Virus record (IMG/VR): IMGVR_UViG_2898748948_000004
Coordinates: 1 to 64,000 of that record
DNA from: a virus
Taxonomy: Duplodnaviria; Caudoviricetes
DNA: 64,000 bases
Reading direction: 5' to 3' (one strand)
In this document: positions 1-64,000 of the stretch, piece after piece
How the letters are laid out: each line of letters starts with the position of its first letter
Position numbering within the stretch: the stretch's first letter is position 1
Position numbers and translations under genes: made by a program
The notes under the pieces: model-generated
The model's database searches: none
Told to the model about the DNA's origin: nothing
What the model saw: the letters and a program-made list of their open reading frames with translations, nothing else

Positions 1-258
1 CTAGTTTCCAGTAACCCGCTTCCAGTCGTTCATGGCGTCCTGTTTTTTCTTGTCAATGTGATCAGCCAACACCTTGGCATCCACAAACCATTTGCTTTTC
101 TGGCTGCCGAGTCGGTAAACAGGCACTGGCAGCTCGTTTGAGCGGGCATAGTCCAGTGCCTTCTTTAATGCGATTCCGAAATAATCCTCGCAGCACTTTT
201 CCAATGGGATATTTGTGTCGCCATATTTGGCGAGTAGGGCAAAGTGTGTGTTGCTCAT
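1..258 (-). CDS. PrtN (pyocin activator)-family HTH protein, probable excisionase
   Basis: 85 aa; pattern FALLAKYG..IPLEKCCEDYFG...LPVPVYRLGSQKS.WFV...LADHID resembles the PrtN family; last gene of the leftward operon, where an integrase would normally follow. Confidence 0.7.
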   Translation of the reverse strand: MSNTHFALLAKYGDTNIPLEKCCEDYFGIALKKALDYARSNELPVPVYRLGSQKSKWFVDAKVLADHIDKKKQDAMNDWKRVTGN

Positions 259-471
259 TGTTCTATTTGGTGAGCCCGAAGCGGGTGATAGCCGCTTCAG
301 GCGATTGGTGGTCGGTGTCGGTCAGAGTCCGGCACGGTTGAGCGCCTGCAGAGTGCTGCAGGTCGTGGCTGGATCAGTCTGGGTGCGTGGCTGGCGCTGG
401 TAGCAGGGAGCGAACCCAGTCCGCGCCGGCGGCCACGCCATCGGACGCGGAGCGTTGGCCGTATTCAATGG

Positions 472-684
472 CTACGGACTGAGGTGCCTTGTGCCGGCAG
501 CAAGGCGGACAGCGTGGATCTCCGGCCCCTTGCGGATTGCCGGGGCCATGCCAATCCAGGCTGGTGCGGCAGTAGCCGTACTTGATTGACCAGTCATTGC
601 CGGGCGGCGCTGGCCGGGTGCTGCACAGGTACGGTGAAACTCCATCACCATGCGCGGCCGTAGGGTCTTGGGATAGGGAGTCAT
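472..684 (-). CDS. Hypothetical protein (70 aa)
   Basis: ATG overlaps the upstream stop (TGATG at 682-686). Confidence 0.4.
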   Translation of the reverse strand: MTPYPKTLRPRMVMEFHRTCAAPGQRRPAMTGQSSTATAAPAWIGMAPAIRKGPEIHAVRLAAGTRHLSP

Positions 685-1043
685 CAGCTGGCATGCTCTT
701 CGTCCTCATCGTTCCATGAGCCGTGAGCTATGTGAACTGTGCGTGAAACTATCCCGGGCGATGAGGTTGGGACGCGGTAGACATCGCCTGTTGGCCCCTT
801 GCGAATGGTCATGCCTTCGGGGATGTACTGCAGATCATCGAGCGCCTCTGGGAGCCCGCGGGATTCAGGATTCAACCCAAGCCCACGGATCTTCTTGCGA
901 ACTGCTTCCGGGCCTTTGCCAAGGGCCGTGGCAATGTTAGAGACGGCGATTCGGCCGGCGTTGCGCAGCAGGTACTCAATGTCTTCCTCGCACCAGCTAC
1001 CTCTGAGCAGCCTTGGGTTGTATTCGATCGCATCGGTGGTCAT
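684..1043 (-). CDS. Hypothetical protein with N-terminal HTH/Myb-like segment
   Basis: WCEEDIEYLLRNAG...IATALGKGPEAVRKK pattern; ATGA-coupled to the upstream gene. Confidence 0.55.
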   Translation of the reverse strand: MTTDAIEYNPRLLRGSWCEEDIEYLLRNAGRIAVSNIATALGKGPEAVRKKIRGLGLNPESRGLPEALDDLQYIPEGMTIRKGPTGDVYRVPTSSPGIVSRTVHIAHGSWNDEDEEHAS

Positions 1044-1876
1044 CCCAGCATCTCCTTGCTGATGGGCTTTACGTGTTCCCAGCTAGAGCCCGGCTGGCCA
1101 ACGGCATTGCTGCCGGTGCAGGCCAACTCGTGGTTATGGGCGCGAGGGCAGCGCTTGTTTCCGCACTCGGGGCAGACCACGAATCGCATGTCCTGCAAGG
1201 TGATGGGCCGGCAGGTGGAGCACCAGCACTCCGGCGCCTGCTGCTGGAGGTGGTTAAGAATCAAAAGCACATCCTCTGGGGATGGGTCGAAGTGAAATCC
1301 TTCCGCCCCGAACTTCTTGCACAGGGACAAATGTCGCTCAGTGGCATCCCTCACACGCCATAGCGCCTGCAATATGCCAGCGTCGAGTAAGCTGGCTTTC
1401 GCCAGGGCGGCGAGACGCTCTGCCAGCACCCGTTCCCCTGGTATGGGCGGTGATGCAATGAACCCGCGAGCGCCAATCTCCAAGTCCTTTTCCCCTCGAA
1501 GAAGGGCTTTCAGGTAGCCGAGCGCTTGCATGCGGTGGCCGTCGAACTGCAGCGCCAGCCGGCGCCAGCTGTCGGTGGCTTCGGTTTCTTCGACGAGTTC
1601 CTTGCGAGCCTCGGCGTTCATGGCGGCCTGCATGCGGTGTTGCTCAGTCATCTGATCCGCGCGCAGCTTTTGCTGAGCTGTGCGGCCAGCTTCTGCTACC
1701 AGCTCTGCCTCGAGTTTGGAATTTCGTGCACGCAGACTGTTAATCAAGTCGAAGTTCGGAGCTTGGCCAATAGGCGGTTTCCAAAGTTCGCCCCCGCAGT
1801 ATGTGTATCCCAGTGCCTGCAGCGTCTTGATCGCCGCGGTGGCCTCTGAATGTGTGGTCATGGTTTGTTCAGTCAA
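1040..1876 (-). CDS. Phage accessory protein with coiled coil and C-terminal Cys-rich Zn module
   Basis: C-terminal CWCSTC...CPECGNKRCPRAHNHELACTGSN module; coupled to neighbours. Confidence 0.7.
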   Translation of the reverse strand: MTEQTMTTHSEATAAIKTLQALGYTYCGGELWKPPIGQAPNFDLINSLRARNSKLEAELVAEAGRTAQQKLRADQMTEQHRMQAAMNAEARKELVEETEATDSWRRLALQFDGHRMQALGYLKALLRGEKDLEIGARGFIASPPIPGERVLAERLAALAKASLLDAGILQALWRVRDATERHLSLCKKFGAEGFHFDPSPEDVLLILNHLQQQAPECWCSTCRPITLQDMRFVVCPECGNKRCPRAHNHELACTGSNAVGQPGSSWEHVKPISKEMLG

Positions 1877-2162
1877 AGTTCAGGATACGGCTCGGTTCAA
1901 TAACGCCTGGCATGTCGTCAATCCAGATGTTTACGTGGTAGCCGGCTCTCTGCGCGGCGTCGCGCTTGTAGTCAGGGCCAGAGCAGATCACTCTCACGCT
2001 GTTGGGCAAGACCGGCTCGCGTGAGAAGTCCGGGATCTCACGGCGCGCCGTAACGCAGACAACGGTGTGACCACGGCGCTCGGCATCGCTGATGAACTGG
2101 CGCCAGAGGGTGGGGTCAGCTGTAAAGGTGTTGTCGTAGTCCAGGCCAAAGATCAAGCTCAT
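1869..2162 (-). CDS. Small HAD-superfamily hydrolase/phosphatase
   Basis: True start at 2162 (ATGA overlap with upstream stop); motif I GLDYDNT, motif II VTAR, C-terminal WIDD. Confidence 0.7.
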   Translation of the reverse strand: MSLIFGLDYDNTFTADPTLWRQFISDAERRGHTVVCVTARREIPDFSREPVLPNSVRVICSGPDYKRDAAQRAGYHVNIWIDDMPGVIEPSRILNFD

Positions 2163-2374
2163 GTTGTCGGCTTTCCGGCCAGCGCGGCCACAAGGTCGTT
2201 CAAAGGGTTGGACTCGTTGCTGTTGAGGTTGGGGGAGTCCACTTTTTTTTCGCCGCAATCGCAGCGGTAGATCCCTCGCAACGAGAAGCTGCTGCCTCGG
2301 CCGCCAACTTGCGAGTTGGTTGCGTTTTTCAGCCACTTCCATTGGTGGCGTGGCCCAAGGGTGCATTTCTTCAT
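2159..2374 (-). CDS. Hypothetical protein (71 aa)
   Basis: ATGA-coupled at both ends. Confidence 0.55.
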   Translation of the reverse strand: MKKCTLGPRHQWKWLKNATNSQVGGRGSSFSLRGIYRCDCGEKKVDSPNLNSNESNPLNDLVAALAGKPTT

Positions 2375-2655
2375 GCTTCAGGTGCTCCCACATAAATAGC
2401 AAACACCCTCACTGGTTCGGGGCCAAAGTGAGGGTGTTGAATGGTTTTCATGGTGTAGCCGCGCCACGGGAGCCGCATGCGACGGGCGGCGTCGGCTGCT
2501 TTTGGGTAGCCCAGCCTCAGCTCGATGCTGTCGAAGTGCCGCCCTTCCAGGCGTTTGCGCCAGTAGGGGTTGTCGAGGCGGTATTCCTCGGGCTTGGTGC
2601 CGGCGCGGATCTGCTCGAAATACTCTCGTTTGAGGGGCAGAACTAGGGTGCTCAT
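2371..2655 (-). CDS. ASCH-domain protein
   Basis: LPLKREYFEQIRAGTKPEEYR matches the ASCH signature (L.lk..yf..I..G.K..E.R). Confidence 0.75.
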   Translation of the reverse strand: MSTLVLPLKREYFEQIRAGTKPEEYRLDNPYWRKRLEGRHFDSIELRLGYPKAADAARRMRLPWRGYTMKTIQHPHFGPEPVRVFAIYVGAPEA

Positions 2656-2894
2656 GAGGGTGTATCCAGATCTGGAGGGGCCGGCTCCGGGTAGCGCAGG
2701 GCCCAGTTCGGATTGTTGAAAACAGAGCCAGCCACCTTTGCCAGCTCGGCTGCCTTGGCTTTGTCGCCAAAGCGCCAGAGGTGCCGCAGGTATCGAGAGA
2801 CATTGCCATAGGTGATGTCCCGGCCGTAGTGCGGAACGTTGAACCGGGCCAGGTCTTCCTGGCCGAAGAAAGGCAGTTCGGGCTGACTGGCCAT
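2652..2894 (-). CDS. Hypothetical protein (80 aa)
   Basis: In operon, ATGA-coupled downstream, GGAGG upstream. Confidence 0.55.
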   Translation of the reverse strand: MASQPELPFFGQEDLARFNVPHYGRDITYGNVSRYLRHLWRFGDKAKAAELAKVAGSVFNNPNWALRYPEPAPPDLDTPS

Positions 2895-2895
2895 T

Positions 2896-3576
2896 TCAGC
2901 CTCCCTTTTCTGCTTGGCTGGCGCTGGCCGGCGTGGTGACCAGCCCGCATGCCGGCGAGCTGTGCGTCAGGGAGTAGGAGAGCGGGATGAACTCTCTGAC
3001 CGTCTTGCAGCCAGGGCAGACATGGCGGTAGCTCTTGCCCGGTGGAATGTAGAAGCCAGAAGCCGGCGCATGCTCTGGGTGGATGCATGTTTGGTCTGCT
3101 GGTAGAACGAAGAAGGACGAAGTGATTCCCATCGTTTCCTCTCCATCAAGGGGTTGGGTGCGAGCCACCAGTGCCTTGATAGTTTCAGCGAGTGCTTTCA
3201 ATCCATCCGGCGTGTCTACGTGATAGCTTCCTACGGCGAGGCCCTTGTATTGCTCGGTTGGGCTGGGGCATCCGCAGTGGCCATTGACGCGGACGGCATT
3301 GCCATGCTTTGCATGCAGGGCCTCAGCTGCAGCCCATTCGATACCTGGCCCCTCGGCCATCCAGTAATACCAGGCGCGCTTGAACTGCCAGCCATGGAGA
3401 ACACCCATGACGGTGGTTTTTACTTCGCCCGAGGTTCGCCGAAGAAAGTCAGCCATGTATTCCGGCCCCTTGCCTTCATGCTCCTGCAGGGTCTGAATGC
3501 CGGCTGCTTTCAGCTCGGCACGCAGGATCTCGTCGGTGTCGGCATGGTCGCCGGCTCTGTTGGGAAAGCGGTTCAT
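2896..3576 (-). CDS. Hypothetical protein with C-terminal Cys/His cluster
   Basis: 226 aa, coupled; CIHPEH...HVCPGC. Confidence 0.6.
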   Translation of the reverse strand: MNRFPNRAGDHADTDEILRAELKAAGIQTLQEHEGKGPEYMADFLRRTSGEVKTTVMGVLHGWQFKRAWYYWMAEGPGIEWAAAEALHAKHGNAVRVNGHCGCPSPTEQYKGLAVGSYHVDTPDGLKALAETIKALVARTQPLDGEETMGITSSFFVLPADQTCIHPEHAPASGFYIPPGKSYRHVCPGCKTVREFIPLSYSLTHSSPACGLVTTPASASQAEKGG

Positions 3577-3890
3577 CGATCATCCCCCGTGGTTGGCCGG
3601 CAGCCTGGGAGCTGCGGAACGCCTCGGGTGAGGGCGGCTCGGTTTTCCTGCATCTGGGCTTCGATCTCCGCTCTCGGCCTGCTTTCATGGAGCATCGCCG
3701 CAAGCAGGCTCTGCGTTTCCTCCAGAGCCTTGAACAAGTCCGGTGCAGACTCCATCAAGCTGGCGTCTTCGGGCTTTGGGTCTTCGTCAAAGCAGCAGAT
3801 CACGGTACCGTCAGCACCATCAATCTGAGAGCAATACCCGCTTTCGCTCCTGAACTGCCACGGCCCGTTGGTGTATTTCGTGTTGCTCAT
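3573..3890 (-). CDS. Phage hypothetical protein (TxGPW...APDL type)
   Basis: YTNGPW...LMESAPDLFKAL; same module type as the protein at 39414-40058 (RRLAACWNAC). Confidence 0.6.
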   Translation of the reverse strand: MSNTKYTNGPWQFRSESGYCSQIDGADGTVICCFDEDPKPEDASLMESAPDLFKALEETQSLLAAMLHESRPRAEIEAQMQENRAALTRGVPQLPGCRPTTGDDR

Positions 3891-3893
3891 GTC

Positions 3894-5165
3894 TTATTTC
3901 CCACTTGCTGCCGCGTTAGCGGCACGGTCAATTGCTTCAAGGCTGGCTTTGTGATCCAGAGGAAAGCCATCCGCGTCATGTAGTGCCGCTCCGAGCGCAT
4001 CCATCCCGTCACGGCGAATCTCAGACAGCACGAATGCCAGGCGCAGTGCATCCTGCGTCTGAGGTGCGTGCATGGGCAGGGGGGAGTGCTTCGGCTTGGC
4101 TGCCTGCTTGGCCCTGATGGCTTCAACCTTCGTCCAGATACGCGCCAGCTCCGCTTCCCCGCAGGCGTGCATGTCCAGGCCACTGGCCAGGCAGAGCGCC
4201 GCAAGGGTGACCATCACGCCGCCTGCCTCTTGCATGGGATCGCCCACAGGCCGTGCAAATACATAATCCACCAGCTGGTGCGCTTCGCTGGCCGTGCTGC
4301 CGCAGGACTGCACCAGTTCCAAGGCCTCTTCCAAAAAGCGGTGGTTGCGCTCAATGCGATCGGCCGAGATTTCAGGGCCGAAGCAGGCCATCATCCAGGG
4401 CTGCACCCGTTGCTGGAATGCCAGCGCCTGGAGCTGCAGCTCGAGGTGCTCGCCATCAGCCTTGACCAGCTCCTTGATGGCTCCGGTCAGGTAAGACCAC
4501 GCGAAATTGACGCCTTCATGCCCCAGTGCCGCGGCGATCTTCATTCGCGCCTTCTGGTCAGCCTGGGCCCGGTGGGTGAGATTTGCGACTACCTTGCATG
4601 CAGGCTCCAGCAAGTCTGTAACCACTGAATCGCCTTGCCACTCGTTGCTTCCGACAGCGGTGTTGATCGCTTCAACCAGCTTGAGGGGCAACGTCATTGC
4701 CTTGGTACAGTCAGTGCAGTCACATCGCTGGCAATCTTCGGCAACTGCAATCGCTTCCCGCAGATCGTGCGTTGTCGGCCGCGCGCCAATCAGGCCATTG
4801 GATACCCAACGAATTACAGAACCCTCTGCTGCAGGTGCGGATACTCCGCCCAGCAGGGCGCGCACTTGCTGCTCTGTATAGAGCTTTGTGCCGCGTACCA
4901 CAGTGTCTATGAGCCATTTCACATCAGGCTTCTTGCGCCACTCGAATGTCACTACAGCGGCAGGCTCAGGCAGCACAAGGTGCTCAGCTGCTTCGGGTAT
5001 TGCTTCAAGCGCTGCAGCTGCTGCCATATGTTCGTCATAGGCGGCTTTGGCGTCAGGCTCGCGCTCCCAGTCATCTCGGTTGATGCTAGTTGTGTGCGAT
5101 TGCTGAAGTTCTTTGGCGACGTTGCGCAGCAGGCGCACGGCTGTCGCTATCGTTGCTGTATTCAT
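3894..5165 (-). CDS. Mosaic accessory protein with C-terminal MazG-like (NTP pyrophosphatase) domain
   Basis: Probable start ATG 5165; RFLEEALELVQ...QEAGGVMVTLAALC all-alpha EExxE pattern; carries the RALLxGVSAPA linker. Confidence 0.65.
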   Translation of the reverse strand: MNTATIATAVRLLRNVAKELQQSHTTSINRDDWEREPDAKAAYDEHMAAAAALEAIPEAAEHLVLPEPAAVVTFEWRKKPDVKWLIDTVVRGTKLYTEQQVRALLGGVSAPAAEGSVIRWVSNGLIGARPTTHDLREAIAVAEDCQRCDCTDCTKAMTLPLKLVEAINTAVGSNEWQGDSVVTDLLEPACKVVANLTHRAQADQKARMKIAAALGHEGVNFAWSYLTGAIKELVKADGEHLELQLQALAFQQRVQPWMMACFGPEISADRIERNHRFLEEALELVQSCGSTASEAHQLVDYVFARPVGDPMQEAGGVMVTLAALCLASGLDMHACGEAELARIWTKVEAIRAKQAAKPKHSPLPMHAPQTQDALRLAFVLSEIRRDGMDALGAALHDADGFPLDHKASLEAIDRAANAAASGK

Positions 5166-5204
5166 GGTGCTATCCTGTTTTCCCGTTTTTGGCCGGGAGG
5201 TCAT

Positions 5205-5372
5205 ATGTGGACATGCAAGAGCTGCGGCTTGCTGGTGATGTTCAGTGCCGTTGATCCTGAGATAGATACACGCGGCTGCTACTTCCTGTGCCCTGGGTGT
5301 GAGCACAGGAATACGCTGATCAACGTTGATCGATCTGGCGACGGGGTAGCGCTGGCTCAGCCTTTGGATTGA
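5205..5372 (+). CDS. Small Zn-ribbon protein, antisense to the early operon (55 aa)
   Basis: GGGAGG 4 nt before ATG 5205; MWTCKSCG...CYFLCPGCEH (two CxxC pairs); fills the gap between two minus-strand genes. Confidence 0.55.
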   Translation: MWTCKSCGLLVMFSAVDPEIDTRGCYFLCPGCEHRNTLINVDRSGDGVALAQPLD

Positions 5373-5755
5373 GCGGCTGCCTTGGCTGCGATGCGGGCGC
5401 TCTTGAGGTCGCCTGCATGTGTGGCGTATTTCGATGCCATCGCCTCATAGTGATCCTGCAGGCCGCGCAGTGCGCGTGCCAGCGTGCCGTCCTTGTGCTC
5501 GTGCAGCCAGCGCGACCGTGTGCCGTAGCCCGATGACTTCGCGCTGTAGGTCACATGCCCGTTGTCTTCGCGGCGGGTGACCTCCAGCGTGGACAGCCGA
5601 TTGCTGCCGCTTGATTTCGTGCCGGTTGCCGTGTACACGCTCAATCCCTCCGGCGCTGGCACCGCTTTGCGAAGCCATGCCGGATCGCGGTGAACCGTCC
5701 AGCAGTAGCCCGGCATGATCTTCACCAGTTCGGCGCGGAATTCGTTGCTGTTCAT
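5357..5755 (-). CDS. Hypothetical protein (132 aa)
   Basis: ATGA-coupled, GGGAGA upstream. Confidence 0.6.
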   Translation of the reverse strand: MNSNEFRAELVKIMPGYCWTVHRDPAWLRKAVPAPEGLSVYTATGTKSSGSNRLSTLEVTRREDNGHVTYSAKSSGYGTRSRWLHEHKDGTLARALRGLQDHYEAMASKYATHAGDLKSARIAAKAAAQSKG

Positions 5756-6009
5756 GCTGCATCTCCCTGCTGGGTTGCCTGGGCTTCATACGGAAACAGT
5801 TGCATGGGTCGGAAGGTTTCGATCTTCCCGCTCTGCATCTGCATAACGATTGCGTAGCCGCTGGCATGCTTCAGACTGACGACTCCTATTTGCTGGCCAA
5901 CTTGGCCGGATCGGGAATCGCCAGATCCAGCACGCCACCATGGTCCATCTTCGATCGCGGTGTAGTCCACCAACTTCGACAGATCTATTCCTTTGGCGAT
6001 TCCCATCAC
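5752..6009 (-). CDS. Hypothetical protein (85 aa)
   Basis: Coupled in operon. Confidence 0.55.
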   Translation of the reverse strand: MMGIAKGIDLSKLVDYTAIEDGPWWRAGSGDSRSGQVGQQIGVVSLKHASGYAIVMQMQSGKIETFRPMQLFPYEAQATQQGDAA

Positions 6010-6698
6010 TCACCCCCTTGCGCTGCCTGGGCGGCGATGGCGGCGTCAATCCCTGACTCGGCCTCTGCAAGATCGGCACACAGCAAGCCAATCCCATCCA
6101 GAACCATTGGGTAAAACTCCGCCTGCTCGCGGCACCAGCGATAGCGCTTCGCATCCCGCGCGTCTGCCTGCGCCTGGGGTGCAGAGATCCGTGCATGAGC
6201 CTGTGCCATGCGGAAAATGCTTTTCGCGTGCCAGTCCGGGTCAAGAATGATGGTGTCGGCCGGATAGTTCTTTGCAAACCATTCGCGGAAGCTGTCTGGC
6301 GTATTCGCCAGCGCAGCCGGTGCAGATACTCCGGCTAGCAGGGCGCGTAGCTTGGCTTCAATGGGATTCTTCAGGCTTTTTGCTGATGCAAACTGAGCAT
6401 TAAACTTTTCATGCGAATCAAGCAGTAGCTCTCCAGCTTTCATTGCAGAGTCCATTGCCGTCCCTACCAACTCCATAACTTCATTAACCGCTGCATCAGG
6501 ATCAGGCGGTGCCACTGGCGCAACTGCGACGTTGTTCGTTGTGGCCAACTGAGCGCCAGGCGGGACAATCAGCATGCCTTTAGGGTCGCTTGCAATATCT
6601 CGCGCATCGCGGGGCTCGCCCGTGTACGGATTGAACAGCACTGGCGGCACGTATCGGCCAACCGGCGCGACATACCCAGTTGTGTGGGCTTTATTCAT
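6006..6698 (-). CDS. Mosaic accessory protein (230 aa)
   Basis: Contains NPYTGEPRDARDIASDP and RALLAGVSAPA modules shared with neighbours. Confidence 0.65.
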   Translation of the reverse strand: MNKAHTTGYVAPVGRYVPPVLFNPYTGEPRDARDIASDPKGMLIVPPGAQLATTNNVAVAPVAPPDPDAAVNEVMELVGTAMDSAMKAGELLLDSHEKFNAQFASAKSLKNPIEAKLRALLAGVSAPAALANTPDSFREWFAKNYPADTIILDPDWHAKSIFRMAQAHARISAPQAQADARDAKRYRWCREQAEFYPMVLDGIGLLCADLAEAESGIDAAIAAQAAQGGE

Positions 6699-6822
6699 GG
6701 TTTTCTTCCTCGGGCGGAGCCTTGGCCCAGCGGTATGCCGCTGCGATGCCGAAGGCCAGGATGATCAAAAGGAACACGGCCCATTCCATGAGCCAGCGGT
6801 ATTCGGTTGCTGCGCAGTTCAT
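6691..6822 (-). CDS. Small single-pass membrane peptide (43 aa)
   Basis: ATG 6822 overlaps the upstream stop; hydrophobic WAVFLLIILAFGIAAAY. Confidence 0.45.
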   Translation of the reverse strand: MNCAATEYRWLMEWAVFLLIILAFGIAAAYRWAKAPPEEENHE

Positions 6823-8381
6823 GGTTGGCCTGCGTTGGGATTTCCGTCCGGGTAAGCACCGCCGCGCGTTTCCCACTGCTCGCGCATTAGCTTTCCAAGC
6901 TCCGCGGCTCCGTTACCAGCGATGGTCATGCCCTGGTGCTGGGGCACAGCTGCTGCAGGGGAGGCGGAAAGGCTAGCTGCGGTGGCTGACAGAAGCACTT
7001 CCCCGCGCTCCACGCCATCACGCGCGTCCGGCTGAATAACTCGCTCCAACGATTCCAAGGTTCGGTCTCGCAACTCGTGTTGCTCAGGGCCGCAAAGCGA
7101 AATCAGCTCTTTCATCCAATGAACCGGCACCGATACGCGGGACTCGGAAGCAGGTGCAGATACTCCGGCCAGCAGGGCGCGCACTGTGTCAGCATGGAAA
7201 GCGCCGGTTGCAGTACCGTCATTACTCCAGCACTGCCAGCCACGATCAGGGTGGATGGTTGCGCCAGGTCGCACCCAGAAATCAGGCTCAGGCAGAACCT
7301 CTGGAGCAGCTGCTAGAACCTCGGGTAGGGTGTAGACAGTCTCTGCTCGGTGATCATTGTGAATAATGAGGTCTGCCGGGTGGCGATAGAAAAGATCCAC
7401 TCCGGCGGGCGTCGTTACGACATATCCGAATGGCTGAGGGATTGTCCTCGCCACTGGCGCAGCTGCTGCCGCCAGCAGTTTCTGAACCTCGGCTATTGGA
7501 TCGCCTTCCTCTTCCATGCCCAGCGCGGTCAGGATTCGACAGTAGTTGTTCGCGTCCTCTTTCGTGACGGTCACCATGTCGGGCGCAGCTGCTGCCGGGG
7601 CGGCAACCAGTGGACCCGGTGCCACGATCAGCTTGCCTTCTGGGTCACTTGCGATGTCGCGTGCATCTCGCGGCTTCCCTGTATGCGGGTTGTGCGTGAC
7701 GATTCGTGCAGAGTTGAATTCGACCATCGCATGGTCCCCACACTTGCGGCAGCGAATCTGCATATGGTCGCCGAGCTGTCCTGGCGCAGCAGCTGCTGCC
7801 GGGGTGGCGGCAAGCGCGGCGCGGGCCTTCCATGCCTCAAGTGCATCGTGCGCGTCATCCCAGATTTGCTCATGCTCTTTTGCAGAGGATCGGTCAGTTA
7901 AAGCAGCCATTGAGGCCTCAAGCAGCTTCTCAAAAGCTGCGATCCCATCAGGCACTGCCACGGCTGCGGGCGCTGCCTGGGGCACTGGGAAGAGTTCGCG
8001 CAGCTTAGCTGCCATTTCCGCCGTGACAGCCATGTTCACGCTGTAATTGCCAAGATCCTTGAGGGCGCGGCATGCATCGAGGGCTGTGATTCCAAGGTCG
8101 CGGGCAATGTCGCGGATCAGCAGCGGCAGCGGCGCTGCTTGGTCAACTCGAGGGGCATGAGGGAAGTTGGCCCACCAGTTCACAGCGCTCAGAAAGTCAT
8201 GGGCACTGATCAGATACTGGTCTTCATTGCATGGGGTCTGGTCTGCTGCTGCAAACTTTGCCGAGATGAAGTCGGCATGGAAGAAGTCTCGAACATCCTT
8301 GGCGTCTTTTGGCCAGGCAATGGGCAGCGCTGGTTGCAACGGGGGGGACTCCGGTATCTGGTTGGTGACTTCGGTATGCAT
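6819..8381 (-). CDS. Mosaic accessory protein (520 aa)
   Basis: Ala/Pro linkers separate modules; shares three repeat modules with genes at 3894, 6006 and 16188; AGGAG RBS. Confidence 0.7.
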   Translation of the reverse strand: MHTEVTNQIPESPPLQPALPIAWPKDAKDVRDFFHADFISAKFAAADQTPCNEDQYLISAHDFLSAVNWWANFPHAPRVDQAAPLPLLIRDIARDLGITALDACRALKDLGNYSVNMAVTAEMAAKLRELFPVPQAAPAAVAVPDGIAAFEKLLEASMAALTDRSSAKEHEQIWDDAHDALEAWKARAALAATPAAAAAPGQLGDHMQIRCRKCGDHAMVEFNSARIVTHNPHTGKPRDARDIASDPEGKLIVAPGPLVAAPAAAAPDMVTVTKEDANNYCRILTALGMEEEGDPIAEVQKLLAAAAAPVARTIPQPFGYVVTTPAGVDLFYRHPADLIIHNDHRAETVYTLPEVLAAAPEVLPEPDFWVRPGATIHPDRGWQCWSNDGTATGAFHADTVRALLAGVSAPASESRVSVPVHWMKELISLCGPEQHELRDRTLESLERVIQPDARDGVERGEVLLSATAASLSASPAAAVPQHQGMTIAGNGAAELGKLMREQWETRGGAYPDGNPNAGQP

Positions 8382-8441
8382 CGGTGCTCCTGAAAAAATG
8401 AAGCCCGCTCGATGGCGGGCTGTGTGGCGGTGAGCTGGGTG

Positions 8442-8798
8442 TCAGCGGCGCTTGGCTTTTTTGCGCGCCGCCGCCAACTCGGTACCCATTTGCTTGGTAA
8501 AGCGGCGCTCGTTGTTGATGATGGTTTGAAGCTGGCTGGCCAATCGACGACTGCGGGCGGCCTCGCTGCTGGCCAGGGCCAGCGCCTCGGCCGAAGCGCG
8601 CAACTGGCGGTCTTTGCCTTCCACAGTGACCTGCATTTCGTCCAGTTCGACGTTCAGGCGCTCGATGTCAGCCCGCGCCTGGGCCAGCTCTGCCTGGCTC
8701 TGCTGCAGCTGCGGCTGAGCGATTCGGGAGATCCAGCTCAAGACTTTTTCAGTGAGGCTGGCGCTGGGGAGGGGTTTACTGGGGTTGCTTGCTGTCAT
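8442..8798 (-). CDS. Coiled-coil hypothetical protein
   Basis: Heptad-like Q/E/L/A pattern. Confidence 0.55.
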   Translation of the reverse strand: MTASNPSKPLPSASLTEKVLSWISRIAQPQLQQSQAELAQARADIERLNVELDEMQVTVEGKDRQLRASAEALALASSEAARSRRLASQLQTIINNERRFTKQMGTELAAARKKAKRR

Positions 8799-8855
8799 TG
8801 CTATTTGCAGGCCTTTGCTTTCTTGTCGAGGCCTGGCCTTTGTTGATTGATGGAA

Positions 8856-10082
8856 TCAGCCCTTCGCACGGGCAGGCTGTTGAGAAGAGAGCGCCATCCT
8901 CCATTGCGAGGCATACAGGTATGCGCGCATGCGTTCGGTGATCACCCAGCGGCGCAGGTTCAGCTCGGCGGCCAGGGCGGTTGTGGCCCAGCCTCCGAAC
9001 GGATCTGCCACCAGCTGCCCAGGCTCGGAGGCAAAGCGCACCACATGCTCAGCCAGCGCCAGCGGCATCGTTGCCCCGTGGATGGGGATGCCTTCGGCCT
9101 TGGCCCAGGCGCGCAGGGCGGTCTGGCTCGGGCAGTTGTGGGGCACGGTGATCAGATTGCGGGGGATGCGGCCCGCTGTCTGGGCGCCGAATGCACCCGC
9201 CCGGCGCCGGTTGGCGCCATCGGCAAACACAGCCGCGGTCTTGGTGCCGCCGCTGGCGATCAGCCGTGCATGCTTTTCCGAATGGGGCTGCAGCACACGG
9301 CGGTTATCGGCAAAGCAGGCCTGCGGGTCGTTGGAAAACCAGTAGATGGGCTCCCATGCGGTGTTGACCTGCACCCGGCGCTTGCTGGCCCAGGCCACGG
9401 GGCCCGGTGCTTTGCTGGGGTTGTGCCAGATCCACTCGTCCATCTTGTGCAGGCCCAGGCGCTCATGCAGCGCCAGCACCAGCCTTTCGCGGTAGAGGGA
9501 TCGTGCGGGGCTGCCCGTCTCGAAGATGTCATTCGACACGCTCAGGAACAGGCTGCCGCCGCTGGCCAGCCGCGCGACAACCGGCTCCAGGCAGGTGCAG
9601 AGCCAGTCCACGTACTCAGCACGCTCGGGCCCGCCGTAGTCGCGCTGGCGTGCCAGCGGGTAGGGCGGGCTGGTCAGCACCAGATGCACGGGTTCATCGA
9701 GGCGGCTGAAGGCGTCCTTGCAGTCCGCCCACAAGGCCATGCCCAGTTCGGTGCTGAATCCAAGCTGCATCAGTCCTGGCGCGCAGGGCTCCAGATCCTG
9801 CTGGCGCTGCTCGATGGTGCGGCGGCCTGCAGCCGTGGGCCGCCAGACCCCGCGCTTGCCGGCCACCGGCTCCAGCAAGCCCAGGCGTTTGAGGGTCTGC
9901 TGATACCAGCGAACCCGGCGCTTGAGAGGGCTGTGCGGCTGACCCGCGGTGCCTACCGGTTGCCGCTCGGCCCAGGCCTCAGCCTTGATTCCCAAGTCTC
10001 GGCCCAAGCGCTCGTAGGCTTGGGCGTTGACCTGTGCACCCGCTTCATAGGCGTTGAGCACTCCGAAAAGGCTCAGTTGCAT
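8856..10082 (-). CDS. Beta-class amino (probably N4-cytosine) DNA methyltransferase with N-terminal winged helix
   Basis: Start ATG 10082 (AGGAGG upstream); catalytic VLTSPPY precedes SAM motif VADPFGG; N-terminal WYQQTLKRLGLLEP...RGVWRPT. Confidence 0.85.
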   Translation of the reverse strand: MQLSLFGVLNAYEAGAQVNAQAYERLGRDLGIKAEAWAERQPVGTAGQPHSPLKRRVRWYQQTLKRLGLLEPVAGKRGVWRPTAAGRRTIEQRQQDLEPCAPGLMQLGFSTELGMALWADCKDAFSRLDEPVHLVLTSPPYPLARQRDYGGPERAEYVDWLCTCLEPVVARLASGGSLFLSVSNDIFETGSPARSLYRERLVLALHERLGLHKMDEWIWHNPSKAPGPVAWASKRRVQVNTAWEPIYWFSNDPQACFADNRRVLQPHSEKHARLIASGGTKTAAVFADGANRRRAGAFGAQTAGRIPRNLITVPHNCPSQTALRAWAKAEGIPIHGATMPLALAEHVVRFASEPGQLVADPFGGWATTALAAELNLRRWVITERMRAYLYASQWRMALSSQQPARAKG

Positions 10083-10651
10083 GATGAGCCTCCTTGAGTC
10101 TCGGTTTCGGGAAGAAGGCCAAGACGCCCGCTCAGGATAGCGGCCTTGATGGTGTTTAGCTCCCAGCTGTAGGTGCTGGCATCCGCATAGATGCGCAGTC
10201 CCTTGCGGTAGTCGTGCTTCTTGCGCTTGATGAATGCTTCTGCAGCTGCCTTGGTGAAATGCTGATTCAGCGTCTCCCATCGGGTTGTCACATACAGCAG
10301 TGAGTAGTCGGGCAGGCACTCTTTCAGGGCTTGCTCTTGCTCGTACTCGTCAGAGTCCATAAAAGACCCGTCGCATGCTTTGTCGAGCTTTGCCTTGGTT
10401 TCGTCGCAGCAGCCTTCATAGAAATCAGGCACTGGCTCTGAATGCTCGCAGCCGTCAAAGATCACCGGGTCACCGCCGTAGCCTTCTGGCACCAGTTGCT
10501 CCACGGCCTGCTGCACCAGAAACACAGCGTCGGCCGTGTGATGGTCGCGGACGCCTTCGCCCACACAGTCATGGCGCAGGCGAGCTACGAAGTCGGCCCA
10601 TGTCTCGGGGGTCAGTTCAGCGCCCTGTGCCAGTGTTGTTGCCTGGGTCAT
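10073..10651 (-). CDS. Phage hypothetical protein (192 aa)
   Basis: ATGA-coupled start at 10651. Confidence 0.6.
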   Translation of the reverse strand: MTQATTLAQGAELTPETWADFVARLRHDCVGEGVRDHHTADAVFLVQQAVEQLVPEGYGGDPVIFDGCEHSEPVPDFYEGCCDETKAKLDKACDGSFMDSDEYEQEQALKECLPDYSLLYVTTRWETLNQHFTKAAAEAFIKRKKHDYRKGLRIYADASTYSWELNTIKAAILSGRLGLLPETETQGGSSCN

Positions 10652-11133
10652 GCTTGCCACCGCTCCTTCATTTCGCACAGGTGGCGGGTCGCCGCTGCCT
10701 CAATGGTGTCGGCCACCGCCGCTCGGGCTGTCCGCTCCAGGCCGGGCAGGAAGTCGGCGCGCTTGGCTTCCAGCAGGTGCAGCCCTGCAATCAGGTCAGG
10801 GTGCAGCTCCAAATAGTCCAGCGATGGATCGAGGATCTCATTGCGGGCATAGCAGATGACATGGCACATGCCTCCCAGCACACGGCCATAGAAATTGGGG
10901 GCGGTACGCAGCAGCTTTGCAAGGCTGTTGTAGAGCGCCTGCAGGTGGCGCGGGTCGTCTTCATCGAAGTTAATCCAATCGCCATCCTCGTCCTGAGGCT
11001 CCAGAAGGGCGCGCAAACTGCGGGGGCCTTCCGTTTCCCATGGGCCACCAAAGCGGCCATCAATGGAACTCAAAACCCAGTGCAGTTCGTCAGCGGCGTC
11101 AATATCACGGGCGCTTGGCTTTGCCATTTTCAT
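10648..11133 (-). CDS. Phage hypothetical protein (161 aa)
   Basis: AGGAG RBS before ATG 11133. Confidence 0.6.
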   Translation of the reverse strand: MKMAKPSARDIDAADELHWVLSSIDGRFGGPWETEGPRSLRALLEPQDEDGDWINFDEDDPRHLQALYNSLAKLLRTAPNFYGRVLGGMCHVICYARNEILDPSLDYLELHPDLIAGLHLLEAKRADFLPGLERTARAAVADTIEAAATRHLCEMKERWQA

Positions 11134-11317
11134 GACGGGGCTCCTTTGGTGCTGGGCCGGTGGCCCGGTTGTATGCATCCCATAGCTGCTGGCCATCGGC
11201 GCAGCGCGCCTGCTTGCCGCCGGATAAGCCGGCAGCGCAGCAGGTATCGCAGTTGAAGTGGTGGGCTATGTAGGCCTTGTCTTCTGGCAGGCCTACCGTG
11301 CTGGCGCTGGTAGTCAA
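11105..11317 (-). CDS. Small Cys/His-rich hypothetical protein
   Basis: HHFNCDTCC...C; ATGA-coupled upstream. Confidence 0.45.
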   Translation of the reverse strand: MTTSASTVGLPEDKAYIAHHFNCDTCCAAGLSGGKQARCADGQQLWDAYNRATGPAPKEPRHENGKAKRP

Positions 11318-11592
11318 GAAAGACTGCCTGTAATGCCGTAGGCAATCCGCTGCAGATGATTCGGGCGAGTGCCTTCTGGGCAGATGGCAATATTTGCTTC
11401 CAAGCCATCCAGAGAGCAGCGCGCCCCTTGGGTGTCATAGCCTGGCTCCAGACCGAGAAACTGGAATTTCTGGCCGCAGTCTGCACATTGAATGCGAACC
11501 TCAGCGTTAAATCCGGTGATGGCGCCGCCTGGCTTGTCCTCAAGGCGTGCAACGCCCACAGTTGCCGCGAAATTCATGTGAACGCATGTCAT
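11314..11592 (-). CDS. Hypothetical protein with CxxC (92 aa)
   Basis: GGAG RBS after hairpin; QCADCG. Confidence 0.55.
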   Translation of the reverse strand: MTCVHMNFAATVGVARLEDKPGGAITGFNAEVRIQCADCGQKFQFLGLEPGYDTQGARCSLDGLEANIAICPEGTRPNHLQRIAYGITGSLS

Positions 11593-11637
11593 GCGAGTCT
11601 CCAAAAAGTGAACCCCGCGTGGTAGCGGGGTTGCTTG

Positions 11638-12636
11638 TCAGGCTTGAGGGATTTCGTCCCAGGTGCGGCCGTCGAGTAGGCGGCCAGCGGCCTTCTTGCC
11701 GACGCGGGCTGCACATACGCCGTCCGGCCAGTCGTAGAACTCAGGGTTCGCGGGGCCGTGCGGGCCTGCAGCTGGGAACGACAGCTTCACCGTGTCTCCA
11801 TCTTTTTCGCCCGGCATCCACTCGCCCCACTGCTTAAATAGAAAGTCGGTGCCGGCGTCTTCGCACTGATCGCGGAGGCTGCGTGCCCAGTCGGGATGCA
11901 TGGGGCGGGCGCCGGGCCCGGACTCGCCGCCGACGATCACCCAGTCCAGCATCGCCACACTTCCATGACGGAGTGATGCAGCACATATATATGGGTCTGC
12001 CAGTTCCTTCCATGTTCCTTTGCAGACTTCTTTCTCAGCCAGGTCGCAGGCATGCTCCAAGTCCACCGGGGCCAGCAGCGGCTCCATGCTCAGGAAGCGC
12101 ACCTTGGCAGGCACGGCCAGCAGCTTGGGGATGTCGCGGTCTGCCTCTTCCTGATTCACTACTGTGGCCCCGATCCACACATTGGGCAGCGGCATCATGT
12201 CCAGCAGGCTCAGGTCTGGGTCACTGCCGTGGGCCAGATCGGCAAGCATGGGCTTCACGTTGCCTATGCGCTTGGTCAGCAGCAGCCAGTCAAGGTGCGG
12301 CGTTTTCAAGATCAGGCCAAACAGGTCAATGCGCCAGCTCGGGTTTACCGCGTTGTCGAACACATCGGCCAGAGATGCGCAGAACACGCGCTGACGGCGG
12401 CCGTGCTCTGCAAAGAAAGCCTCGTGGTTCGCGTTCCATGTCAGAGGCTTATTCCAGTAGCCTGCGCTGGTCATGCGCCGCGGTGCACCTGGCCCCCAGT
12501 TCACTGCCTGCCCACCGGCGAAGCGGGCATTGCGGGTTTCGGCGTAGCAGTTGTCGCAGCCAGGCCCCACCTTCTGGCAGCCTTCCCATGGGTTAAACGT
12601 GTGGTCTGTCCACTCGATCTTGGTGTTTTCGGCCAT
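11638..12636 (-). CDS. Phage Gp37/Gp68 family (DUF5131) radical-SAM-like protein
   Basis: IEWTDHTFNPWEGCQKVGPGCDNCYAE; FCASLADVFD; LLLTKR; FLSMEPLL; WVIVGGESG; FLFKQWG. Confidence 0.9.
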   Translation of the reverse strand: MAENTKIEWTDHTFNPWEGCQKVGPGCDNCYAETRNARFAGGQAVNWGPGAPRRMTSAGYWNKPLTWNANHEAFFAEHGRRQRVFCASLADVFDNAVNPSWRIDLFGLILKTPHLDWLLLTKRIGNVKPMLADLAHGSDPDLSLLDMMPLPNVWIGATVVNQEEADRDIPKLLAVPAKVRFLSMEPLLAPVDLEHACDLAEKEVCKGTWKELADPYICAASLRHGSVAMLDWVIVGGESGPGARPMHPDWARSLRDQCEDAGTDFLFKQWGEWMPGEKDGDTVKLSFPAAGPHGPANPEFYDWPDGVCAARVGKKAAGRLLDGRTWDEIPQA

Positions 12637-12687
12637 GCGGCCCTCCAGAAATGAACAACCCCGCTCGAGGCGGGGCTGGTGTTGGGG

Positions 12688-12933
12688 CTACTCGGGGAAG
12701 AGGTTGCGGGGCGGTGGCATGATGACCTTTGCCCAGGCATAAGGGGAGAAGAGGTAGGACTTGCTGAAAGTCGGCTCCCCTTCGTGATTCCAGTTCTTGC
12801 CGTCCCAGTGCAGCGTGTGCGTCTGCTCGCCTTCGTCGGTTTCGACGGCGCAGAGGTAGTCCATGGGTTCGGGCGGCTGGGTGTCGGTGCCCGTCCACTG
12901 GATAGCTTGGTGTGCAGTGCAGGTCTGGTGCAT
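12688..12933 (-). CDS. Hypothetical protein (81 aa)
   Basis: ATG 12933 downstream of a hairpin/U-tract; Trp-rich. Confidence 0.55.
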   Translation of the reverse strand: MHQTCTAHQAIQWTGTDTQPPEPMDYLCAVETDEGEQTHTLHWDGKNWNHEGEPTFSKSYLFSPYAWAKVIMPPPRNLFPE

Positions 12934-13252
12934 GCTTTCAATTTCCGTAAAAAGAAAGCCCGCTTTGCTGCGGGCTGTGCTGGTCTTCGATTTCGCGCCA
13001 GAAGTCACTGTCTTGGTCGTCCTCGGCGTCGTGGCTGGATTGGTTGACCGCATCCGCCTCAGCGCGCTTGTCACGCTGGGTTCTGGCTCGCTTGCTCATT
13101 GGGATCTCTCTTGCTTCTTGTGATGCCTGCATACAGCAGGATTGCGCCATAGGCGGTGAGTGGTAGCTTGCGTTTGTCCGTGTCTGGCATGCCGAACGCA
13201 CCCAGAGTTACGCACACAGCCAGGCTGCACTGGGCCGCCAGCTTCAGGCGGT

Positions 13253-13606
13253 CTAGGACTCGTCCGGGCATGGATCGGCATCCTTTGTGAGCAGTTGCTC
13301 TGCTGTGGCCACACCCAGCATTGACAGCCATTCGCCCAGCACAACGCGCAGAATGGCGTCGCGGTGCTCACCCAGGTTATCTATGGGTTGCTTGCCTCTG
13401 GCTGCATCCACAAAGAAGGAGACAGGGATCACATGAACCTTATCCGCGTGGGTGGTGAAGGTCAGGTGGGGCCGGTGGTCGTCAAGCTGGATGACTTTGG
13501 CAGACGGCGGCGCAGGGTCGGGGATCGCAGCTGGCGCTGGTACGCTGCTGCAGCAAGCCGTAACCCCGGGTATCCCGCCGCAGTTGGGGCAATGCCAGTA
13601 ACTCAT
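13253..13606 (-). CDS. Hypothetical protein with N-terminal CxxC
   Basis: WHCPNCGG; coupled. Confidence 0.55.
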
Positions 13607-13917
13607 GGTTGCTCCGCCTCTACCAGCTGATTGAAATGCCTGATCATTCCTATGGCTTCCAGTTCAGAGCGGGTGAGTCTATGAACAGAGCCCAGGGCAT
13701 GGTCAATCACGACCTTCCGCTTCTGCCAAGCGACTTCATCTAGCCGACCAAGCTGCAGGCGCGGCGCGATTCTTAGGTCATTCCGTCCTATATGTTTAGC
13801 CAGGGAGGATGGGTAGTAGGTGCTATTTGTGCACCAGACGAAGATGGCAGCGGCAGGGGCTTTCAACATCTGCCGGGTTGTCAGCCCGGTTTGCCGATTG
13901 AAATCAGCTGCCGTCAT
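13603..13917 (-). CDS. Phage hypothetical protein (104 aa)
   Basis: Coupled in operon. Confidence 0.55.
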   Translation of the reverse strand: MTAADFNRQTGLTTRQMLKAPAAAIFVWCTNSTYYPSSLAKHIGRNDLRIAPRLQLGRLDEVAWQKRKVVIDHALGSVHRLTRSELEAIGMIRHFNQLVEAEQP

Positions 13918-14449
13918 GCGTTTCTGAGGCGCGTCGAGCGGCCTCAGCGCCCAGCACCCAATTCATGCCCAGAGCCGTCTGCACTGCGTCAAGGGCTCTG
14001 CCTGCTGCAACGGTGCCATGCTGGCGCGTGTCCATGGCGTAATGGAAATCACGAACCGCTTGTGCGACCTTTCCCAATTTTTCCGCGCCTTTGTCTTCAT
14101 CCAGAAGCTCAAGCAGCGGCAGCCCGCCATGCTTCCTGCATTCGTCATCCAGCAGGCCAGCGATGTCGCACAGCATGGCCTGCTTGGCAGCCCCATGCTC
14201 TCCGTTCAGTGCTACGTCAATGCCTCGCACCAGGCGGTGTACGTCTTCTGCGCAGATCCAATGGCCAATCGTTGGGTCAGATTGGACTTGTGCTGGCCGT
14301 GCTTTGGCGGTGGAGAGCAGCAGGCGGGCAAACTGCCGATAGCCCCAGGACTTCAAAAAGCCGCTGGCGCCATCGGGCATTTGGTTGAACACTGCATCGA
14401 TCTCAAGATCTGTCAGCGTTGTGGGCTCAGGCTGGTGTTCTTGTTCCAT
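13904..14449 (-). CDS. Mosaic hypothetical protein (181 aa)
   Basis: Probable start ATG 14449 (AAGGA upstream). Confidence 0.55.
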   Translation of the reverse strand: MEQEHQPEPTTLTDLEIDAVFNQMPDGASGFLKSWGYRQFARLLLSTAKARPAQVQSDPTIGHWICAEDVHRLVRGIDVALNGEHGAAKQAMLCDIAGLLDDECRKHGGLPLLELLDEDKGAEKLGKVAQAVRDFHYAMDTRQHGTVAAGRALDAVQTALGMNWVLGAEAARRASETHDGS

Positions 14450-14462
14450 GCTTTGATCGTCC

Positions 14463-14699
14463 TTAGCGGTTTCGTCCGCGCTTGTTGGTTTCATCTTTCC
14501 ACTGGGCGCGCCTCCGGCTGCCCGTGTCCCATGGGGAAGGTTTAGGCTCTGGCCCGGGGGTGAGCGCATGTTTCAGCCCTCGAACTTCGCGGGAGGCATC
14601 CGCTGTCACGACTGGTACGCTGGCAGCGAGCAACGCTTGCGCCACCAGCCGTGCATGCCTTCCGCCTCCGATAACGACAACTCTTTGAGGGCGTGTCAC
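14463..14699 (-). CDS. Hypothetical protein with Rossmann-like VVVIGGG start
   Basis: ATGA-coupled; too short for a full Rossmann fold. Confidence 0.5.
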   Translation of the reverse strand: MTRPQRVVVIGGGRHARLVAQALLAASVPVVTADASREVRGLKHALTPGPEPKPSPWDTGSRRRAQWKDETNKRGRNR

Positions 14700-14872
14700 T
14701 TGCTCTTCTCCTTGCCTGCATCACCGCAAAGGTCGCAGAGATACAGGCATTCTTTTTGGGATCGCGGGTCACCTATGGGTTGCCCGCAGTTATGAGTGCA
14801 AACCTTTGATGCAGGATCAAATTCGGACAGTGCGACCGGATCGGCGCGGGGCCAAGGCACTGGTTCAGCCAT
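14696..14872 (-). CDS. Small Cys-rich protein (58 aa)
   Basis: CTHNCG...ECLYLCDLC; start overlaps the upstream stop region. Confidence 0.45.
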   Translation of the reverse strand: MAEPVPWPRADPVALSEFDPASKVCTHNCGQPIGDPRSQKECLYLCDLCGDAGKEKSK

Positions 14873-15257
14873 TGCTCTGCTCTTTCTGGGCCTGTTCGTC
14901 CGGTGCTGCTGGCTCCGGCGCATCAGGAGGGGAGAACTCCCAGGAGCAAGCCACCGGCTCACGGTCTGCCGCGCCCCATTGGGTGGCAAGCCATCCTGCG
15001 CACAGCTTGTTTCGCCCATCTGCGTAGTGCTCGACATGGCATAAGAAGGGTTTCTGCTCAGACATGGCTTTGACCGCATCCATCATGGTCTGCAGGCAGC
15101 CGTTGGGCACAGTTCCAGCGCGAAAGGCGCACGACTTGCAGCGTTCATCAGGCTCGCCGTGGGCTTCGAGGTGCCTGATGACAGGCTCAACCAAGCTCAC
15201 CAGCTGAGATCCGATAGCGCGCCCTTCAGGGCTTACGCGGTGGTGGTCATATTCCAT
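14865..15257 (-). CDS. Cys-rich hypothetical protein (130 aa)
   Basis: AGGAGG before ATG 15257; CKSCAFR...FLCH...CAGW. Confidence 0.55.
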   Translation of the reverse strand: MEYDHHRVSPEGRAIGSQLVSLVEPVIRHLEAHGEPDERCKSCAFRAGTVPNGCLQTMMDAVKAMSEQKPFLCHVEHYADGRNKLCAGWLATQWGAADREPVACSWEFSPPDAPEPAAPDEQAQKEQSNG

Positions 15258-15456
15258 AACTGCCTCCTTGGGTCTGGGCACGCTGTATGGCTCTGATGCC
15301 GCTTTCCCATTGGTCGATGTAACCGGCCATGTAGGCATGCTTCGCCCAAAGCGGCCATTGCTCTCGGTCTTGACCAAGCCACATGGCCTTACCCTGGGAT
15401 CGCGCGCGCCGGCCCATGGCCACAAACCAGCGTTTGCCCGCGAGTCGTTTAGCCAT
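15247..15456 (-). CDS. Hypothetical protein (69 aa)
   Basis: Fills operon gap, overlaps both neighbours. Confidence 0.45.
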   Translation of the reverse strand: MAKRLAGKRWFVAMGRRARSQGKAMWLGQDREQWPLWAKHAYMAGYIDQWESGIRAIQRAQTQGGSYGI

Positions 15457-15979
15457 GCTGCGCTCCGTCCGTGGTTGCTGGCAGATGCTTGGTTACCCAG
15501 CTGTGCATGTGCAGCCAGCGTTTTTTTGCGATGATCACTGGGTCAATCCTCACCCGAACCGAGCGCTCATGCGTCTTGTGCCCATAGGGCAGGAAGTGGT
15601 ACGGCGGCATCGGCCCACAGATCACTACGTCGATCCATTCGTGAGTGTCGGTGCCTTCATCGTTCTCGTAGACAATCTCGCGCACCATTGCTGGTGCAAT
15701 GTCGAATAGCGCGGCCACGGCATCCCAGTCATCTGGGTCAACAGCACGCATGTCCAGGCCTCTGGCAGAACCGAGAACCCCGAGCGTGCAAAACTCCCCG
15801 TCAGCCGTAACAAGAGATTCGCCAATCAGCACCTTCTGCGGCATGGACTCCAGTGCTGCAAGGGTTTCGCGCAGGGCCGCTTGACCGCGTTTCCCGTTGA
15901 TAGCGCGCGCAACAGCCCCGCGCCAGAGACCACCCGTTCCGTCTTCGTCGTAGTCGTCGGTATATCCGCTTCGGCTCAT
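15449..15979 (-). CDS. Phage hypothetical protein (MSRSGY type)
   Basis: MSRSGYTDD...WRGAVARAINGKRGQA...FCTLG; ATGA-coupled. Confidence 0.65.
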   Translation of the reverse strand: MSRSGYTDDYDEDGTGGLWRGAVARAINGKRGQAALRETLAALESMPQKVLIGESLVTADGEFCTLGVLGSARGLDMRAVDPDDWDAVAALFDIAPAMVREIVYENDEGTDTHEWIDVVICGPMPPYHFLPYGHKTHERSVRVRIDPVIIAKKRWLHMHSWVTKHLPATTDGAQHG

Positions 15980-16188
15980 GCTGGCCCCCCGTGCGCAGCC
16001 TGGGCGGCGCGCTGCGCGTAAAACTTGATTGCGTCCTTGCTCTGATTGAGCAAGGTTCGTTGCGTGAAACCATCTACTGGCGTGCCGCATGACCACTCGG
16101 GCGAAGCGGCACTAAGCCACTCGACGCGCTCCTTATGGTTTTGCAGGTCGGCGCGTTCGCGCTCTTGCTGAATTTGGAGTGCACTCAC
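15976..16188 (-). CDS. Hypothetical protein (70 aa)
   Basis: Coupled at both ends. Confidence 0.5.
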   Translation of the reverse strand: MSALQIQQERERADLQNHKERVEWLSAASPEWSCGTPVDGFTQRTLLNQSKDAIKFYAQRAAQAAHGGPA

Positions 16189-17414
16189 TACTGCTGCTCC
16201 TCTGCTGCCTGGGAGGTGATGCGGATGCGAACAAGGTCGAGCGCATCATCCTCATAACTCTCGCGGAATGCCTCTCCGATGGTTGGCACCCCAAAACCGT
16301 CAGAGCCAGACCCGTGCCCGGTCTGCGTCCATCGAGCATCTGCCTCGTTTTTGAAGAAAACGCCTTCTCCGCAAGGGGCGATCACACCCCAGAACTCGCG
16401 TGCATCCTGCGCAGCCGGGGGCGTAGCCTCCTGAGCGCGTGCCCACCATGCAGCCGGCCCATCCTCAGTGTCGAAGATGGCGACGAGATTCCATGCTTCA
16501 CCGATGGGCGGCCGTGGTATCCAGGCGCTCCAGTTCTCAGCGTCGTTCATGGCGTCGTATTCGTCCATGGACAGATCGTCATCGGCCATGGTGTGCTTCA
16601 TCTCTACACCCAGGGCGGCGAAGAATGCGCGCGGCTTCATGCCTTCATCCAGCAGCGGAAGCTCGGGATGCTCGGCAAAGCCCTGCTGATCGCGTACCAG
16701 CTCTCGCCCATCCAGTAGACGGTCACGCCATGGGTAATCAAGAACCAGTCTGGTAGTTGTAGCCAGCAGGGCGCGCAGCTTGGATTCGATGGCTTTCCAT
16801 GCGGCGCGCTCTTTCGAGGCCCTGTCTTTCGCGCAATCAATTTCCTCTTGAGTGGCTTCAGAGTGGTGAGCGTCTATCTCTGCCTCTCCGCGCAAATGGG
16901 ATTCCATGCCCCATTCATCCACCAGCCCCATCACTTCGCTGATGAGCGCATCAGCCTCAGGCAGCGCCACCGGCGCAGCTGCTGTAGTCAATGTCGGAAA
17001 ATCCCACTTTGCCGAGGGGGCGGCAAGGGCGGCGCGGGAGTTTGTCCAGCTCTGCCAGAGTTGCTCAAGCTGAATGCTGTGGTAGTGCCCGGTTCCGCGC
17101 ATAGCACGCTCAAAGCCTTCGTAACCCTCAAGAGTGGCCCACTCCTCAAACTCCTCACGCCCATCAGGCACTGCCACGGCAGCTGGCGCTGCCTGGGAAC
17201 GGCCTTCGTCCAGACCTGCATGCCATGCGGCTTGTTCTGCAGAGGATGGCTCCTGAATTTGGTGCAGGCATTGAGGTGCTCGCGCTTTTTGAACCAGTGC
17301 TGCGAGGTCGTCAGCGATGGGCAATAGCTTGGCCAAGGCCTCTTGCTCGTCGAAATATGCCTGTGGCGGCAGATGGATAAGAGACTCGTGAGGCGGGGGG
17401 GTCTTGTCTTGCAT
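16188..17414 (-). CDS. Mosaic accessory protein (408 aa)
   Basis: GGGAG RBS; shares AAPAAVAVPDG and KLRALLA modules. Confidence 0.65.
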   Translation of the reverse strand: MQDKTPPPHESLIHLPPQAYFDEQEALAKLLPIADDLAALVQKARAPQCLHQIQEPSSAEQAAWHAGLDEGRSQAAPAAVAVPDGREEFEEWATLEGYEGFERAMRGTGHYHSIQLEQLWQSWTNSRAALAAPSAKWDFPTLTTAAAPVALPEADALISEVMGLVDEWGMESHLRGEAEIDAHHSEATQEEIDCAKDRASKERAAWKAIESKLRALLATTTRLVLDYPWRDRLLDGRELVRDQQGFAEHPELPLLDEGMKPRAFFAALGVEMKHTMADDDLSMDEYDAMNDAENWSAWIPRPPIGEAWNLVAIFDTEDGPAAWWARAQEATPPAAQDAREFWGVIAPCGEGVFFKNEADARWTQTGHGSGSDGFGVPTIGEAFRESYEDDALDLVRIRITSQAAEEQQ

Positions 17415-17475
17415 ACGGGCTCCCAAAATGAGTGAAGCCCGCGCGGTGGCGGGCTGGGTTCATGGCTCTCTTTGC

Positions 17476-19545
17476 TCAGGCATACATCCGAGCTTCGTGT
17501 TGAAAATTCCACCTTGCCAGCGCCGCTGCCATATATGGACTGACGCTGTTACCGATCATTCGCACCTGGGCGGTGGTCGTGAGCTTGATGCGCGGGATGT
17601 CCCGTGGATCGTCTACAGCCTGCACGCCATCCTTGAACAAGATCGCCGGGTCTGGGATCTCTTCAATCTGATAGCTGTCAGGAAAGCCCTGTGCACGCGC
17701 GAGCTCGCGGGGCTTGAGCATGCGAAGGGTGATGTCAACCAGCGCCCACCATTGGCCGCTGTGCCACATCAGCACAACGTCAGCGGCTTCTGGGAACTGC
17801 TCGGGCAGGTGCTCGCGCAGTAGGTCTGCGCACAGCTTGGCTCGCTCGGCGTGCTCAGGTGCCAGATGAGAGGCAGGTACCTTGGCGGTTTGCACCAGAG
17901 CCATGCGCGCCTTTGTGGGGACGGTATGCATGGGCTCGCTGCAGCTGCTGTCCTGACCGCCTTCGCTGTAATACTTGACAAGGCAAGCAGTTATCAAGCG
18001 CTGTTGGGTTCCGCTGGTGGTGATGGTCGAAAGCGGCTCGTCGGCCGGCCGACCATCCCCGTCATAGAAACCACCATAGGCCTGCTCCAGGCATACGGCT
18101 GCCAATGCACTCGTTGCGCCGCTGGCAGTGACGGTGTTCAGCGGCATTTCGATGTTGCGCGTGCCGTGGCTCCAACGCTTCCCACCCGCAGGCCCTTCGC
18201 CGTGGCCCATATCTACCAGATGTGCGGCGACCATCCCCATGGTGATCCCGGTACTGGGGCGCTTGGGCTTCCCGCCTGCCGTGACGGTGGGCAAGGGCTC
18301 ATCCAGCGAACTACCGACAGCACCCGTGTTGAACTTGGTGATGTGGGCAGCAGCCAGGGCGTGGTGGCGACCGCCTGCGGAAACCGTTGACAAGGGCGAT
18401 TGAACGCTGTGGCCGCCTAGGTGCTGCTCGCTCGTGCCACGCAGAGGCACGATGATCTGCGCGGCGCCGTCCACTGGTTTCAATGGTTGCAGCTCAGGTG
18501 TAACTACAGAGAAATGGCCACCCTTGACCTGGGCGCATACCGTGCGCAGCGGCTGGTCGGCCGGCATGGTGCGTTGGTTGCTGCCATTGGCGTGCTCATT
18601 GATAAACGGAGCGAGCACAGGAGCCGCGAGTGCCCCTTGAGATCCCTGGCTTGTCACAGTCCAATATGGGGCGTTCACATCGCGGATACGCGGCTCTTGT
18701 CCCTCGCGTTCACCGTTGCGGGTGTTCACGATGAAGGGCGTAGCTGTATTCAGCACATGGCGGAACACTCCCTTTGCTACCCGGCGCAGTGTGTTGGTCA
18801 CGAGATCGCGCTTGCGGCCGAAGATGCTTTCAGCGGGCAGGTCGAAGTCAATGCACTGTGCAGCAGTGCGATGGGCAGCCAGCAAGCCAGCAATAACTCT
18901 GTGATCTGTGGGCGCTGCATGAGAAGGGTCGCCCCAGTGAATGGGTATGCCGTCACGGCGCGCAACAAGGAACAGGCGCTTGCGAATGGTGGGTGCCCCC
19001 TGATCGCAGGCGCGCAGCTCGCGCCATTCCACGCTGTATCCGTGGGCGCGCAGCTGACGCTCAAAGGACTTGAAGGTGCGGCCTTTCTTTTTGGGATCTG
19101 GTCGGGCATTGCCGTTGGCATCCACCACCAGGGGGCCCCAGTCTTGGAACTCTTCGACGTTCTCCAGCATCATGATGCGTGGCTTGGTCTTTGCGATCCA
19201 GCGCAGCCCCACCCAGGCCAGGCCGCGTATCTTCTTGGAAACTGGTGTGCCGCCTTTGGCCTTGCTGAAATGCTTGCAATCCGGCGAGAGCCAGACAAGG
19301 CCGACAGGTCGATTGCCGGTCACTGAAATGGGGTCAACCTCCCAGACACTCTCGCACAGGTGCTTGGTGTAAGGGTGATTGATCGCATGCATGGCCAGCG
19401 CTTCGGGGTCATGGTTGATGGCGATATCGACGGGACGCCCAAAGGCCCATTCAAGACCTTTGCTGGTGCCACCTCCGCCAGCGAAGTTGTCAATGATCAA
19501 CTCACGCCCAAGATCCAGCGGCAGAGTGAAGTCGTCGCGCTTCAT
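17476..19545 (-). CDS. DNA (cytosine-5) methyltransferase with long TRD region
   Basis: Motif I DNFAGGGG, catalytic SPDC, LENV, R..RLF, C-terminal ELARAQGFP and IGNSV. Confidence 0.92.
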   Translation of the reverse strand: MKRDDFTLPLDLGRELIIDNFAGGGGTSKGLEWAFGRPVDIAINHDPEALAMHAINHPYTKHLCESVWEVDPISVTGNRPVGLVWLSPDCKHFSKAKGGTPVSKKIRGLAWVGLRWIAKTKPRIMMLENVEEFQDWGPLVVDANGNARPDPKKKGRTFKSFERQLRAHGYSVEWRELRACDQGAPTIRKRLFLVARRDGIPIHWGDPSHAAPTDHRVIAGLLAAHRTAAQCIDFDLPAESIFGRKRDLVTNTLRRVAKGVFRHVLNTATPFIVNTRNGEREGQEPRIRDVNAPYWTVTSQGSQGALAAPVLAPFINEHANGSNQRTMPADQPLRTVCAQVKGGHFSVVTPELQPLKPVDGAAQIIVPLRGTSEQHLGGHSVQSPLSTVSAGGRHHALAAAHITKFNTGAVGSSLDEPLPTVTAGGKPKRPSTGITMGMVAAHLVDMGHGEGPAGGKRWSHGTRNIEMPLNTVTASGATSALAAVCLEQAYGGFYDGDGRPADEPLSTITTSGTQQRLITACLVKYYSEGGQDSSCSEPMHTVPTKARMALVQTAKVPASHLAPEHAERAKLCADLLREHLPEQFPEAADVVLMWHSGQWWALVDITLRMLKPRELARAQGFPDSYQIEEIPDPAILFKDGVQAVDDPRDIPRIKLTTTAQVRMIGNSVSPYMAAALARWNFQHEARMYA

Positions 19546-19608
19546 CGTGTCTCCAAAAAAGACAAAGCCCGCTCTGTGGCGGGCTTGAAGTTGAAATGGG
19601 ATATGGGT

Positions 19609-19926
19609 TTATTGGCCGGCAGACTGCGGCGGCGCAATGATCTGGAAGGCCGAGCGGTCTTTGTCGCGTATCCAAGCCGGGGGCTTGCCGCGACCTGTCC
19701 ATGTGCTGCCCGTGCTCGGGTCGCGGTACTTGGGCGCGACCTTGGCGGGCTGGCGCTGGGTGTGCGGACTGCTGCTTTTCGAGAAAATATCAACCTCTGT
19801 GAGGTCATATGCATCGCGCAGGCCTTTGACGGTCACGATGGCGTCCAGACGCAGGCGCGAGTATTCCTCGGCAATGCGTTTTTCCAGCACGTCGCGCTGG
19901 GAAAGCAACTCTTGATAGCTACTCAT
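19609..19926 (-). CDS. hns: H-NS family nucleoid-associated protein
   Basis: PKYRDPSTGSTWTGRGKPPAWI = H-NS DNA-binding signature; N-terminal coiled coil. Confidence 0.9.
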   Translation of the reverse strand: MSSYQELLSQRDVLEKRIAEEYSRLRLDAIVTVKGLRDAYDLTEVDIFSKSSSPHTQRQPAKVAPKYRDPSTGSTWTGRGKPPAWIRDKDRSAFQIIAPPQSAGQ

Positions 19927-19951
19927 TTTTTAGATCTTTCGTGTTGGTCGG

Positions 19952-20989
19952 TTATTCGGCTGCCATGAGGATGGCTTGCAGGTCACCGCGCTCGATGTCG
20001 CTGGCGTAGGGCTTCAGTTCTGCTGCCGTGTACTTGCCGGCATGTACGGTGTCGGTGGTGTAGCCGCTGTAATTGGGGCGGAAATAGGCATCGCCCTTCC
20101 TGATCAGATAGAGAGGCTCGGGCGCTGGCCACAAGATCCCCTTGAGCACCTCGGCACGCTTGAAATCCATGGCTTTGATGGCTTTGCCCATCAAGTCCTC
20201 CAGGCGTTGGCGGCGCAGGCGATCGTTCTTCTTGATGCGAGGGTCGCCAGGGCACCTCACGTACAACTCGCTATTGCACTTGCGTGCCCAATCCCATTTC
20301 CCTGTCACCAGATCCCACATGCCGCCATCGCAATAGGCAATGCCGGTGCCCATGCGCCCGTGGTGATCGTAGAAGTAGACGCGCATGCCGTTCTGCAACT
20401 GGTGGCCGTCCGCTGATGTGCTGTGGTAGCTGTCAGGTTCTTCAAGCCAGTCCTGATCCCTTTTTCCAGTGACGCGATCTATCGCAGTGATCGTCAGCGG
20501 CTTGGGGTTGTTGGTGCGCTTCACCGTCTCGAATGCGTAACCGCTGAAAACAGCGCATAGGTAGTCACGAATGCGCCGGCGCGTGCGCTCCATTTCAAGC
20601 CGGATAACGTAGGGCATGCGCTTTTCCTTGTCGAAGTCGTAGCGCCCGCCGTTGCGGTTCTTGCTGGGGGTAACGTCCTGCCACATTTCAAATCTGATGA
20701 CGCGACCACTTGTTTCTAGCCAGCCCTTGAGATCCCCTTTGTGGCAGATGCGGTAGTCACGGGCAAAGGCTTGGCCGTACTGCTTGATGTAGTCCTGCGG
20801 TATCTCGCAAGTCCAGCCCAGGCGATTGAGGGTCTGCACAATGCGAGCGAAGACCTGGCGCTTGAAAAGCACCTCCCACTCTTTCGCTGCTTTCCACTCT
20901 CTGGGGATACCTTCCTCCCAGATGCTGATGCTGGCGTCTCCGAAGTTGACGCTTCCCTCTCGTTGAATCTGTCCCTTTGGTGTGAGCAT
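19952..20989 (-). CDS. Phage hypothetical protein (345 aa)
   Basis: Long ORF with AGGA RBS in operon orientation. Confidence 0.7.
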   Translation of the reverse strand: MLTPKGQIQREGSVNFGDASISIWEEGIPREWKAAKEWEVLFKRQVFARIVQTLNRLGWTCEIPQDYIKQYGQAFARDYRICHKGDLKGWLETSGRVIRFEMWQDVTPSKNRNGGRYDFDKEKRMPYVIRLEMERTRRRIRDYLCAVFSGYAFETVKRTNNPKPLTITAIDRVTGKRDQDWLEEPDSYHSTSADGHQLQNGMRVYFYDHHGRMGTGIAYCDGGMWDLVTGKWDWARKCNSELYVRCPGDPRIKKNDRLRRQRLEDLMGKAIKAMDFKRAEVLKGILWPAPEPLYLIRKGDAYFRPNYSGYTTDTVHAGKYTAAELKPYASDIERGDLQAILMAAE

Positions 20990-21009
20990 GTTCTTTCCTG
21001 ACTTGCTTC

Positions 21010-21996
21010 TTAAAAAGGTGCCTCGCCCGGGGCACTATCGGTAGGCGCGTCTTTGGGGCCTGTGGTGCTGGCCGGAACTTTCAGCGCGGCGGGCAGATCG
21101 CCCAGGCCGGAGCGTCCTTCGCCGCCCAAGGCTTCAATCAGGTCGGGGATCAGGTGCGACAGTTCACCAGTGGCAATGGCCACATCGGTGTCGAACCCGC
21201 CATCGTCCTGGCTGTTGCCATCCATCACGGCATCGAGCAGGCAGATCTTCTTGAGCTGCAGGCCGTCCGTCAGTTCAAAGCTCACCCGGTCGTCCCAGGT
21301 CATGGCCAGCCGGGTTGGCAGCTTGCCGTGCTGTACGTGCTCGCGGATCTGGTCAATGTCCAGAGGATGGCGCGCGTAGCGAACGATGGCCTTGGATTCG
21401 TCAGCCGCTTTCAGCTCGCAGGCGCGGTCGATGGAAAAACCTGCGGGAGGCTCCTGCGTCATCAGCCAGTGCGCCATGGCAGCCTGCGGACTGGTCTGCG
21501 TATCCAGCAGGGCTAGGGCAAAGCCGGGCAGGCCTTCGACCAACAGCGTCACCACTTCATCGGCGCGGCCTTGGGCGCAGGTATCGAGCACCAGGGTGTG
21601 CGCCTGCGGGTCGATCCAGACCCACATGCTGCTTTGCTGGGTGAAGGCCATGGGCAGCAGGTCAAGCTTGGCCTCGTCCTTGAGATCGCGCTTTTCCTTC
21701 CTACCAGGCTTGCGGCCCTCGGTCTTTTCGATGTGCTCGGCCTTTTCATTGACCTTGCGGTTGAGGACGTTAGCGGGAAGCAGCTTTGACTCGCTCTTAA
21801 AGCGAAGCATCCACTGACCTGCCACGCTTTCTGCCAGTGGGCCGTGTTCTTCTCCGCGCGGCGGCACCCAGCCCACAGAGCGTTCCTGGGTCGCACCGCA
21901 CTCTTCAAACACCGTCTTTTGCAGCGCTTCTTCCAGTACCTGCAGATCGCCTTGCCACGTTGGGACAATGCGATAGGTGGTCATGTTCTGTAGCAT
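21010..21996 (-). CDS. rdgC: Recombination-associated protein RdgC
   Basis: TTYRI...FEECGATQERSVGWVPP; KLLPANV; LLPMAF; KLPTRLAMTWDDRVSFEL; C-terminal LIEALGGE. Confidence 0.92.
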   Translation of the reverse strand: MLQNMTTYRIVPTWQGDLQVLEEALQKTVFEECGATQERSVGWVPPRGEEHGPLAESVAGQWMLRFKSESKLLPANVLNRKVNEKAEHIEKTEGRKPGRKEKRDLKDEAKLDLLPMAFTQQSSMWVWIDPQAHTLVLDTCAQGRADEVVTLLVEGLPGFALALLDTQTSPQAAMAHWLMTQEPPAGFSIDRACELKAADESKAIVRYARHPLDIDQIREHVQHGKLPTRLAMTWDDRVSFELTDGLQLKKICLLDAVMDGNSQDDGGFDTDVAIATGELSHLIPDLIEALGGEGRSGLGDLPAALKVPASTTGPKDAPTDSAPGEAPF

Positions 21997-22053
21997 CCTG
22001 GGCTCCGAATAATGCGCGGGCCCGCGCTGGGCGGGCCTCTTGGGAAGGTTGGC

Positions 22054-22560
22054 TTAGGCGGCACGCAGGCCGTTGAGGGCTTGAATGCCCTTGGTGATAT
22101 GGAAGATGGCCAACTGCTGCAGGTTCAGCGCTTCGGGCGACGCGGCTTCGATCTCGCCGGCCGAGCTCAAGAGCATCGCGGCCATGATGCGCTCGCTGTC
22201 TGCCTTGGTCTTGCCGCCGGGGGTGATGCCGCCCACTTGGTTCGCAACGTCCATGGCGATGCGGCCAGACATACTCATGGAAAAGGCGATTTCTGTTCGT
22301 GCCGAGCGCTTGCGGGCGGATTCGGGGAAGAGCATGTTCATCAGCGTGCAGGCCGGGCAATCACAGCTTTCACCATCACCGAGCGGCGGGGGTGCGGCGG
22401 TCTGAGGGCCATCAGCGCCGGGTACTGCTGGGGCACTGGCTTTATCGCAGTCTTCCTGCAGGGCCTTTTTGATTTCAGGAGGCGCACTTTCGAGCATGTC
22501 GTTGAGGAATGCGGCCAGCAGCTTGACGATGAAGTCTGGTTGGGAGGAAGGTTGGTTCAC
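22054..22560 (-). CDS. Hypothetical protein (168 aa)
   Basis: GTG start with AAGGA; CDCPAC motif. Confidence 0.55.
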   Translation of the reverse strand: MNQPSSQPDFIVKLLAAFLNDMLESAPPEIKKALQEDCDKASAPAVPGADGPQTAAPPPLGDGESCDCPACTLMNMLFPESARKRSARTEIAFSMSMSGRIAMDVANQVGGITPGGKTKADSERIMAAMLLSSAGEIEAASPEALNLQQLAIFHITKGIQALNGLRAA

Positions 22561-22625
22561 GGGTGGATCCTTATGGGCAACAAAGCAAAACCGGCATTGG
22601 GCCGGTTTTGGAAAAGAGGGGTTGG

Positions 22626-23531
22626 TCAGCGTCCGCTGGGCAAGTCGTACCAAGACCACTTGCCCTTGTTGGCAGGGTCAACGTAGCGCCAGGCGGGGTG
22701 TGTGCCTGTGGTTTCCTTGAGTTCATCCACCGAGTCCAAAGCGCATTGGCGCAGCTTCGCCAGGCCTTGAGTCATCTTGGGCGTCTTGTATTGGCGCGTC
22801 ACAAACAGGGCATCGGTTGCGACCGTAGCCACGCCGGCAGCATTCATGCGCTGATAGTTCAGGCGCGCTGGTCGATACACGCCCTTGAGCTTTTCGACCA
22901 CGGGTGCAGGAATGGGCAGCAGCTTGTATTCAGGGCCGAGCTTGCTCACGGTACCGAGCGGTGCGCCGCCGACAAAGACTGCTGCAGCAATCTGCCCAGC
23001 CTCGAGTGCCTTGAGCACGGCATCGCCGTTTTCGTGCGGCACCACCTGAAACGGGATCTCGGATTGCAGACGGATGACCTGGGCGGTGATCAGGGAGCCA
23101 CCGGCTGCGCCTACCTTGCGCCCTGCCAGCGATGTGAGGTCAGTCAGCACTACCGCCTTTGCGCCAAAGCCCATCGTGCCGCCTTCCTTGAGCCCTGAGT
23201 TCACCGGAGCGACGATGTGCACCTGCTCGGGGTGCAGGGCCAGCAGCGTTTTGACATCGCCAAGATCTTCGGTGCGGGCGCGCAGCCAGAGCACATCGGA
23301 CTGGGTGAATGCTGCGTTGACCTGATTGCCGACCAGCTGATTGATGTTGTCATTCGAGCCGGTGCTGGGGATTTCCACCACCGCCACATCACCAGCGCAG
23401 CGGGTGTTGAGCTGGCGCAGCATGGACGAGTAGGTGTCACCAGCTTTGCCGGTTGCGACACGCATCTGTGCCTGGGCTATAGGCAGCAGGGCTGTAGCGG
23501 CGAGGACTGCAGAGAGAATGATCTTCTTCAT
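22626..23531 (-). CDS. TAXI-family (TRAP-type) periplasmic solute-binding protein
   Basis: Signal peptide MKKIILSAVLAATALLPIAQA; VATGKAGDTY; STGSNDNINQL; AAFTQSDV; LHPEQVHIV; VGAAGGS. Confidence 0.85.
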   Translation of the reverse strand: MKKIILSAVLAATALLPIAQAQMRVATGKAGDTYSSMLRQLNTRCAGDVAVVEIPSTGSNDNINQLVGNQVNAAFTQSDVLWLRARTEDLGDVKTLLALHPEQVHIVAPVNSGLKEGGTMGFGAKAVVLTDLTSLAGRKVGAAGGSLITAQVIRLQSEIPFQVVPHENGDAVLKALEAGQIAAAVFVGGAPLGTVSKLGPEYKLLPIPAPVVEKLKGVYRPARLNYQRMNAAGVATVATDALFVTRQYKTPKMTQGLAKLRQCALDSVDELKETTGTHPAWRYVDPANKGKWSWYDLPSGR

Positions 23532-23539
23532 GGTGCTCC

Positions 23540-23695
23540 TTATGGAATGCGGAGGGATTGCATGGCGCTGTCATCAGCGGCGGGGGAGGCGGCTGCAGGT
23601 GCAGGGCTGGCGCTGGGCTGCTGGTACTCCAGCAAGACCCCGGCACCTACGACGCAGACCAGTAGCAACAGGGTTGCGATGATTCGATAGCTCAT
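23540..23695 (-). CDS. Small bitopic membrane protein (51 aa, not in ORF track)
   Basis: MSYRIIATLLLLVCVVGAGVLLEYQQPSASPAPAAASPAADDSAMQSLRIP; ATGA-coupled upstream; its TAA abuts the TAXI RBS (TAAGGAG). Confidence 0.6.
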   Translation of the reverse strand: MSYRIIATLLLLVCVVGAGVLLEYQQPSASPAPAAASPAADDSAMQSLRIP

Positions 23696-24432
23696 TGGCG
23701 TACTCTTTCTTGGATCTCGATCGCGCGAACGTCGATCGGTGGGGTGGCCGGGCTCGGCAGAGCCGGAGGCGCTTGCATGGCCAGGGCCGAATCCAGTTCC
23801 GCCAGAGCGCGATTCATGGACGACTGCACCGAGTCGAGCGATTCGGCAGCGAGCAGCTTGTTCATTTCATCGTCGGCCACAGAGCCGGAGAGCTTCTGCA
23901 TGCGAATCGCGGCTTGGGCCACCTTCCACTTGTTGGAGGCCCGCGCGGTTGCCGCCTCAAACTCATCGGCATTGCGCTTGGCATCCGCGAGGCGCTGACG
24001 CTTGAGTTCCAGCAGCCGCTGCAGTCCCTTGAGCTGTTCGTCAAAGTCGGCGGCGTCGTCCGGCTGGTCGGTGCGTAGCGTCTTTACTTGATCCGCAAAG
24101 TTGCGCACCTCGGTGGCGAAGTTCGTCAGCTCTAGCTCGGCATCCTTGATACGGCCCCGGGCCTGCAGAGCGATGTTCTGCCGGGTTTCGATGGGGTTCT
24201 GCCGCGCTTCCTGCTTCAGGCCTTTGAGTTTCCAGTTGGCGAACTTCATGGAGAGCACTGGAGCACCATGCACGATGGCGAGCCCTAGCACCGAAGCCAG
24301 GGCAAGCCCGACGATGCCTTTCACAGCCAGGAAGACAAACGGAGCGATCAGGACAGCGCCAGCAAGGCCTATCCCCCATTTGGCCCAGGCGGCGATGCGG
24401 GCCTTGCGTTGTTCAGTAGTCAATGTAGTCAT
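23692..24432 (-). CDS. Membrane-anchored coiled-coil protein (PspA/IM30-like)
   Basis: Two N-terminal hydrophobic helices, then about 170 aa of heptad coiled coil and a ...LDSVQSSMNRALAELD tail. Confidence 0.72.
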   Translation of the reverse strand: MTTLTTEQRKARIAAWAKWGIGLAGAVLIAPFVFLAVKGIVGLALASVLGLAIVHGAPVLSMKFANWKLKGLKQEARQNPIETRQNIALQARGRIKDAELELTNFATEVRNFADQVKTLRTDQPDDAADFDEQLKGLQRLLELKRQRLADAKRNADEFEAATARASNKWKVAQAAIRMQKLSGSVADDEMNKLLAAESLDSVQSSMNRALAELDSALAMQAPPALPSPATPPIDVRAIEIQERVRQ

Positions 24433-24523
24433 GCTGAAAACAGAAAAGGCCCGCTTTGTGGCGGGCCTGGGTTATCAAAAGTAATAGCAACAAGCGTTTT
24501 CAGGACTTGGGCTATTCGTGGTT

Positions 24524-24826
24524 TTAAGATCTTTTCAGGTCTGCCACATGCTCGAGCAGCTTGTCGCAAAGCTGGCGAAATCCTGCTGCTGCCATGTGTA
24601 CAGCGCCACGCTCTCTGCGAATCGTGACGCCCAGGGCGGCAAGATTGGAGGCGTCTACCTTGATCACTTTCAGGCGAGCATTGAGCTGACCGAGGGTGAT
24701 GGTTCCGCCCTGGCTGATCAGCTGTAGGAACTCGTCTTCGCTCAACTCGTTGAGGCCGAGTCCTGTCGGTATCGCTGGCGCTGCTGGATCGGTATGGGGT
24801 AGTGGAGCAGGGGAGCTGCTGGTCAT
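24524..24826 (-). CDS. Hypothetical protein (100 aa), possible wHTH
   Basis: ATGA-coupled start at 24826. Confidence 0.55.
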   Translation of the reverse strand: MTSSSPAPLPHTDPAAPAIPTGLGLNELSEDEFLQLISQGGTITLGQLNARLKVIKVDASNLAALGVTIRRERGAVHMAAAGFRQLCDKLLEHVADLKRS

Positions 24827-24939
24827 AGTGTCCAAGGAGGATTGAGGCTCAAGAAGGCGACAGTCAAGACAGCAAGAATGCTGAAGCCGAGCCAGAGAAG
24901 CAAGGCCCAGCCGAGGCTGGGGGCGGGGGGAGCAGTCAC
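24823..24939 (-). CDS. Membrane micro-peptide (38 aa)
   Basis: GTG start overlapping the upstream TGA; TAPPAPSLGWALLLWLGFSILAVLTVAFLSLNPPWTL; stop overlaps next ATG. Confidence 0.45.
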   Translation of the reverse strand: MTAPPAPSLGWALLLWLGFSILAVLTVAFLSLNPPWTL

Positions 24940-25007
24940 GGCTTGCGGGCCATGGCCATGAAGAGGATGGCCACAGCGATCAAGGCCAGGGGCATAAGGT
25001 TGTCCAT
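24936..25007 (-). CDS. Membrane micro-peptide (23 aa)
   Basis: MDNLMPLALIAVAILFMAMARKP; begins 6 nt after the upstream stop, GTGA-coupled downstream. Confidence 0.4.
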   Translation of the reverse strand: MDNLMPLALIAVAILFMAMARKP

Positions 25008-25013
25008 GCGGAT

Positions 25014-25421
25014 CTAACCCTTAGCGTGTAGAGCCATGTCCAGTGCCGCGCGAAGCTGGTTGGCCGCGTACTGCTGCTGGGAAAACTGGCCTGTCCCGCC
25101 ATCGGCAGCTTTAGAAGCTGGCACGAGCCCGCACTCAATGGCGGCTTGGATTGCGGCCTGCATTCTGGGTGCAGCCATCAGCATGGTGCGGATCTGATCG
25201 CCGGTCAGCCCGGTTTCCTCGCGCAGATTGAACATCTGTGCGATGAATTTGGCGTTTTCGCGTGCCGCGTCCTCGCCGCCTTCGGTGTCGGAGAAGCAGC
25301 CTGCAATCAACGAATGCAGGTTGGAGCCGAAGTCATGGGCGGCAACGGCCCAGCTCTGCTTGAAGGTTTGGCTCATGCGCGGCCCGGCTGGGCCTGCATT
25401 GAAAACAGGGGCTGCGCTCAT
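25014..25421 (-). CDS. Phage hypothetical protein (135 aa)
   Basis: ATGA-coupled. Confidence 0.6.
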   Translation of the reverse strand: MSAAPVFNAGPAGPRMSQTFKQSWAVAAHDFGSNLHSLIAGCFSDTEGGEDAARENAKFIAQMFNLREETGLTGDQIRTMLMAAPRMQAAIQAAIECGLVPASKAADGGTGQFSQQQYAANQLRAALDMALHAKG

Positions 25422-25819
25422 TCTGTGGCACTCAGTCCGAGGCGGGCCCGGCAGAATGCAGCCGCGCCTTCCTTTGTAGAGTGGGCGATGCCGCGAGCGA
25501 TCACTCGGTCATCCCAAAGGCTGACATCGAAGGTCACTTCTTCAAAGTAGTCCTTCTCAGTTGCTGCTTCGACATAGTAGGTTTCGCCGGACTGCATCAG
25601 GTGACTGATGCGGGTGTCCGCCAGTGAAAAACCGTTGATGGTGGCATCCTGGGGCTTGTGGCGATACTTGGTTTTTTCGTTCCAGAGGGGGTGCCCGTCT
25701 AGGCTGACCCAATCCGTGGAGCCTTCTTCCAGCTTCTGCCATTTCAGCCAAGCTCGCTTGGTCTGGCCGGAGTCCTTGGCATAGAGGAGCATTTCTTTGG
25801 CGTGTACGTGCGCGGTCAT
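25418..25819 (-). CDS. Phage hypothetical protein (133 aa)
   Basis: ATGA-coupled; P.W.....YR.KP module. Confidence 0.6.
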   Translation of the reverse strand: MTAHVHAKEMLLYAKDSGQTKRAWLKWQKLEEGSTDWVSLDGHPLWNEKTKYRHKPQDATINGFSLADTRISHLMQSGETYYVEAATEKDYFEEVTFDVSLWDDRVIARGIAHSTKEGAAAFCRARLGLSATE

Positions 25820-26043
25820 TTCGCCTGGTTCTTTCCTGATTCTTGGATGTGGGTGAGCTGACGGCGCAGGCGCTCGCAGCGTTCGTGGAACATTTCGACC
25901 GTCGCGGCTGCATGGTCGTAGGCGTTTTCGGCGCTTAGCAGCTCGCGCTCCGCTTCCTCGAGCTGGCGCTGCACGAGCACCTCAAGTGGGGGGATGCAGA
26001 AGGTGTAGCTCAAGCGTCTGAGCTTTTTCACGAGAGCGAACAT
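25816..26043 (-). CDS. Coiled-coil hypothetical protein (75 aa)
   Basis: Coupled in operon. Confidence 0.55.
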   Translation of the reverse strand: MFALVKKLRRLSYTFCIPPLEVLVQRQLEEAERELLSAENAYDHAAATVEMFHERCERLRRQLTHIQESGKNQAK

Positions 26044-26046
26044 GGT

Positions 26047-26262
26047 TCAGATCTCTTTCAGGCATTGCATTTCGGACTTGGAGATCCAATCAACGGCGTG
26101 GCCTGGAGGGCAGGCCTGCTGGGCCCCAAGCTCCGAGCGGGTCAGTGGGCCCTCAGCTGCTGCAGAGGCTTGGCTGCAAGCTGTGTTGGCCAGTGCCGCT
26201 GCAGCGCAGAGGAAAGCGGCGGCAAGGCGGGCGCAGCTTGAGTTCAGTCGTTGATTTCGCAT
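26047..26262 (-). CDS. Small exported protein (71 aa)
   Basis: Basic N-terminus plus hydrophobic stretch; C-terminal ACPPG...WISKSEMQC. Confidence 0.5.
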   Translation of the reverse strand: MRNQRLNSSCARLAAAFLCAAAALANTACSQASAAAEGPLTRSELGAQQACPPGHAVDWISKSEMQCLKEI

Positions 26263-26809
26263 GGTCAAGTCCAAAAAAATGCCCGCCCAGTAATGAAACG
26301 AGGCGGGCAAAAGTCAGCTACTGCTGACCCCACGATGACAAAAAAGGCCGGTCGCCAATACTGGCGAGTTCAGGACGAATTAAGGGAGGGAGGGAGGAGA
26401 AGCGCCCTGAGCCGGCACAAAAGGTAGACAGCACAGCTTTCCCTTGCCCGATGAGGGGCGAGCAGGGGAAATGCGCACTTTGGTTAAAAAAGTTGCTGTG
26501 CCATCTGGTGTGACCGCTGTTCGCCACCAACCAAGCAGGTCATGCTTGGCCGATGTTCCTAATTGCCGCCTGCTCGGGCCCATTCCCAAACAGACGTACC
26601 TGCTAGAGCGGTCACGCCAGATAGCCCTCGCTACTTTCCCGAGGTGGTCATTGATGCGCGCCTAAGACCGGCGCGTTCCTCTTGCAGTATTCCGGCCCAG
26701 CCCCCACGGGCCGGGCCATTGGGGTCGCGGGGCCGAACCGCGATTGCATCAAAAGCCGGTCTTGATACCGGCCCTGGCCTTTTTCGCCGCCAGGGCGGGC
26801 GCCGCAGGG

Positions 26810-26926
26810 CTACTTCTTCCACCAGCGTCGGAGCTTTTCCCTGAACGCACCCCAGGTGCGAAACTTGGAGCCAGCCCAGAAGCCTGCGGCGAAAGTGCAG
26901 CCGAGCGCTATGGCATCGACCAGCAT
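26810..26926 (-). CDS. Amphipathic membrane peptide (38 aa, not in ORF track)
   Basis: MLVDAIALGCTFAAGFWAGSKFRTWGAFREKLRRWWKK; ATG 3 nt after the vWA stop. Confidence 0.5.
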   Translation of the reverse strand: MLVDAIALGCTFAAGFWAGSKFRTWGAFREKLRRWWKK

Positions 26927-26929
26927 GGC

Positions 26930-27544
26930 TTAGCCGTTGATCGCGGCGACAATCAGCTCTGCAGTCGAGCCGAAGGCTTCGGCTTCCGCCACGGTCTTCA
27001 CATCCACAATGTCGTGCTGCGCGCCCTGGGCCTTGAGGTCGTCGTCCAGGGACTTCAGCCAGGCCGTTGCTGCAGAGTCCGAGCCCACCTGCACGAACAG
27101 GATGGTCAGGTCATCGTCGTTTTGCTGCTGGTTGGCCGTGTCGATGATCAGCTTCTTCACAGCGTCCTTGTTGTCGGGCACGCCATCGGTAAAGACCATG
27201 ATGAAGTCCTTCTTGTCCGACTTGCCAGCCAGCTTCAGGGCTTCCTGCAGGGCTTCATACAGGGGGGTGGAGCTGACAGGGCGCATGCCCGCAAATGCGG
27301 CATCCAGCTTGTCGGGGGTGACGCCGTCATGTGCCTTGATGTCCACGCCGTTGAAGATCACCAGACCGATGCCGTCCGAGTCCAGCTTGTTCGTGTCGCG
27401 GCAGAACATGCCGAGTGTCTCCTGCACAGAATCCCAGCGCGAGCGACCTTTGACGTCTTCAGTGGTCATGGAGCCAGAGGCATCCACCACAGCGATGTAG
27501 TCGAATTCGGTCAGCTTTGCCAGTTGTTCAGGGGTGAGGGTCAT
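26930..27544 (-). CDS. von Willebrand factor A domain protein (TerF-associated vWA-like)
   Basis: Complete MIDAS: VDASGS, STP, FTDG; DSDGIGLVIFN and ILFVQVG. Confidence 0.9.
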   Translation of the reverse strand: MTLTPEQLAKLTEFDYIAVVDASGSMTTEDVKGRSRWDSVQETLGMFCRDTNKLDSDGIGLVIFNGVDIKAHDGVTPDKLDAAFAGMRPVSSTPLYEALQEALKLAGKSDKKDFIMVFTDGVPDNKDAVKKLIIDTANQQQNDDDLTILFVQVGSDSAATAWLKSLDDDLKAQGAQHDIVDVKTVAEAEAFGSTAELIVAAING

Positions 27545-27680
27545 ATCGAGTTTCCAAAGATGCTGGAGAAAGAAGGCGCTCCAGCTTCGCCATAGAAAAC
27601 AATGAAATCACCTTCAATCACTTATCTGGTAAGTGTTTGAAGCTATGAAATTTGAAACAAACGGGCAAAAAAAGAGAGGC

Positions 27681-28088
27681 CTAGGTAACGGCTTTGCCTA
27701 AAAGGCCTAGGGTGCGGTGGCGATCACGGCAGATGGTGAGCAGCGCCAGCGCTTCGTCTTCGCTCACGGACGTGCCTGCGGTGATCTCGTCCATTAAGCG
27801 CACTGCTTCTTCCAGCTCGGCTGGGGTTTGAACCTTGGCCAGGATCAGTGCCATTTCTGCAAACTTGTTCTGGCTTGTGGTCGAAATGCGCCGAGTGGCC
27901 TCGTGCAGTGCTTCCATAGGGCACTTGTTCTGACCAGTTGCGGTAAGCAGAATTGCGAAGCAGTCTGCTTGGTTGCGCACGGGCGCGGGAACCATCTGGC
28001 TCTCTGCTAGCAGCGATGCGCACTCCCTGATCAGTGATAAGTGCGACAGTGAGGGTGAACCATCCCCTGCGGTATTCGATGACTGCAT
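27681..28088 (-). CDS. Hypothetical protein; alternative start ATG 27995
   Basis: ORF in operon orientation; MVPAPVRNQADCFAILL segment. Confidence 0.5.
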   Translation of the reverse strand: MQSSNTAGDGSPSLSHLSLIRECASLLAESQMVPAPVRNQADCFAILLTATGQNKCPMEALHEATRRISTTSQNKFAEMALILAKVQTPAELEEAVRLMDEITAGTSVSEDEALALLTICRDRHRTLGLLGKAVT

Positions 28089-28212
28089 TTTTCTGTGGTG
28101 GCGTTGAGTGATTGGAGCCTTTGCCGTTGCAAGGCCTTCAGTAGCCGCTCGGGGGCAGCCATGTTGTGGTGCCTCTCCAAAGAGAGGGGGTGCTGTCCTG
28201 CACCATCGCGGC

Positions 28213-28437
28213 GGTGGATTGGGCCAACTAGACCTAGCGCGCATGGCGCGTCGGTGTAGCCCACGGAGTCGAACCGTGTCCAATCCACCTGCGTGATGGC
28301 CCCGCTTAGCCCTGCGGGAGTGGGCAACGATCAGGGCTCGTATAGGCCCGAGGCAAACATTTCAATCTCCTTTCAACCTCAAGCCATCTGTCACAAGGCT
28401 TGAGGTTGAAGCCCGGATTACGCGCCGGGTCGCAGGG
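28213..28437 (-). ncRNA. Candidate structured leader RNA of the leftward early transcript
   Basis: Perfect 14-bp stem 28372-28385/28397-28410; closing stem 28310-28316/28431-28437; 10-bp stem 28213-28222/28280-28289 enclosing a tRNA-T-arm-like CACGG-TTCGACT-CCGTG. Confidence 0.4.
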
Positions 28438-28868
28438 GCCGCTGGCCGCCCCAATGACGGCATCAATATGCCGCGCCGCTTTTTTGTTTCCCTTTGGTGT
28501 CATCCCGTCCGTTAGCTGCGCCACATAGGCGCAGCAGCATCAGCCTGCGAGGGCGGTGTTTCATTTGTCGGCTCTTGGATAGCTGGCGCTACCCCGTCAC
28601 GGCCTCCCGCCTACGCTGCACATGCAAGCTGTGCTGTCCGTATCTTTTCCCAAGGCCCTTCACCGATTTAACGGACTGGCCACCGCGCGGAAATTCGCGG
28701 CGCGCTGCTGGCTCTCACCAGCCTGGGCCATGCCCCAGTGCGCAATTGACCCGGACGAATGCCCCACAGGTAGGGCAAGCAACATCGGGTGACGATTTTT
28801 TAAAGAGCGAAGCGGAGAGCATTTGCCCGCCGAACGGAAATGCATTTGCTTTTCTGATGTGGTGAATC

Positions 28869-28961
28869 TTGCCATAAGTGGAAAGAAAAATGCAAAAGAA
28901 GTCGATAGATTTTTTGAATAAAGAATCTCTCTTAATTAGAAATATCTTCAACATATGGAAA
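28869..28961. promoter_or_regulatory. Left operator/promoter region (two operator copies)
   Basis: TTGCCATAAGTGGAA 28869-28883 and reverse-strand TTTCCATATGTTGAA 28947-28961 in an AT-rich tract upstream of the leftward operon. Confidence 0.65.
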
Positions 28962-29034
28962 ATTACTGTACGTATCATCAGTAGTAGAAACCACAATTGG
29001 TAAATAATTGTGTAGATAACTTCTGGAGACGTTA

Positions 29035-29487
29035 GTGGCCGGTGTATGGGATGTGGGAGAGGGCGGGGTGTTGGTTTGCAGGTGCGCTGAGGGCTTTTCG
29101 GCGCACGCGCTGGCGCTGGCTGCGCAGCAGCTGTGGCTGCACGGCGGTATTACTGGAAGAGCGTTTGCTTGGCTTTTAGAGTTGCCAGGTGTTCGTCTGT
29201 CGGAGTGGCAGAGACTCGAGCTGGCTGCGGTTTTGAGGGAGGCGCTGACCGCGAAAACGCTGCCCGGTGCAGTAGTTGTGCTTCCGGGGGATGAGGATTG
29301 GATGCGCCAGCAGGCCTGGTCTCTTGCGCGAGAGACAGGCGGGGTGCTGGGCGTCTTTGTGGAGAGAGACGAGGCCCAGGAGTGGGCCCGTCAGCAGGCG
29401 TTGGTCTTTATTGGTGAGTCCGTCTGGCGAGTTCGAGAACTTGCAAACACGTTGCATAGGCCTGTGTCGAGGCCCCCGGGTCTTTGA
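29035..29487 (+). CDS. Possible STAS/SEC14 (SpoIIAA-like) domain protein converging on the repressor
   Basis: AVVVLPG...QAWSLA...GVFVERDEAQEWARQ resembles SpoIIAA-like C-termini; overlaps the repressor 3' end by 80 nt; start uncertain. Confidence 0.4.
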   Translation: MAGVWDVGEGGVLVCRCAEGFSAHALALAAQQLWLHGGITGRAFAWLLELPGVRLSEWQRLELAAVLREALTAKTLPGAVVVLPGDEDWMRQQAWSLARETGGVLGVFVERDEAQEWARQQALVFIGESVWRVRELANTLHRPVSRPPGL

Positions 29488-29788
29488 TCTTGTCCAGCTG
29501 ACGGGCAAGGAAGATTGCCTTGTCAGACAGGGGTTCGCCCTTGTCCGAAGGGGCGAAGTTGGGGTTCAGCAGCTCATGGATCTCCAGGCCAAAGGCCTTG
29601 GCAATCTTTTCAACCTTGTCTAGGCCAATTCCAAGGTCGGCATTCTGAAGTCGGGCTACGGTGCCCAGGCCAATTTCGGCGTCACGAGACAGGCGGCTGA
29701 TGTTGATTTTTCCGTAGTGCTGCAACATCAGCTTTTCAACCGCTGTCCACAGCTGGCTTTTTGCGTCGGGTGTTGGGTTGGAATTCAT
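29408..29788 (-). CDS. Phage repressor, XRE-family HTH, no S24 peptidase domain
   Basis: ISRLSRDAEIGLGTVARLQN...GLDKVEKIAKAFGLEIHELL; divergent from the Cro-like gene. Confidence 0.85.
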   Translation of the reverse strand: MNSNPTPDAKSQLWTAVEKLMLQHYGKINISRLSRDAEIGLGTVARLQNADLGIGLDKVEKIAKAFGLEIHELLNPNFAPSDKGEPLSDKAIFLARQLDKIKDPGASTQAYATCLQVLELARRTHQ

Positions 29789-29815
29789 GCCACAAATGAT
29801 AAGACTTCCGTGTAA

Positions 29816-29890
29816 TTTTCGTAAGTGGTAAGGACATTGCGGGCTGTAAGAGCTTGCCGCAAGTTGAAAATTGCTTTCCAGATATGGCAA
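29816..29890. promoter_or_regulatory. Right operator region (three operator copies)
   Basis: TTTTCGTAAGTGGTA 29816-29830, TTGCCGCAAGTTGAA 29854-29868, reverse TTGCCATATCTGGAA 29876-29890 between repressor and cro. Confidence 0.7.
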
Positions 29891-29900
29891 GATATTAGGC

Positions 29901-30137
29901 ATGAACGATCTCATGTCCGTTTTTGCCAAACTGCAAAAGCGAATCTCGAAACTTACTGGTGCCCAGGTCGATAAGCTGGCAGAACTGTCTGGCGTATCCG
30001 CGACCACGATTCACCGCGTCCGCTATAGCTACAAGAAGCCGCGCCTGGAGAACATTAGCGAGCTCCAGAAGCACATCGATGCCGCAGAACGTGCGCCCAA
30101 ACGTCGCCCGCGCAAGAGCCAGCAGGTGGCAGCATGA
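29901..30137 (+). CDS. Cro-like HTH protein
   Basis: VDKLAELSGVSATTIHRV...PRLENISEL; first rightward gene, no RBS (possibly leaderless). Confidence 0.75.
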   Translation: MNDLMSVFAKLQKRISKLTGAQVDKLAELSGVSATTIHRVRYSYKKPRLENISELQKHIDAAERAPKRRPRKSQQVAA

Positions 30138-30367
30138 GTGCGGCGCAGTCAGTCTGGGAGATCTCCCGCAAAGAAGCCAATACCGCGAAGCCCTCTGCAG
30201 TTGGGCGCGTCAAGCTCAACCAGCCTCCGCACTATGGTCGGATGAGCATGCAGAGTCAGTCGCGCGCTGACCTCCCAGCCGATGAGCTGGCGGCTCAGAA
30301 AGCCCGCAGCATTCTCAAATGCTCGCAGCTCTCAGCCCTGCAGCGTGGCAGGAGGGTTGTCGAGTGA
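30134..30367 (+). CDS. Hypothetical protein (CII position)
   Basis: ATGA-coupled to cro and GTGA-coupled downstream. Confidence 0.45.
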   Translation: MSAAQSVWEISRKEANTAKPSAVGRVKLNQPPHYGRMSMQSQSRADLPADELAAQKARSILKCSQLSALQRGRRVVE

Positions 30368-30729
30368 GCCAGAACACACCGCACCCCGCGGCCAAGCCCG
30401 ACATGCGCCGTCAATTGCTGGCAACAGCCCGCAGGCTTGGCGAGCAGGCAGCCCAAGCCGCACTGGATCGCACGGAGCAAGACGACCCCACGTTCAGCAC
30501 GCGGGCTTATGAATTCATCGTTTCCTATGTGCGCGACCATGGCCCGGTGCCCGGTGAAGCGGTCACGTTGGCCGCGCGCTGCGCCGGTATCAAGCCGGCA
30601 AAGGATGACCGGGCTTTTGGCGCCGTGTATGCCAAGGCTCTGCGAGACGGAGCCATTCGGGTGGTGGACAGCACCAATCGCGTGCGGGGCCATGGCAGTG
30701 CGGGAGGTAAGGTTTATGGCCCAGTCTGA
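30364..30729 (+). CDS. Phage hypothetical protein
   Basis: GTG start overlapping the upstream stop; RAFGAVYAKALRDGAI. Confidence 0.6.
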   Translation: MSQNTPHPAAKPDMRRQLLATARRLGEQAAQAALDRTEQDDPTFSTRAYEFIVSYVRDHGPVPGEAVTLAARCAGIKPAKDDRAFGAVYAKALRDGAIRVVDSTNRVRGHGSAGGKVYGPV

Positions 30730-31732
30730 GCCACCGCAGCCGCTGACACCTGCAAATTGCGATCTGCAGGACTTTCCATTCATGCCTTTGGATGTGGCGC
30801 GCTTGCGTGACTCCGAATTGGCTTCCAACGAAACGCCTGATGCTTGCTGGGCTGCGGTTCTACTTTGGTCTGCGTCATGGCATCAGGTGCCTGCAGCCTC
30901 AATTCCAGACGATGAACTTTGGCTTGCAAAGCAGGCGGGCTACCAGCTGCGCGGAAAAATCGACAAGGCTTGGTTAAAAGTTCGTACCGGTGCATTGCGC
31001 GGCTGGGTGAAGTGCAGCGATGGTCGTCTGTATCACCCAGTCGTCGCAGAAAAGGCTCGCGACGCATGGCAGGCCAAGCAGCGGCAACGCTGGGGGACGG
31101 AATGCGCTCGCATCAAAAAGCACAACGAAAGGCATGGGACAAGCATTGCCCGGCCTACGTTTGATGAGTGGATTGCAGAAGGGTGTCCCCAGGGACAGCC
31201 GCTGTTTGTCCCTAGGGACACAACTGCGACAAATCAACGACAGTGCGGCATTGTCCCTAGTGAATTGGACTCCAAGAGACAGGGAGAGGGACAGGGACAG
31301 AGACAGGGAGATTCTTATTCCGTACCTGACGGTACGGACGGCGGCTCAGCGCCACCGGCGCCGGCAGCTCCGCCAGGCCCAGCTCAAAGCCCGAAGGAAA
31401 AGAGCCCCGAGGAAATGGCCAAGGTTGAGCTATGGCGCGCTGCAGTCTCTGTGCTGGAGCAGGGGGGGTGCCCTGAATCGCAGGCTCGGACGTTCATGGG
31501 GAAGCTGGTCAAAGACTACGGGCAGGACATTGTTCGCGATGCCGTGACCGCTGCTGTGGCTACCCAACCGGCAGATGCGCGGGAGTACTTGAAAGCCACC
31601 TGCTTACATGCAGCCGGTAAGCGAAAGCGTCCAAATCAGCAAGAGCAGCTGGAGGAGAGCAACCGACTGGCGGGCGAGCAATGGGAAGCGGAAATGCGCG
31701 CAAAGATGGCTGGAGGCGGCAATGCGTCTTGA
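30716..31732 (+). CDS. Replication initiator, DUF1376/YdaU-like
   Basis: DLQDFPFMPLDVARLRDS...LLWSASWHQVPAASIPDD...DGRLYHPVVAE; contains internal iterons. Confidence 0.8.
   Translation: MAQSEPPQPLTPANCDLQDFPFMPLDVARLRDSELASNETPDACWAAVLLWSASWHQVPAASIPDDELWLAKQAGYQLRGKIDKAWLKVRTGALRGWVKCSDGRLYHPVVAEKARDAWQAKQRQRWGTECARIKKHNERHGTSIARPTFDEWIAEGCPQGQPLFVPRDTTATNQRQCGIVPSELDSKRQGEGQGQRQGDSYSVPDGTDGGSAPPAPAAPPGPAQSPKEKSPEEMAKVELWRAAVSVLEQGGCPESQARTFMGKLVKDYGQDIVRDAVTAAVATQPADAREYLKATCLHAAGKRKRPNQQEQLEESNRLAGEQWEAEMRAKMAGGGNAS
31184..31310. repeat. Probable replication origin iterons inside the initiator gene
   Basis: Palindromes TGTCCCCAGGGACA 31184-31197 and TGTCCCTAGGGACA 31207-31220, half-site 31252-31260, GACAGGGA-type repeats 31277-31310. 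Confidence 0.65.
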
Positions 31733-32402
31733 AGACCTGACCAATTTCCGTTCGCTGGTGACTGATGCTTTGGCGTACTACGGCAAGGACTGCACGCCAT
31801 TCGTGCTTAACGTCTGGTGGGCTGGTTGCAGCCGCTTCGACTACGAGCAGGTCGAGAAGGCGCTGCAAAAGCACGCCATGGATGCGCAGCGCGGGCAGTT
31901 CGCACCGAGGGTGGCCGACATAGTGCGCCTGCTGGAGGGCACCCACACTGACCGAGCAGCCATGGCCTGGTCGAAGGTGCATACCGCCATGAGCGATGTT
32001 GGCGCCTACACGGATGTGGTTTTTGACGATCCGGCGATTCATGCGGTCGTGGAAGACATGGGTGGATGGCCAAAAGTTTGCCGTTGGCCGCTGGGCGAGT
32101 TGAGCTATCTGCAGCACCGTTTCAGTGAGGCCTACCGTAGCTACGCGGCTCAGGAGCAATACCAGTTTCCGGCTCGCCTAGGTGGGGAGCGCTGCGCTGA
32201 CATTGAGTTTGAGCGCAAGGGTTTGCCGCCGCCTATGCCGGTGCTGGTGGGTGATCCCCGCCGCGCGCAGGAGGTCTACAGGCTGGGCGGAGCAAGCAGC
32301 GCTGCTGGTGTTGGCTACACCGTGATGCAAGCGCTCTCGCTCGATGCTGGTCTGGTCAAAGCACTTCCCAAGCTGGTCTCGCCGGAGGCTGCTGATGACT
32401 GA
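31722..32402 (+). CDS. Replication accessory protein (DUF6475-like)
   Basis: GQFAPRVADIVRLLEG...AWSKV...VVFDDPAIHAVVEDMGGW; directly after the initiator. Confidence 0.7.
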   Translation: MRLEDLTNFRSLVTDALAYYGKDCTPFVLNVWWAGCSRFDYEQVEKALQKHAMDAQRGQFAPRVADIVRLLEGTHTDRAAMAWSKVHTAMSDVGAYTDVVFDDPAIHAVVEDMGGWPKVCRWPLGELSYLQHRFSEAYRSYAAQEQYQFPARLGGERCADIEFERKGLPPPMPVLVGDPRRAQEVYRLGGASSAAGVGYTVMQALSLDAGLVKALPKLVSPEAADD

Positions 32403-33111
32403 TTCCGCAGAAATCGTTGCTCAAGCAGCACTCCATCGCTCGAGACAGTTAACCGAAATTACTTCGTTGGCTGCGCTGACTGCGGGCATGAGCGGGCGGG
32501 ACAGAAGGCTATTTGCGCGGGCGTTGAAGAAATTGGCGGCCCGTGGAGAGCTGCGTCGCTTCCGCTTTGATGGCCGTTTGCACTTCGCCCCTCTGAGCCG
32601 TGCGGGTGATGCCGCATTTGTTGCCAAGTTCGCTCTGGAGTCAACTGCTTGCGGGTGCGGCGAGGGGAGCTGCATGCCCTGGTCTGGCAAGTTTTTCAAG
32701 CCGCGCCAGGGCCCGGTGGTGAACCTCGACGGCAAGGAGTATGTGCTGCGCCGTGTGATCTATGAGGTGCGAACCAGAAAAAAGCTGGCGCAGTCGGAGT
32801 CCGTTCGTCCTTCCTGCGGCGAAGCCAACTGCATCCACCCCCAGCACCTGACCAAAGAGCCGCGCAACACGCCGCTGATCGGCAGGGCCCGGCTGCCGTC
32901 CACACGCGAAAAGCTGGCCAGGGCTCAACAAGCCAAAGCCCCGTACTCCATGGAAGAGGTTCAAGCGCTGCGCGGTCGCTGCATCCGCGGCGAACTGACA
33001 CGAGTGGCCGCGGCCAAGTGCCTGGGGGTTTCCGTGGAAACCATGGAGCGGATGGTGAATGGGCTGGCGTGGCGTGACTTTTCCAACCCCTATCAGAGCC
33101 TGACGGCATAG
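32395..33111 (+). CDS. HNH-like protein with flanking HTH segments
   Basis: RPSCGEANCIHPQHL (CDNPxCVNPxHL-type); C-terminal AAKCLGVSVETMER. Confidence 0.65.
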   Translation: MTDSAEIVAQAALHRSRQLTEITSLAALTAGMSGRDRRLFARALKKLAARGELRRFRFDGRLHFAPLSRAGDAAFVAKFALESTACGCGEGSCMPWSGKFFKPRQGPVVNLDGKEYVLRRVIYEVRTRKKLAQSESVRPSCGEANCIHPQHLTKEPRNTPLIGRARLPSTREKLARAQQAKAPYSMEEVQALRGRCIRGELTRVAAAKCLGVSVETMERMVNGLAWRDFSNPYQSLTA

Positions 33112-33120
33112 GAGAGACAA

Positions 33121-33555
33121 ATGAGCATAGTGGGCATTGACCCGGGCCAGTCCACTGGCCTTGCAGTTTATGAAAAGGGCAAGCTGCACTGGTTGCATAC
33201 CGTGAGTGCGGATCGGTTGGAGCAGTGGCTCGCCCAGCACCCCGCCCAGTTGGTCATCTTTGAAGACTCGCGCAAGACCAGCAAGACCTTTACCGCAGCC
33301 AAAGGCGTCAGCGCAGCGGCGGCTTTGAAGATCGCCCGCAATGTGGGAGAGATCGACCGACTGTGCAAGGACATCGAGGCCATGTGCAAGCGCATGGGGA
33401 TTGAGGCCTACGGCGTTGCCCCCCTTGCCAAGGGCTCAAAGGTCAATGCGGGGGACTTTGCCCAGATTACCGGCTGGAAGACGCGCAGCAGCCAGCACGC
33501 CCGTGACGCAGCCATGGTGGCTTGGCCCTACCGCAACAAGGCGAGCAAGGCATGA
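33121..33555 (+). CDS. RuvC-like Holliday junction resolvase
   Basis: IVGIDPGQSTG; VIFED; SSQHARDAAM. Confidence 0.75.
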   Translation: MSIVGIDPGQSTGLAVYEKGKLHWLHTVSADRLEQWLAQHPAQLVIFEDSRKTSKTFTAAKGVSAAAALKIARNVGEIDRLCKDIEAMCKRMGIEAYGVAPLAKGSKVNAGDFAQITGWKTRSSQHARDAAMVAWPYRNKASKA

Positions 33556-34067
33556 GTGCCCAGCGACTAGCTGCCGTAGAGCGCGGCCTGAACGGGATGG
33601 AGCGCAAGGTTCTTGAGGCTGTCCCCATGCAGGAGCCATGGAACGCCAAGGCGATCCAGGGGGAGCTGCACCGTCTCGGTAAGCCCATGGAGATCAAGCA
33701 GCTGGCGGGTTGCCTGCGCAGCCTGCGCGATGCTGGGCTGATCAAGCTCAATGCCACCGGCGAATACATCCGGGTTGCCGTGGAACGCCCCCGTGCAGCC
33801 AAAGCGCCATTCCCAAGCACACCACCCATACAGGCGAAAGCCGAAAGAGAAACCATGACTTTGACAGCAGCACCAGCGCCAGCAGCTTGCGCCGAATCAC
33901 CTGCCAAGGTGGACTTTATGGCCGTGCTTGCCAAGAAGGCCGCCCGCCTGCGCCAGGAGGCAGACGCGCTGGACGAGCTGGCGCTGGCAATAGGTGAGCG
34001 TGAGCAGCAGCACGAGGCAGATCTTGCCAAGTTCAAACAGCTGCGCGAGCTGTTGAAGGGCATCTGA
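33552..34067 (+). CDS. Winged-helix plus coiled-coil hypothetical protein
   Basis: LAGCLRSLRDAGLIKLNATGEY; ATGA-coupled. Confidence 0.6.
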   Translation: MSAQRLAAVERGLNGMERKVLEAVPMQEPWNAKAIQGELHRLGKPMEIKQLAGCLRSLRDAGLIKLNATGEYIRVAVERPRAAKAPFPSTPPIQAKAERETMTLTAAPAPAACAESPAKVDFMAVLAKKAARLRQEADALDELALAIGEREQQHEADLAKFKQLRELLKGI

Positions 34068-34072
34068 GCACC

Positions 34073-34591
34073 ATGGCCGGTATCCAGATCGTTCGCAACC
34101 CCAGCGTTCAAGCCAGCCCGGCTGATCGTGATGTTGCCATGCGCGTGCTGCTGGGTCACATCGATGGCCTGGGTGAAGACAACCGGAAAAGCTGGCGGAG
34201 ATTTCTTCGGCGTCTGCTGGCGCTGGAGCCCGGCGGCATCGTGGAGATCAACACCAAGCAGGCCCGGCTGGGCTGGTACCACCGCAAGCACATGGCCTTG
34301 GAACTCGCATTCTTCAACACCCAGGACAAGTTCCCTCAGTTCGACCGCTTCCGCGACTGGCTCAAGCTGGGCGCGGGGCATGTGGACTGGGTTCCCACCA
34401 TCAATGGGATGGTGCCGCTGCCCAAGTCCACCAGCTACTCGAGCATGGAGCAAGGGGAAATGGAGCGCTTTCACGGGCATTTCGTGGACTTCATGCGTAC
34501 CGACTACGCCGGCACCACCCTCTGGCCGCACCTGAGCCAGACCCAACGCATCGACATGGTTGAAGGGATCTTGGGAGGGTTTGACGAGTGA
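34073..34591 (+). CDS. DUF1367/NinB-like protein
   Basis: FDRFRDWLKLGAGHVD...PKSTSYSSMEQGEMERF. Confidence 0.65.
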   Translation: MAGIQIVRNPSVQASPADRDVAMRVLLGHIDGLGEDNRKSWRRFLRRLLALEPGGIVEINTKQARLGWYHRKHMALELAFFNTQDKFPQFDRFRDWLKLGAGHVDWVPTINGMVPLPKSTSYSSMEQGEMERFHGHFVDFMRTDYAGTTLWPHLSQTQRIDMVEGILGGFDE

Positions 34592-34830
34592 CGGACTTCA
34601 TCAAAGCCTGGGTGCTGCTGTTGTTCTGGTCGCCTGAGCTGCTTCGCACGCTGGCGCTGGACTTGACGGGCCGCTTCTACATCTTTCGAGACTCGGCCGA
34701 CGAGTTCATGAACTTTCTAGCCTGGCTGCAGGTGAATGGGCCTGACTGGTGCCGCGACCAGCCTCGCTATTTCGCCAGGGCCAGTGACGAACGCGAACGC
34801 CGCGCCATTGTGAAAAGGAGCCGTGCATGA
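34588..34830 (+). CDS. Hypothetical protein (80 aa)
   Basis: GTGA/ATGA coupled. Confidence 0.5.
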   Translation: MTDFIKAWVLLLFWSPELLRTLALDLTGRFYIFRDSADEFMNFLAWLQVNGPDWCRDQPRYFARASDERERRAIVKRSRA

Positions 34831-36029
34831 TGAGCACGCGATTTGAGCTGTACGAGGGCGATTGCCTTCAAACCCTGCGTGGCCTAGCCGAAAACTGTGT
34901 GGACAGCATCGTGACCGATCCGCCGTATGGACTGGCCTTCATGGGTAAAAAATGGGACTACGACGTTCCCAGCACAGAGATTTGGGTCGAATGTCTGCGC
35001 GTGCTCAAGCCAGGCGGTCATCTTTTGGCATTCGCTGGCACTCGCACCCAGCACCGTATGGCGGTGCGCATCGAGGATGCCGGATTCGAGATACGCGACA
35101 TGATCGCGTGGCTGTATGGCAGCGGCTTCCCGAAGTCGCGCAACATCGCCAACGACATGCAGGAGCCAGGCAATGCAGCCGCGTGGGCTGGTTGGGGCAC
35201 AGCCCTGAAGCCGGCTCTGGAGCCGATCACCCTGGCGCGCAAGCCGCTCTCCGGCACCGTGGCTGGCAACGTGATCGCGCACGGTACCGGGGCGCTCAAC
35301 ATTGGCGATTGCCGCGTGCCAGCTGAGCCGATGCCGCCGAACACGGGCAGCGGAGGCCTGCCGCGCCGGAGCGAGGACGAGCAGCGCGGCCCCGGCGTCG
35401 TCTCGCAGCCGCATGAAGCTGGCCGCTGGCCCGCTAACTTGATCCATGACGGCAGCGCCGAGGTGGTTTCTCTGTTCCCTGCCCAGGCTGGGGCAGCAGC
35501 ACCCGTCCTCCGACGCAACGGCGACAAGTTCCAAAACAGCTATGGCGCCTTCGCTGGCAACGACAACGAGGGCGGCAGCTCTTTTCACGGCGACAGTGGA
35601 AGTGCAGCCCGCTTCTTCTACGTGCCAAAGGCCTCGCGCTCTGATCGAAATGAGGGCTGTGAAGGCCTGGAGCGCAAGCCTCTACTCTGGTCCAGCGGAA
35701 CACAGAACCCTGGCAGCTTCCAGGCCGAAGGCACTGACAAACGCAGCCAGAACAACCACCCGACCGTGAAACCAACAGCCCTCATGGGCTATCTGTGCCG
35801 CCTTGTGACGCCAGCAGGCGGTGTGGTGCTCGACCCATTCATGGGTAGCGGCAGCACTGGTAAGGCGGCAATGCGTGAAGGCTTCTCCTTCATTGGCTGC
35901 GAGTTGAACGCCGAGTACTTGGCGATTGCCAAGGCTCGTATTGAGCATGAGTTGGCCCGCGCCATGTCAGCGCCTGAAACAACAACCAGCATTAACCAGC
36001 GCGATCTGTTTGCAGAGGTATCCCTGTGA
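34827..36029 (+). CDS. Beta-class amino (N6-adenine-type) DNA methyltransferase
   Basis: IVTDPPY; NHPTVKP; VLDPFMGSGSTG; GCEL. Confidence 0.9.
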   Translation: MMSTRFELYEGDCLQTLRGLAENCVDSIVTDPPYGLAFMGKKWDYDVPSTEIWVECLRVLKPGGHLLAFAGTRTQHRMAVRIEDAGFEIRDMIAWLYGSGFPKSRNIANDMQEPGNAAAWAGWGTALKPALEPITLARKPLSGTVAGNVIAHGTGALNIGDCRVPAEPMPPNTGSGGLPRRSEDEQRGPGVVSQPHEAGRWPANLIHDGSAEVVSLFPAQAGAAAPVLRRNGDKFQNSYGAFAGNDNEGGSSFHGDSGSAARFFYVPKASRSDRNEGCEGLERKPLLWSSGTQNPGSFQAEGTDKRSQNNHPTVKPTALMGYLCRLVTPAGGVVLDPFMGSGSTGKAAMREGFSFIGCELNAEYLAIAKARIEHELARAMSAPETTTSINQRDLFAEVSL

Positions 36030-36716
36030 CTCTTACCCATTTCCCCCTCAACACCCAAGGCCGAGACTTCGCAGTAGGTGACATACATGGCTGCTTCAAC
36101 CGCCTGCAGAGCCTGCTGGATGAAATGGGCTTCGATCCAGCGAAAGACCGCCTGTTCTCCGTGGGTGACATGGTTGACCGAGGCCCCGATAGCGATCAGG
36201 TGCTTGACTGGATCTCGCGGCCATGGTTCTTCCCGGTGCGCGGCAACCATGAGGACTTCGCCATTCGCTGGCCCAACGGCCACATGCAAAAGGGGGATTA
36301 CCTGGGCAACGGTGGCGCATGGAACCTGGGCAACCCGGTGGAAGTGCAGAAGGAGATTGCTGCAGGGCTGAAGTTCCTGCCACTGGCCATCGAGGTTGAA
36401 ACCGAGGGTGGTTTGGTCGGCATCGTCCACGCTGACATCTACGGCTACGACTGGCGCGGCTTCACTGACATGCTGCAAAGCCGCAGCAAGGCCGAGGCCG
36501 AGGAAGCAGAAGAGCATGCAATCTGGTCGCGCCGCCGCTTTGACTATCACGACAAGAGCCTGGTGACCGGCGTGCGCGCCGTGGTCGTGGGTCACAACCC
36601 GGTGGATCAAGTGCTGGCGCTGGGCAACACCATCCACATCGACACCATGGGCTGGCACCGGGGGGCACTTCACGCTGCTGGATCTGGCAACCCTGAAGCC
36701 GTGGGGTGGCGCATGA
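36026..36716 (+). CDS. NinI-like Ser/Thr metallophosphoesterase, apparently frameshifted at the G6 run 36660-36665
   Basis: GDIHG, GDMVDRG, RGNHE, VGHNP, HIDT motifs; the alternative frame after the G-run gives HFTLLDLATLKPWGGA* ending at ATGA 36713-36716. Confidence 0.8.
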
Positions 36717-36994
36717 ACAGGCAGGGCATGACTATCGATGATTTGCTGAGGCGAGAGCGTGAGCAGCAAATAGGAAAAGCCGACCGAGACAGGATGTTGC
36801 GCGACTGGATGAAGCCGCACATCAAGCGCCTGTCGGGTACTTGGGTATGTGTGGGCCGGGGCGTGAAGGCCACAGGCTTCTCTCCGAGCGCTGCGTACAG
36901 TGTCTGGTTGGTGCAGCAGGAACGCCAGGTCAACTATGCCTTGCAGGCTCGGCCCATTCCCGCGCGCCAGTTTCTGGAGGGGTGGCAGTGCTGA
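36713..36994 (+). CDS. Hypothetical protein (93 aa), fused to the phosphatase in the current reading
   Basis: ATG 36713 overlaps the natural phosphatase stop. Confidence 0.55.
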   Translation: MNRQGMTIDDLLRREREQQIGKADRDRMLRDWMKPHIKRLSGTWVCVGRGVKATGFSPSAAYSVWLVQQERQVNYALQARPIPARQFLEGWQC

Positions 36995-37521
36995 CCGTCC
37001 GTAAATCGATGAAGCGTACCGGATTCAAGCCGCGCGGGCTGGCGCTGGTCACGCCTGAAGACATCGAGGCCAGGCATGAGGCCCGTCAGCAGCGCCTGGC
37101 CGCATTAATGCTGGTGGAAGTGCGCGAGACAGCGCCTCTCAATATCAGCACTGAGGTGGTAGCCGTGCCCAAAGAGGACGCGATTGAGTACGAGCCATAC
37201 CGCCGCCTTGTGGCGAAGCTACCCTGCATGTTTTGCGGGATTGAGGGCTACAGTCAGCATGCCCACGAAAACGAGAACAAGGGCAAGGGACTGAAGTTGG
37301 ACGACCGGCGCGCGATGGCGCTTTGCTGCACCCGTCCGGGGATTGAGGGCTGCCATGTGGCCTTCGACCAATATCGGCTGCTGCCTGGGGGGCGGGATGC
37401 TCATGTGGAGCAAGGCAAGCTGTGGAGCGCACAGACGCGCCAGCAACTCCGTAGGGAAGGGCGCTGGCCTGCAAAGTTGCCCCATATGCCTGGTGAGGAA
37501 GAGCTTGCGTTTGATGGGTGA
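36988..37521 (+). CDS. Zn-binding HNH-like nin-region protein
   Basis: GGAGG before GTG 36988; LPCMFCG...HAH...GKGLKLDD...ALC...CHVAFD. Confidence 0.6.
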   Translation: MLTVRKSMKRTGFKPRGLALVTPEDIEARHEARQQRLAALMLVEVRETAPLNISTEVVAVPKEDAIEYEPYRRLVAKLPCMFCGIEGYSQHAHENENKGKGLKLDDRRAMALCCTRPGIEGCHVAFDQYRLLPGGRDAHVEQGKLWSAQTRQQLRREGRWPAKLPHMPGEEELAFDG

Positions 37522-37580
37522 TGGCCTGGTTGATGCACCTGTAAGGCCTTGATTTTTATGGGTGCAGCACTCGTCGCAAT

Positions 37581-37606
37581 AAAAAAAGGCCCGCACGAAG
37601 CGGGCC
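37581..37606 (-). terminator. Intrinsic terminator for a leftward/antisense transcript
   Basis: GGCCCGC-ACGAA-GCGGGCC preceded on the + strand by A7 (U-tract on the minus strand). Confidence 0.55.
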
Positions 37607-37660
37607 CCTCTGGAAGGTCGATTGACCGGAGACAAGTCAATCGTACCAACCGGAGAGAGC

Positions 37661-38227
37661 ATGAATTCATCTGAGAAAGCGGCAGCGACCAGCACGGATC
37701 GCGTGTATGAGGCCATCGTGGAGCTGCACAACGCGCAGCAGCCTGCTACACGCTATTCGGTGCAGGCGTTGACCGGCCTTCCACTTGGCCGGGTGGACGA
37801 CAGGATCAAAGCCCTGGTTGAGCGCGAGCGCATCAAGCGGGTGCTCAAGGGGCAATATGTGCCCGTCGAGTCGCACCCGCCAGCACGGGCAATCAGCAAG
37901 ACGCTGCTCCCGAATGGGTGCGTCAAAATCGAAATTGGCGACGATGTGCTGACGCTGACGCCTGCCGAAGACCGCGCGCTGGCGCTGCTCCAGGCGGGGG
38001 CAGCTACTCAGGTCGCCCAGATTCAAACCGGGCAGGCCATGACAGAAATGGCAGCGACCATGCTGATGAAAGTCGAGCAAATCGAGCGCAGACAGCTGGA
38101 GAGCCCCACGCTGGAGGTGGCGGCAAAGCTGGCGCAGGCGGCCACGACCATGGAGAGAGTTACGGCAGCCGCACGGGCCGCAGGTATGAAGGTGGATGAG
38201 CGCCAGGGAGAGCTGGCGCTGGACTGA
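37661..38227 (+). CDS. Winged-helix protein (candidate late regulator)
   Basis: RVYEAIVELH...LTGLPLGRVDDRIKALVERERI; GGAGAG RBS. Confidence 0.6.
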   Translation: MNSSEKAAATSTDRVYEAIVELHNAQQPATRYSVQALTGLPLGRVDDRIKALVERERIKRVLKGQYVPVESHPPARAISKTLLPNGCVKIEIGDDVLTLTPAEDRALALLQAGAATQVAQIQTGQAMTEMAATMLMKVEQIERRQLESPTLEVAAKLAQAATTMERVTAAARAAGMKVDERQGELALD

Positions 38228-38422
38228 TCAGCTCAGATCTAGTTCATCTGACGGCGGCTTGGTCGGCAGCTTCGCCTTTTCCACGACCGCCCGCAGCCAT
38301 GGTAGGCCCCCTTCATCAATCTTGGCCCATGCCTTCCGGGACAAGCGAATGGAGCGCTGCTCAAGCCTGTCTGCGTCTGGGACTGGAGGCCGACCCCGCG
38401 ACCGCTTCGGTGTGTTTTCCAT
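38228..38422 (-). CDS. Small AT-hook/ribbon-helix-helix DNA-binding protein
   Basis: RSRGRPP...QRSIRLSRKAWAKI...WLRAVVE. Confidence 0.55.
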   Translation of the reverse strand: MENTPKRSRGRPPVPDADRLEQRSIRLSRKAWAKIDEGGLPWLRAVVEKAKLPTKPPSDELDLS

Positions 38423-38574
38423 GCGCACGATTTTAGCGTCTTTGATGTGATGCGGAAAATATATTAAATGTGATTCAAAAAATGCTTGCTCGTAAGCATT
38501 TAATGAATCACAATAAATTACATCGAACAACGCACAAGGGAGAGCACCATGAACATGGCCGAGAGGGGGGTGAT

Positions 38575-38796
38575 GTGAGCAAGCGCATCAAGGAAATGCT
38601 GGCGCTGCTGGAGAAGTCCGGTGCTCAGCAAATCGAATTCAACGGCAAAACCCAAGGCCAGCACCTGAGCTTTGATGTGCAGGCTCCGAATGGCAAGCGC
38701 CAAACCTTCTTTATGTCCGGCACGCCCAGTTGCTGCCGCGGCGACCTCAACAAGCTTTCCAAGGTGCGCCAGTTCTGCCGTATCAACCACGCCTGA
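38575..38796 (+). CDS. HicA-like small protein
   Basis: QGQHLSFDVQAPNGKRQTFFMSGTPSCCRG..N resembles the phage H.K...P.G......S.TPSD.R family. Confidence 0.5.
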   Translation: MSKRIKEMLALLEKSGAQQIEFNGKTQGQHLSFDVQAPNGKRQTFFMSGTPSCCRGDLNKLSKVRQFCRINHA

Positions 38797-38805
38797 AAGA
38801 TTCAC

Positions 38806-39135
38806 ATGCCTTCTATTTCCGATGACGACCTGTGCAGTGACTGCGCCCATTGCACCTATGTGCCGGAGGCCGAACGCCATGCGTGTGCCAACGACTTCCC
38901 AGGCGCGACGGATGACGACGACTACGTGATTAGCTGCGTGGAGTTCATGCCGCGCGTCCGCACATACCGCCACTACGGCCTGGACTACGGCATCGCGGCT
39001 GAGTTCAAGGACACCGACGAGGGCAAGGCCCAGGCCAATGCCTTCATGGAAGCCAACCCGCACACCGGCCTGCTGGCCGTGGAGTCGGGCCGAATCATCA
39101 TCGCCGCGCTGGCGGACAGAGGAACCAAGCCATGA
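38806..39135 (+). CDS. Cys-rich hypothetical protein
   Basis: LCSDCAHC...C...C. Confidence 0.6.
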   Translation: MPSISDDDLCSDCAHCTYVPEAERHACANDFPGATDDDDYVISCVEFMPRVRTYRHYGLDYGIAAEFKDTDEGKAQANAFMEANPHTGLLAVESGRIIIAALADRGTKP

Positions 39136-39389
39136 GCATGAACCGCACGCAATACCGCACCGCCCGCCGCCTGATCCGCGACAACGGCCGCGCGGCCCTC
39201 AAGTGGCTGGATACCAAAGGCCGCGAAGCGATGGAGCGCCTGATGGACGAGCGAAACGCAAAGGACATGCTGGCCGAGCGCGCCGATGTGGTTGCGTACT
39301 GCCAGAGCGTCGGAACCCACCACACCGCCCTGCACACAGTTGACCTGGGCTTGTTGAGCCGCTTTCACGAACGCAAGTACAGCGCCTGA
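39132..39389 (+). CDS. Hypothetical protein (85 aa)
   Basis: ATGA-coupled. Confidence 0.6.
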   Translation: MSMNRTQYRTARRLIRDNGRAALKWLDTKGREAMERLMDERNAKDMLAERADVVAYCQSVGTHHTALHTVDLGLLSRFHERKYSA

Positions 39390-39413
39390 CACAAACCTCC
39401 AAGGGAGAACAAC

Positions 39414-40058
39414 ATGAGCGAGATTCACACGAAGGGGCGGCTGACCGTCCATACACATGGACGCATCACAGCTGGCCCATTCCACAGCTACACGAACGGT
39501 TCAGCTCAAGAGCAGTTCGCAATGGTCACAGGCTTCACCCGCAGTGACAACCCAACCGCGGAGCGTGACGCAAACGCGCGCCGTCTGGCCGCGTGCTGGA
39601 ATGCCTGCGATGGCATTCCCACCGAGAAGCTAGAAAAGGCCGCAGACGATATATCGCCGGTGTTCCAACTGCTGACGAACGCGACAGCGGAGGCAATTAG
39701 ACTGCGCGCCGCCCTGGAGGCATTGATCCGTGATGCCGACTCGGAGCCGGACTCAGAATACCTGCAAGGAGCAGGAAAGAACCGCGTCGCTGTCCACCGC
39801 AAGGGCATCGAGCGAGCCCGTGCTGTGCTGGCCGCGACCACCGAAGCCGCGCCCCCGCAACTGGCCGTATCCAATTTTGACGCCCTCATAAACGCCGCCC
39901 GCGAGCAAATGGCAGAGCGCATAGAGAACATCAAGGACGACCGCAGAGGCTTCTACACCCCGGAAGACCTGGAGAGCGCAGAGGCAGAGCGCTTGCAGAT
40001 CGAGGCCCAGGCGGAGGCCCTGGAAGCCTATTCAAAAGCCGTGACTGCGGAGGGCTGA
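39414..40058 (+). CDS. Mosaic phage hypothetical protein
   Basis: HTKG...DANARRLAACWNACDGIPTE module; GGGAGA RBS. Confidence 0.65.
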   Translation: MSEIHTKGRLTVHTHGRITAGPFHSYTNGSAQEQFAMVTGFTRSDNPTAERDANARRLAACWNACDGIPTEKLEKAADDISPVFQLLTNATAEAIRLRAALEALIRDADSEPDSEYLQGAGKNRVAVHRKGIERARAVLAATTEAAPPQLAVSNFDALINAAREQMAERIENIKDDRRGFYTPEDLESAEAERLQIEAQAEALEAYSKAVTAEG

Positions 40059-40061
40059 CCC

Positions 40062-40292
40062 ATGGGGACAACATACCGCGTCACTGTCATGTACCTGCTG
40101 AAAGCCGCGCCCGTTCGCAAAGCAACCTATGAGGGAGTGAGCGATATTGAAGCAGCGATGGATCTGGCCAGAAAAAAAGTGCATCTGGACGATGAAGCTG
40201 CCAACAGCAATCGTGTCATCCTCGAATGCACTGGCGCAGTCTGCTGGAGCTATGCCTACAACGATGTGGCCATCGAGCGCGAGGATGCTTGA
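40062..40292 (+). CDS. Hypothetical protein (76 aa)
   Basis: Between upstream stop and terminator. Confidence 0.5.
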   Translation: MGTTYRVTVMYLLKAAPVRKATYEGVSDIEAAMDLARKKVHLDDEAANSNRVILECTGAVCWSYAYNDVAIEREDA

Positions 40293-40327
40293 GAAGCTGC
40301 CTAGCTCAAGCAGAAGCAACCCATACG

Positions 40328-40352
40328 AACCGCCCATCGAGGCGGTTTTTTT
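40328..40352 (+). terminator. Intrinsic terminator closing the 38.5-40.3 kb insert
   Basis: AACCGCC-CATCGA-GGCGGTT plus T-run. Confidence 0.75.
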
Positions 40353-40356
40353 ACGA

Positions 40357-40373
40357 CCCCGCATAGGGTTTAG
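40357..40373 (+). promoter_or_regulatory. Late-promoter motif, copy 1 (upstream of terS)
   Basis: CCCCGCATAGGGTTTAG; near-identical copies at 45957 and 52434. Confidence 0.55.
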
Positions 40374-40405
40374 AGATTTTGGCGCCGCTCCAGACACTGG
40401 GGCGC

Positions 40406-41311
40406 ATGGCCACATCACCGGCAGGCAAGCGGCCTGCACCGAAGAAGACAGCGACCCCCAAAAAGCCCACTGCACCTAAAAAGGCCGTGGGCATTTCTGC
40501 GTCCAAGGCCAAGGCCGCAGCGAAGACTAAGGCCGCCACAAAGGCGCTGGCTAGGACTGCTACGAAAAAGATAGCTATAAGCGGCCGCCATGCAGGTGAT
40601 TTGACCGATTTGCAGAGTCGGTTTGTTGACGAGTATCTGATTGACCTCAACGCCACCAAGGCCGCCATTCGGGCTGGATACAGCGAGAAGACAGCGGCTG
40701 TAATCGGTAGTGAAAACCTAATAAAACCTAATATAGCTGCTGAAATTCAGCTACGAAAACAAGAGCGACAGCAACGCACAGAGATTACTGCGGACGTTGT
40801 TCTGCGTGAGGTGTGGCAAATGTTCCGGGCCGATGCCCGCGAGCTGGTTGAGGTGCGGGTGGGCTGCTGCCGCCATTGCTATGGCGAAGGACACAAGCGC
40901 CAGCGCACTGTGGCGGAGATGAATGCAGCCCGTGAAAAGTGGATCGACTCGGGCAAGGTGCCACTGGATTTCGATGAAGAGGGCGGCATTGGCTTCAATC
41001 CTCTGCTACCGCCTCATCCAACCTGCCCTGAGTGCGGTGGCGATGGTTACTCGCGTGTGGTGCTGCACGACACCCGCAAGCTCTCGCCAGAGGCCGCCAG
41101 CCTCTACGCTGGTGCCAAGCATGGCAAGAACGGCATTGAGATCCAGATGCATGACAAGGTGGGCATTGCTGAAAAGCTGTTCAAGCACCTTGGCTTGTAC
41201 GAGGCTCACAACAAGCAGCGCAATGCTGCTCAGGAGGCGCTGGCCGGCCTGGCTACTTCTGAGCTGCTGGCATTGCAGGCCCGACTGCTGGGCGGCGGGG
41301 AGGGCGGGTGA
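40406..41311 (+). CDS. terS: Terminase small subunit
   Basis: QSRFVDEYLIDLNATKAAIRAGYSEKTA; Zn-finger insert CCRHC...CPECGG; K/A-rich N-terminal tail. Confidence 0.88.
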   Translation: MATSPAGKRPAPKKTATPKKPTAPKKAVGISASKAKAAAKTKAATKALARTATKKIAISGRHAGDLTDLQSRFVDEYLIDLNATKAAIRAGYSEKTAAVIGSENLIKPNIAAEIQLRKQERQQRTEITADVVLREVWQMFRADARELVEVRVGCCRHCYGEGHKRQRTVAEMNAAREKWIDSGKVPLDFDEEGGIGFNPLLPPHPTCPECGGDGYSRVVLHDTRKLSPEAASLYAGAKHGKNGIEIQMHDKVGIAEKLFKHLGLYEAHNKQRNAAQEALAGLATSELLALQARLLGGGEGG

Positions 41312-42045
41312 TGGATGTATCCCGCCTATCTCCCGAGGTTCGCGCCGAGATGCTTGCTCAGCTCAAGGCTCTGCTGGCAACTCGCAAGATCGACACCATG
41401 TACCCCGAGAAGGGGCCGCTACGCCGTGAACTCTATAAGAAGCATCTGGAGTTCTTCAAGGCGGGCGCTACCTATCGTGAGCGGTGCGCCATGGCGGCCA
41501 ACCGGGTGGGCAAGACCGAGGGCATGGGTGGGTATGAGACTGCCTTGCACCTGACTGGGCGCTATCCCCACTGGTGGGACGGAAGGCGTTTTGATCACCC
41601 GGTCAACTTCTGGGCTGCCGGCAAGACCAATGAGACGACCCGCGACATCGTGCAGAACAAGCTGTTCGGCGCGGTCACGGGCGTAGCCCAGGCCAAAGCC
41701 TTTTCCGGTACCGGGCTGGTCTACGGGGATTGCATTGGCAAGATCGCCTGGAAGCAGGGCGTGGCCGACCTCGCAGACACGGTGATGGTCAAGCATGTCT
41801 CGGGCGGATGGTCGCAGTTGGGCCTCAAGTCCTACCAGCAGGGGCGCGGCAGCTTTGAGGGCACGGAGCGCCACGGGATATGGCTTGATGAAGAGCCACC
41901 GCTGGACATTTACAGCGAATGCCTGATTCGTACTGCCACCACGAACGGCATTGTCTACATCACCTTCACCCCGCTGGAGGGGACGACGGGGACGGTGCTG
42001 ATGTTCATCAACCCCGAGGCGGTGGGGAAGGTGGAGGCTGACTGA
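41308..42045 (+). CDS. terL: Terminase large subunit, ATPase domain (separate ORF)
   Basis: AANRVGKT Walker A, IWLDEEPP Walker B, TFTPLEG coupling motif; stops at TGATG. Confidence 0.88.
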   Translation: MMDVSRLSPEVRAEMLAQLKALLATRKIDTMYPEKGPLRRELYKKHLEFFKAGATYRERCAMAANRVGKTEGMGGYETALHLTGRYPHWWDGRRFDHPVNFWAAGKTNETTRDIVQNKLFGAVTGVAQAKAFSGTGLVYGDCIGKIAWKQGVADLADTVMVKHVSGGWSQLGLKSYQQGRGSFEGTERHGIWLDEEPPLDIYSECLIRTATTNGIVYITFTPLEGTTGTVLMFINPEAVGKVEAD

Positions 42046-42809
42046 TGCCAGCCGTTACCGAAAGCCGCTACCTCGTCACCGCTGGCTGGGACGATGTGCC
42101 CCACTTGGACGCAAAGACCAAGAAGGAGCTGTGGGACAGCTCGCCACCTCATGAGCGCGAAGCCCGGGCGCGCGGCACGCCCACGCTGGGCAGCGGCCGT
42201 ATCTTCCCTGTGGAAGAGGACAGCATCAAGGTCACGCCCTTTGCCATTCCCGCTCACTGGCCGCGCATCAATGGCATTGACTTCGGCTGGGATCACCCCA
42301 CGGCAGCTGTGCAGCTGGCCTACGACCGCGAAGCGGATTGCATCTATGTGGTGCACGTCCACCGCGAGAGCCTGCAAACCCCGGTCATCCATGCCGCCAC
42401 GGTCAAGGCCTGGGGGCCGTGGGTTCCTACCTCCTGGCCGCATGACGGTTTGCAGCACGACAAGGGAAGCGGCGAGCAGCTGGCCAAGCAGTACGCGGCA
42501 GCTGGTCTGCTGATGCTCAAGGATCGCGCCACCTTCCCCGATGGCTCCAACGGGGTTGAGGCCGGGCTGATGGACATGCTCGAGCGCATGCAGACCGGTC
42601 GTCTCAAGGTGTTCAGCCACCTCAGCCTCTGGTTTGAAGAGTTCCGCCTTTACCACCGCAAGGACGGGAAGGTGGTCAAGCTGCGCGACGACTTGATGAG
42701 CGCCACCCGATACGCACTGATGATGCTGCGCAAGGCCAAGGTCAGGCCCATGCCGCAGGCGCAATCCCAGAACAACTGGGCCCCACTAGATAGAGAGATT
42801 GGGTACTGA
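42045..42809 (+). CDS. terL: Terminase large subunit, nuclease domain (separate ORF)
   Basis: GWDDVPHL, GIDFGWDHPTA, WPHDG, DDLMSATRYA; GGAGG RBS 5 nt before the ATG. Confidence 0.88.
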   Translation: MPAVTESRYLVTAGWDDVPHLDAKTKKELWDSSPPHEREARARGTPTLGSGRIFPVEEDSIKVTPFAIPAHWPRINGIDFGWDHPTAAVQLAYDREADCIYVVHVHRESLQTPVIHAATVKAWGPWVPTSWPHDGLQHDKGSGEQLAKQYAAAGLLMLKDRATFPDGSNGVEAGLMDMLERMQTGRLKVFSHLSLWFEEFRLYHRKDGKVVKLRDDLMSATRYALMMLRKAKVRPMPQAQSQNNWAPLDREIGY

Positions 42810-42810
42810 C

Positions 42811-45144
42811 ATGCAGCCTATGACACACAAACCCATGGGCGACAACGCCCAGCAAGCGTTTGAACGCGGCTTCAAAGACACCATGGCCACAGTCATGCCG
42901 GGTACCGAAGTGGAGGATCAGGACACTATCGAGGCCAAGATCCGACACGAGCGCGATACCTTTCTGCTCAACCTCATTGCAAAGCGCCGCGAAGCTGTCT
43001 CTGGACGCAACTCATCCGGCATTGAGTTGGAGTGGAGCGAAGACGAAGAGCATTACCAAGGCATTGATGATGCCAACCGGGCATTTCACGCTGCCAACCA
43101 GCTCTATCGCACCTCCAAGGCCCATATGCTCGGTAAGGATACGACGGGCCCGGCCGGGCCTGCGCGTTCCGTGGTGTTCCTTAATATCACTCGCTCCTAT
43201 GTGGATGCCGCCAGCGCGCGAGTGTCCGACATGCTGCTCCCAACGGATGATCGGGCCTGGGCTATCAGTCCGACCCCGATCCCGAAACTCACTCCGTACC
43301 TGATGCAGCAGTTGCGCGACATGATGGGGCTCAGCTATAGCCAAAAGGTGATGGAGCAGTTTGTGGATCTGCAGATCCAGAACGCCAAGACCGCTGCCAA
43401 GAAGATGGAGCAAGCGATTGAGGACTGCTTGGTCGAGTCCAACTGGCACGGCGAGATGCGTCAGATGATTGAAGACTCAGGGCGCATTGGCTCGGGTGTT
43501 TTCAAAGGCCCGTTCCCCGTGCGCCGCGTGGCTCGGATGACGAAGCGAGATCCGGTGACAGGTGAAGTCAAGTTCATTCGCCTGTCTGAAATCAAGCCTG
43601 GCTCCAAGCGCATTGATCCCTGGAACTTCTTCCCTGACCCTGCCTGCGGTGAGAACATCCACAACGGAAGCTACACCTGGGAGCGTGAGTATCTGTCGAG
43701 CCGCAAGGTCAAGGAAATGCTCGAAATGCCTGGCTATGACAAGGCTGAGCTGATGGCTGTCCTGCGTGAAGGGCCAAAGTCCGCCCGTGAAGGTTCGGAA
43801 TCAAGCCATCGACAGAACGATGCCGAGTTTGAAATGTGGATTTTCCACGGTCACTGCGCGGCCGAGCACCTGCGCATGTACGGTGTGGAGCTGGAAGATG
43901 ATGTGGAAGAGAAGATGCCCACCATGGCCGTGGTGATCAACGATCGACTGGTCAAGATCACTCTGTCAGCCATGGATGAGGGAGAGTTTCCATATGATGT
44001 GCTGGCCTGGCAGCGCCGCCCTGGCTTGCCTTGGGGTGTGGGTGTGTCCCGACAGATCCGTACTGTGCAACGCATCTTGAATGGCTCCGTTCGCGCCATG
44101 ATGGATAACGCAAGTCTGAGCGCGGCGCCCCAGATCATCCTGGGCAACAAGGTGACACCCGAGGACGGCAACTGGACTTTGTACCCGGGTAAACGCTGGC
44201 GCGTTGAGGCGGACTCAGACATCACCGATGTACGGCAGGCGTTCAATGCCTTCATCGTCCCAAGCGTTCAGAACGAGTTGATGAACATCATCAACTGGGC
44301 CATGTCTATGGCAGAGGACACCACCGGCTTGCCTGCCATGCTGCAGGGAATCCGGGGGGATTCTCCCAATACGCTGGGAGGCATGCAGCTTCAGGATAAC
44401 AACGCATCCAGTGTTTTGCGCCGTCTGGCGCGCCGCTTTGACGACTATGTGACCCAACCACATATCCAGCGCTATTTTGACTGGATGATGCAGTACAGCG
44501 ACGACGACAGCATCAAGGGCGACTTTCAGATCGATGTGCGTGCGTCTTCTGCACTTCTGGAGCGCAGCAATCAGCAATCTTTCCTCATGCAGATGCTGGC
44601 GATCTCTAAAGACCCGACATACGGCCTCGACCCGGCGCGCCTCATGAAGGAGCTGCTCAAGGGGCAGCGCCTTGACCCCGAGCGTGTGGCATTGACGGAA
44701 GAGCAGAAGCAGGCTCAAGCGGAGAAGGCCGCGCCGCAAGACCCGACACTTCAGGCGCGTGCACAACTCCTGTCCGCCCAGGCCGAGCACACTCAGGCTC
44801 GTACCGCCGTGGAGCATGTCAAAGTCTCCGTGGAGCAAGCACGCGCCGAGCAGCTTCAGGCACAAGCAGCGACAACGAATGTTGAGGGCATGTATAGCGC
44901 TACCGAGGCGGCCAAGAACCTGCTGATGGCATCCCCTGTGGCGGGTGCCTCTGACGCAATTTGGAAGTCGGCTGGTGGGACAGACAAGGATCTGCCCCCG
45001 GCGCTCCCCCAGGTGCAAGGCAATGAGTTGGTGGCAAGTGGGCTGGTTCCACCACCTCAGACCAATACCAACCCCTTGACCCCCGCCAATCCAGCATCGC
45101 CTGCTACAGGAATGATGGCCGGCATCGAAGGGGGCGGCGACTGA
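42811..45144 (+). CDS. Portal protein
   Basis: About 777 aa after terL; VVFLNITRSYVDAA, GSGVFKGP, IDPWNFFPDP, PWGVGV, TTGLP, YFDWMMQY; C-terminal coiled coil. Confidence 0.85.
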   Translation: MQPMTHKPMGDNAQQAFERGFKDTMATVMPGTEVEDQDTIEAKIRHERDTFLLNLIAKRREAVSGRNSSGIELEWSEDEEHYQGIDDANRAFHAANQLYRTSKAHMLGKDTTGPAGPARSVVFLNITRSYVDAASARVSDMLLPTDDRAWAISPTPIPKLTPYLMQQLRDMMGLSYSQKVMEQFVDLQIQNAKTAAKKMEQAIEDCLVESNWHGEMRQMIEDSGRIGSGVFKGPFPVRRVARMTKRDPVTGEVKFIRLSEIKPGSKRIDPWNFFPDPACGENIHNGSYTWEREYLSSRKVKEMLEMPGYDKAELMAVLREGPKSAREGSESSHRQNDAEFEMWIFHGHCAAEHLRMYGVELEDDVEEKMPTMAVVINDRLVKITLSAMDEGEFPYDVLAWQRRPGLPWGVGVSRQIRTVQRILNGSVRAMMDNASLSAAPQIILGNKVTPEDGNWTLYPGKRWRVEADSDITDVRQAFNAFIVPSVQNELMNIINWAMSMAEDTTGLPAMLQGIRGDSPNTLGGMQLQDNNASSVLRRLARRFDDYVTQPHIQRYFDWMMQYSDDDSIKGDFQIDVRASSALLERSNQQSFLMQMLAISKDPTYGLDPARLMKELLKGQRLDPERVALTEEQKQAQAEKAAPQDPTLQARAQLLSAQAEHTQARTAVEHVKVSVEQARAEQLQAQAATTNVEGMYSATEAAKNLLMASPVAGASDAIWKSAGGTDKDLPPALPQVQGNELVASGLVPPPQTNTNPLTPANPASPATGMMAGIEGGGD

Positions 45145-45238
45145 ACTGCCTGTGGGAGTAGAAGCTGCTGGACTTGAAACGGCAGCAGTCCCCATCCATT
45201 TCCGTCCATTCCCATCCATTCATTCCTATCTGGCAACC

Positions 45239-45883
45239 ATGACCATTGACCACAAAACCCTCACCGACGAAATCCTGGCCACGCCCCAAGGCGTAGCTCG
45301 AGCTATCAAACTCAAGGACGCGCTCGGCAATGACTTCGGCCATATCACCTGGGTATGGGATAACGATTGCCTGAGTGTGGCGACTCAGAAGCTGCCGAAT
45401 GGCTACGAGGGCTTGGTGCTGGGCGTCGAAGACATGGTGGGAATCCATTTGGAGGGCAGCGCCTCGGCGCCAGCCGAAACCCAGGCCAAGGATCTGGCGC
45501 TGCAGCTCATGATCTGGGGTGCTTGTGTTGTGCCTTCCCCGAATGAGGGCGGCGCGCCAAAGCCAGCCATCGGGCCTATCACCCTGGATGTGGATACCGC
45601 CTGGGGCAAGGCACTGGCTCATGTGTCCTGTGATGGTGGTTTCATTCAGATCGATGTGTTGAACGCATGTGCACAGCCGCCGTTCTTTGTGGTGCTAGGT
45701 GAACATCTGGCCGCCGAGGTTCTGCCCACCATCAAGAAGCTGGTGGAGGGCGCCCCTTTGCCCTCTAGCGCCAATATCACCGAGCGCGTGGAAGGTGCTG
45801 TGAATGCTGGTACCAGCGCGCTCACCCAGCCGGTGCCGCTCGGGGCACCCAGCGTGCAACACGACATCTCGCAGCCTCATTGA
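45239..45883 (+). CDS. Hypothetical protein (214 aa)
   Basis: ORF between portal and terminator. Confidence 0.6.
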   Translation: MTIDHKTLTDEILATPQGVARAIKLKDALGNDFGHITWVWDNDCLSVATQKLPNGYEGLVLGVEDMVGIHLEGSASAPAETQAKDLALQLMIWGACVVPSPNEGGAPKPAIGPITLDVDTAWGKALAHVSCDGGFIQIDVLNACAQPPFFVVLGEHLAAEVLPTIKKLVEGAPLPSSANITERVEGAVNAGTSALTQPVPLGAPSVQHDISQPH

Positions 45884-45912
45884 TCAAGCGCTGAGTTCCT
45901 GAGCTGATAGCC

Positions 45913-45940
45913 AAACCGCCCACCGAGGCGGTTTTTTCTT
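45913..45940 (+). terminator. Intrinsic terminator
   Basis: AAACCGCC-CACCGA-GGCGGTTT plus T-run. Confidence 0.75.
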
Positions 45941-45956
45941 GCTTGGCCTTCGCCGC

Positions 45957-45973
45957 CCCTGCATGTGGTTTAG
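45957..45973 (+). promoter_or_regulatory. Late-promoter motif, copy 2 (upstream of head genes)
   Basis: CCCTGCATGTGGTTTAG right after the terminator. Confidence 0.5.
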
Positions 45974-46032
45974 ACATTCCCCCTCTCTCTACGAGCATTC
46001 ATCCATCAGTAACGCGCGTATTGGCTGGAGAT

Positions 46033-46272
46033 ATGAAGGCGCCCGAGCTTGAGATTGATTTCGACTCCGACGCCTGGAAAGTCCTCGAGGCCCATGCACG
46101 CAAGCAGCTGGACGATTTGCGACTGAAAAACGATGGCGTCGGCCACGACCTGCAAGCCACTTCGGTCATCCGGGGACGCATTGCGGTGTGGAAGGAGTTG
46201 CTGGATATGCCCAAGAGACGCCGAGAGGCGGAAGACCGGGCCAGTCGTCAGATCAGCCCAGGCGGCTACTGA
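46033..46272 (+). CDS. Small conserved head-module protein (79 aa)
   Basis: GGAG RBS; AWKVLEAH...LRLKND...IRGRIAVWKELL. Confidence 0.65.
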   Translation: MKAPELEIDFDSDAWKVLEAHARKQLDDLRLKNDGVGHDLQATSVIRGRIAVWKELLDMPKRRREAEDRASRQISPGGY

Positions 46273-46298
46273 ACCCCTAGACGTTTGGAGCAATACGC

Positions 46299-47441
46299 AT
46301 GAGCATGGAACAGGAAGACCAAGGTTTTGAACAAGGCTTTGCCTCTGTGATGAACCTCGAACCCGAGCAGCACGCACCCGCAGCTGATGCTGCCGATGCA
46401 GGTAATGCCGGTGGCGAGGTCGAGCAGGGCGCAGCCCAAGACAATGCCAATGGCTCCGATGCTGGTGCCCCCGAAGCGCCCGCTCCCGAAGCGCCCTCTG
46501 GTGAAGCGGGTGCAGCTGAATCTGGTGAGCAGGGCGCGGCCCAAGCTGCCAGCGAGCAGGGGGGCGCAGGGGATGGCGGTACGCCGGCTGATGCAGATCC
46601 AGACCCGAACGACGAGGTTCTACTCGATGGCCTGACCCGCCGCGAAGTACGCAACCTCCTATCGCGTGCCTCCGAAGTGGAAGGGCTCAGCGCGGGCCTG
46701 CGCAAGGTTCACGGAAAGATTGGCGAGTTGAACGACCGGCTCCGCAAGGCCCCGGCTGAACATGCCCCCGGTAACTACGGCGGCATTGCGCTCTCTGGTC
46801 TGGAAGGTGAAGCCTTTGACAAGGCGGTCACGGATGTGATGGCTCAAGCAAAGATTGATGCTGCCGCATTCGGTGATTACTCCGAAGAAGGCCTGGTGCG
46901 CGGCATCGTGACCACCATGCTCCGCATGCAGCAGCTCCAACAGTTGCCGCAGGTACAGAAGGTGCCGGCTGAGCCGGGCGGGCAGGGCGCGGCCTTGCCC
47001 GTGGACATGCCGCATTCCGCTGCAGCTGAGGGTCACACCCCGGCTGAATCCCAGCACGTAGACACGGCCTCGGCCGAAGCTGCCCAGCAGCACAGCGATC
47101 CCAGCATCCACGTTGAGCAGTTGGTGCTCGACCGCGTTCGCCCCGGCTGGCGCGAGACGGTTGCTGGACAGGAATTCAATCTCTGGCTTGGTGCGCAAGA
47201 CCAGTCGTATCAGCAACAGTACCTGCAGGCCAACACCGCCGAGAAATTCGCCGGTGTGCTCGACACGTTCGGGCAGTGGAAGACCGCGCGTGAAGCTGCC
47301 GTCTCCAAGAGTGCCAAGGCACAGGAGCGCTTGGAGCGCTCGCTGACTCCGACAGGACATGTACCCAAGCCTGCTGCCGCGATGACGGAGGACGAGGAAT
47401 TTGAAGCCGCGTTCGCCGCCGTCTCCAAGCAGCGCCTGTAG
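46299..47441 (+). CDS. Capsid scaffolding-like protein
   Basis: Acidic, low-complexity, directly before the capsid gene; PGWRETVAGQEFNLWL motif; DEEFEAAF tail. Confidence 0.65.
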   Translation: MSMEQEDQGFEQGFASVMNLEPEQHAPAADAADAGNAGGEVEQGAAQDNANGSDAGAPEAPAPEAPSGEAGAAESGEQGAAQAASEQGGAGDGGTPADADPDPNDEVLLDGLTRREVRNLLSRASEVEGLSAGLRKVHGKIGELNDRLRKAPAEHAPGNYGGIALSGLEGEAFDKAVTDVMAQAKIDAAAFGDYSEEGLVRGIVTTMLRMQQLQQLPQVQKVPAEPGGQGAALPVDMPHSAAAEGHTPAESQHVDTASAEAAQQHSDPSIHVEQLVLDRVRPGWRETVAGQEFNLWLGAQDQSYQQQYLQANTAEKFAGVLDTFGQWKTAREAAVSKSAKAQERLERSLTPTGHVPKPAAAMTEDEEFEAAFAAVSKQRL

Positions 47442-47470
47442 GCCTATCGGCCTGTATGAAAGGATGAGTC

Positions 47471-48511
47471 ATGCCTCAGTTTGAGAGCAACAATCCGACG
47501 CCCCGGATTGGCAAAATCAAGGGCGAAATCCTGGCGCACGCCGTCAGCTGCGAAGTGCTGGGCCTGACCGGTCAGCAACGCGGCATGGTCAAGAATGCGG
47601 GCAAGACCGTGGTGTACCGCCGCTATCTGCCCCATGGCGCGGCCAATACCGACTGGAACACCCGCAACCGCCCCAAGGCAGACCCCGCAGCTCATGAGCT
47701 GACCGAGGGTGTGACCCCTTCGGCGGATTCTCTGGTGCCCCAGGACATTACCGTGACCATCAAGGAATACGGTTGCCTGTACCAGCTGACCAACCAGACT
47801 GCTGACTTCTACGAAGACGATGTGTCCTCGGAAATGAAGAAGCAGTGCGGCGAGCGCATCGGCCTGCTGCGCGAGATGATCCGCTATGGCGTGGTCAAGG
47901 CGTGCACCAATGTGTTCTACGCTGGAAACGCGTCCAGCCGCGCAACCGTGGCGGGCAAGATCACTCTGCCCATCCTGCGCAAGGTCAGCCGCGGCCTGCA
48001 GGCGAACCATGCCAAGCGCGTCACCGGCATTCTGGCGCCCAGCACCAACATCAAGACTTCCCCTGTGGAAGCCTCGTATCTGGTGTTCGTGTCGTCCGAT
48101 GCCGAATCCGACATCCGCGATCTGCCCAAGTTCACTCCGGTGGCGGAGTATGGCTCGCGCAAGGTCGTGTCTCCCTACGAGCTGGGCTCCTGCGAGAACT
48201 ACCGCTTCGTGACCAGCCCCGAGCTGGCTCCTTACCTGGGAGCAGGCGCGGCTGTAAGCGGTACCGGTTTGCTGGGCGATACCAATGTGGACGTGTACCC
48301 GTTCGTCGTGACTGGTGAAGACGCCTGGGGCCAGCTGGCTCTGCGCGGTGCCAACGCGCTCGATCCGACCTACATCCCACCTGGCACCAAGGACAAGTCC
48401 GACCCTCTGGGCCAGCGCGGCTATGTGGGCGCCAAGTTCTACATGAACTGCGTGCTGCTCAACGAAGGCTGGATGGCGGTGGTTGAGGCCGGCGTCTCCG
48501 ATCTGGTCTAA
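47471..48511 (+). CDS. Major capsid protein, N4-gp56-like family
   Basis: GKTVVYRRY, LTEGVTP, TIKEYG, GSCENYRFV, DKSDPLGQRGYVGAKFY, LNEGWM. Confidence 0.88.
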   Translation: MPQFESNNPTPRIGKIKGEILAHAVSCEVLGLTGQQRGMVKNAGKTVVYRRYLPHGAANTDWNTRNRPKADPAAHELTEGVTPSADSLVPQDITVTIKEYGCLYQLTNQTADFYEDDVSSEMKKQCGERIGLLREMIRYGVVKACTNVFYAGNASSRATVAGKITLPILRKVSRGLQANHAKRVTGILAPSTNIKTSPVEASYLVFVSSDAESDIRDLPKFTPVAEYGSRKVVSPYELGSCENYRFVTSPELAPYLGAGAAVSGTGLLGDTNVDVYPFVVTGEDAWGQLALRGANALDPTYIPPGTKDKSDPLGQRGYVGAKFYMNCVLLNEGWMAVVEAGVSDLV

Positions 48512-48574
48512 CCCCACAAGGCGGGCTGCTGTGTAAAGGCGGCCCGCCTTTGGTACTTCTTCAAGGAAACACAA

Positions 48575-49051
48575 ATGAATGGATCTACTGTCGGTCGTCG
48601 TGGCGGCAAACAGCGTGAAGTGGATGCCGGTGCCGAGTACCTGGGCGCGGCCCCCGAGTTGATGCTGGGCGATGCTGCGGGCGATGTTGAGTCAATCGTG
48701 ACCGAAGTGGGCATGGATGCCGTGGCACAAGAGGCGTTCATGAACGATCTGCTGACCATCATCGTTGCCTCCAATGGTGCCGACGATGAAACCCCTAGCG
48801 TGCCTGTTGGCGTCAATGGCTCGTTCATCTACCTGCCGCGCGACATCCCCATTGATGTGAAGCGTAAGTATGTGGAAGTTCTGGCCCGTGCCAAGAAGAC
48901 TGACTACGACCAGACGCTGGACATCGCTCTGGGCGAGCGCATGAACAAGCTGACTCAGCGCCATGTGCTCAAGTACCCGTTCACAGTGATCAGCGATCCC
49001 GATAGCCGTGGCCATCAGTGGCTGCGCGAGATCCTGGCCCAGCGCCGCTAA
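48575..49051 (+). CDS. Conserved protein downstream of the capsid gene
   Basis: VPVGVNG..IYLPRD...VKRKYVEVLARAK...KYPFTVISDP. Confidence 0.6.
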   Translation: MNGSTVGRRGGKQREVDAGAEYLGAAPELMLGDAAGDVESIVTEVGMDAVAQEAFMNDLLTIIVASNGADDETPSVPVGVNGSFIYLPRDIPIDVKRKYVEVLARAKKTDYDQTLDIALGERMNKLTQRHVLKYPFTVISDPDSRGHQWLREILAQRR

Positions 49052-49068
49052 CTCAAGCCGGGCGCGCC

Positions 49069-49725
49069 ATGACACTCGAAGAGCTCATTGCTTTGTACCG
49101 CCGCAGAGCGCAGGACACGGAAGAGCCCCACCTGTGTGACGACGACACCGTGCGCCTGTACTTGAGGGAAGCGCAGGACGAGGCCTGCCGCAGAGGGCAA
49201 CTGCTCTTGCAGTCCACCGGTGCCATGTGTCAGGTGCAGTTCCAGGCCGGCGCCGAGCTGATCCAGCTCGATCGCAGGGTGCTGAAAGTGTTGCGCTCCT
49301 ACGTGGATGGTAGCCAGGTCAGGGTGGTGCCGGTCGATGTGATGGATCTCAATCATCCCAACTGGCAGTTTGACACCCTGCGTGACAAGCCAAGGGTCTT
49401 GATTTCTGGACTCACAACAGATGCATTGCACCTCTGGCCCATACCCAGCCAGAACGGGGAGGTTCGGCTGAGCGTTCAACGGCTCCCTATGAAACCGCTG
49501 CTTGTGGATTCGGATAAGCCCGAGATCAGGGAAGAAGCGCACCCGGCATTGGTGGAATGGGTCATGCATCGCGTGTATGGAACCCAGGACGTTGACCTGT
49601 ACGACCCGAATAGATCCGAGATCGCGCTGAGGAAATTTGAAGCTGAGTTCGGTAAGAAGAGCAGTCTGCGCAATGAAAACTGGGTGAGGGACGGTGCAGG
49701 GGCATTGCCCGCTCCGCTGGCCTGA
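49069..49725 (+). CDS. Head-tail adaptor-like protein
   Basis: MTLEELIALYR...YLREAQDEACRRG; LHLWPIP; HPALVEWVMHRVY...FEAEFG. Confidence 0.7.
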   Translation: MTLEELIALYRRRAQDTEEPHLCDDDTVRLYLREAQDEACRRGQLLLQSTGAMCQVQFQAGAELIQLDRRVLKVLRSYVDGSQVRVVPVDVMDLNHPNWQFDTLRDKPRVLISGLTTDALHLWPIPSQNGEVRLSVQRLPMKPLLVDSDKPEIREEAHPALVEWVMHRVYGTQDVDLYDPNRSEIALRKFEAEFGKKSSLRNENWVRDGAGALPAPLA

Positions 49726-49742
49726 TCCCGAAAGGATAGGCG

Positions 49743-51827
49743 ATGGCCAACCCCAAAGATGAATTCCAGCGACAGCAGCAAGCTGTGGCAGCTGCTGATG
49801 CGAAGGGCGGACAAGTTCAAGGCTTGGCTGTCTCGACTGACCCCAGCAATGCCAGCCGCTTTGCCAAGGTGCCCCCGGGCATCGGTGGTAATCCGCTCGT
49901 TCAGCAGTCGGCGCAAGCGGAAAAGAACACGAACCCCATTGCGGAAGCGGCTATGACCACGCCTGCTGCGCCAGCTGCCTCCCCTAAACCAAGCGCGCAA
50001 TCGCCGGGCTTCACCCCAGCGCCAGCTACGAACTCTGCTGCAGGTTCCGCAGCTGCCGTGCCACTTTCCCCGCAGGCTCAGTCCGATAGAGCGCGAGTCG
50101 GCGCAGCCTGGGATACCGTCAAGGATGTGAACGACGACGCCGGCCGGGCCATTGCGGATATGGCGATGCTCGTGCCTCGCGGCGTGGCGGGTGCGTATGA
50201 CAGCGCCGTGGTTCGACCCATGCGCGCCGCCGGCGTCAATGCCAGCTACCTGAGCCCCCATCTGGTGCCTGATGGCGTCGATCCAAGTAGCATGACGCCG
50301 TTCACCGACCAAAAACGCATGCAGCAGGCCGCCAACAGCAGAGCGCCTGGCGCTGCAGCTGTGCAGCCAGCTCAGACCGCTGGTGCCGGAGCGGGTACCT
50401 CTGAAGTCGGTGGCGGGCGCGGTTCCATCAATCCGCCGATGGCTGACCCCAGCGCACCGACCACGACCCTGGCCGGTGGTGCGACAGTAACGGGCAACCC
50501 CATGGCCCAATGGGATCGCACTGGCATGACCAATGCCGAGGTGGCACAAGCCAACCCGGGTGGCCGAGTGACCATGCAGCGCCAGCCCAATGGAACCATG
50601 TCTTTCAGCGGCACTGATGTATCGGGGCCGGTGTCTTACGCAGATGGTGCGGGCAAGCCGCTGCCTGGTGCAGGCATTCGCGGCAATGGCTTCAGCCGGG
50701 TAGATTCGACCCCCGCGGGCGCTTCTGTTGGCATGGACGGCGCAGGCAACTATGCATTTTCGAGCGGAAACCCGCTCACCAATGGCGCATCTGCTGGCCG
50801 GTCTCCTGTGGGAATGTCTGTTGAACAGGCTCAGCGCGAAGGCTTGATTGGTCAGCGAGTCGGATACAACCCTGCATATGACCAGCGGCTCACGGGCGAG
50901 AAGAGCCAGGCACCTGACAAAAACACTGGAGCTGCATCTTCTACAGTGGATTCTGCGCTCGCATCTGCGGCTGCAAGGGGTGACTTTGACGCTGTGCGCG
51001 CCCACTACGCGGGGCGCGGCCAAGAGTTTGGCCCGCAGGGGGCAGCACAGGGCACGGGTGTTCCTGCATTCGAGGCTCCTACTGTGCGCCACAGCGGCAA
51101 TGACTGGGCGGCGCGTCAGCAACTCAAGGATATGGAGGCTTCTGCGAGTTCGATCACCAACCGTGCCGAGTGGCGCAGTGGCAGCAGCACCCCCGCATGG
51201 GGCTCGCGCCATCAAGGGCAGAACGACCCGGACGGAAAGGTCGCGCGCTTCAATGCTGCCACCCAGGCCGATCTGGCTGCGCAAGGCAAGGCGCCTGACC
51301 TGCAGCAGCGCACCAATGAAACGAATGCCGGACTGCAACGCGCCGCCATGAGCGAGCAGGGTGAAAACTACCGGGCTGCCGGCAGAAATGCCATCGCAGC
51401 TGCTGGTCTGGCTCAACGCGGCCAGGAAATTAGCTCTCAGGCGGAGCTGCAAAACCTGGAGGTACAGCGCGCTCAACGCAGTGCTGGCGTCATGCAGCGC
51501 TATGACTCAGCCAAGGATGACGCAGAGCGCATGCAGCTCATTCGCCAATACCCTGATGTATTTGGGCAAAAGGCCATCGGGCCCCAGGGCAAAGACCGCT
51601 ACATGACCGTTGGCGGTGGAACGTCTGTGGTGGACGGTCAGACAGTGCGCGAGCCAACCATGGTGTTCGATACTGTCACTCAGCAGTACGTTGGCGGGGG
51701 TGCGCCTGGTGGCGGTCAGGCCGGACAACCAGCAAAAGCGCCGACCTACGAAAAGGATCAGATCTACGTCGATCCACAGTCAGGTGCGAAGCGGCGATGG
51801 AATGGACAGAGCTGGGATCGCGTGTAA
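49743..51827 (+). CDS. Internal virion/DNA-ejection-like protein (694 aa)
   Basis: Ala/Gly/Gln-rich and largely unstructured; C-terminal YVDPQSGAKRRWNGQSW; position before the giant virion protein. Confidence 0.6.
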   Translation: MANPKDEFQRQQQAVAAADAKGGQVQGLAVSTDPSNASRFAKVPPGIGGNPLVQQSAQAEKNTNPIAEAAMTTPAAPAASPKPSAQSPGFTPAPATNSAAGSAAAVPLSPQAQSDRARVGAAWDTVKDVNDDAGRAIADMAMLVPRGVAGAYDSAVVRPMRAAGVNASYLSPHLVPDGVDPSSMTPFTDQKRMQQAANSRAPGAAAVQPAQTAGAGAGTSEVGGGRGSINPPMADPSAPTTTLAGGATVTGNPMAQWDRTGMTNAEVAQANPGGRVTMQRQPNGTMSFSGTDVSGPVSYADGAGKPLPGAGIRGNGFSRVDSTPAGASVGMDGAGNYAFSSGNPLTNGASAGRSPVGMSVEQAQREGLIGQRVGYNPAYDQRLTGEKSQAPDKNTGAASSTVDSALASAAARGDFDAVRAHYAGRGQEFGPQGAAQGTGVPAFEAPTVRHSGNDWAARQQLKDMEASASSITNRAEWRSGSSTPAWGSRHQGQNDPDGKVARFNAATQADLAAQGKAPDLQQRTNETNAGLQRAAMSEQGENYRAAGRNAIAAAGLAQRGQEISSQAELQNLEVQRAQRSAGVMQRYDSAKDDAERMQLIRQYPDVFGQKAIGPQGKDRYMTVGGGTSVVDGQTVREPTMVFDTVTQQYVGGGAPGGGQAGQPAKAPTYEKDQIYVDPQSGAKRRWNGQSWDRV

Positions 51828-51831
51828 CAGC

Positions 51832-52359
51832 TCAGTTGCGCAGAGGGACTGCACGGGCCGGGTTGAAGTCATCCCCGGCCTTTTTCATTTCTTGGTAGGT
51901 GCTCAAGGGAACAGCGCGAGAAGGGTCGAAGGTGTCATCCTTGCCGGCAGCACGATTGGGCAGGGCTCCCGGGCTGGAAACAGGTACGCGCCCTTCGGCT
52001 GCGTCAAACTGGTGGTCGTTGGTTCGTGTATAGACCGTGCCTAGCATCAGCAGTGCGGCGCAACCGATGCCCACCGCGATTCCAATGGCCTTGGTTGGGA
52101 GGTTCACAGTGAAATAACCAATGGCCGTGCCCAGCAGGCTCCACCAGAAGGCCTGAGCGAACATGGCCGGCAACGCCGATTGTTGTGGCGTCATACCGGT
52201 GGCGCTCATTAATCCGATGGCCAGCATTGAGCCCGCCAGCAGTCCGCCGGACATCGATACCCCCCAGATAACCCCGGCGCCCGCCGCCCTGAACTGCATG
52301 CGACGCATGTAGTGGGCAGCCAAACAAGCAATGGCTGTGCACAGTGCGAAGTAGATCAT
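51832..52359 (-). CDS. Antisense multi-pass membrane protein with FDPSRAVP repeats
   Basis: GGAG RBS; about four hydrophobic helices; tail DDTFDPSRAVP...DDFNPARAVPLRN. Confidence 0.7.
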   Translation of the reverse strand: MIYFALCTAIACLAAHYMRRMQFRAAGAGVIWGVSMSGGLLAGSMLAIGLMSATGMTPQQSALPAMFAQAFWWSLLGTAIGYFTVNLPTKAIGIAVGIGCAALLMLGTVYTRTNDHQFDAAEGRVPVSSPGALPNRAAGKDDTFDPSRAVPLSTYQEMKKAGDDFNPARAVPLRN

Positions 52360-52433
52360 TGGAGCTCCCCTTTTTTGGCGGATTGTAACTATTGTCACTT
52401 GTGGCATGAAATAGTCGCGTTTGCGGGGTGCAG

Positions 52434-52450
52434 CCCTGCATAGGGTTTAG
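52434..52450 (+). promoter_or_regulatory. Late-promoter motif, copy 3 (upstream of the giant gene)
   Basis: CCCTGCATAGGGTTTAG 30 nt before ATG 52481. Confidence 0.55.
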
Positions 52451-52480
52451 CGTTTTGCGTGCCCCGGATGACATTGGGGT

Positions 52481-55400
52481 ATGAGCGCAAATGACCAATT
52501 CGACCCCAGCCGTGCCGTACCTGTGAACTCTGCCGCCAGCCAGAAGCCGGAAGACGACTTCAACCCTGGTCGTGCCGTACCGATGAATGCGGATAACGCT
52601 CTGGTGCGCGGCTGGAAGTCGATGAGCAACTCGGTGGGAATCACCAAGGATCTGGCAACGGGTGATGCAGCGGCTGTGGCGCGCCGAGTCAAGGAATTTG
52701 ACGACTACAACCGCGTCAATCCTGGCAGTCAGCAGGGTCAAGAGCTGTCCAAGGCATGGGAGCAAGGCGACGGCATCACGGGCGGCATCGCAGGCGTTGC
52801 CGGCGAAATCGCCAAGGATTGGAAGGAAGCACCCAACTGGGTAGGTGGCGTGCGCTCGGTGGCTGGCAATGCAAAAGCCATGGGCGATGGCCTGGTTGCC
52901 CAGGTGCCCAATATGCTGGCACCGATGGTCGGTATGGTGGGCGGTGGTGTTGCGGGCGGCGCGGCAGCGGGGCCGGTTGGTCTGGCTGCTGGTGCATGGG
53001 CAGGCGCCTCTGCTGGCAATACGCTGGTCGAGGGCGGTGGCATGCTCATGGATCGCCTGAACAAGGCTGGCATCAATCCTCAAGACACTGCGGCCGTGGA
53101 GAAGTTCACCCGCGAGCAAGGCGATGCTGCGCTGGGTGATGCTGCCATCAAAGGCGCCATCATCGGAGCCGTTGATGCAGCCACCGCTGGCGCTGGCGGC
53201 AAGATCCTGAACGCGCCGGCGAGAGCAGCGGCAGACCGTGCACTGACGAAGATGGGCGTTGACATGACGGACGGCGCGGCGGTCAAGGCCGCTCAGAAAT
53301 CCGATGCCTTCAAGGATCTGGTCGCCAAGGATGCGACCTTCCAGGCTGCAAGCTCAGGCGCTGGCAATGTTGCCCGTAACGTGGGCGTCGCTGCTCTTGA
53401 TCCCGCAGGCGAGTTTGCCGGCGAGTTCGTGGGACAGGGCGTTGCCACCGGTGACTGGGACACCAAGAACGCGGCATTGGAAGCGATCTCGTCCGTGGGG
53501 CAGTCGGCCCTCATGTACGGTGGCCAGAAGGCCTATCAGGCGGCGACCAGCCCCCTGCGGGACAAGCGCGCGAACGAGTCTGACAAGGCCGATGGCGAAC
53601 CGGAGGCAGGCAATCCAGTGCCGCTCATGCTGACCAATCAGCCCCCCGACACCTTGTTCACCCATCCAGACGGTTCTACAGGACGCCGCTCCGAAATGGA
53701 GTCGTACTTGAACAGTCTCAATGATGGGACGCCTGCCGGCGAGCGCCGGATGATGAAGGAGCGTGCCCGCTTGTTGGGCTATTCCTCGCCCGAGCCCTAC
53801 GAGTTTGAAATTCCTGATCTCGTGCCTTGGCAAGAGGACTATCGCAATCACTCCTTCGGTCTGCCGTATCAGCCACTGCAAGATCATCTGGGCGCCGTTC
53901 AAGCAGCCGTGCGTAGCGGAACCCAGTTCACAGATCAGCAGACTGTCGATGCTGTGCGCTCCACCATGGAAGACGCTTGGCTTGAGGCCAACGTAAAGCA
54001 GCAGCCCGCGTCGGCGGTCGAGGCAGCCAGCATTGCCGGTCAGCAGATGGAGCAAGAACTGGCCGCGGCGGCGCCTGGTGAGACAGGTTCCACAGCAGCT
54101 GTCGATGCCCAGGTGCGCACCAGCCGAATACTGTCTGGTCTGCAGAATGCCATGGACAGCGGTGCCATGGGAACAGCCCAGTCCATCAACTATCTGAACG
54201 AGGCCCTGACTCGCATTGGTGAGCAACCGCTCGCGCAGGACGAGGCAGCGCGCGCTCGCCGTCTGCTCGATGCGCATGCGGCATTCACCGGAAAAACCAC
54301 GCCCGCGCCACTGCCGGGTGATCTCGCCGCTCAAAACCCTTTGGTCGATGAGTTTGCCGACAACGCGGCATTGGAGTCCCTGGTTCGGCGCAAGCCATCT
54401 GAGCGACTGGGCATTGATCCCAGTGCCGGGCCCAACTCGAAAGCCGCAGCAATGGCGGTCGATGCGGCGCAGTCCGAGCCTGCAACCCCTGCCATCGATG
54501 CGGCTCAGCCTCTATCGCTCCAGAACCCGCTGTTGGCCATTTCATCCAGCAGGGAGAACGCCGCTCCAGCGGCATCGCCATTCAACATCAACGGAGATCT
54601 CGATGGCCGTGAAGCCTATCAAGCCCAGCAAATCAGAGCGCAACAGGCGCAAGCAAGAGCAGCGCAAGGCAGCGAAGCTGGTGGCCGACAAGACCAAAGC
54701 ATTTCAGGCATTGGCAGTGCACCTGGGCATTTGGGGCAAGGCGTAGGCTATGGCACCGCCCCAGCTATCAACAATGGCCCGCAAGTCCCAGCGCAGAATG
54801 CAACGCAAGGCCAAGCGTCAGAAGCTCAGACTGCTACGGAAACAGGAGCGCGCGAAACACGAGAACCCAGCACCTTCTCAAAGTATGCAGGTCAGAGTGA
54901 ATCCTCTGAGGCCAATGGCGCTATAAATTCAGAGGCGAAGCAGGCGGCGCAACCCGCTTCCGACGCCATGACCATCGGCAGCACCCCCAAGACTGGCGAT
55001 GCGGTGTCTGTGCGCGACGGCGTTGTGTATCTGGGTAACTATGAGGCGCTGGACTACGACAGTGGCGAACCCATCACGGTTCCCGCCGACGCAACTCGTG
55101 GCCAAGTGGCCCAGGCCCTGCGCGATGGCGGGGTACTGACCGACCGCCAAAAGGTCTTCGGCCTCAAAGACCGCGAGCATGAGCGCATATCCGGCCCGGT
55201 GGCCCCCGCCGTTCAAGCTCCGGCTCCTGCGCCGGCCGCCAATGCGCCTGCACCGAATCCTGCGAGGCTGCGCCAGCAGAAGGCCATCGAGCGTATCAAC
55301 AGCGAGAAGGGCGCCTACTTCTTCTCCAAGTCCAAGGCCGATGCATTCCTGGCCGATAACGATCTGCAGGACGGCTATGAGGTCGTGCAGCAAGAAAAAG

Positions 55401-58400
55401 CGTTTGCCATCAAAGCCAAGCAAGCGATCGCGGCAGCCGTGGAAGCGGAGGCGCCTGCTGCCGGAGAAGCCAATCCCGTCACCAATCAGAATTCTGGTAC
55501 CGGCATTTCCGGGCGCGATCTGGGCGACGGCTGGGCCGAATTTGCCCCTGAGTCGGGCACCAAGTCTGTGCCTCGGGCAGAAATGCCTCAGATCAAGGCC
55601 GAGCACCGCGGCGCCATGGTGAATTTCATGAACGCGCGCGGCGTGGCCCATGAAGAGGCGACAGTGCCTGCTTCCAGTCTCAAGCCCACCCAGCGCGAGT
55701 TCAGCCGCGAGAAGGTAGAGAAGGCCAAGGCCTATACCGGTGGCAATCGCGCCATCCTGACATCCAGCGACGGTCATGTGCTGGACGGCCATCACCAGTG
55801 GATGGCGGCGCGCGAGAACGACGAGGATGTGCGCACCATCCGCCTGGACGCGCCCATTGATGAGCTGGTGAAGCTGGCTCACGACTTCCCCAGCTCTACT
55901 GTTGCTGATGGCGCTACTGAAGGCCAAGCGAAGGAGGATCAGGGCGAAGCATCCCAAACAGCGGCAGAGCGTGCCACACAGTCGAATGCTGACTTCATCA
56001 AGGCGTTAGCAGAAGCCCGTAAGGAGCTGCCTGCTGGATTTGAGATCACCCCCATGGGTGACACGATCTCGCTCAAGGAGAAAGGCAAGTTCGCTGTTAA
56101 TGGGCTTGGCCGCAACCGTGCAGGGGTGGAAGAGGCTCTGCGACAGGCGAAGCAGCGTGATTCTCAGAATAAAGCTGAAGCCGCTGCACCTGAGCAAACC
56201 AAGGGTGAGAAGAAAAAACCGCGCCTGGCGGAAAGCGCTGATGCTCTGTGGAAGGCCATCAAGGAAGCAAGCAATGGTGTTGTTACCGAGCGCGGTATCC
56301 GCTATCCGATCATGGAAGTTGTCGGGGGCGATTGGTTCATGATGGATTCCAATGCCCGCTTGAAACTGATTGATCGTGGCGCTGCGAGCTTGTCCTACTC
56401 CGAGCCAACCGATGCTCAGATTGCTGAGTTTCACGATGCCTTGGAAAAAGACCAGGTGCAAGTGCGCGTGATGGAGCGTGCTGGTTACGAGTCCGACTAC
56501 AAGAACCCTAAGACCCTGCAAATCTTGCATAGCCCCTCTGGCATGGGCTTCAATTCGGCTGCCCGGTCTGTCATCCACAAGATGGCGTTCAAGAAGACGG
56601 AGGCCGAGCGCATTGAAAGTCAAGCTTCCGTCAAGAAGGCCGCAGAGCAGGAGGCCAGAAAGGCATCCCGCGAGGTCGAGCGTGACTTGTTCCGCCAGAT
56701 GACGGCGGCCAACGGCGGCATGGCCGGCAAGAGTCTGGATCAAGTGACCGATGCGCTCAAGCAGCAACTCGGCTCCCGCGACGCCAGCACCGCGCTCAAC
56801 CCGGTGCAGATTTCCCGTCTGGCTCGCGCCATCCATAAACAGCTGCAGGCCAATGCGGCACAGCTGGCTAAGGAAGCAGCGCGCGATCCCCAGGTGAAGG
56901 CTGATGCCCAGGCCGAGGCCTTGGGCAATGCCTTTGGCGAGGACGTATCGCCCCAGAGCAAGGGCGATTTCCTGCTGGGCTTTGACCACGCATTGGCTGG
57001 CAAGACCAAGAGCACGCTATCTGGTGCCGGCCTGGCCGACATGGTGAAGGGCTACGAGGCCGCGAGCGAATGGATGGGTACCGAGGAAGGTGCCGCCTGG
57101 TTTGAAGGCAAGCGCCGCAAGAAGCTGGAAAACACGGGTGTGGATCTGCGTCGCCACTGGGAGGCCATGAAGGCCCAGATGAAGGCCGGCGAGTCCGATA
57201 TGCAAAAGGCATGGAAGCAAATCGAAGCGGCCACTAACCGCGCCGAGCTGTTTGCGCCATATCTACCCGAGGGCTCTACCCCTGGCTGGGTGGCATACGT
57301 GTCTCAACTGCGCGGCATTACCAAGACGTTCAAGCAGTTCATGTTCGACGGCCGAGCAAGCTGGTATGGCTCTGTGGCTGTGTCTCGTAAGGGTAAGGAA
57401 GCGGCCAATCTGGAGTTCGTTCTGGACGGCAAGCGCTACCCCGGCGCCATGTCGATCGAGCAGCGCCAGCAGTGGCAGACCGACCCGGTGTTCCGCATGG
57501 CTCAGCTGCGCGAAGCTGCTGAGCTCTATATAGAGAAGGTGCAAGAACTCACGGCATTCCTTGACGGCGCCACATCGCTGAAGGAGGCCGCTGATCGCTT
57601 TGTGGACACCATGGTCGCGGAGAAGCACCAAGAAAAGGCCCGCAACCGCGACACCTACTACAGCCGCTATGAGCGCATCAATGCGGATCGCCTAGACGGT
57701 GTGCTGTACGGCGTTCACGGCGGTGGAGTGTTTGACCGTGGAGTGTGGAATGGCGACTCCTACGATTTCACCAAGTTCCGTGCGGCTAGTCCCTGGGCCT
57801 CGGGCCTGATTGCGAACGAGGCAACGCATGCGTTGCCCACGCGCGCCACGCCGCTGACACCGCCCAAGCTGGATCGTGTCGATCGCGCCATGTCCAAGGA
57901 TCATCGCGGCGGCAAGGATGTGACGCCCGCGCAGTTCAAGGCACAGTTCGGCTTCGCGGATGTGGGCTTTGGCAACTGGGTCGGAGCCAAGAACGACCAA
58001 GATCACCTGAACTACGCCTTCGACGCCTTCATGGATCTGGCTGAACACTTCGGCTTTGCGCCGAAGAACATCGGTCTGGGCGGTGTGCTGCATTTCACGG
58101 TAGGCGCGCTGGGTCATGGCAAGTTCGCTGCACATTTCAGTCCCAACCACCCTGGGCCCAATGGCCGCGTGCAGGTCATGAATTTGACCAACACCAAGGG
58201 TGACGGAACGGTGTACCACGAGTGGGCCCATGCACTTGACCACAACCTAGGTGGTGAATGGGATCGGGTCAAGGTCATGATCCTCAACGCTTTCAAGTTC
58301 AAGGCCTATGAGGCTTCGGACTGGGAGCGCGTGGCCCGCAATTTCCTAGTGGGCGGTTCCTACTGGCAGGGCAACAAGAACCAAGACAAGGTGGACGCGG

Positions 58401-61400
58401 CCATTCAAGGCCTGCGCTACTACGCCAACACCGGCGCTCGCCGCGGTCTGACAGCCTATAAAGAGAATGCCGACAAGCTGGGCAAGGACTATTGGGGCAA
58501 TGACGCCGAGCTGCTGGCACGCGCCGTTGAGGCCTGGTCTGCGGACAGCCTGGGCGGCATCAACTCCTATCTGGTCAATCAAGACTGGGTGGGCGACGGC
58601 AAGGTGACTCAGGCCAGCGGCTATCGCGGCACGCCGTATCCCACCGGTGGAGAGCGGGTAGTGTTTGGGCAGTACCTGACGGCTCTGGCCAAGTCCGTGA
58701 AGTTCACCGATGGCAAACCCACTGTGACCGTGACAGACTTCGAGAGGAATCTGCCTGCGAACATGGGTGCTGGTGAAGTGCGACGCAGGGAGCTGTTGTC
58801 CCGGGAGGGTATGCAGGCCTATTTCGAGCAGGTGCAGGAAGAGCGCGCCATGGCGGCCGAAGAGAAGGCCCGTCTTGAACTCGAGAAGCAGGCCGAGGAC
58901 AAAGCCAAGGTTGATGCCATGGCCGAACAGGCCCTGGCCGAGCTAGAGGCAATGAGCAAGCCCGCGGTAGTGGACGCTCCTGCACCTTCGGAATCCCGCG
59001 GCCCTCTGTCCGATGACGACCTGAGCGCAATCTTTGATCAGGCGGCAGCCGAGTTGCGCGAGCAAACCCAGGAGCAGCCGAATGTATCGGCCACCAACGA
59101 AGCAGCCGCTATCAGCGAAACTGTTGCTGCTACTGTACAAGCAGCGGCCGGACAGGCAGACAAGACCGCGGCTAAGCTGATTGCCGAGGCTGCTAAGCTG
59201 GGCGTGACCGGCGCCAATGAAGCGCTGTCGGGCCTGGCCAAGCTGTTCGGCGGCGGCAAGGGCGGTCGTCTGAACTCCTTCCCGGCCGGCTTCGATGAGG
59301 AAACCTACAAGGCGGCTAAGCCGCACTTCAAGGCTGCGCTCTCATCCTTCCAAGCAGCTGGCAAGTCTCTCAAGGATCTGTTCAAGCTGCTGATCCAGAA
59401 CTTTGGCGATGGGGTCAAGGATTACGCTATCCAGTTCGCCAAGGATGAGGGCCTGTCCGCGCAACTGGGCAAGGCACCAACTGCTGGCGCTGCTCGCAGC
59501 CCCTCGGGCGTACTGGCCGACTGGGTGAAATCCCAGCTAGAGCGCGGCGCGGCTGATGGCAGTTTCGACTGGCGCGCATTGTTTGAACAAGCTGATTCCG
59601 CCTTTGGTGGCACGCAGGCTGAGGGCAAGTACACGCCCAAGGATGCCTACGATGCCATGGAGGCGGGGGTTAACCATTTCATTCTGTCCCGTCCCGGCGA
59701 GTTCAACCCGAACGCCAGCCAGGATGCAGCTCACATCATCGTGGAACGTCTGCACCGCATCACGCAGATGCTGCCGACTCAGACGAAGCGCACTGCGGAA
59801 CAAGATGAGTTCCAGCAGTTCAGCACTGTCCCAGCCCTGGCCTATGCAGCCAACTGGGCGGCAAACATGGATAGCAGCGACACGATGCTGGAGCCCAGCG
59901 CCGGTATCGGCGGTCTGGCGGCCTTTGCGAAGAATGCAGGTGCTAAGCTGATCCTGAATGAACTCAGCAGCCGCCGCGCTGCCGTGTTGCGTGAGGTGTT
60001 CCCGGCAGCCAAGGTTTTCACGGAGAACGCTGAGCAGATCGACAACATCCTGCCCGCGACGGAGATCCCTTCCGTGGTGGTGATGAACCCACCCTTCAGC
60101 GCGACCGCTGGTCGCATTCAAGGCAAGCGTGACACGCATGTCGGCGCCCAGCATGTTGAGCAGGGCTTGAAGCGCCTGGCCGATGGTGGCCGTCTAGTGG
60201 CCATCGTGGGTGAGGGCATGAATCTCGACCGCCCGGCCTTTGCCGACTGGTGGAAGGGCATTCGCGCCAAGTATGACGTGCGCGCCGTGATCCCCATGGA
60301 TGGCTCCGGCTACGCCAAGTACGGCACGACCTTCGACAATGCCATTTTGGTGATCGACAAGGTGAAGCCGTCCAATCGTCCTATTGTCACAACTCCTGCC
60401 AAGACTTACAGTGACCTCATTGGCAGCCTTGCCGAGATCCGCAATGACCGACCAGAATCTATTTTCCCGTCAAACGATCGTGACGGACTTGAACTCGACG
60501 CCGCAGAGCATGCACTTGCTGAGTCTTCTCAAGCAGGCAGGGGTTCCGCACAACCCGAACAATCTGGTAGTGACCAGCGTTCTGATGTGGGCCGCGCAGA
60601 ATCTGGCCGGGGACAGGGGCTGGGCGCAGGAGGTGGAGGGCGCGGCAGCGCTGGCGGATCTGGAGTCGCCGGAAATGATGGCGCAAAATCTCGCCCAGGC
60701 CGAGGTGCTGGAAGCAACGACGCTCGAGGAAGCCGCGATGATTCTGCTACAGGAGGTGGCGGATCTGATGCCGCCCAATCAGCTCTAAGCATTCAGGCGA
60801 CTGAGCAGGCCGGCGATCCCGAAGCTGGCCTGAGTGACTCGATCTTTGAGTCCTACCAGCCCCAGCGTCTGCAAGTACCCGGTGCCAAGCCGCACCCCGG
60901 CCCGCTGGTGCAATCTTCGGCCATGGCCGCCGTGTTGCCGCCCGTACCGACTTACACCCCGAATCTGCCCAAGGAAACGATTGAAAAGGGCTTGCTGTCG
61001 ATCGCCCAGATTGAGGCAGTCGTTTATGCGGGCCAGGCCCATCAGGAATTGCTGGAGCCTATTACCGTTGATGGCAAGGATGTCGCTTATCGCCGCGGCT
61101 TCTTCATCGGTGACGGTACCGGTGTTGGTAAGGGGCGCGAGATCTCGGGCATCATTCTGGACAATATGCGCCAGGGCCGTGAAAAGGCTGTCTGGATTTC
61201 GGAGAAGCCCGGGCTGCTGCCCGACGCACAGCGCGATTACTCGGGCATCGGCGGCGATTCCAAGCAGATCTTCAATGTCAGCAAGACCAAGGCCGAAGAG
61301 CAGATCAACGCTGACAAGGGTATCGCCTTCCTGAGCTATGCCACTTTGCGCAGCGGCGCGAAGTCTCAGGAAAATGTTGCCACTCCCACCACCAAGGCAC

Positions 61401-64000
61401 AGTTCGCCAAGCAGTTCCCCAAGGGCTTGGATGTAGTAACCACCAACGGCCGCGGCACATTCCCTCTGGATCACATCGACCCCAAGGATGACGGCGGTAA
61501 GGTCTGGGTTAAGGTGGGCGGTGAGCTGAAATTCATCCGCTATACCAGCGTGGAGTCCATCGGTGGCCAGAGTGATTGGCTGTCGGGCCGCAGCACGCAG
61601 TCGGCCAAGGGCAGTAAAAAGGAAGGGCAGTCCCGCCTGGATCAGCTGGTTAATTGGCTGGGTAAGGACTTCGACGGCGTGATTGCTTTCGATGAGGCAC
61701 ATAACGCCGGCAATGCCGTAGCCCAGAAGGGCACGCGCGGCCAGTCCCAGCCTTCCGCCCAGGCCCTGGCTGTGGTCGAGTTACAAAAGCGTCTGCCCAA
61801 TGCCCGAGTGGTCTACGTGTCCGCAACTGGTGCGACCCAGGTTTCCAACCTGTCGTTCGCCACCCGTCTGGGCCTGTGGGGCCCGGCAACACCTTTTGCC
61901 GGTGTGCAGAACTTCATTGCTGAAATGACTGCTGGCGGTCTGGCGGCTATGGAGCTGGTGGCGCGCGATCTGAAACAGATGGGGGCGTACATGGCCCGCA
62001 GCCTCTCCTTTGAGGGCGTGACGTATTCCCGCGTTGAACATCAGCTGTCACCGCTACAGCAGGACATCTACAACCGTTTGGCTGAGGCGTGGCAGGTCAC
62101 GCTGCAGAACATTGACGCGGCTTTGAAGACCACGGGTGCTGTGGGCGAAAACGGCAAGGGCTCTTCCTCGGCCAAGAGCGCAGCCATGTCCGCATACTGG
62201 GGAGCACAGCAGCGCTTCTTCAGCCAGGTCATCACCAGCATGCAAATGCCTTCGGTGCTTGAGCAGATGGAGCGCGACGTTGCCGATGGCAAGGCCCTGG
62301 TGCTGCAGCTGGTCAACACCAACGAGGCCCAGCAGAACCGCTCAATCGCCAAGCGCCGGGAGGAAGATGAGTCCGCCGACTTGGAAGAGCTGGATCTCAC
62401 ACCACGCGATGTGTTGATGCAGATGGTTGAAAAGTCGTTCCCTGTTACCCAGTTCGAGGAGCAGGAAGACGATTCGGGCAAGAAGATCCGCGTGCCCGCT
62501 AAGGATTCGCAAGGCAACCCGGTCATCAACCGGGAGGCCGTGGCCATGCGCGAAGCTCTCCTAAAGGATCTCAAGGACATCCGCGTCCCCGATGGCCCTC
62601 TGGAGATCGTGCTGAACCATTTTGGTGTGGATAAGGTGGCAGAAGTCACCGGCCGCACACAGCGCGTGGTGCGCAAGCTGGACAAGGATGGCGAGCTGAA
62701 AGCGCAACTCGAGTCTCGCGGCCCCGCATCGGCCCGCGCCGATGCCAATGCGTTCATGGCTGACCAAAAGCCGATTCTGGTGTTCTCAGATGCTGGCGGT
62801 ACCGGCTATTCCTTCCACGCTGATAACACGCAGAAGAACAAGCGCAAGCGCAGCCACTATCTGATTCAGCCTGGCTGGCGTGCGGATAAAGCGGTGCAGG
62901 GTTTCGGCCGCACTCACCGTACCAACCAGGCCAGCGCGCCTCACTACTATCTGGCGTCCACCAACGTGCCTTCGCAGAAGCGCTTCCTGTCGGCCATCGC
63001 TCGCCGGCTGGATCAGCTGGGCGCTTTGACCAAGGGTCAGCGCGACACTGCCAATCAGGGCATGTTCAGCGAAAAGGACAATCTGGAGTCCATCTATGCG
63101 ACTCAGGCTGTGCAGCAATTTTTCAAGGATGGCCAGCACCAGCAGCTGGACGGCATCAGCTTCGCGGAGTTTCTGCGCCAGACTGGGCTGGAAAGCATCA
63201 TTGACGAGGAAACCAATCGCATCGCGGAAGACCGGATGCCCGATACACGCACTTTCCTGAACCGCATGCTGTCCCTCAAGCTGGATATGCAGGAAAAGGT
63301 GTTCGATGCCTTCATGCTCCGTATGGAAGAAAAGGTGGAGATGGCTGTGGAGCGCGGCGAGTTCGATGCTGGACTGCAGACGATTCGCGCTCTGGAATCC
63401 CGTGTGGTGGCAGATGATCTGGCTTACACCGACCCTCGCTCAGGTGCTGAGACGCGCCTGGTCGAGCTGGAGCTGACCCAGCCGACCACCATCTACCCAT
63501 TCCCGCACTCCCTGCAAAAGGCTGAGTACGTGGTGAATGTGAAGTCGGGCAAGGTCTATGCAAAGACTCTGGTGGGCAAGTCAACGACCAAGGAAGGTGC
63601 GGTTGTCGATCGCTTTCGCTTCTACGGCACGGGCAGCGTCCAGTCGAAGACCGCCCCAGAGATTGCCAAGGCCTTCCGTGGCTCGACCAAGGCCGAGGCC
63701 ATGAAGCTTTGGGCTGCTGAAAACGAGGCCCGCCCCAAGACCTACACCGAGCGCAAGCACATGATCGTCGGTGCGATGCTTCCGATCTGGGATCGTTTGA
63801 AGACGGACGGCTCCATTCAGGTGGCACGTACTATGACTGTGGACGGCAGCCGCCTGCTGGGCCGCGTGATCGACAAGAAGAGCCTGCCCGATGTGCGTAA
63901 GCGCCTGAATGTGTCCTCGGCTGCATCCAAGATGAGTCCGGCCCAGGTGATGGCACAGATCCTCAAGGGGGACAAGGCTGAATTGGCCAATGGCTGGTCA
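52481..64000 (+). CDS. Giant polyvalent DarB-like virion protein (at least 3840 codons, 3' end outside window): ParB-like, HExxH/LPD1-like, N6-adenine MTase, Strawberry-notch helicase
   Basis: One frame checked at LDGHHQW (55781), HEWAH (58217), LEPSAG (59888), NPPF (60086), GDGTGVGKGR (61109), DEAH (61691) and the last codon; absent from the ORF track, consistent with no stop in the window. Confidence 0.9.
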   Translation, partial: MSANDQFDPSRAVPVNSAASQKPEDDFNPGRAVPMNADNALVRGWKSMSNSVGITKDLATGDAAAVARRVKEFDDYNRVNPGSQQGQELSKAWEQGDGITGGIAGVAGEIAKDWKEAPNWVGGVRSVAGNAKAMGDGLVAQVPNMLAPMVGMVGGGVAGGAAAGPVGLAAGAWAGASAGNTLVEGGGMLMDRLNKAGINPQDTAAVEKFTREQGDAALGDAAIKGAIIGAVDAATAGAGGKILNAPARAAADRALTKMGVDMTDGAAVKAAQKSDAFKDLVAKDATFQAASSGAGNVARNVGVAALDPAGEFAGEFVGQGVATGDWDTKNAALEAISSVGQSALMYGGQKAYQAATSPLRDKRANESDKADGEPEAGNPVPLMLTNQPPDTLFTHPDGSTGRRSEMESYLNSLNDGTPAGERRMMKERARLLGYSSPEPYEFEIPDLVPWQEDYRNHSFGLPYQPLQDHLGAVQAAVRSGTQFTDQQTVDAVRSTMEDAWLEANVKQQPASAVEAASIAGQQMEQELAAAAPGETGSTAAVDAQVRTSRILSGLQNAMDSGAMGTAQSINYLNEALTRIGEQPLAQDEAARARRLLDAHAAFTGKTTPAPLPGDLAAQNPLVDEFADNAALESLVRRKPSERLGIDPSAGPNSKAAAMAVDAAQSEPATPAIDAAQPLSLQNPLLAISSSRENAAPAASPFNINGDLDGREAYQAQQIRAQQAQARAAQGSEAGGRQDQSISGIGSAPGHLGQGVGYGTAPAINNGPQVPAQNATQGQASEAQTATETGARETREPSTFSKYAGQSESSEANGAINSEAKQAAQPASDAMTIGSTPKTGDAVSVRDGVVYLGNYEALDYDSGEPITVPADATRGQVAQALRDGGVLTDRQKVFGLKDREHERISGPVAPAVQAPAPAPAANAPAPNPARLRQQKAIERINSEKGAYFFSKSKADAFLADNDLQDGYEVVQQEKAFAIKAKQAIAAAVEAEAPAAGEANPVTNQNSGTGISGRDLGDGWAEFAPESGTKSVPRAEMPQIKAEHRGAMVNFMNARGVAHEEATVPASSLKPTQREFSREKVEKAKAYTGGNRAILTSSDGHVLDGHHQWMAARENDEDVRTIRLDAPIDELVKLAHDFPSSTVADGATEGQAKEDQGEASQTAAERATQSNADFIKALAEARKELPAGFEITPMGDTISLKEKGKFAVNGLGRNRAGVEEALRQAKQRDSQNKAEAAAPEQTKGEKKKPRLAESADALWKAIKEASNGVVTERGIRYPIMEVVGGDWFMMDSNARLKLIDRGAASLSYSEPTDAQIAEFHDALEKDQVQVRVMERAGYESDYKNPKTLQILHSPSGMGFNSAARSVIHKMAFKKTEAERIESQASVKKAAEQEARKASREVERDLFRQMTAANGGMAGKSLDQVTDALKQQLGSRDASTALNPVQISRLARAIHKQLQANAAQLAKEAARDPQVKADAQAEALGNAFGEDVSPQSKGDFLLGFDHALAGKTKSTLSGAGLADMVKGYEAASEWMGTEEGAAWFEGKRRKKLENTGVDLRRHWEAMKAQMKAGESDMQKAWKQIEAATNRAELFAPYLPEGSTPGWVAYVSQLRGITKTFKQFMFDGRASWYGSVAVSRKGKEAANLEFVLDGKRYPGAMSIEQRQQWQTDPVFRMAQLREAAELYIEKVQELTAFLDGATSLKEAADRFVDTMVAEKHQEKARNRDTYYSRYERINADRLDGVLYGVHGGGVFDRGVWNGDSYDFTKFRAASPWASGLIANEATHALPTRATPLTPPKLDRVDRAMSKDHRGGKDVTPAQFKAQFGFADVGFGNWVGAKNDQDHLNYAFDAFMDLAEHFGFAPKNIGLGGVLHFTVGALGHGKFAAHFSPNHPGPNGRVQVMNLTNTKGDGTVYHEWAHALDHNLGGEWDRVKVMILNAFKFKAYEASDWERVARNFLVGGSYWQGNKNQDKVDAAIQGLRYYANTGARRGLTAYKENADKLGKDYWGNDAELLARAVEAWSADSLGGINSYLVNQDWVGDGKVTQASGYRGTPYPTGGERVVFGQYLTALAKSVKFTDGKPTVTVTDFERNLPANMGAGEVRRRELLSREGMQAYFEQVQEERAMAAEEKARLELEKQAEDKAKVDAMAEQALAELEAMSKPAVVDAPAPSESRGPLSDDDLSAIFDQAAAELREQTQEQPNVSATNEAAAISETVAATVQAAAGQADKTAAKLIAEAAKLGVTGANEALSGLAKLFGGGKGGRLNSFPAGFDEETYKAAKPHFKAALSSFQAAGKSLKDLFKLLIQNFGDGVKDYAIQFAKDEGLSAQLGKAPTAGAARSPSGVLADWVKSQLERGAADGSFDWRALFEQADSAFGGTQAEGKYTPKDAYDAMEAGVNHFILSRPGEFNPNASQDAAHIIVERLHRITQMLPTQTKRTAEQDEFQQFSTVPALAYAANWAANMDSSDTMLEPSAGIGGLAAFAKNAGAKLILNELSSRRAAVLREVFPAAKVFTENAEQIDNILPATEIPSVVVMNPPFSATAGRIQGKRDTHVGAQHVEQGLKRLADGGRLVAIVGEGMNLDRPAFADWWKGIRAKYDVRAVIPMDGSGYAKYGTTFDNAILVIDKVKPSNRPIVTTPAKTYSDLIGSLAEIRNDRPESIFPSNDRDGLELDAAEHALAESSQAGRGSAQPEQSGSDQRSDVGRAESGRGQGLGAGGGGRGSAGGSGVAGNDGAKSRPGRGAGSNDARGSRDDSATGGGGSDAAQSALSIQATEQAGDPEAGLSDSIFESYQPQRLQVPGAKPHPGPLVQSSAMAAVLPPVPTYTPNLPKETIEKGLLSIAQIEAVVYAGQAHQELLEPITVDGKDVAYRRGFFIGDGTGVGKGREISGIILDNMRQGREKAVWISEKPGLLPDAQRDYSGIGGDSKQIFNVSKTKAEEQINADKGIAFLSYATLRSGAKSQENVATPTTKAQFAKQFPKGLDVVTTNGRGTFPLDHIDPKDDGGKVWVKVGGELKFIRYTSVESIGGQSDWLSGRSTQSAKGSKKEGQSRLDQLVNWLGKDFDGVIAFDEAHNAGNAVAQKGTRGQSQPSAQALAVVELQKRLPNARVVYVSATGATQVSNLSFATRLGLWGPATPFAGVQNFIAEMTAGGLAAMELVARDLKQMGAYMARSLSFEGVTYSRVEHQLSPLQQDIYNRLAEAWQVTLQNIDAALKTTGAVGENGKGSSSAKSAAMSAYWGAQQRFFSQVITSMQMPSVLEQMERDVADGKALVLQLVNTNEAQQNRSIAKRREEDESADLEELDLTPRDVLMQMVEKSFPVTQFEEQEDDSGKKIRVPAKDSQGNPVINREAVAMREALLKDLKDIRVPDGPLEIVLNHFGVDKVAEVTGRTQRVVRKLDKDGELKAQLESRGPASARADANAFMADQKPILVFSDAGGTGYSFHADNTQKNKRKRSHYLIQPGWRADKAVQGFGRTHRTNQASAPHYYLASTNVPSQKRFLSAIARRLDQLGALTKGQRDTANQGMFSEKDNLESIYATQAVQQFFKDGQHQQLDGISFAEFLRQTGLESIIDEETNRIAEDRMPDTRTFLNRMLSLKLDMQEKVFDAFMLRMEEKVEMAVERGEFDAGLQTIRALESRVVADDLAYTDPRSGAETRLVELELTQPTTIYPFPHSLQKAEYVVNVKSGKVYAKTLVGKSTTKEGAVVDRFRFYGTGSVQSKTAPEIAKAFRGSTKAEAMKLWAAENEARPKTYTERKHMIVGAMLPIWDRLKTDGSIQVARTMTVDGSRLLGRVIDKKSLPDVRKRLNVSSAASKMSPAQVMAQILKGDKAELANGWS
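54603..54746 (+). CDS. Candidate nested gene in the +1 frame of the giant ORF (47 aa, basic)
   Basis: GGAGA 7 nt before the ATG; MAVKPIKPSKSERNRRKQEQRKAAKLVADKTKAFQALAVHLGIWGKA. Confidence 0.4.
   Translation: MAVKPIKPSKSERNRRKQEQRKAAKLVADKTKAFQALAVHLGIWGKA
60444..60788 (+). CDS. Candidate nested gene in the +1 frame of the giant ORF (114 aa, helical)
   Basis: Globular-looking sequence with host-typical codons, while the giant frame is a G/S/R linker full of A/T-ending codons. Confidence 0.6.
   Translation: MTDQNLFSRQTIVTDLNSTPQSMHLLSLLKQAGVPHNPNNLVVTSVLMWAAQNLAGDRGWAQEVEGAAALADLESPEMMAQNLAQAEVLEATTLEEAAMILLQEVADLMPPNQL

Follow-up and report, generated by a model that had tools for sequence, protein, structure and literature searches.

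A tandem peptide motif shared by a predicted inner-membrane prophage protein and a giant polyvalent phage protein suggests superinfection exclusion by a decoy

Genes and features of the locus

The window analysed here is a stretch of 64,000 nucleotides from an 86,442-base viral record (IMGVR_UViG_2898748948_000004), and the locus of interest lies towards its end, where a small gene on the minus strand is flanked by two larger genes on the plus strand. The first of these (49743–51827), located between an SU10-type adaptor gene and the minus-strand gene, encodes a protein of 694 residues that matches phrog_11341, to which no function is assigned, and whose surrounding synteny is kept in all relatives. 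The gene order, with an SU10-type portal and adaptor, suggests that the phage is a podovirus and that the 694-aa protein is a probable ejection or internal virion protein. Its last 28 residues, ...IYVDPQSGAKRRWNGQSWDRV (51741–51824, plus strand), are referred to below as its C-terminal module.

The second large gene starts with an ATG at 52481, runs on the plus strand to the end of the window at 64000 and continues to position 68128 of the contig, encoding a giant protein of 5215 residues. Pfam and PHROG profiles locate in it an LPD1 domain (5e-08), AAA_34 (3e-112) and Helicase_C_4 (2e-82), which correspond to a Strawberry-notch-type helicase, and an N6-methyltransferase-like region; LPD37 and LPD39 are also found in related phages. 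With several unrelated enzymatic and LPD domains, and encoded among virion genes, the giant classifies as a polyvalent protein, and it is likewise comparable to the P1 DarB-like injected proteins in being multi-domain and located among virion genes. Polyvalent proteins in such a context are inferred by Iyer et al. (2017, PMC5512222) to be packaged in the capsid and injected with the DNA, and by analogy the giant would be packaged and injected as well. The protein begins MSANDQFDPSRAVPVNSAASQKPEDDFNPGRAVPMNA, and its first 37 residues (52481–52591, plus strand), which we call the leader, contain two tandem motifs, FDPSRAVP (52499–52522) and FNPGRAVP (52559–52582), in the context FDPSRAVPV...FNPGRAVPM.

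The gene between them, termed here the decoy candidate (51832–52359, minus strand), is convergent with the 694-aa gene, the two stop codons being 4 nt apart. The corresponding open reading frame (51832–52407) translates into 191 residues; since all homologues (P0004–P0009) start at what is here Met17 (MIYF...), a length of 175 residues was assigned, and a GGGGAG sequence is found 6 nt 5' of this ATG. The protein, which shows no family match in Pfam, PHROG or NCBIfam, presents four predicted transmembrane helices and a tail of about 55 residues (residues 121–175, encoded at 51835–51999, minus strand). Its Lys and Arg residues sit on loops 1 and 3, and the positive-inside rule, the sole basis for the assignment, predicts both the N-terminus and the tail to lie outside, i.e. 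in the periplasm. A member of the same family, P0017, has a Lys-rich, predicted cytoplasmic region after helix 3, and some tails contain a Cys pair. The preliminary description of this DNA had read the protein as a membrane-displayed decoy, a reading that requires a periplasmic tail, and the predicted topology agrees with it.

The tail carries a copy of the giant leader

The 175-aa protein ends in ...DDTFDPSRAVPLSTYQEMKKAGDDFNPARAVPLRN, showing FDPSRAVPL...FNPARAVPL at its C-terminal end. The two motifs (FDPSRAVP at 51907–51930 and FNPARAVP at 51844–51867, both on the minus strand) thus occur in the same order in tail and leader, and a degenerate third copy, QFDAAEGRVPV, is found just past the last membrane helix (about 51979–52011, minus strand). 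A BLASTP comparison of the 175-aa protein with the giant gives 19/34 identities (E 7e-10), shuffling of the tail yields p<=0.0005 for its match to the leader, and in all six frames of the window, as of the entire contig, F[DN]P.RAVP occurs at these four places only, which bears out the initial observation that the membrane protein ends with the two N-terminal motifs of the giant in their original order. A recount also agrees with the codon comparison reported initially: six of the eight FDPSRAVP codons differ between the two genes, all of them synonymously. Over the 10 codons of the second motif, five synonymous differences and one non-synonymous difference are found.

The window protein fits a family (hereafter the 4-TM family) characterized by an N-terminal M[IL][YH]F..C, four helices, Q[AG]FWW in helix 3 and a variable C-terminal tail. 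A word-index search found six relatives, and an exhaustive profile search yielded 15 representatives with E<=0.001, seven of these with E<=1e-10 (P0019, P0020 and P0022 lie on short contigs and give partial context only); contig profile searches with the 4-TM family and with the giant N-terminal domain returned no confirmed relatives. Both tail motifs are invariant in seven homologues, in which identity of the membrane part goes down to 40%. Between the window and L002, codon changes in the tail number 12 synonymous and 6 non-synonymous, those inside the motifs being synonymous only, against 6 synonymous and 26 non-synonymous over the first 36 codons; of tail and membrane part, the latter is by far the faster-evolving. 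As judged from these codon changes, the mimicry in the tail is under strong purifying selection. Among the closest relatives the copies in the giant drift slightly and the tail does not change, hence the tracking described below holds for motif type and not residue by residue. The gene itself is optional, many relatives being without it.

Tail and leader types co-vary on two unrelated scaffolds

Related giants all open with an aromatic/acidic motif that is specific to the lineage and present as a tandem pair; at least 12 types of it occur. The leader is a swappable module placed ahead of a conserved D-N-A-L-V-R-G-W domain: in relatives other tandem motif pairs replace it, with the following 260 residues up to 98% identical. 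Concerning the 4-TM scaffold, the match between tail and leader of the same contig is clear for the window type, L025 and L027 (shuffle p<=0.0005 each), weak for L032 (p 0.027) and L034 (p 0.013) and not significant for L007. The latter three share a C-TEISEFL-C tail type, whose resemblance to IDDFLGG leaders (p 0.013–0.27) is weak evidence; in all, strong matches on this scaffold come from three motif types and a weak one from a fourth.

The second scaffold is a secreted four-cysteine protein (VF_A0006-like, PF28034 in precomputed Pfam assignments), unrelated to the 4-TM family. It consists of a signal peptide and a soluble core of about 85 residues ending in ACR[RK]LYD, with no membrane helices, and occupies the matching genomic slot, in the same orientation, in Comamonadaceae prophages. 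Its tails are hypervariable and share their motif repertoire with the 4-TM tails, including FDPARAVP[IV]R, usually in one copy instead of two. Compared with the N-terminus of the neighbouring large open reading frame, the tails reach the lowest possible shuffle p (1/301) at 17 of 43 loci and a p below 0.02 at 24 of the 43, and about half of the loci show no match within the DNA examined. The window protein, with four transmembrane helices and no four-Cys core, falls outside PF28034, and a profile built from 32 VF_A0006-like members finds nothing in the 86-kb record of the window. As far as the motifs tell, the tail on either of the two unrelated envelope scaffolds is, as a general rule, of the cognate leader type. 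The preliminary description had made its reading depend on whether the motifs follow the N-terminus of the giant in relatives, and they do so across many motif types and on both scaffolds.

Since these tails also occur on a secreted scaffold that is soluble and lacks a membrane domain, display alone seems to be sufficient. This bears on a different reading of the 4-TM protein, as an abortive-infection sensor whose tail would catch a virion protein, upon which the four-helix domain would leak ions and the cell would die. Several exclusion-type prophage proteins work through membrane depolarisation, and a pure tether would not need a four-helix domain conserved as a family, as is the case for the 15 representatives mentioned above. 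Such a sensor is nevertheless quite unlikely, given that the secreted scaffold holds the same tails in the same slot with no membrane domain, and that the membrane part changes much faster than the tail.

The locus is also mosaic, as revealed by DNA comparison of positions 36000–55900 of the window with the sibling provirus G001. Identity is 91% up to 51031, a short stretch (51349–51687) matches at 69%, there is no match from 51687 to 52592, and similarity resumes at 52592, with 87% identity beyond. The exchange block (51031–52592) starts at about residue 430 of the 694-aa protein and takes in the rest of that protein, the decoy gene with the intergenic region and the first 37 codons of the giant, and siblings with 87–91% DNA identity carry unrelated motifs. 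It should be noted that module, tail and leader are physically close (about 1.5 kb), so that some of the co-variation may stem from their being inherited together in a single recombination block and not from binding. Taken to its extreme, the shared motifs would be a functionless by-product of recombination at a mosaic joint, in a region that is indeed a recombination hot spot full of morons (among them Arc/ANT, present in the same slot in L027, toxin-antitoxin pairs and DUF4124). This is hardly credible, however, since the differences between motif codons are synonymous, the tail stays unchanged in a protein that otherwise diverges, and the relation recurs with at least 12 motif types and on both of the unrelated scaffolds.

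The C-terminal module of the upstream protein follows the motif type

In the convergent upstream protein, it is the final 28 residues that tail type follows strongly (Mantel r 0.80, p<=0.0005), the correlation with the backbone before them being slight (r 0.15). One and the same backbone carries at least five modules, each with its own tail type, and after a shared FDTVTQQYVGG two alternative C-terminal modules are found, each paired with its own leader type. One module cluster includes two tail types, and the ARWDGQK[FW]VP module pairs with FDPTTATP in D14S but with WENGSFTAP in L025. The combination of an RRWNG..WDR module, FDPxRAV leaders and an FDPARAVP decoy recurs in a Paracidovorax citrulli prophage (L081), in which ejection protein, giant and scaffold all differ from those of the window. 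A further decoy, P0116, copies the C-terminal module instead of the leader.

These relations make the C-terminal module a candidate docking site for the leader and, hence, a candidate target of the decoy. RRWNGQSW, at the C-terminus of the 694-aa protein, had been put forward from the outset as a possible partner of the motifs, and the comparative data favour it, as the module co-varies with the motif apart from the backbone. Across many lineages and on two scaffolds, mimicry goes together with co-variation with both leader and C-terminal module, as read from the compared motifs. Neither the tandem leader motif, nor its lineage-specific variation, nor its pairing with an upstream C-terminus is described in the passages of PMC5512222 consulted. 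The conserved N-terminal domain of the giant itself was also considered as partner of the leader, and was rejected: it is 98% identical between the window and L008, the leaders of which are unrelated.

The partner could also be sought in the host. Leader and tail would then both bind a periplasmic or envelope protein, and exclusion would come from saturating this host factor, in a manner akin to colicin recruitment of Tol or Ton. The leaders do resemble colicin translocation epitopes, which are short and disordered, in that they are short, probably disordered and bear aromatic/acidic tandem motifs at the extreme N-terminus, and the predicted periplasmic display fits equally well. A host partner would, however, be expected to keep the motif constant within a host group, whereas at least 12 motif types occur among phages of one bacterial family that are closely related, and siblings at 87–91% DNA identity carry unrelated motifs. 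Moreover, motif type tracks a phage-encoded C-terminal module, and it is this phage module that the P0116 decoy copies; a host-encoded partner is for these reasons unlikely.

Proposed mechanism

The reading we favour, and hold to be probable, is that a decoy displayed in the periplasm competes for the docking of the giant leader onto the 694-aa C-terminus and thereby causes superinfection exclusion. During infection the internal virion proteins would exit the capsid and reassemble in the periplasm, where the leader of the giant would dock on the preceding 694-aa protein, at the small module that forms its C-terminus. In a lysogen, the 175-aa inner-membrane protein of the prophage would hold its copy of the tandem leader out into the periplasm on a flexible tail, and this tethered tail would occupy the module or otherwise compete for the site of the leader. 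An incoming phage of the same lock-and-key type would then form no conduit, and its DNA would not enter, i.e. exclusion would be achieved by peptide mimicry. Both the binding and the exclusion in this scheme we infer from the sequences.

A broader formulation, to which we assign even chances of being right, is that in podovirus-like prophages of the Burkholderiales a lock (the C-terminal module of about 28 residues) and a key (the tandem leader) join two injected proteins. Programmable envelope decoys, encoded by resident prophages and possibly by other mobile elements, would mimic the key, or in some cases the lock, and jam the entry of phages of the same type, and some decoys with two or three different keys would be multi-specific. 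The resulting arms race would explain that lock and key are hypervariable and swapped as cassettes.

In any case, the sequences point to a likely contact of the short leader peptide with the C-terminal module, roughly 28 residues long, and the matching of tails to leaders offers a bioinformatic handle on exclusion genes and on ejection-machinery contacts in uncultured phages. If true, the proposed competitive mimicry would constitute a simple and re-programmable exclusion mechanism, the motif types would tell which prophage excludes which phage, the coupling of giant injected proteins to the ejection conduit would be revealed, and the recombination hot spot in these genomes would be explained.

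Comparison with known exclusion systems

To our knowledge, the way in which SieA-like prophage exclusion proteins stop DNA entry is largely obscure. SieA of P22 is an inner-membrane superinfection-exclusion protein that blocks DNA injection, and its escape mutations map to C-terminal regions of the ejection proteins gp16 and gp20 (Leavitt et al. 2024, PMC10883804). It has three predicted helices and a conserved motif that is predicted to be cytoplasmic, its three types (A–C) are alike in target range, and sieA is optional among relatives (PMC10883804).

SieA and the decoy candidate are both small inner-membrane proteins of about 165–175 residues (the membrane location of the window protein being predicted), and in both cases the gene lies on the minus strand, convergent with the last ejection gene (a probable one in the window): sieA (13336–13830, minus strand), which has its own promoter, with gene 16, which ends at 13313, and the decoy gene with the 694-aa gene, which ends at 51827. 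Both genes are optional among relatives, and sieA adjoins arc/ant, as Arc/ANT morons likewise occupy the slot in L027. The two proteins differ in that SieA has three helices and a motif predicted to be cytoplasmic, whereas the window protein has four and a tail predicted to be periplasmic, and in that the SieA types are alike in target range, whereas the tails of the window family are sharply type-specific. The SieA motif FxRYPxEAxxFNK is absent from the 175-aa translation, and a tblastn search with the window protein finds no match in 50,697 phage records, P22 included. SieA itself presents no local similarity to P22 gp7, gp20, gp16 or gp9 beyond shuffled controls, hence mimicry is not its evident mode of action.

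Other phage-encoded envelope proteins, whether of the inner membrane, of the periplasm or lipoproteins, that stop DNA transfer after adsorption are T4 Imm and Sp, HK97 gp15, Ltp of Streptococcus phage TP-J34 and P1 Sim, of which HK97 gp15 and Ltp target the incoming tape-measure or ejection machinery. The window protein has no homology that we could find to any of these five, and we know of none among them reported to carry a copy of the docking peptide of its target or exchangeable specificity tails. A literature search on exclusion by mimicry or decoys found no description, and the sequences point to a decoy route to blocking DNA entry by related phages that appears to be undescribed.

Expression and prophage state

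A TACAAT sequence resembling a -10 box lies 22 nt 5' of the decoy ATG (52382–52387, minus strand) and is unchanged in six loci despite the diverged intergenic DNA around it, which is only a hint of a candidate promoter of the decoy gene itself; a consensus promoter and terminator scan of positions 51500–52700 finds nothing, with no full sigma-70 site. One metatranscriptome contig, which carries no strand or level information, spans 51798–52319 at about 92% identity, the late genes being covered too. In addition, a 46-kb contig of a related phage is present in two 'RNA' runs, and may be DNA or induced phage. The decoy gene may be expressed from the prophage.

The protein could instead be a product of lytic growth, with none made by the prophage, and serve to hold or time the ejection proteins in assembly or to bar progeny from re-infecting the cell that made them. 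T4 Imm and Sp are produced during lytic growth, and the metatranscriptome contigs cover the decoy gene and the late genes alike. A tail predicted to be periplasmic could not, however, meet cytoplasmic assembly intermediates, and the gene, with its own conserved box, faces the late operon from the other strand in a convergent arrangement, as P22 sieA does. It is also optional, being missing in many relatives, all of which makes a lytic-cycle role very unlikely; the variant in which re-infection is barred would still be exclusion by the same mechanism.

A resident prophage, as the favoured decoy reading supposes, is consistent with the classification by IMG/VR of the window's own record as a provirus. 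A PF00589 search of the 86-kb record finds no integrase, which, the record being 91% complete, does not imply its absence from the phage. One relative is part of a Comamonas testosteroni chromosome of 5.9 Mb and is, by this location, an integrated prophage.

Genomic setting of the membrane gene

In the provirus, listed in IMG/VR as 91% complete, an SU10-type portal, a major head protein and an adaptor, likewise of SU10 type, are encoded upstream in window coordinates, followed by a low-complexity protein of 694 aa (49743-51827, plus strand) that matches phrog_11341, a PHROG of unknown function. On the minus strand, an ORF free of internal stops spans 51832-52407; its homologues all start at Met17 (MIYFALC...), giving a 175-aa gene at 51832-52359 whose product shows four hydrophobic helices (4-TM) and a tail of ~55 residues, with the C-terminal end DDTFDPSRAVPLSTYQEMKKAGDDFNPARAVPLRN. 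This gene converges on the 694-aa gene, leaving 4 nt between the two stop codons, and diverges from the giant ORF (plus strand, 5215 codons, from 52481 to position 68128 in the contig of 86,442 bases, beginning MSANDQFDPSRAVPVNSAASQKPEDDFNPGRAVPMNA), the two starts being separated by 121 nt. The LPD1 domain, methyltransferase region and Strawberry-notch helicase found in the giant make it a polyvalent protein, a class for which capsid packaging and injection with the DNA are inferred (PMC5512222). The order adaptor, 694-type protein, opposite-strand membrane gene and giant is kept in every relative, one of which is a prophage inside a 5.9-Mb Comamonas testosteroni chromosome.

A TACAAT box 22 nt before the ATG of the membrane gene, kept in six diverged loci, is the sole pointer, and a hint only, to a promoter of its own. 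Another element, AAACCCTATGCAGGG (window 52425-52450, ~35-55 nt 5' of the giant's ATG), stays at the same place in the otherwise diverged loci L002, L004, L005 and L034 and is probably a late-promoter motif. A 46-kb contig from a related phage, at a depth of ~140-150, is present in two sequencing runs labelled transcriptomic (X4 and X5; window 49500-54500); in that phage a ~630 nt segment is replaced within the 694-aa gene (50901-51585), and an induced prophage or DNA carry-over may be the source of the contig.

The tail of the membrane protein copies the leader of the giant

BLASTP aligns the membrane tail with the head of the giant at 19/34 identities (E 7e-10), a score that no shuffled tail matched (p<=0.0005). 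In six frames of the whole contig F[DN]P.RAVP occurs at four sites only, all in the tail and in the leader, i.e. the tandem motifs within the first 37 residues of the giant. As the preliminary description had claimed, 6 of the 8 FDPSRAVP codons differ between the two copies, and every change is synonymous. Among seven homologues of the membrane protein the membrane part goes down to 40% identity, and FDPSRAVPL.TY...K...D.FNPARAVPL.N is invariant. Compared with L002, the last 37 codons (tail) hold 12 synonymous and 6 non-synonymous changes (0 inside the motifs), and the first 36 codons of the gene 6 and 26, respectively. The ORF is a real gene whose tail motifs are under strong purifying selection. 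The giant's own copies drift slightly in these relatives (FNPSNAVPL in L002, FNPDRAVRL in L004).

All related giants taken from viral and metagenome contigs open with two tandem copies of a single short aromatic/acidic motif; a conserved D[NG]AL.RGW domain comes next, and the motif changes between lineages. The types include IDDFLSG/IDNFLGA, NNWLDEGS/TSWLDEQS, NPFADPNYG/NPFSNPDYG, EQWWAEHP/DDWWSAHP, TPFDGELD/SFTGKLD, GMFDDL (twice), NWNDFTPI (twice), DQFGGTLVPP/DGFGGFLV and, in Pseudomonas phage D14S, a Hollowayvirus, FEFDPTTATP/SFDPSTA. Over residues 38-300 of the giant, the window and its sibling provirus G001 share 98% identity, yet G001 has an unrelated IDDFL leader; therefore the conserved domain cannot be the leader's partner, and this candidate was discarded.

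Tails track leaders on two scaffolds

An exhaustive profile search yielded 15 representatives of the 4-TM family, with widely differing tails. In loci whose contig includes both the tail and the next large virion gene, the tail IDWEKGVFTPP of L025 matches NWENGSFTAP/DWESGSFAPA, VTWSDFTP of L027 matches VNWSDFTP across 5 kb of Arc/ANT/YafO morons, and the window type (window, L002 and L004) pairs FDPSRAVP/FNPARAVP in the tail with FDPSRAVP/FNPGRAVP and variants in the leader (shuffle p<=0.0005 for each). In the score matrix the cognate pair tops both row and column in 4/5 types. Family members P0019 and P0022 have tails ending in the L016 and L017 leader type, KPFDGQLD..VPFTGKLDGEK; the tail of P0025 holds EFDPLTAVPA, the D14S type, and the C-TEISEFL-C tails of L007, L032 and L034 are weakly similar to IDDFLGG leaders (p 0.013-0.27).

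A second scaffold, unrelated to the first, occupies the same slot in L009, where a 119-aa exported protein has the end SATDQFGGVVVQPNE and the giant begins MTQDQFGGTLVPPTDGFGGFLV. In its VF_A0006-like family (precomputed PF28034; at least 147 matches), found in Paracidovorax, Acidovorax, Comamonas and Simplicispira, a signal peptide precedes a conserved four-Cys core that closes with ACR[RK]LYD, and the tail, 8-20 residues long, is hypervariable. These tails belong to the discrete types already known from the leaders, including the window's type, FDPARAVP[IV]R; NFFDQFD is present in L060, L061 and L076. Each tail was compared with the N-termini of all same-locus ORFs of at least 350 aa, on 45 viral contigs with 43 usable loci: 17/43 gave the lowest possible shuffle p (1/301), for which chance would yield ~0.14 loci, and 24/43 gave p <0.02. 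The matched ORF was a large divergent virion protein in every case inspected. A failure of the motifs to track between moron and giant N-terminus had been named beforehand as able to refute the decoy proposal; the test was run, and the motifs do track. We consider a functional link between tail and leader nearly certain.

Some tails combine several motif types, i.e. P0018 (FDPSRAQP, FNPQRAVP and EIEKFLDGG), P0025, and the tail at L056:2880-3251 (plus strand; FDPSTARP then PFTGTLDGE), and may be multi-specific decoys. The P0018 gene (L024:1-6754; a 4-TM variant with an extra C-terminal domain) adjoins DUF927 primase and Toprim genes, a setting that differs from the usual adaptor/giant context, and may represent a decoy on some other mobile element. 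The longer 4-TM members (P0015, P0018 and P0024-P0026) share an extra C-terminal domain of ~80 aa (..IYAAHPDADA.F.S..F..W.. and ..LVLDKVRPGWRE..S..FN.W..), for which a Pfam search returned no match.

As to topology, loops 1 (RRMQFR) and 3 hold the clusters of K/R residues and loop 2 has none, from which the positive-inside rule predicts an outer N-terminus, four helices and a periplasmic tail. This prediction agrees with the layout of P0017, in which helix 4 is missing and helix 3 is followed by a K-rich region and then a zinc ribbon, with the Cys pair present in some tails, and with export of the second scaffold via its signal peptide.

The C-terminal module of the upstream protein as candidate partner

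The 694-aa protein and its G001 counterpart are near-identical to residue 420, then diverge and end unrelated. DNA comparison places the exchanged block at 51031-52592, so that it takes in the 694-aa protein from ~residue 430 onwards, the membrane gene and codons 1-37 of the giant. Beyond a common FDTVTQQYVGG, database homologues of the 694-type show two alternative ends, ...YVDPQSGA.RRWNG..WDRV and ...AIRDNPKLTYDQKVAELEKLGYNR, the latter paired with IDDFL-type giants. With the module defined as the 28 C-terminal residues of the convergent upstream protein, tail similarity over 42 non-identical loci follows module similarity (Mantel r 0.80, p<=0.0005) far more than that of the backbone just N-terminal of it (r 0.15). 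Mean tail similarity is 0.19 for pairs with the same backbone and different modules, and 0.52 for different backbones with the same module; at least five modules occur on the NRQSGQFVQQP backbone, each paired with its own tail type.

The tail-module link is supported by two further cases. A Paracidovorax citrulli prophage combines an upstream protein of 451 aa, unlike the window's, ending QVYRDSQTGAQRRWNGKTWDRL, a 2168-aa MuF_C/LPD38 giant, also unlike the window's, beginning MAQDDFDPARAVSIGGPADDFDPSRAVLL, and the secreted scaffold with tail EADFDPARAVPIR, the window's triple of module, leader and tail on a different chassis. P0116, a member of the secreted-scaffold family, terminates in a copy of the upstream module, PPGMKPVGTSGGKPVYEDANGKRFISE, not of the leader (compared with L040, L023 and L069), and would serve as a decoy for the opposite partner. 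Some similar modules accompany different motifs, and the main caveat is linkage, since the three elements, module, tail and leader, fit into ~1.5 kb and can be transferred together as a single cassette. More distant upstream ejection-type proteins (L001:9096-9250 and L010:1728-1900) share an N-terminal motif, G-P-G-T-G-T-S-D-[SD]-I...P-A-G-S-Y-I-M-P-A-D-S-T, absent from the window's 694-aa protein.

Proposed mechanism and comparison with SieA

Virion proteins of tailed phages are periplasmic only during entry; therefore, a periplasmic copy of the leader would act only on the incoming particle. The simplest mechanism, as the preliminary description proposed, would be competition, the tethered tail filling the site needed by the giant's leader, with the module of the 694-aa protein as the best candidate for that site; its blockage would leave the trans-envelope conduit incomplete. 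Exclusion at entry is a likely function, while for the module as partner the balance tips only slightly in favour.

The sieA gene of P22 lies in the same place: it is a minus-strand gene that converges on ejection gene 16, is driven by a promoter of its own and adjoins mnt/arc/ant. Mutations that escape SieA affect gp16 and gp20, in their C-terminal regions (PMC10883804). No sequence similarity was found between SieA and the window protein, nor between SieA and P22's own ejection proteins. The window protein is SieA-like by position and probable role, not a member of the SieA family. Its apparent mechanism, as read from the sequences, is exchangeable peptide mimicry, of which we found no description as an exclusion mechanism in the searchable literature. 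The interval that separates the 694-type gene from the giant is also a moron hot spot (L027:100-5000, L032:8900-10500, L030:7951-8580 and L009:2000-3350), with cargo comprising Arc/ANT (as in P22 immI), a YafO toxin, a YoeB/YefM pair, a CopG-like gene, and a DUF4124 secreted protein and other exported proteins devoid of leader motifs.

Follow-up and report, generated by a model that had tools for sequence, protein, structure and literature searches.

A putative lock, key and decoy code among the ejection proteins of F116/SU10-like temperate podophages

The phage T4 proteins Imm and Spackle reside in the cell envelope and confer superinfection exclusion by targeting entry proteins. HK97 gp15, TP-J34 Ltp and Tuc2009 Sie are placed in the same class in the discussion of Leavitt et al. 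2024 (PMC10883804). The SieA protein of phage P22, described in the same study, blocks the conduit proteins gp16 and gp20 stoichiometrically, and gp16 and gp20 function only as matched sets. SieA blocks conduit assembly or function, its effect is saturable, and escape maps to gp16/gp20 (PMC10883804). It is encoded by a small antisense inner-membrane gene beside the ejection genes, and the locus analyzed here is arranged alike: a 175-aa protein, predicted from its sequence to be a small inner-membrane protein, is encoded antisense beside genes for ejection-type proteins. SieA of the P22 type, the one type compared, exhibits no homology to the 175-aa protein (BLASTP E 0.34), and a check of SieA for a copy of gp16 found none.

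The window is a 64,000-nucleotide stretch of DNA, positions 1 to 64,000 of IMG/VR record IMGVR_UViG_2898748948_000004. The whole record is 86 kb long, is classed as a provirus, and encodes a portal and an adaptor of the SU10 type together with a major head protein. An HTH repressor-like gene is located at 29408-30007, and a search of the record, which is 91% complete, for a tyrosine integrase or S24 peptidase was negative. Among relatives whose host is named, Comamonas prophages are the closest. The terminase large subunit (41308-42809) appears as two adjacent ORFs of 245 and 254 aa with a one-base overlap. Three stand-alone DNA methylases (8856-10319, 17476-19545 and 34827-36029), one of them fused to Mrr_N, are present in addition to the methylase-like part of the giant protein. 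The gene order following the adaptor is a 694-aa low-complexity protein, the antisense 175-aa gene and a 5,215-aa giant, and the ORF calls and coordinates given for these three proteins in the initial annotation were right (Table 1).

Table 1 Features of the putative lock, key and decoy locus.
Feature	Coordinates	Strand	Remarks
Scaffold-position protein domain	47106-47279	+	Also appended to some decoy-family members (P0137, 55% identity; P0130, 48%)
Upstream low-complexity ejection-type protein, 694 aa	49743-51827	+	phrog_11341
Putative lock, ~27-aa C-terminal domain	51744-51824	+	Y-x-D...G..RRWNG..W class; class switches with motif
Putative decoy gene, 175 aa	51832-52359	-	Inner-membrane protein: 4 TM helices (residues ~2-114), disordered linker, motif tail
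Decoy motif copy 2, FNPARAVP	51844-51867	-
Decoy motif copy 1, FDPSRAVP	51907-51930	-
Giant polyvalent ejection-type virion protein, 5,215 aa	52481-64000 in the window	+	Ends at 68128 of the record (G000)
Key motif 1, FDPSRAVP, giant N-terminus	52499-52522	+
Key motif 2, FNPGRAVP, giant N-terminus	52559-52582	+

The giant comprises LPD1, a methylase-like region, AAA_34 and Helicase_C_4, with a Gly-rich hydrophobic stretch near residue 145. LPD, methylase and SWI2/SNF2-like domains are thus combined in one giant ORF within the virion genes, which is the mark of polyvalent, IVP-D-like proteins. Sequence searches of the PDB with the first 1,000 residues of the giant and with the 694-aa protein identified no relatives. 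A comparable giant of the F116 group, H66 gp60, is a virion protein verified by mass spectrometry, and its homology to IVP-D is noted by Hardies et al. 2016 (PMC4819975). The direct similarity of the window's giant and 694-aa protein to H66 is weak; from synteny and the comparison with H66 we infer an ejection role for both.

The membrane protein ends with two FDPxRAVP motifs that correspond to the start of the giant and are conserved at the protein level, as the initial annotation had reported. A six-frame scan of the whole record located the motif at four sites only, 52499 and 52559 in the giant and 51930 and 51867 in the membrane gene. A further stretch taken as a motif copy, 'NDHQFDAAEGRVP', is not a third copy and falls within the unconserved linker. 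The FDPSRAVP codons quoted for the two genes are correct and differ synonymously at 6 of 8 positions. Conservation at the protein level was confirmed by comparison with three homologues, in which the tail retains 33/34, 29/34 and 31/34 residues, its codons having undergone 6-13 synonymous changes, whereas the linker retains only 8/32, 5/24 and 6/21. The far better preservation of the tail, together with the many synonymous changes, shows purifying selection on the tail peptide. Copy 2 is still 74% complementary to the DNA of the giant over 38 nt, and because of this residual complementarity an old inverted duplication may be the origin of copy 2.

The structure model of the membrane protein shows four long helices at residues 2-114 followed by the disordered linker. 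Basic residues reside in loops 1 and 3, and by the positive-inside rule the tail is predicted to be periplasmic, in agreement with the display of the motifs proposed earlier. Searches of Pfam, PHROG, NCBIfam and PADLOC with the 175-aa protein assigned no family, and the PADLOC profiles of catalogued anti-phage systems matched 0 of 19 family members. The best fold match (Z score of 7.6) was to generic helical bundles, with nothing specific, and the best ESM Atlas score of 0.81 is below the useful level. No sigma-70 promoter or terminator consensus was found at 51600-52700. Transcriptome contigs, from which neither strand nor level can be read, include two 151-nt pieces within the 175-aa gene in one transcriptome; two other transcriptomes, also as contigs only, exhibit flat genome-wide cover.

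The C-terminal RRWNG..W domain of the 694-aa protein, named earlier as one candidate partner of the motifs, co-varies with both the tail and the giant motif. It was modelled as a three-stranded β micro-domain (pLDDT 83), and across loci the swappable micro-domain spans the C-terminal 25-35 residues of this protein and its counterparts. A fold search with a 35-residue model, in which WW-like peptide-binding folds were considered, yielded a best Z score of 2.7 and no Foldseek hit at E<=0.001.

The motif variants of the tail and of the giant N-terminus change together across prophages, which was the check proposed for the mimicry reading. In the own-pair test, the tails of 28 distinct loci were aligned with their own giants in a class-blind manner and compared with 100,000 permutations. 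The mean own-pair score was 41.9 versus 19.6±2.0 for permuted pairs, with a permuted maximum of 30.9; the set includes L024, a false recruit as 'giant', which makes the test conservative. The motifs were assigned post hoc to ~11 classes, of which both the own-pair and the nearest-neighbour tests are independent. Class concordance was 28/30 between tail and giant, 29/31 between giant and domain (shuffled mean 4.8) and 39/39 between tail and domain. One of the two giant/domain misses, at L013, was traced to a gap in the domain search pattern. The other is L069, where tail and lock belong to one class and the giant to another, a mismatch that is either real or due to a chimeric contig. The giant N-termini of L069 and L075 carry two motif classes (PFxGxLD and GPW), and the lock and tail of L069 belong to a third. 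Giants of two classes occur at L075, L011 and L023 and could serve as stepping stones for class switching.

Part of the lock/key concordance could reflect co-inheritance, because lock and key are genetically linked. In class-blind comparison, the nearest neighbour by lock domain is among the four best of 27 by motif in 22/28 loci, and this also applies to 9/11 loci whose nearest neighbour by lock has an unrelated giant body. The partial Mantel correlation of lock versus key over the whole matrix is modest (r 0.15, ~2.5 SD). The spacer between domain and motif, occupied by unrelated genes, ranges from ~0 to 5 kb, which argues against mere linkage. Over residues 38-400 the giant of the sibling prophage L001 is 96% identical to that of the window, but all three parts (key, lock and tail) are swapped: the giant starts with IDxFL twice, the upstream protein ends with an IRDN-class domain, and the homologous membrane protein ends with ISEFL. 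The DNA identity between L001 and the window breaks off over the lock/key/tail cassette alone. For carrier P0076 (locus L088), the motif of the giant and the domain of the upstream protein agreed with a forecast made before the locus was retrieved. Matched pairs span phages of Comamonadaceae and Pseudomonas.

A pair composed of an AARLKEMGY lock and a PDxSxMS key precedes a 620-690-aa protein, with no giant, at L012 (15243+) and L016 (15419+), so that the code extends beyond polyvalent giants. L080 is an exception, as its giant lacks the expected motif. At this locus tail and lock are seemingly exchanged by inversion, real or an assembly artefact, across an 18-nt inverted repeat (4238-4255 / 6913-6930), and the inversion accounts for L080 better than a decoy that bears a lock. 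The region between decoy and giant is a hotspot for cargo in L001, L031, L088 and L096, with genes resembling antirepressors and Arc, toxin-antitoxin-like pairs and further genes with a possible defence role.

The same motif set is found on two unrelated exported carriers, the 4-TM family of the window, with 15 representatives, and the secreted VF_A0006 family (PF28034 / NF041602). At L095-L098, the tails of the 4-TM family match either the giant or the upstream domain. VF_A0006 proteins are soluble four-cysteine carriers with no membrane span and a hypervariable tail of ~12 motif classes, and they bear the motifs at L002 and L011 (DQFGG; NxFDQFD). The window's protein (P0001) does not match the VF_A0006 signal peptide and four-Cys domain, and P0076 matches the family at E 3e-9, below the curated cut-off. 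Different tails occur on carrier cores that are 97-100% identical, and a carrier tree of 104 tips requires 63 tail-class changes compared with 72 when shuffled. The tails of P0135, P0136 and P0142 contain a second motif that is non-self. A multi-motif 4-TM decoy of two classes is also carried by L094, which encodes its own protein homologous to the upstream ejection protein, with 49% identity across 300 aa. This 6.7-kb Logan contig resembles a satellite, with an AlpA-like gene, a Toprim primase and DUF927. Some carriers bear the scaffold-position domain of Table 1, and a similar-looking helical domain is appended to P0138, P0141 and L071. The P22 scaffold recruits ejection proteins (PMC8402733), and for that reason one may speculate that the scaffold-like domain on carriers is a second bait.

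The lock/key pairing extends to cultured Hollowayviruses. F116, H66 and LKA5 combine GYRFKGG with KPWEEF, and the pairing also holds in D14S (FDPxTA class) and PA8 (ALPKG class). A search beside the ejection genes of F116, H66 and D14S yielded no decoy, and none of the cultured phages encodes the 4-TM carrier. LKA5 (L089) contains an unannotated VF_A0006 gene on the plus strand (~4950-5297) that ends with KPWEEY. Genes of this type were also matched in E220, phiC725A and F1Pa, and the JBD90 copy is seemingly frameshifted in the tail. In F116 (L103, NC_006552), the frame that opens with the KPWEEF motifs at 3618+ stops after ~37 codons, which suggests a frameshift or a sequencing error at the start of its giant.

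The sequence comparisons indicate that a three-part code in F116/SU10-like temperate podophages is real, selected and widespread. Probably, the upstream domain docks the key of the giant during assembly of the DNA conduit and the periplasmic tail acts as a decoy key that confers superinfection exclusion. The lock domain, at the end of a periplasmic tube protein, would bind the key motifs of the giant after ejection and so join the conduit. A lysogen or an already infected cell would display the decoy motif in the periplasm, where it would fill the lock of a same-class phage attempting entry, such that the giant could not dock and DNA entry would stall. The periplasmic placement would separate the decoy from the phage's own cytoplasmic assembly, and escape from the decoys of rivals would drive the diversity of lock/key classes. 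The molecular mimicry first proposed is supported in its testable parts, namely covariation, topology and candidate partner, but it had captured a single class of a larger modular code.

Several other explanations were weighed against this decoy reading. A neutral relic of an inverted duplication, or chance, would be in keeping with the complementarity that copy 2 retains to the DNA of the giant. It is scarcely credible given the strong purifying selection on the tail and the repeated matching in ~11 classes on two carriers, and the own-pair test and tail conservation largely refute it. It is improbable that the copy has a role in the phage's own cycle, as a chaperone or titrant of its own ejection protein in assembly or as a timer of lysis, even though most tails match the phage's own class and in some P22 ejection proteins the N-terminal parts function in procapsid loading (PMC8402733). 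Export takes the tail away from assembly, the gene runs antisense to the late operon and is missing from viable phages, and non-self motifs and satellite carriage fit such a role poorly. Exclusion of others is preferred over a role in own assembly because the tails are exported, the decoy is optional, and non-self motifs and carriage by a satellite occur.

Two further proposals concern the partner and the consequence of binding. Key and decoy may both bind a third partner, either in the host envelope or another virion protein, the upstream domain being merely linked; the three elements do lie in one cassette and are able to move together. However, domain and motif stay matched across ~0-5 kb of unrelated DNA, the match extends over phages of both Comamonadaceae and Pseudomonas regardless of the giant body, and one host receptor common to eleven dissimilar motifs is unlikely, which renders this arrangement very improbable. 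Equally doubtful is a sensor, in which binding of an incoming lock would cluster the four-helix part and trigger depolarisation or abortive infection. The conserved 4-TM part and the two tandem motifs, which could cross-link, would suit a sensor, but identical tails reside on the soluble four-cysteine carrier that lacks a membrane span, and there is no PADLOC match.

The decoy reading has a broader form, which is favored by a narrow measure: at least 11 orthogonal micro-domain/peptide pairs, modular and fast-diversifying, would join podophage ejection proteins, and prophages and satellites would exploit them through periplasmic decoys that are interchangeable, in some cases polyvalent and in some also equipped with scaffold-derived bait. 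The result would be 'compatibility groups' for entry that depend neither on repressor immunity nor on receptor use. If true, the code offers a concrete, sequence-readable interface by which the DNA-delivery conduit of short-tailed phages is joined, and a reason for the high variability of ejection-protein ends, both of which are open points in the P22 work (PMC10883804). Exclusion would become predictable from sequence, which is relevant to the choice of phages against lysogenic hosts. The uncharacterised VF_A0006 family would gain a role, and a natural set of small orthogonal domain-peptide pairs is suggested.

The literature searched, with most subscription papers outside its scope, contains no description of the mimicry or of the lock/key code. 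SieA differs from the 175-aa protein in that sieA follows gene 16, its action is broad with no class specificity, and mimicry is unreported for it. HK97 gp15, Ltp, Tuc2009 Sie and T4 Imm/Spackle act on long-tailed phages or on a tail lysozyme, and display of a peptide copied from the target is not described for any of them. The giant resembles the polyvalent virion proteins of Iyer et al. 2017 (PMC5512222) in its LPD1, methylase-like and SWI2/SNF2-like parts, and H66 gp60 (PMC4819975) in its internal-virion-protein position; swappable N-terminal motifs, an upstream C-terminal domain and decoys are unmentioned in the available portions of these two papers. The VF_A0006 family, to which no function is assigned and which is unnamed in the literature searched, is alike as a second carrier of the same tails, yet is unrelated to the window's 4-TM family. 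A prophage-encoded FimU-like pilus mimic likewise defends by resembling a protein required for infection but, as far as the accessible text goes (PMC12952977), copies a host pilus subunit at adsorption and no motif of a phage ejection protein. Most likely, the putative decoy represents a new mechanism in the established class of superinfection exclusion systems that block entry.
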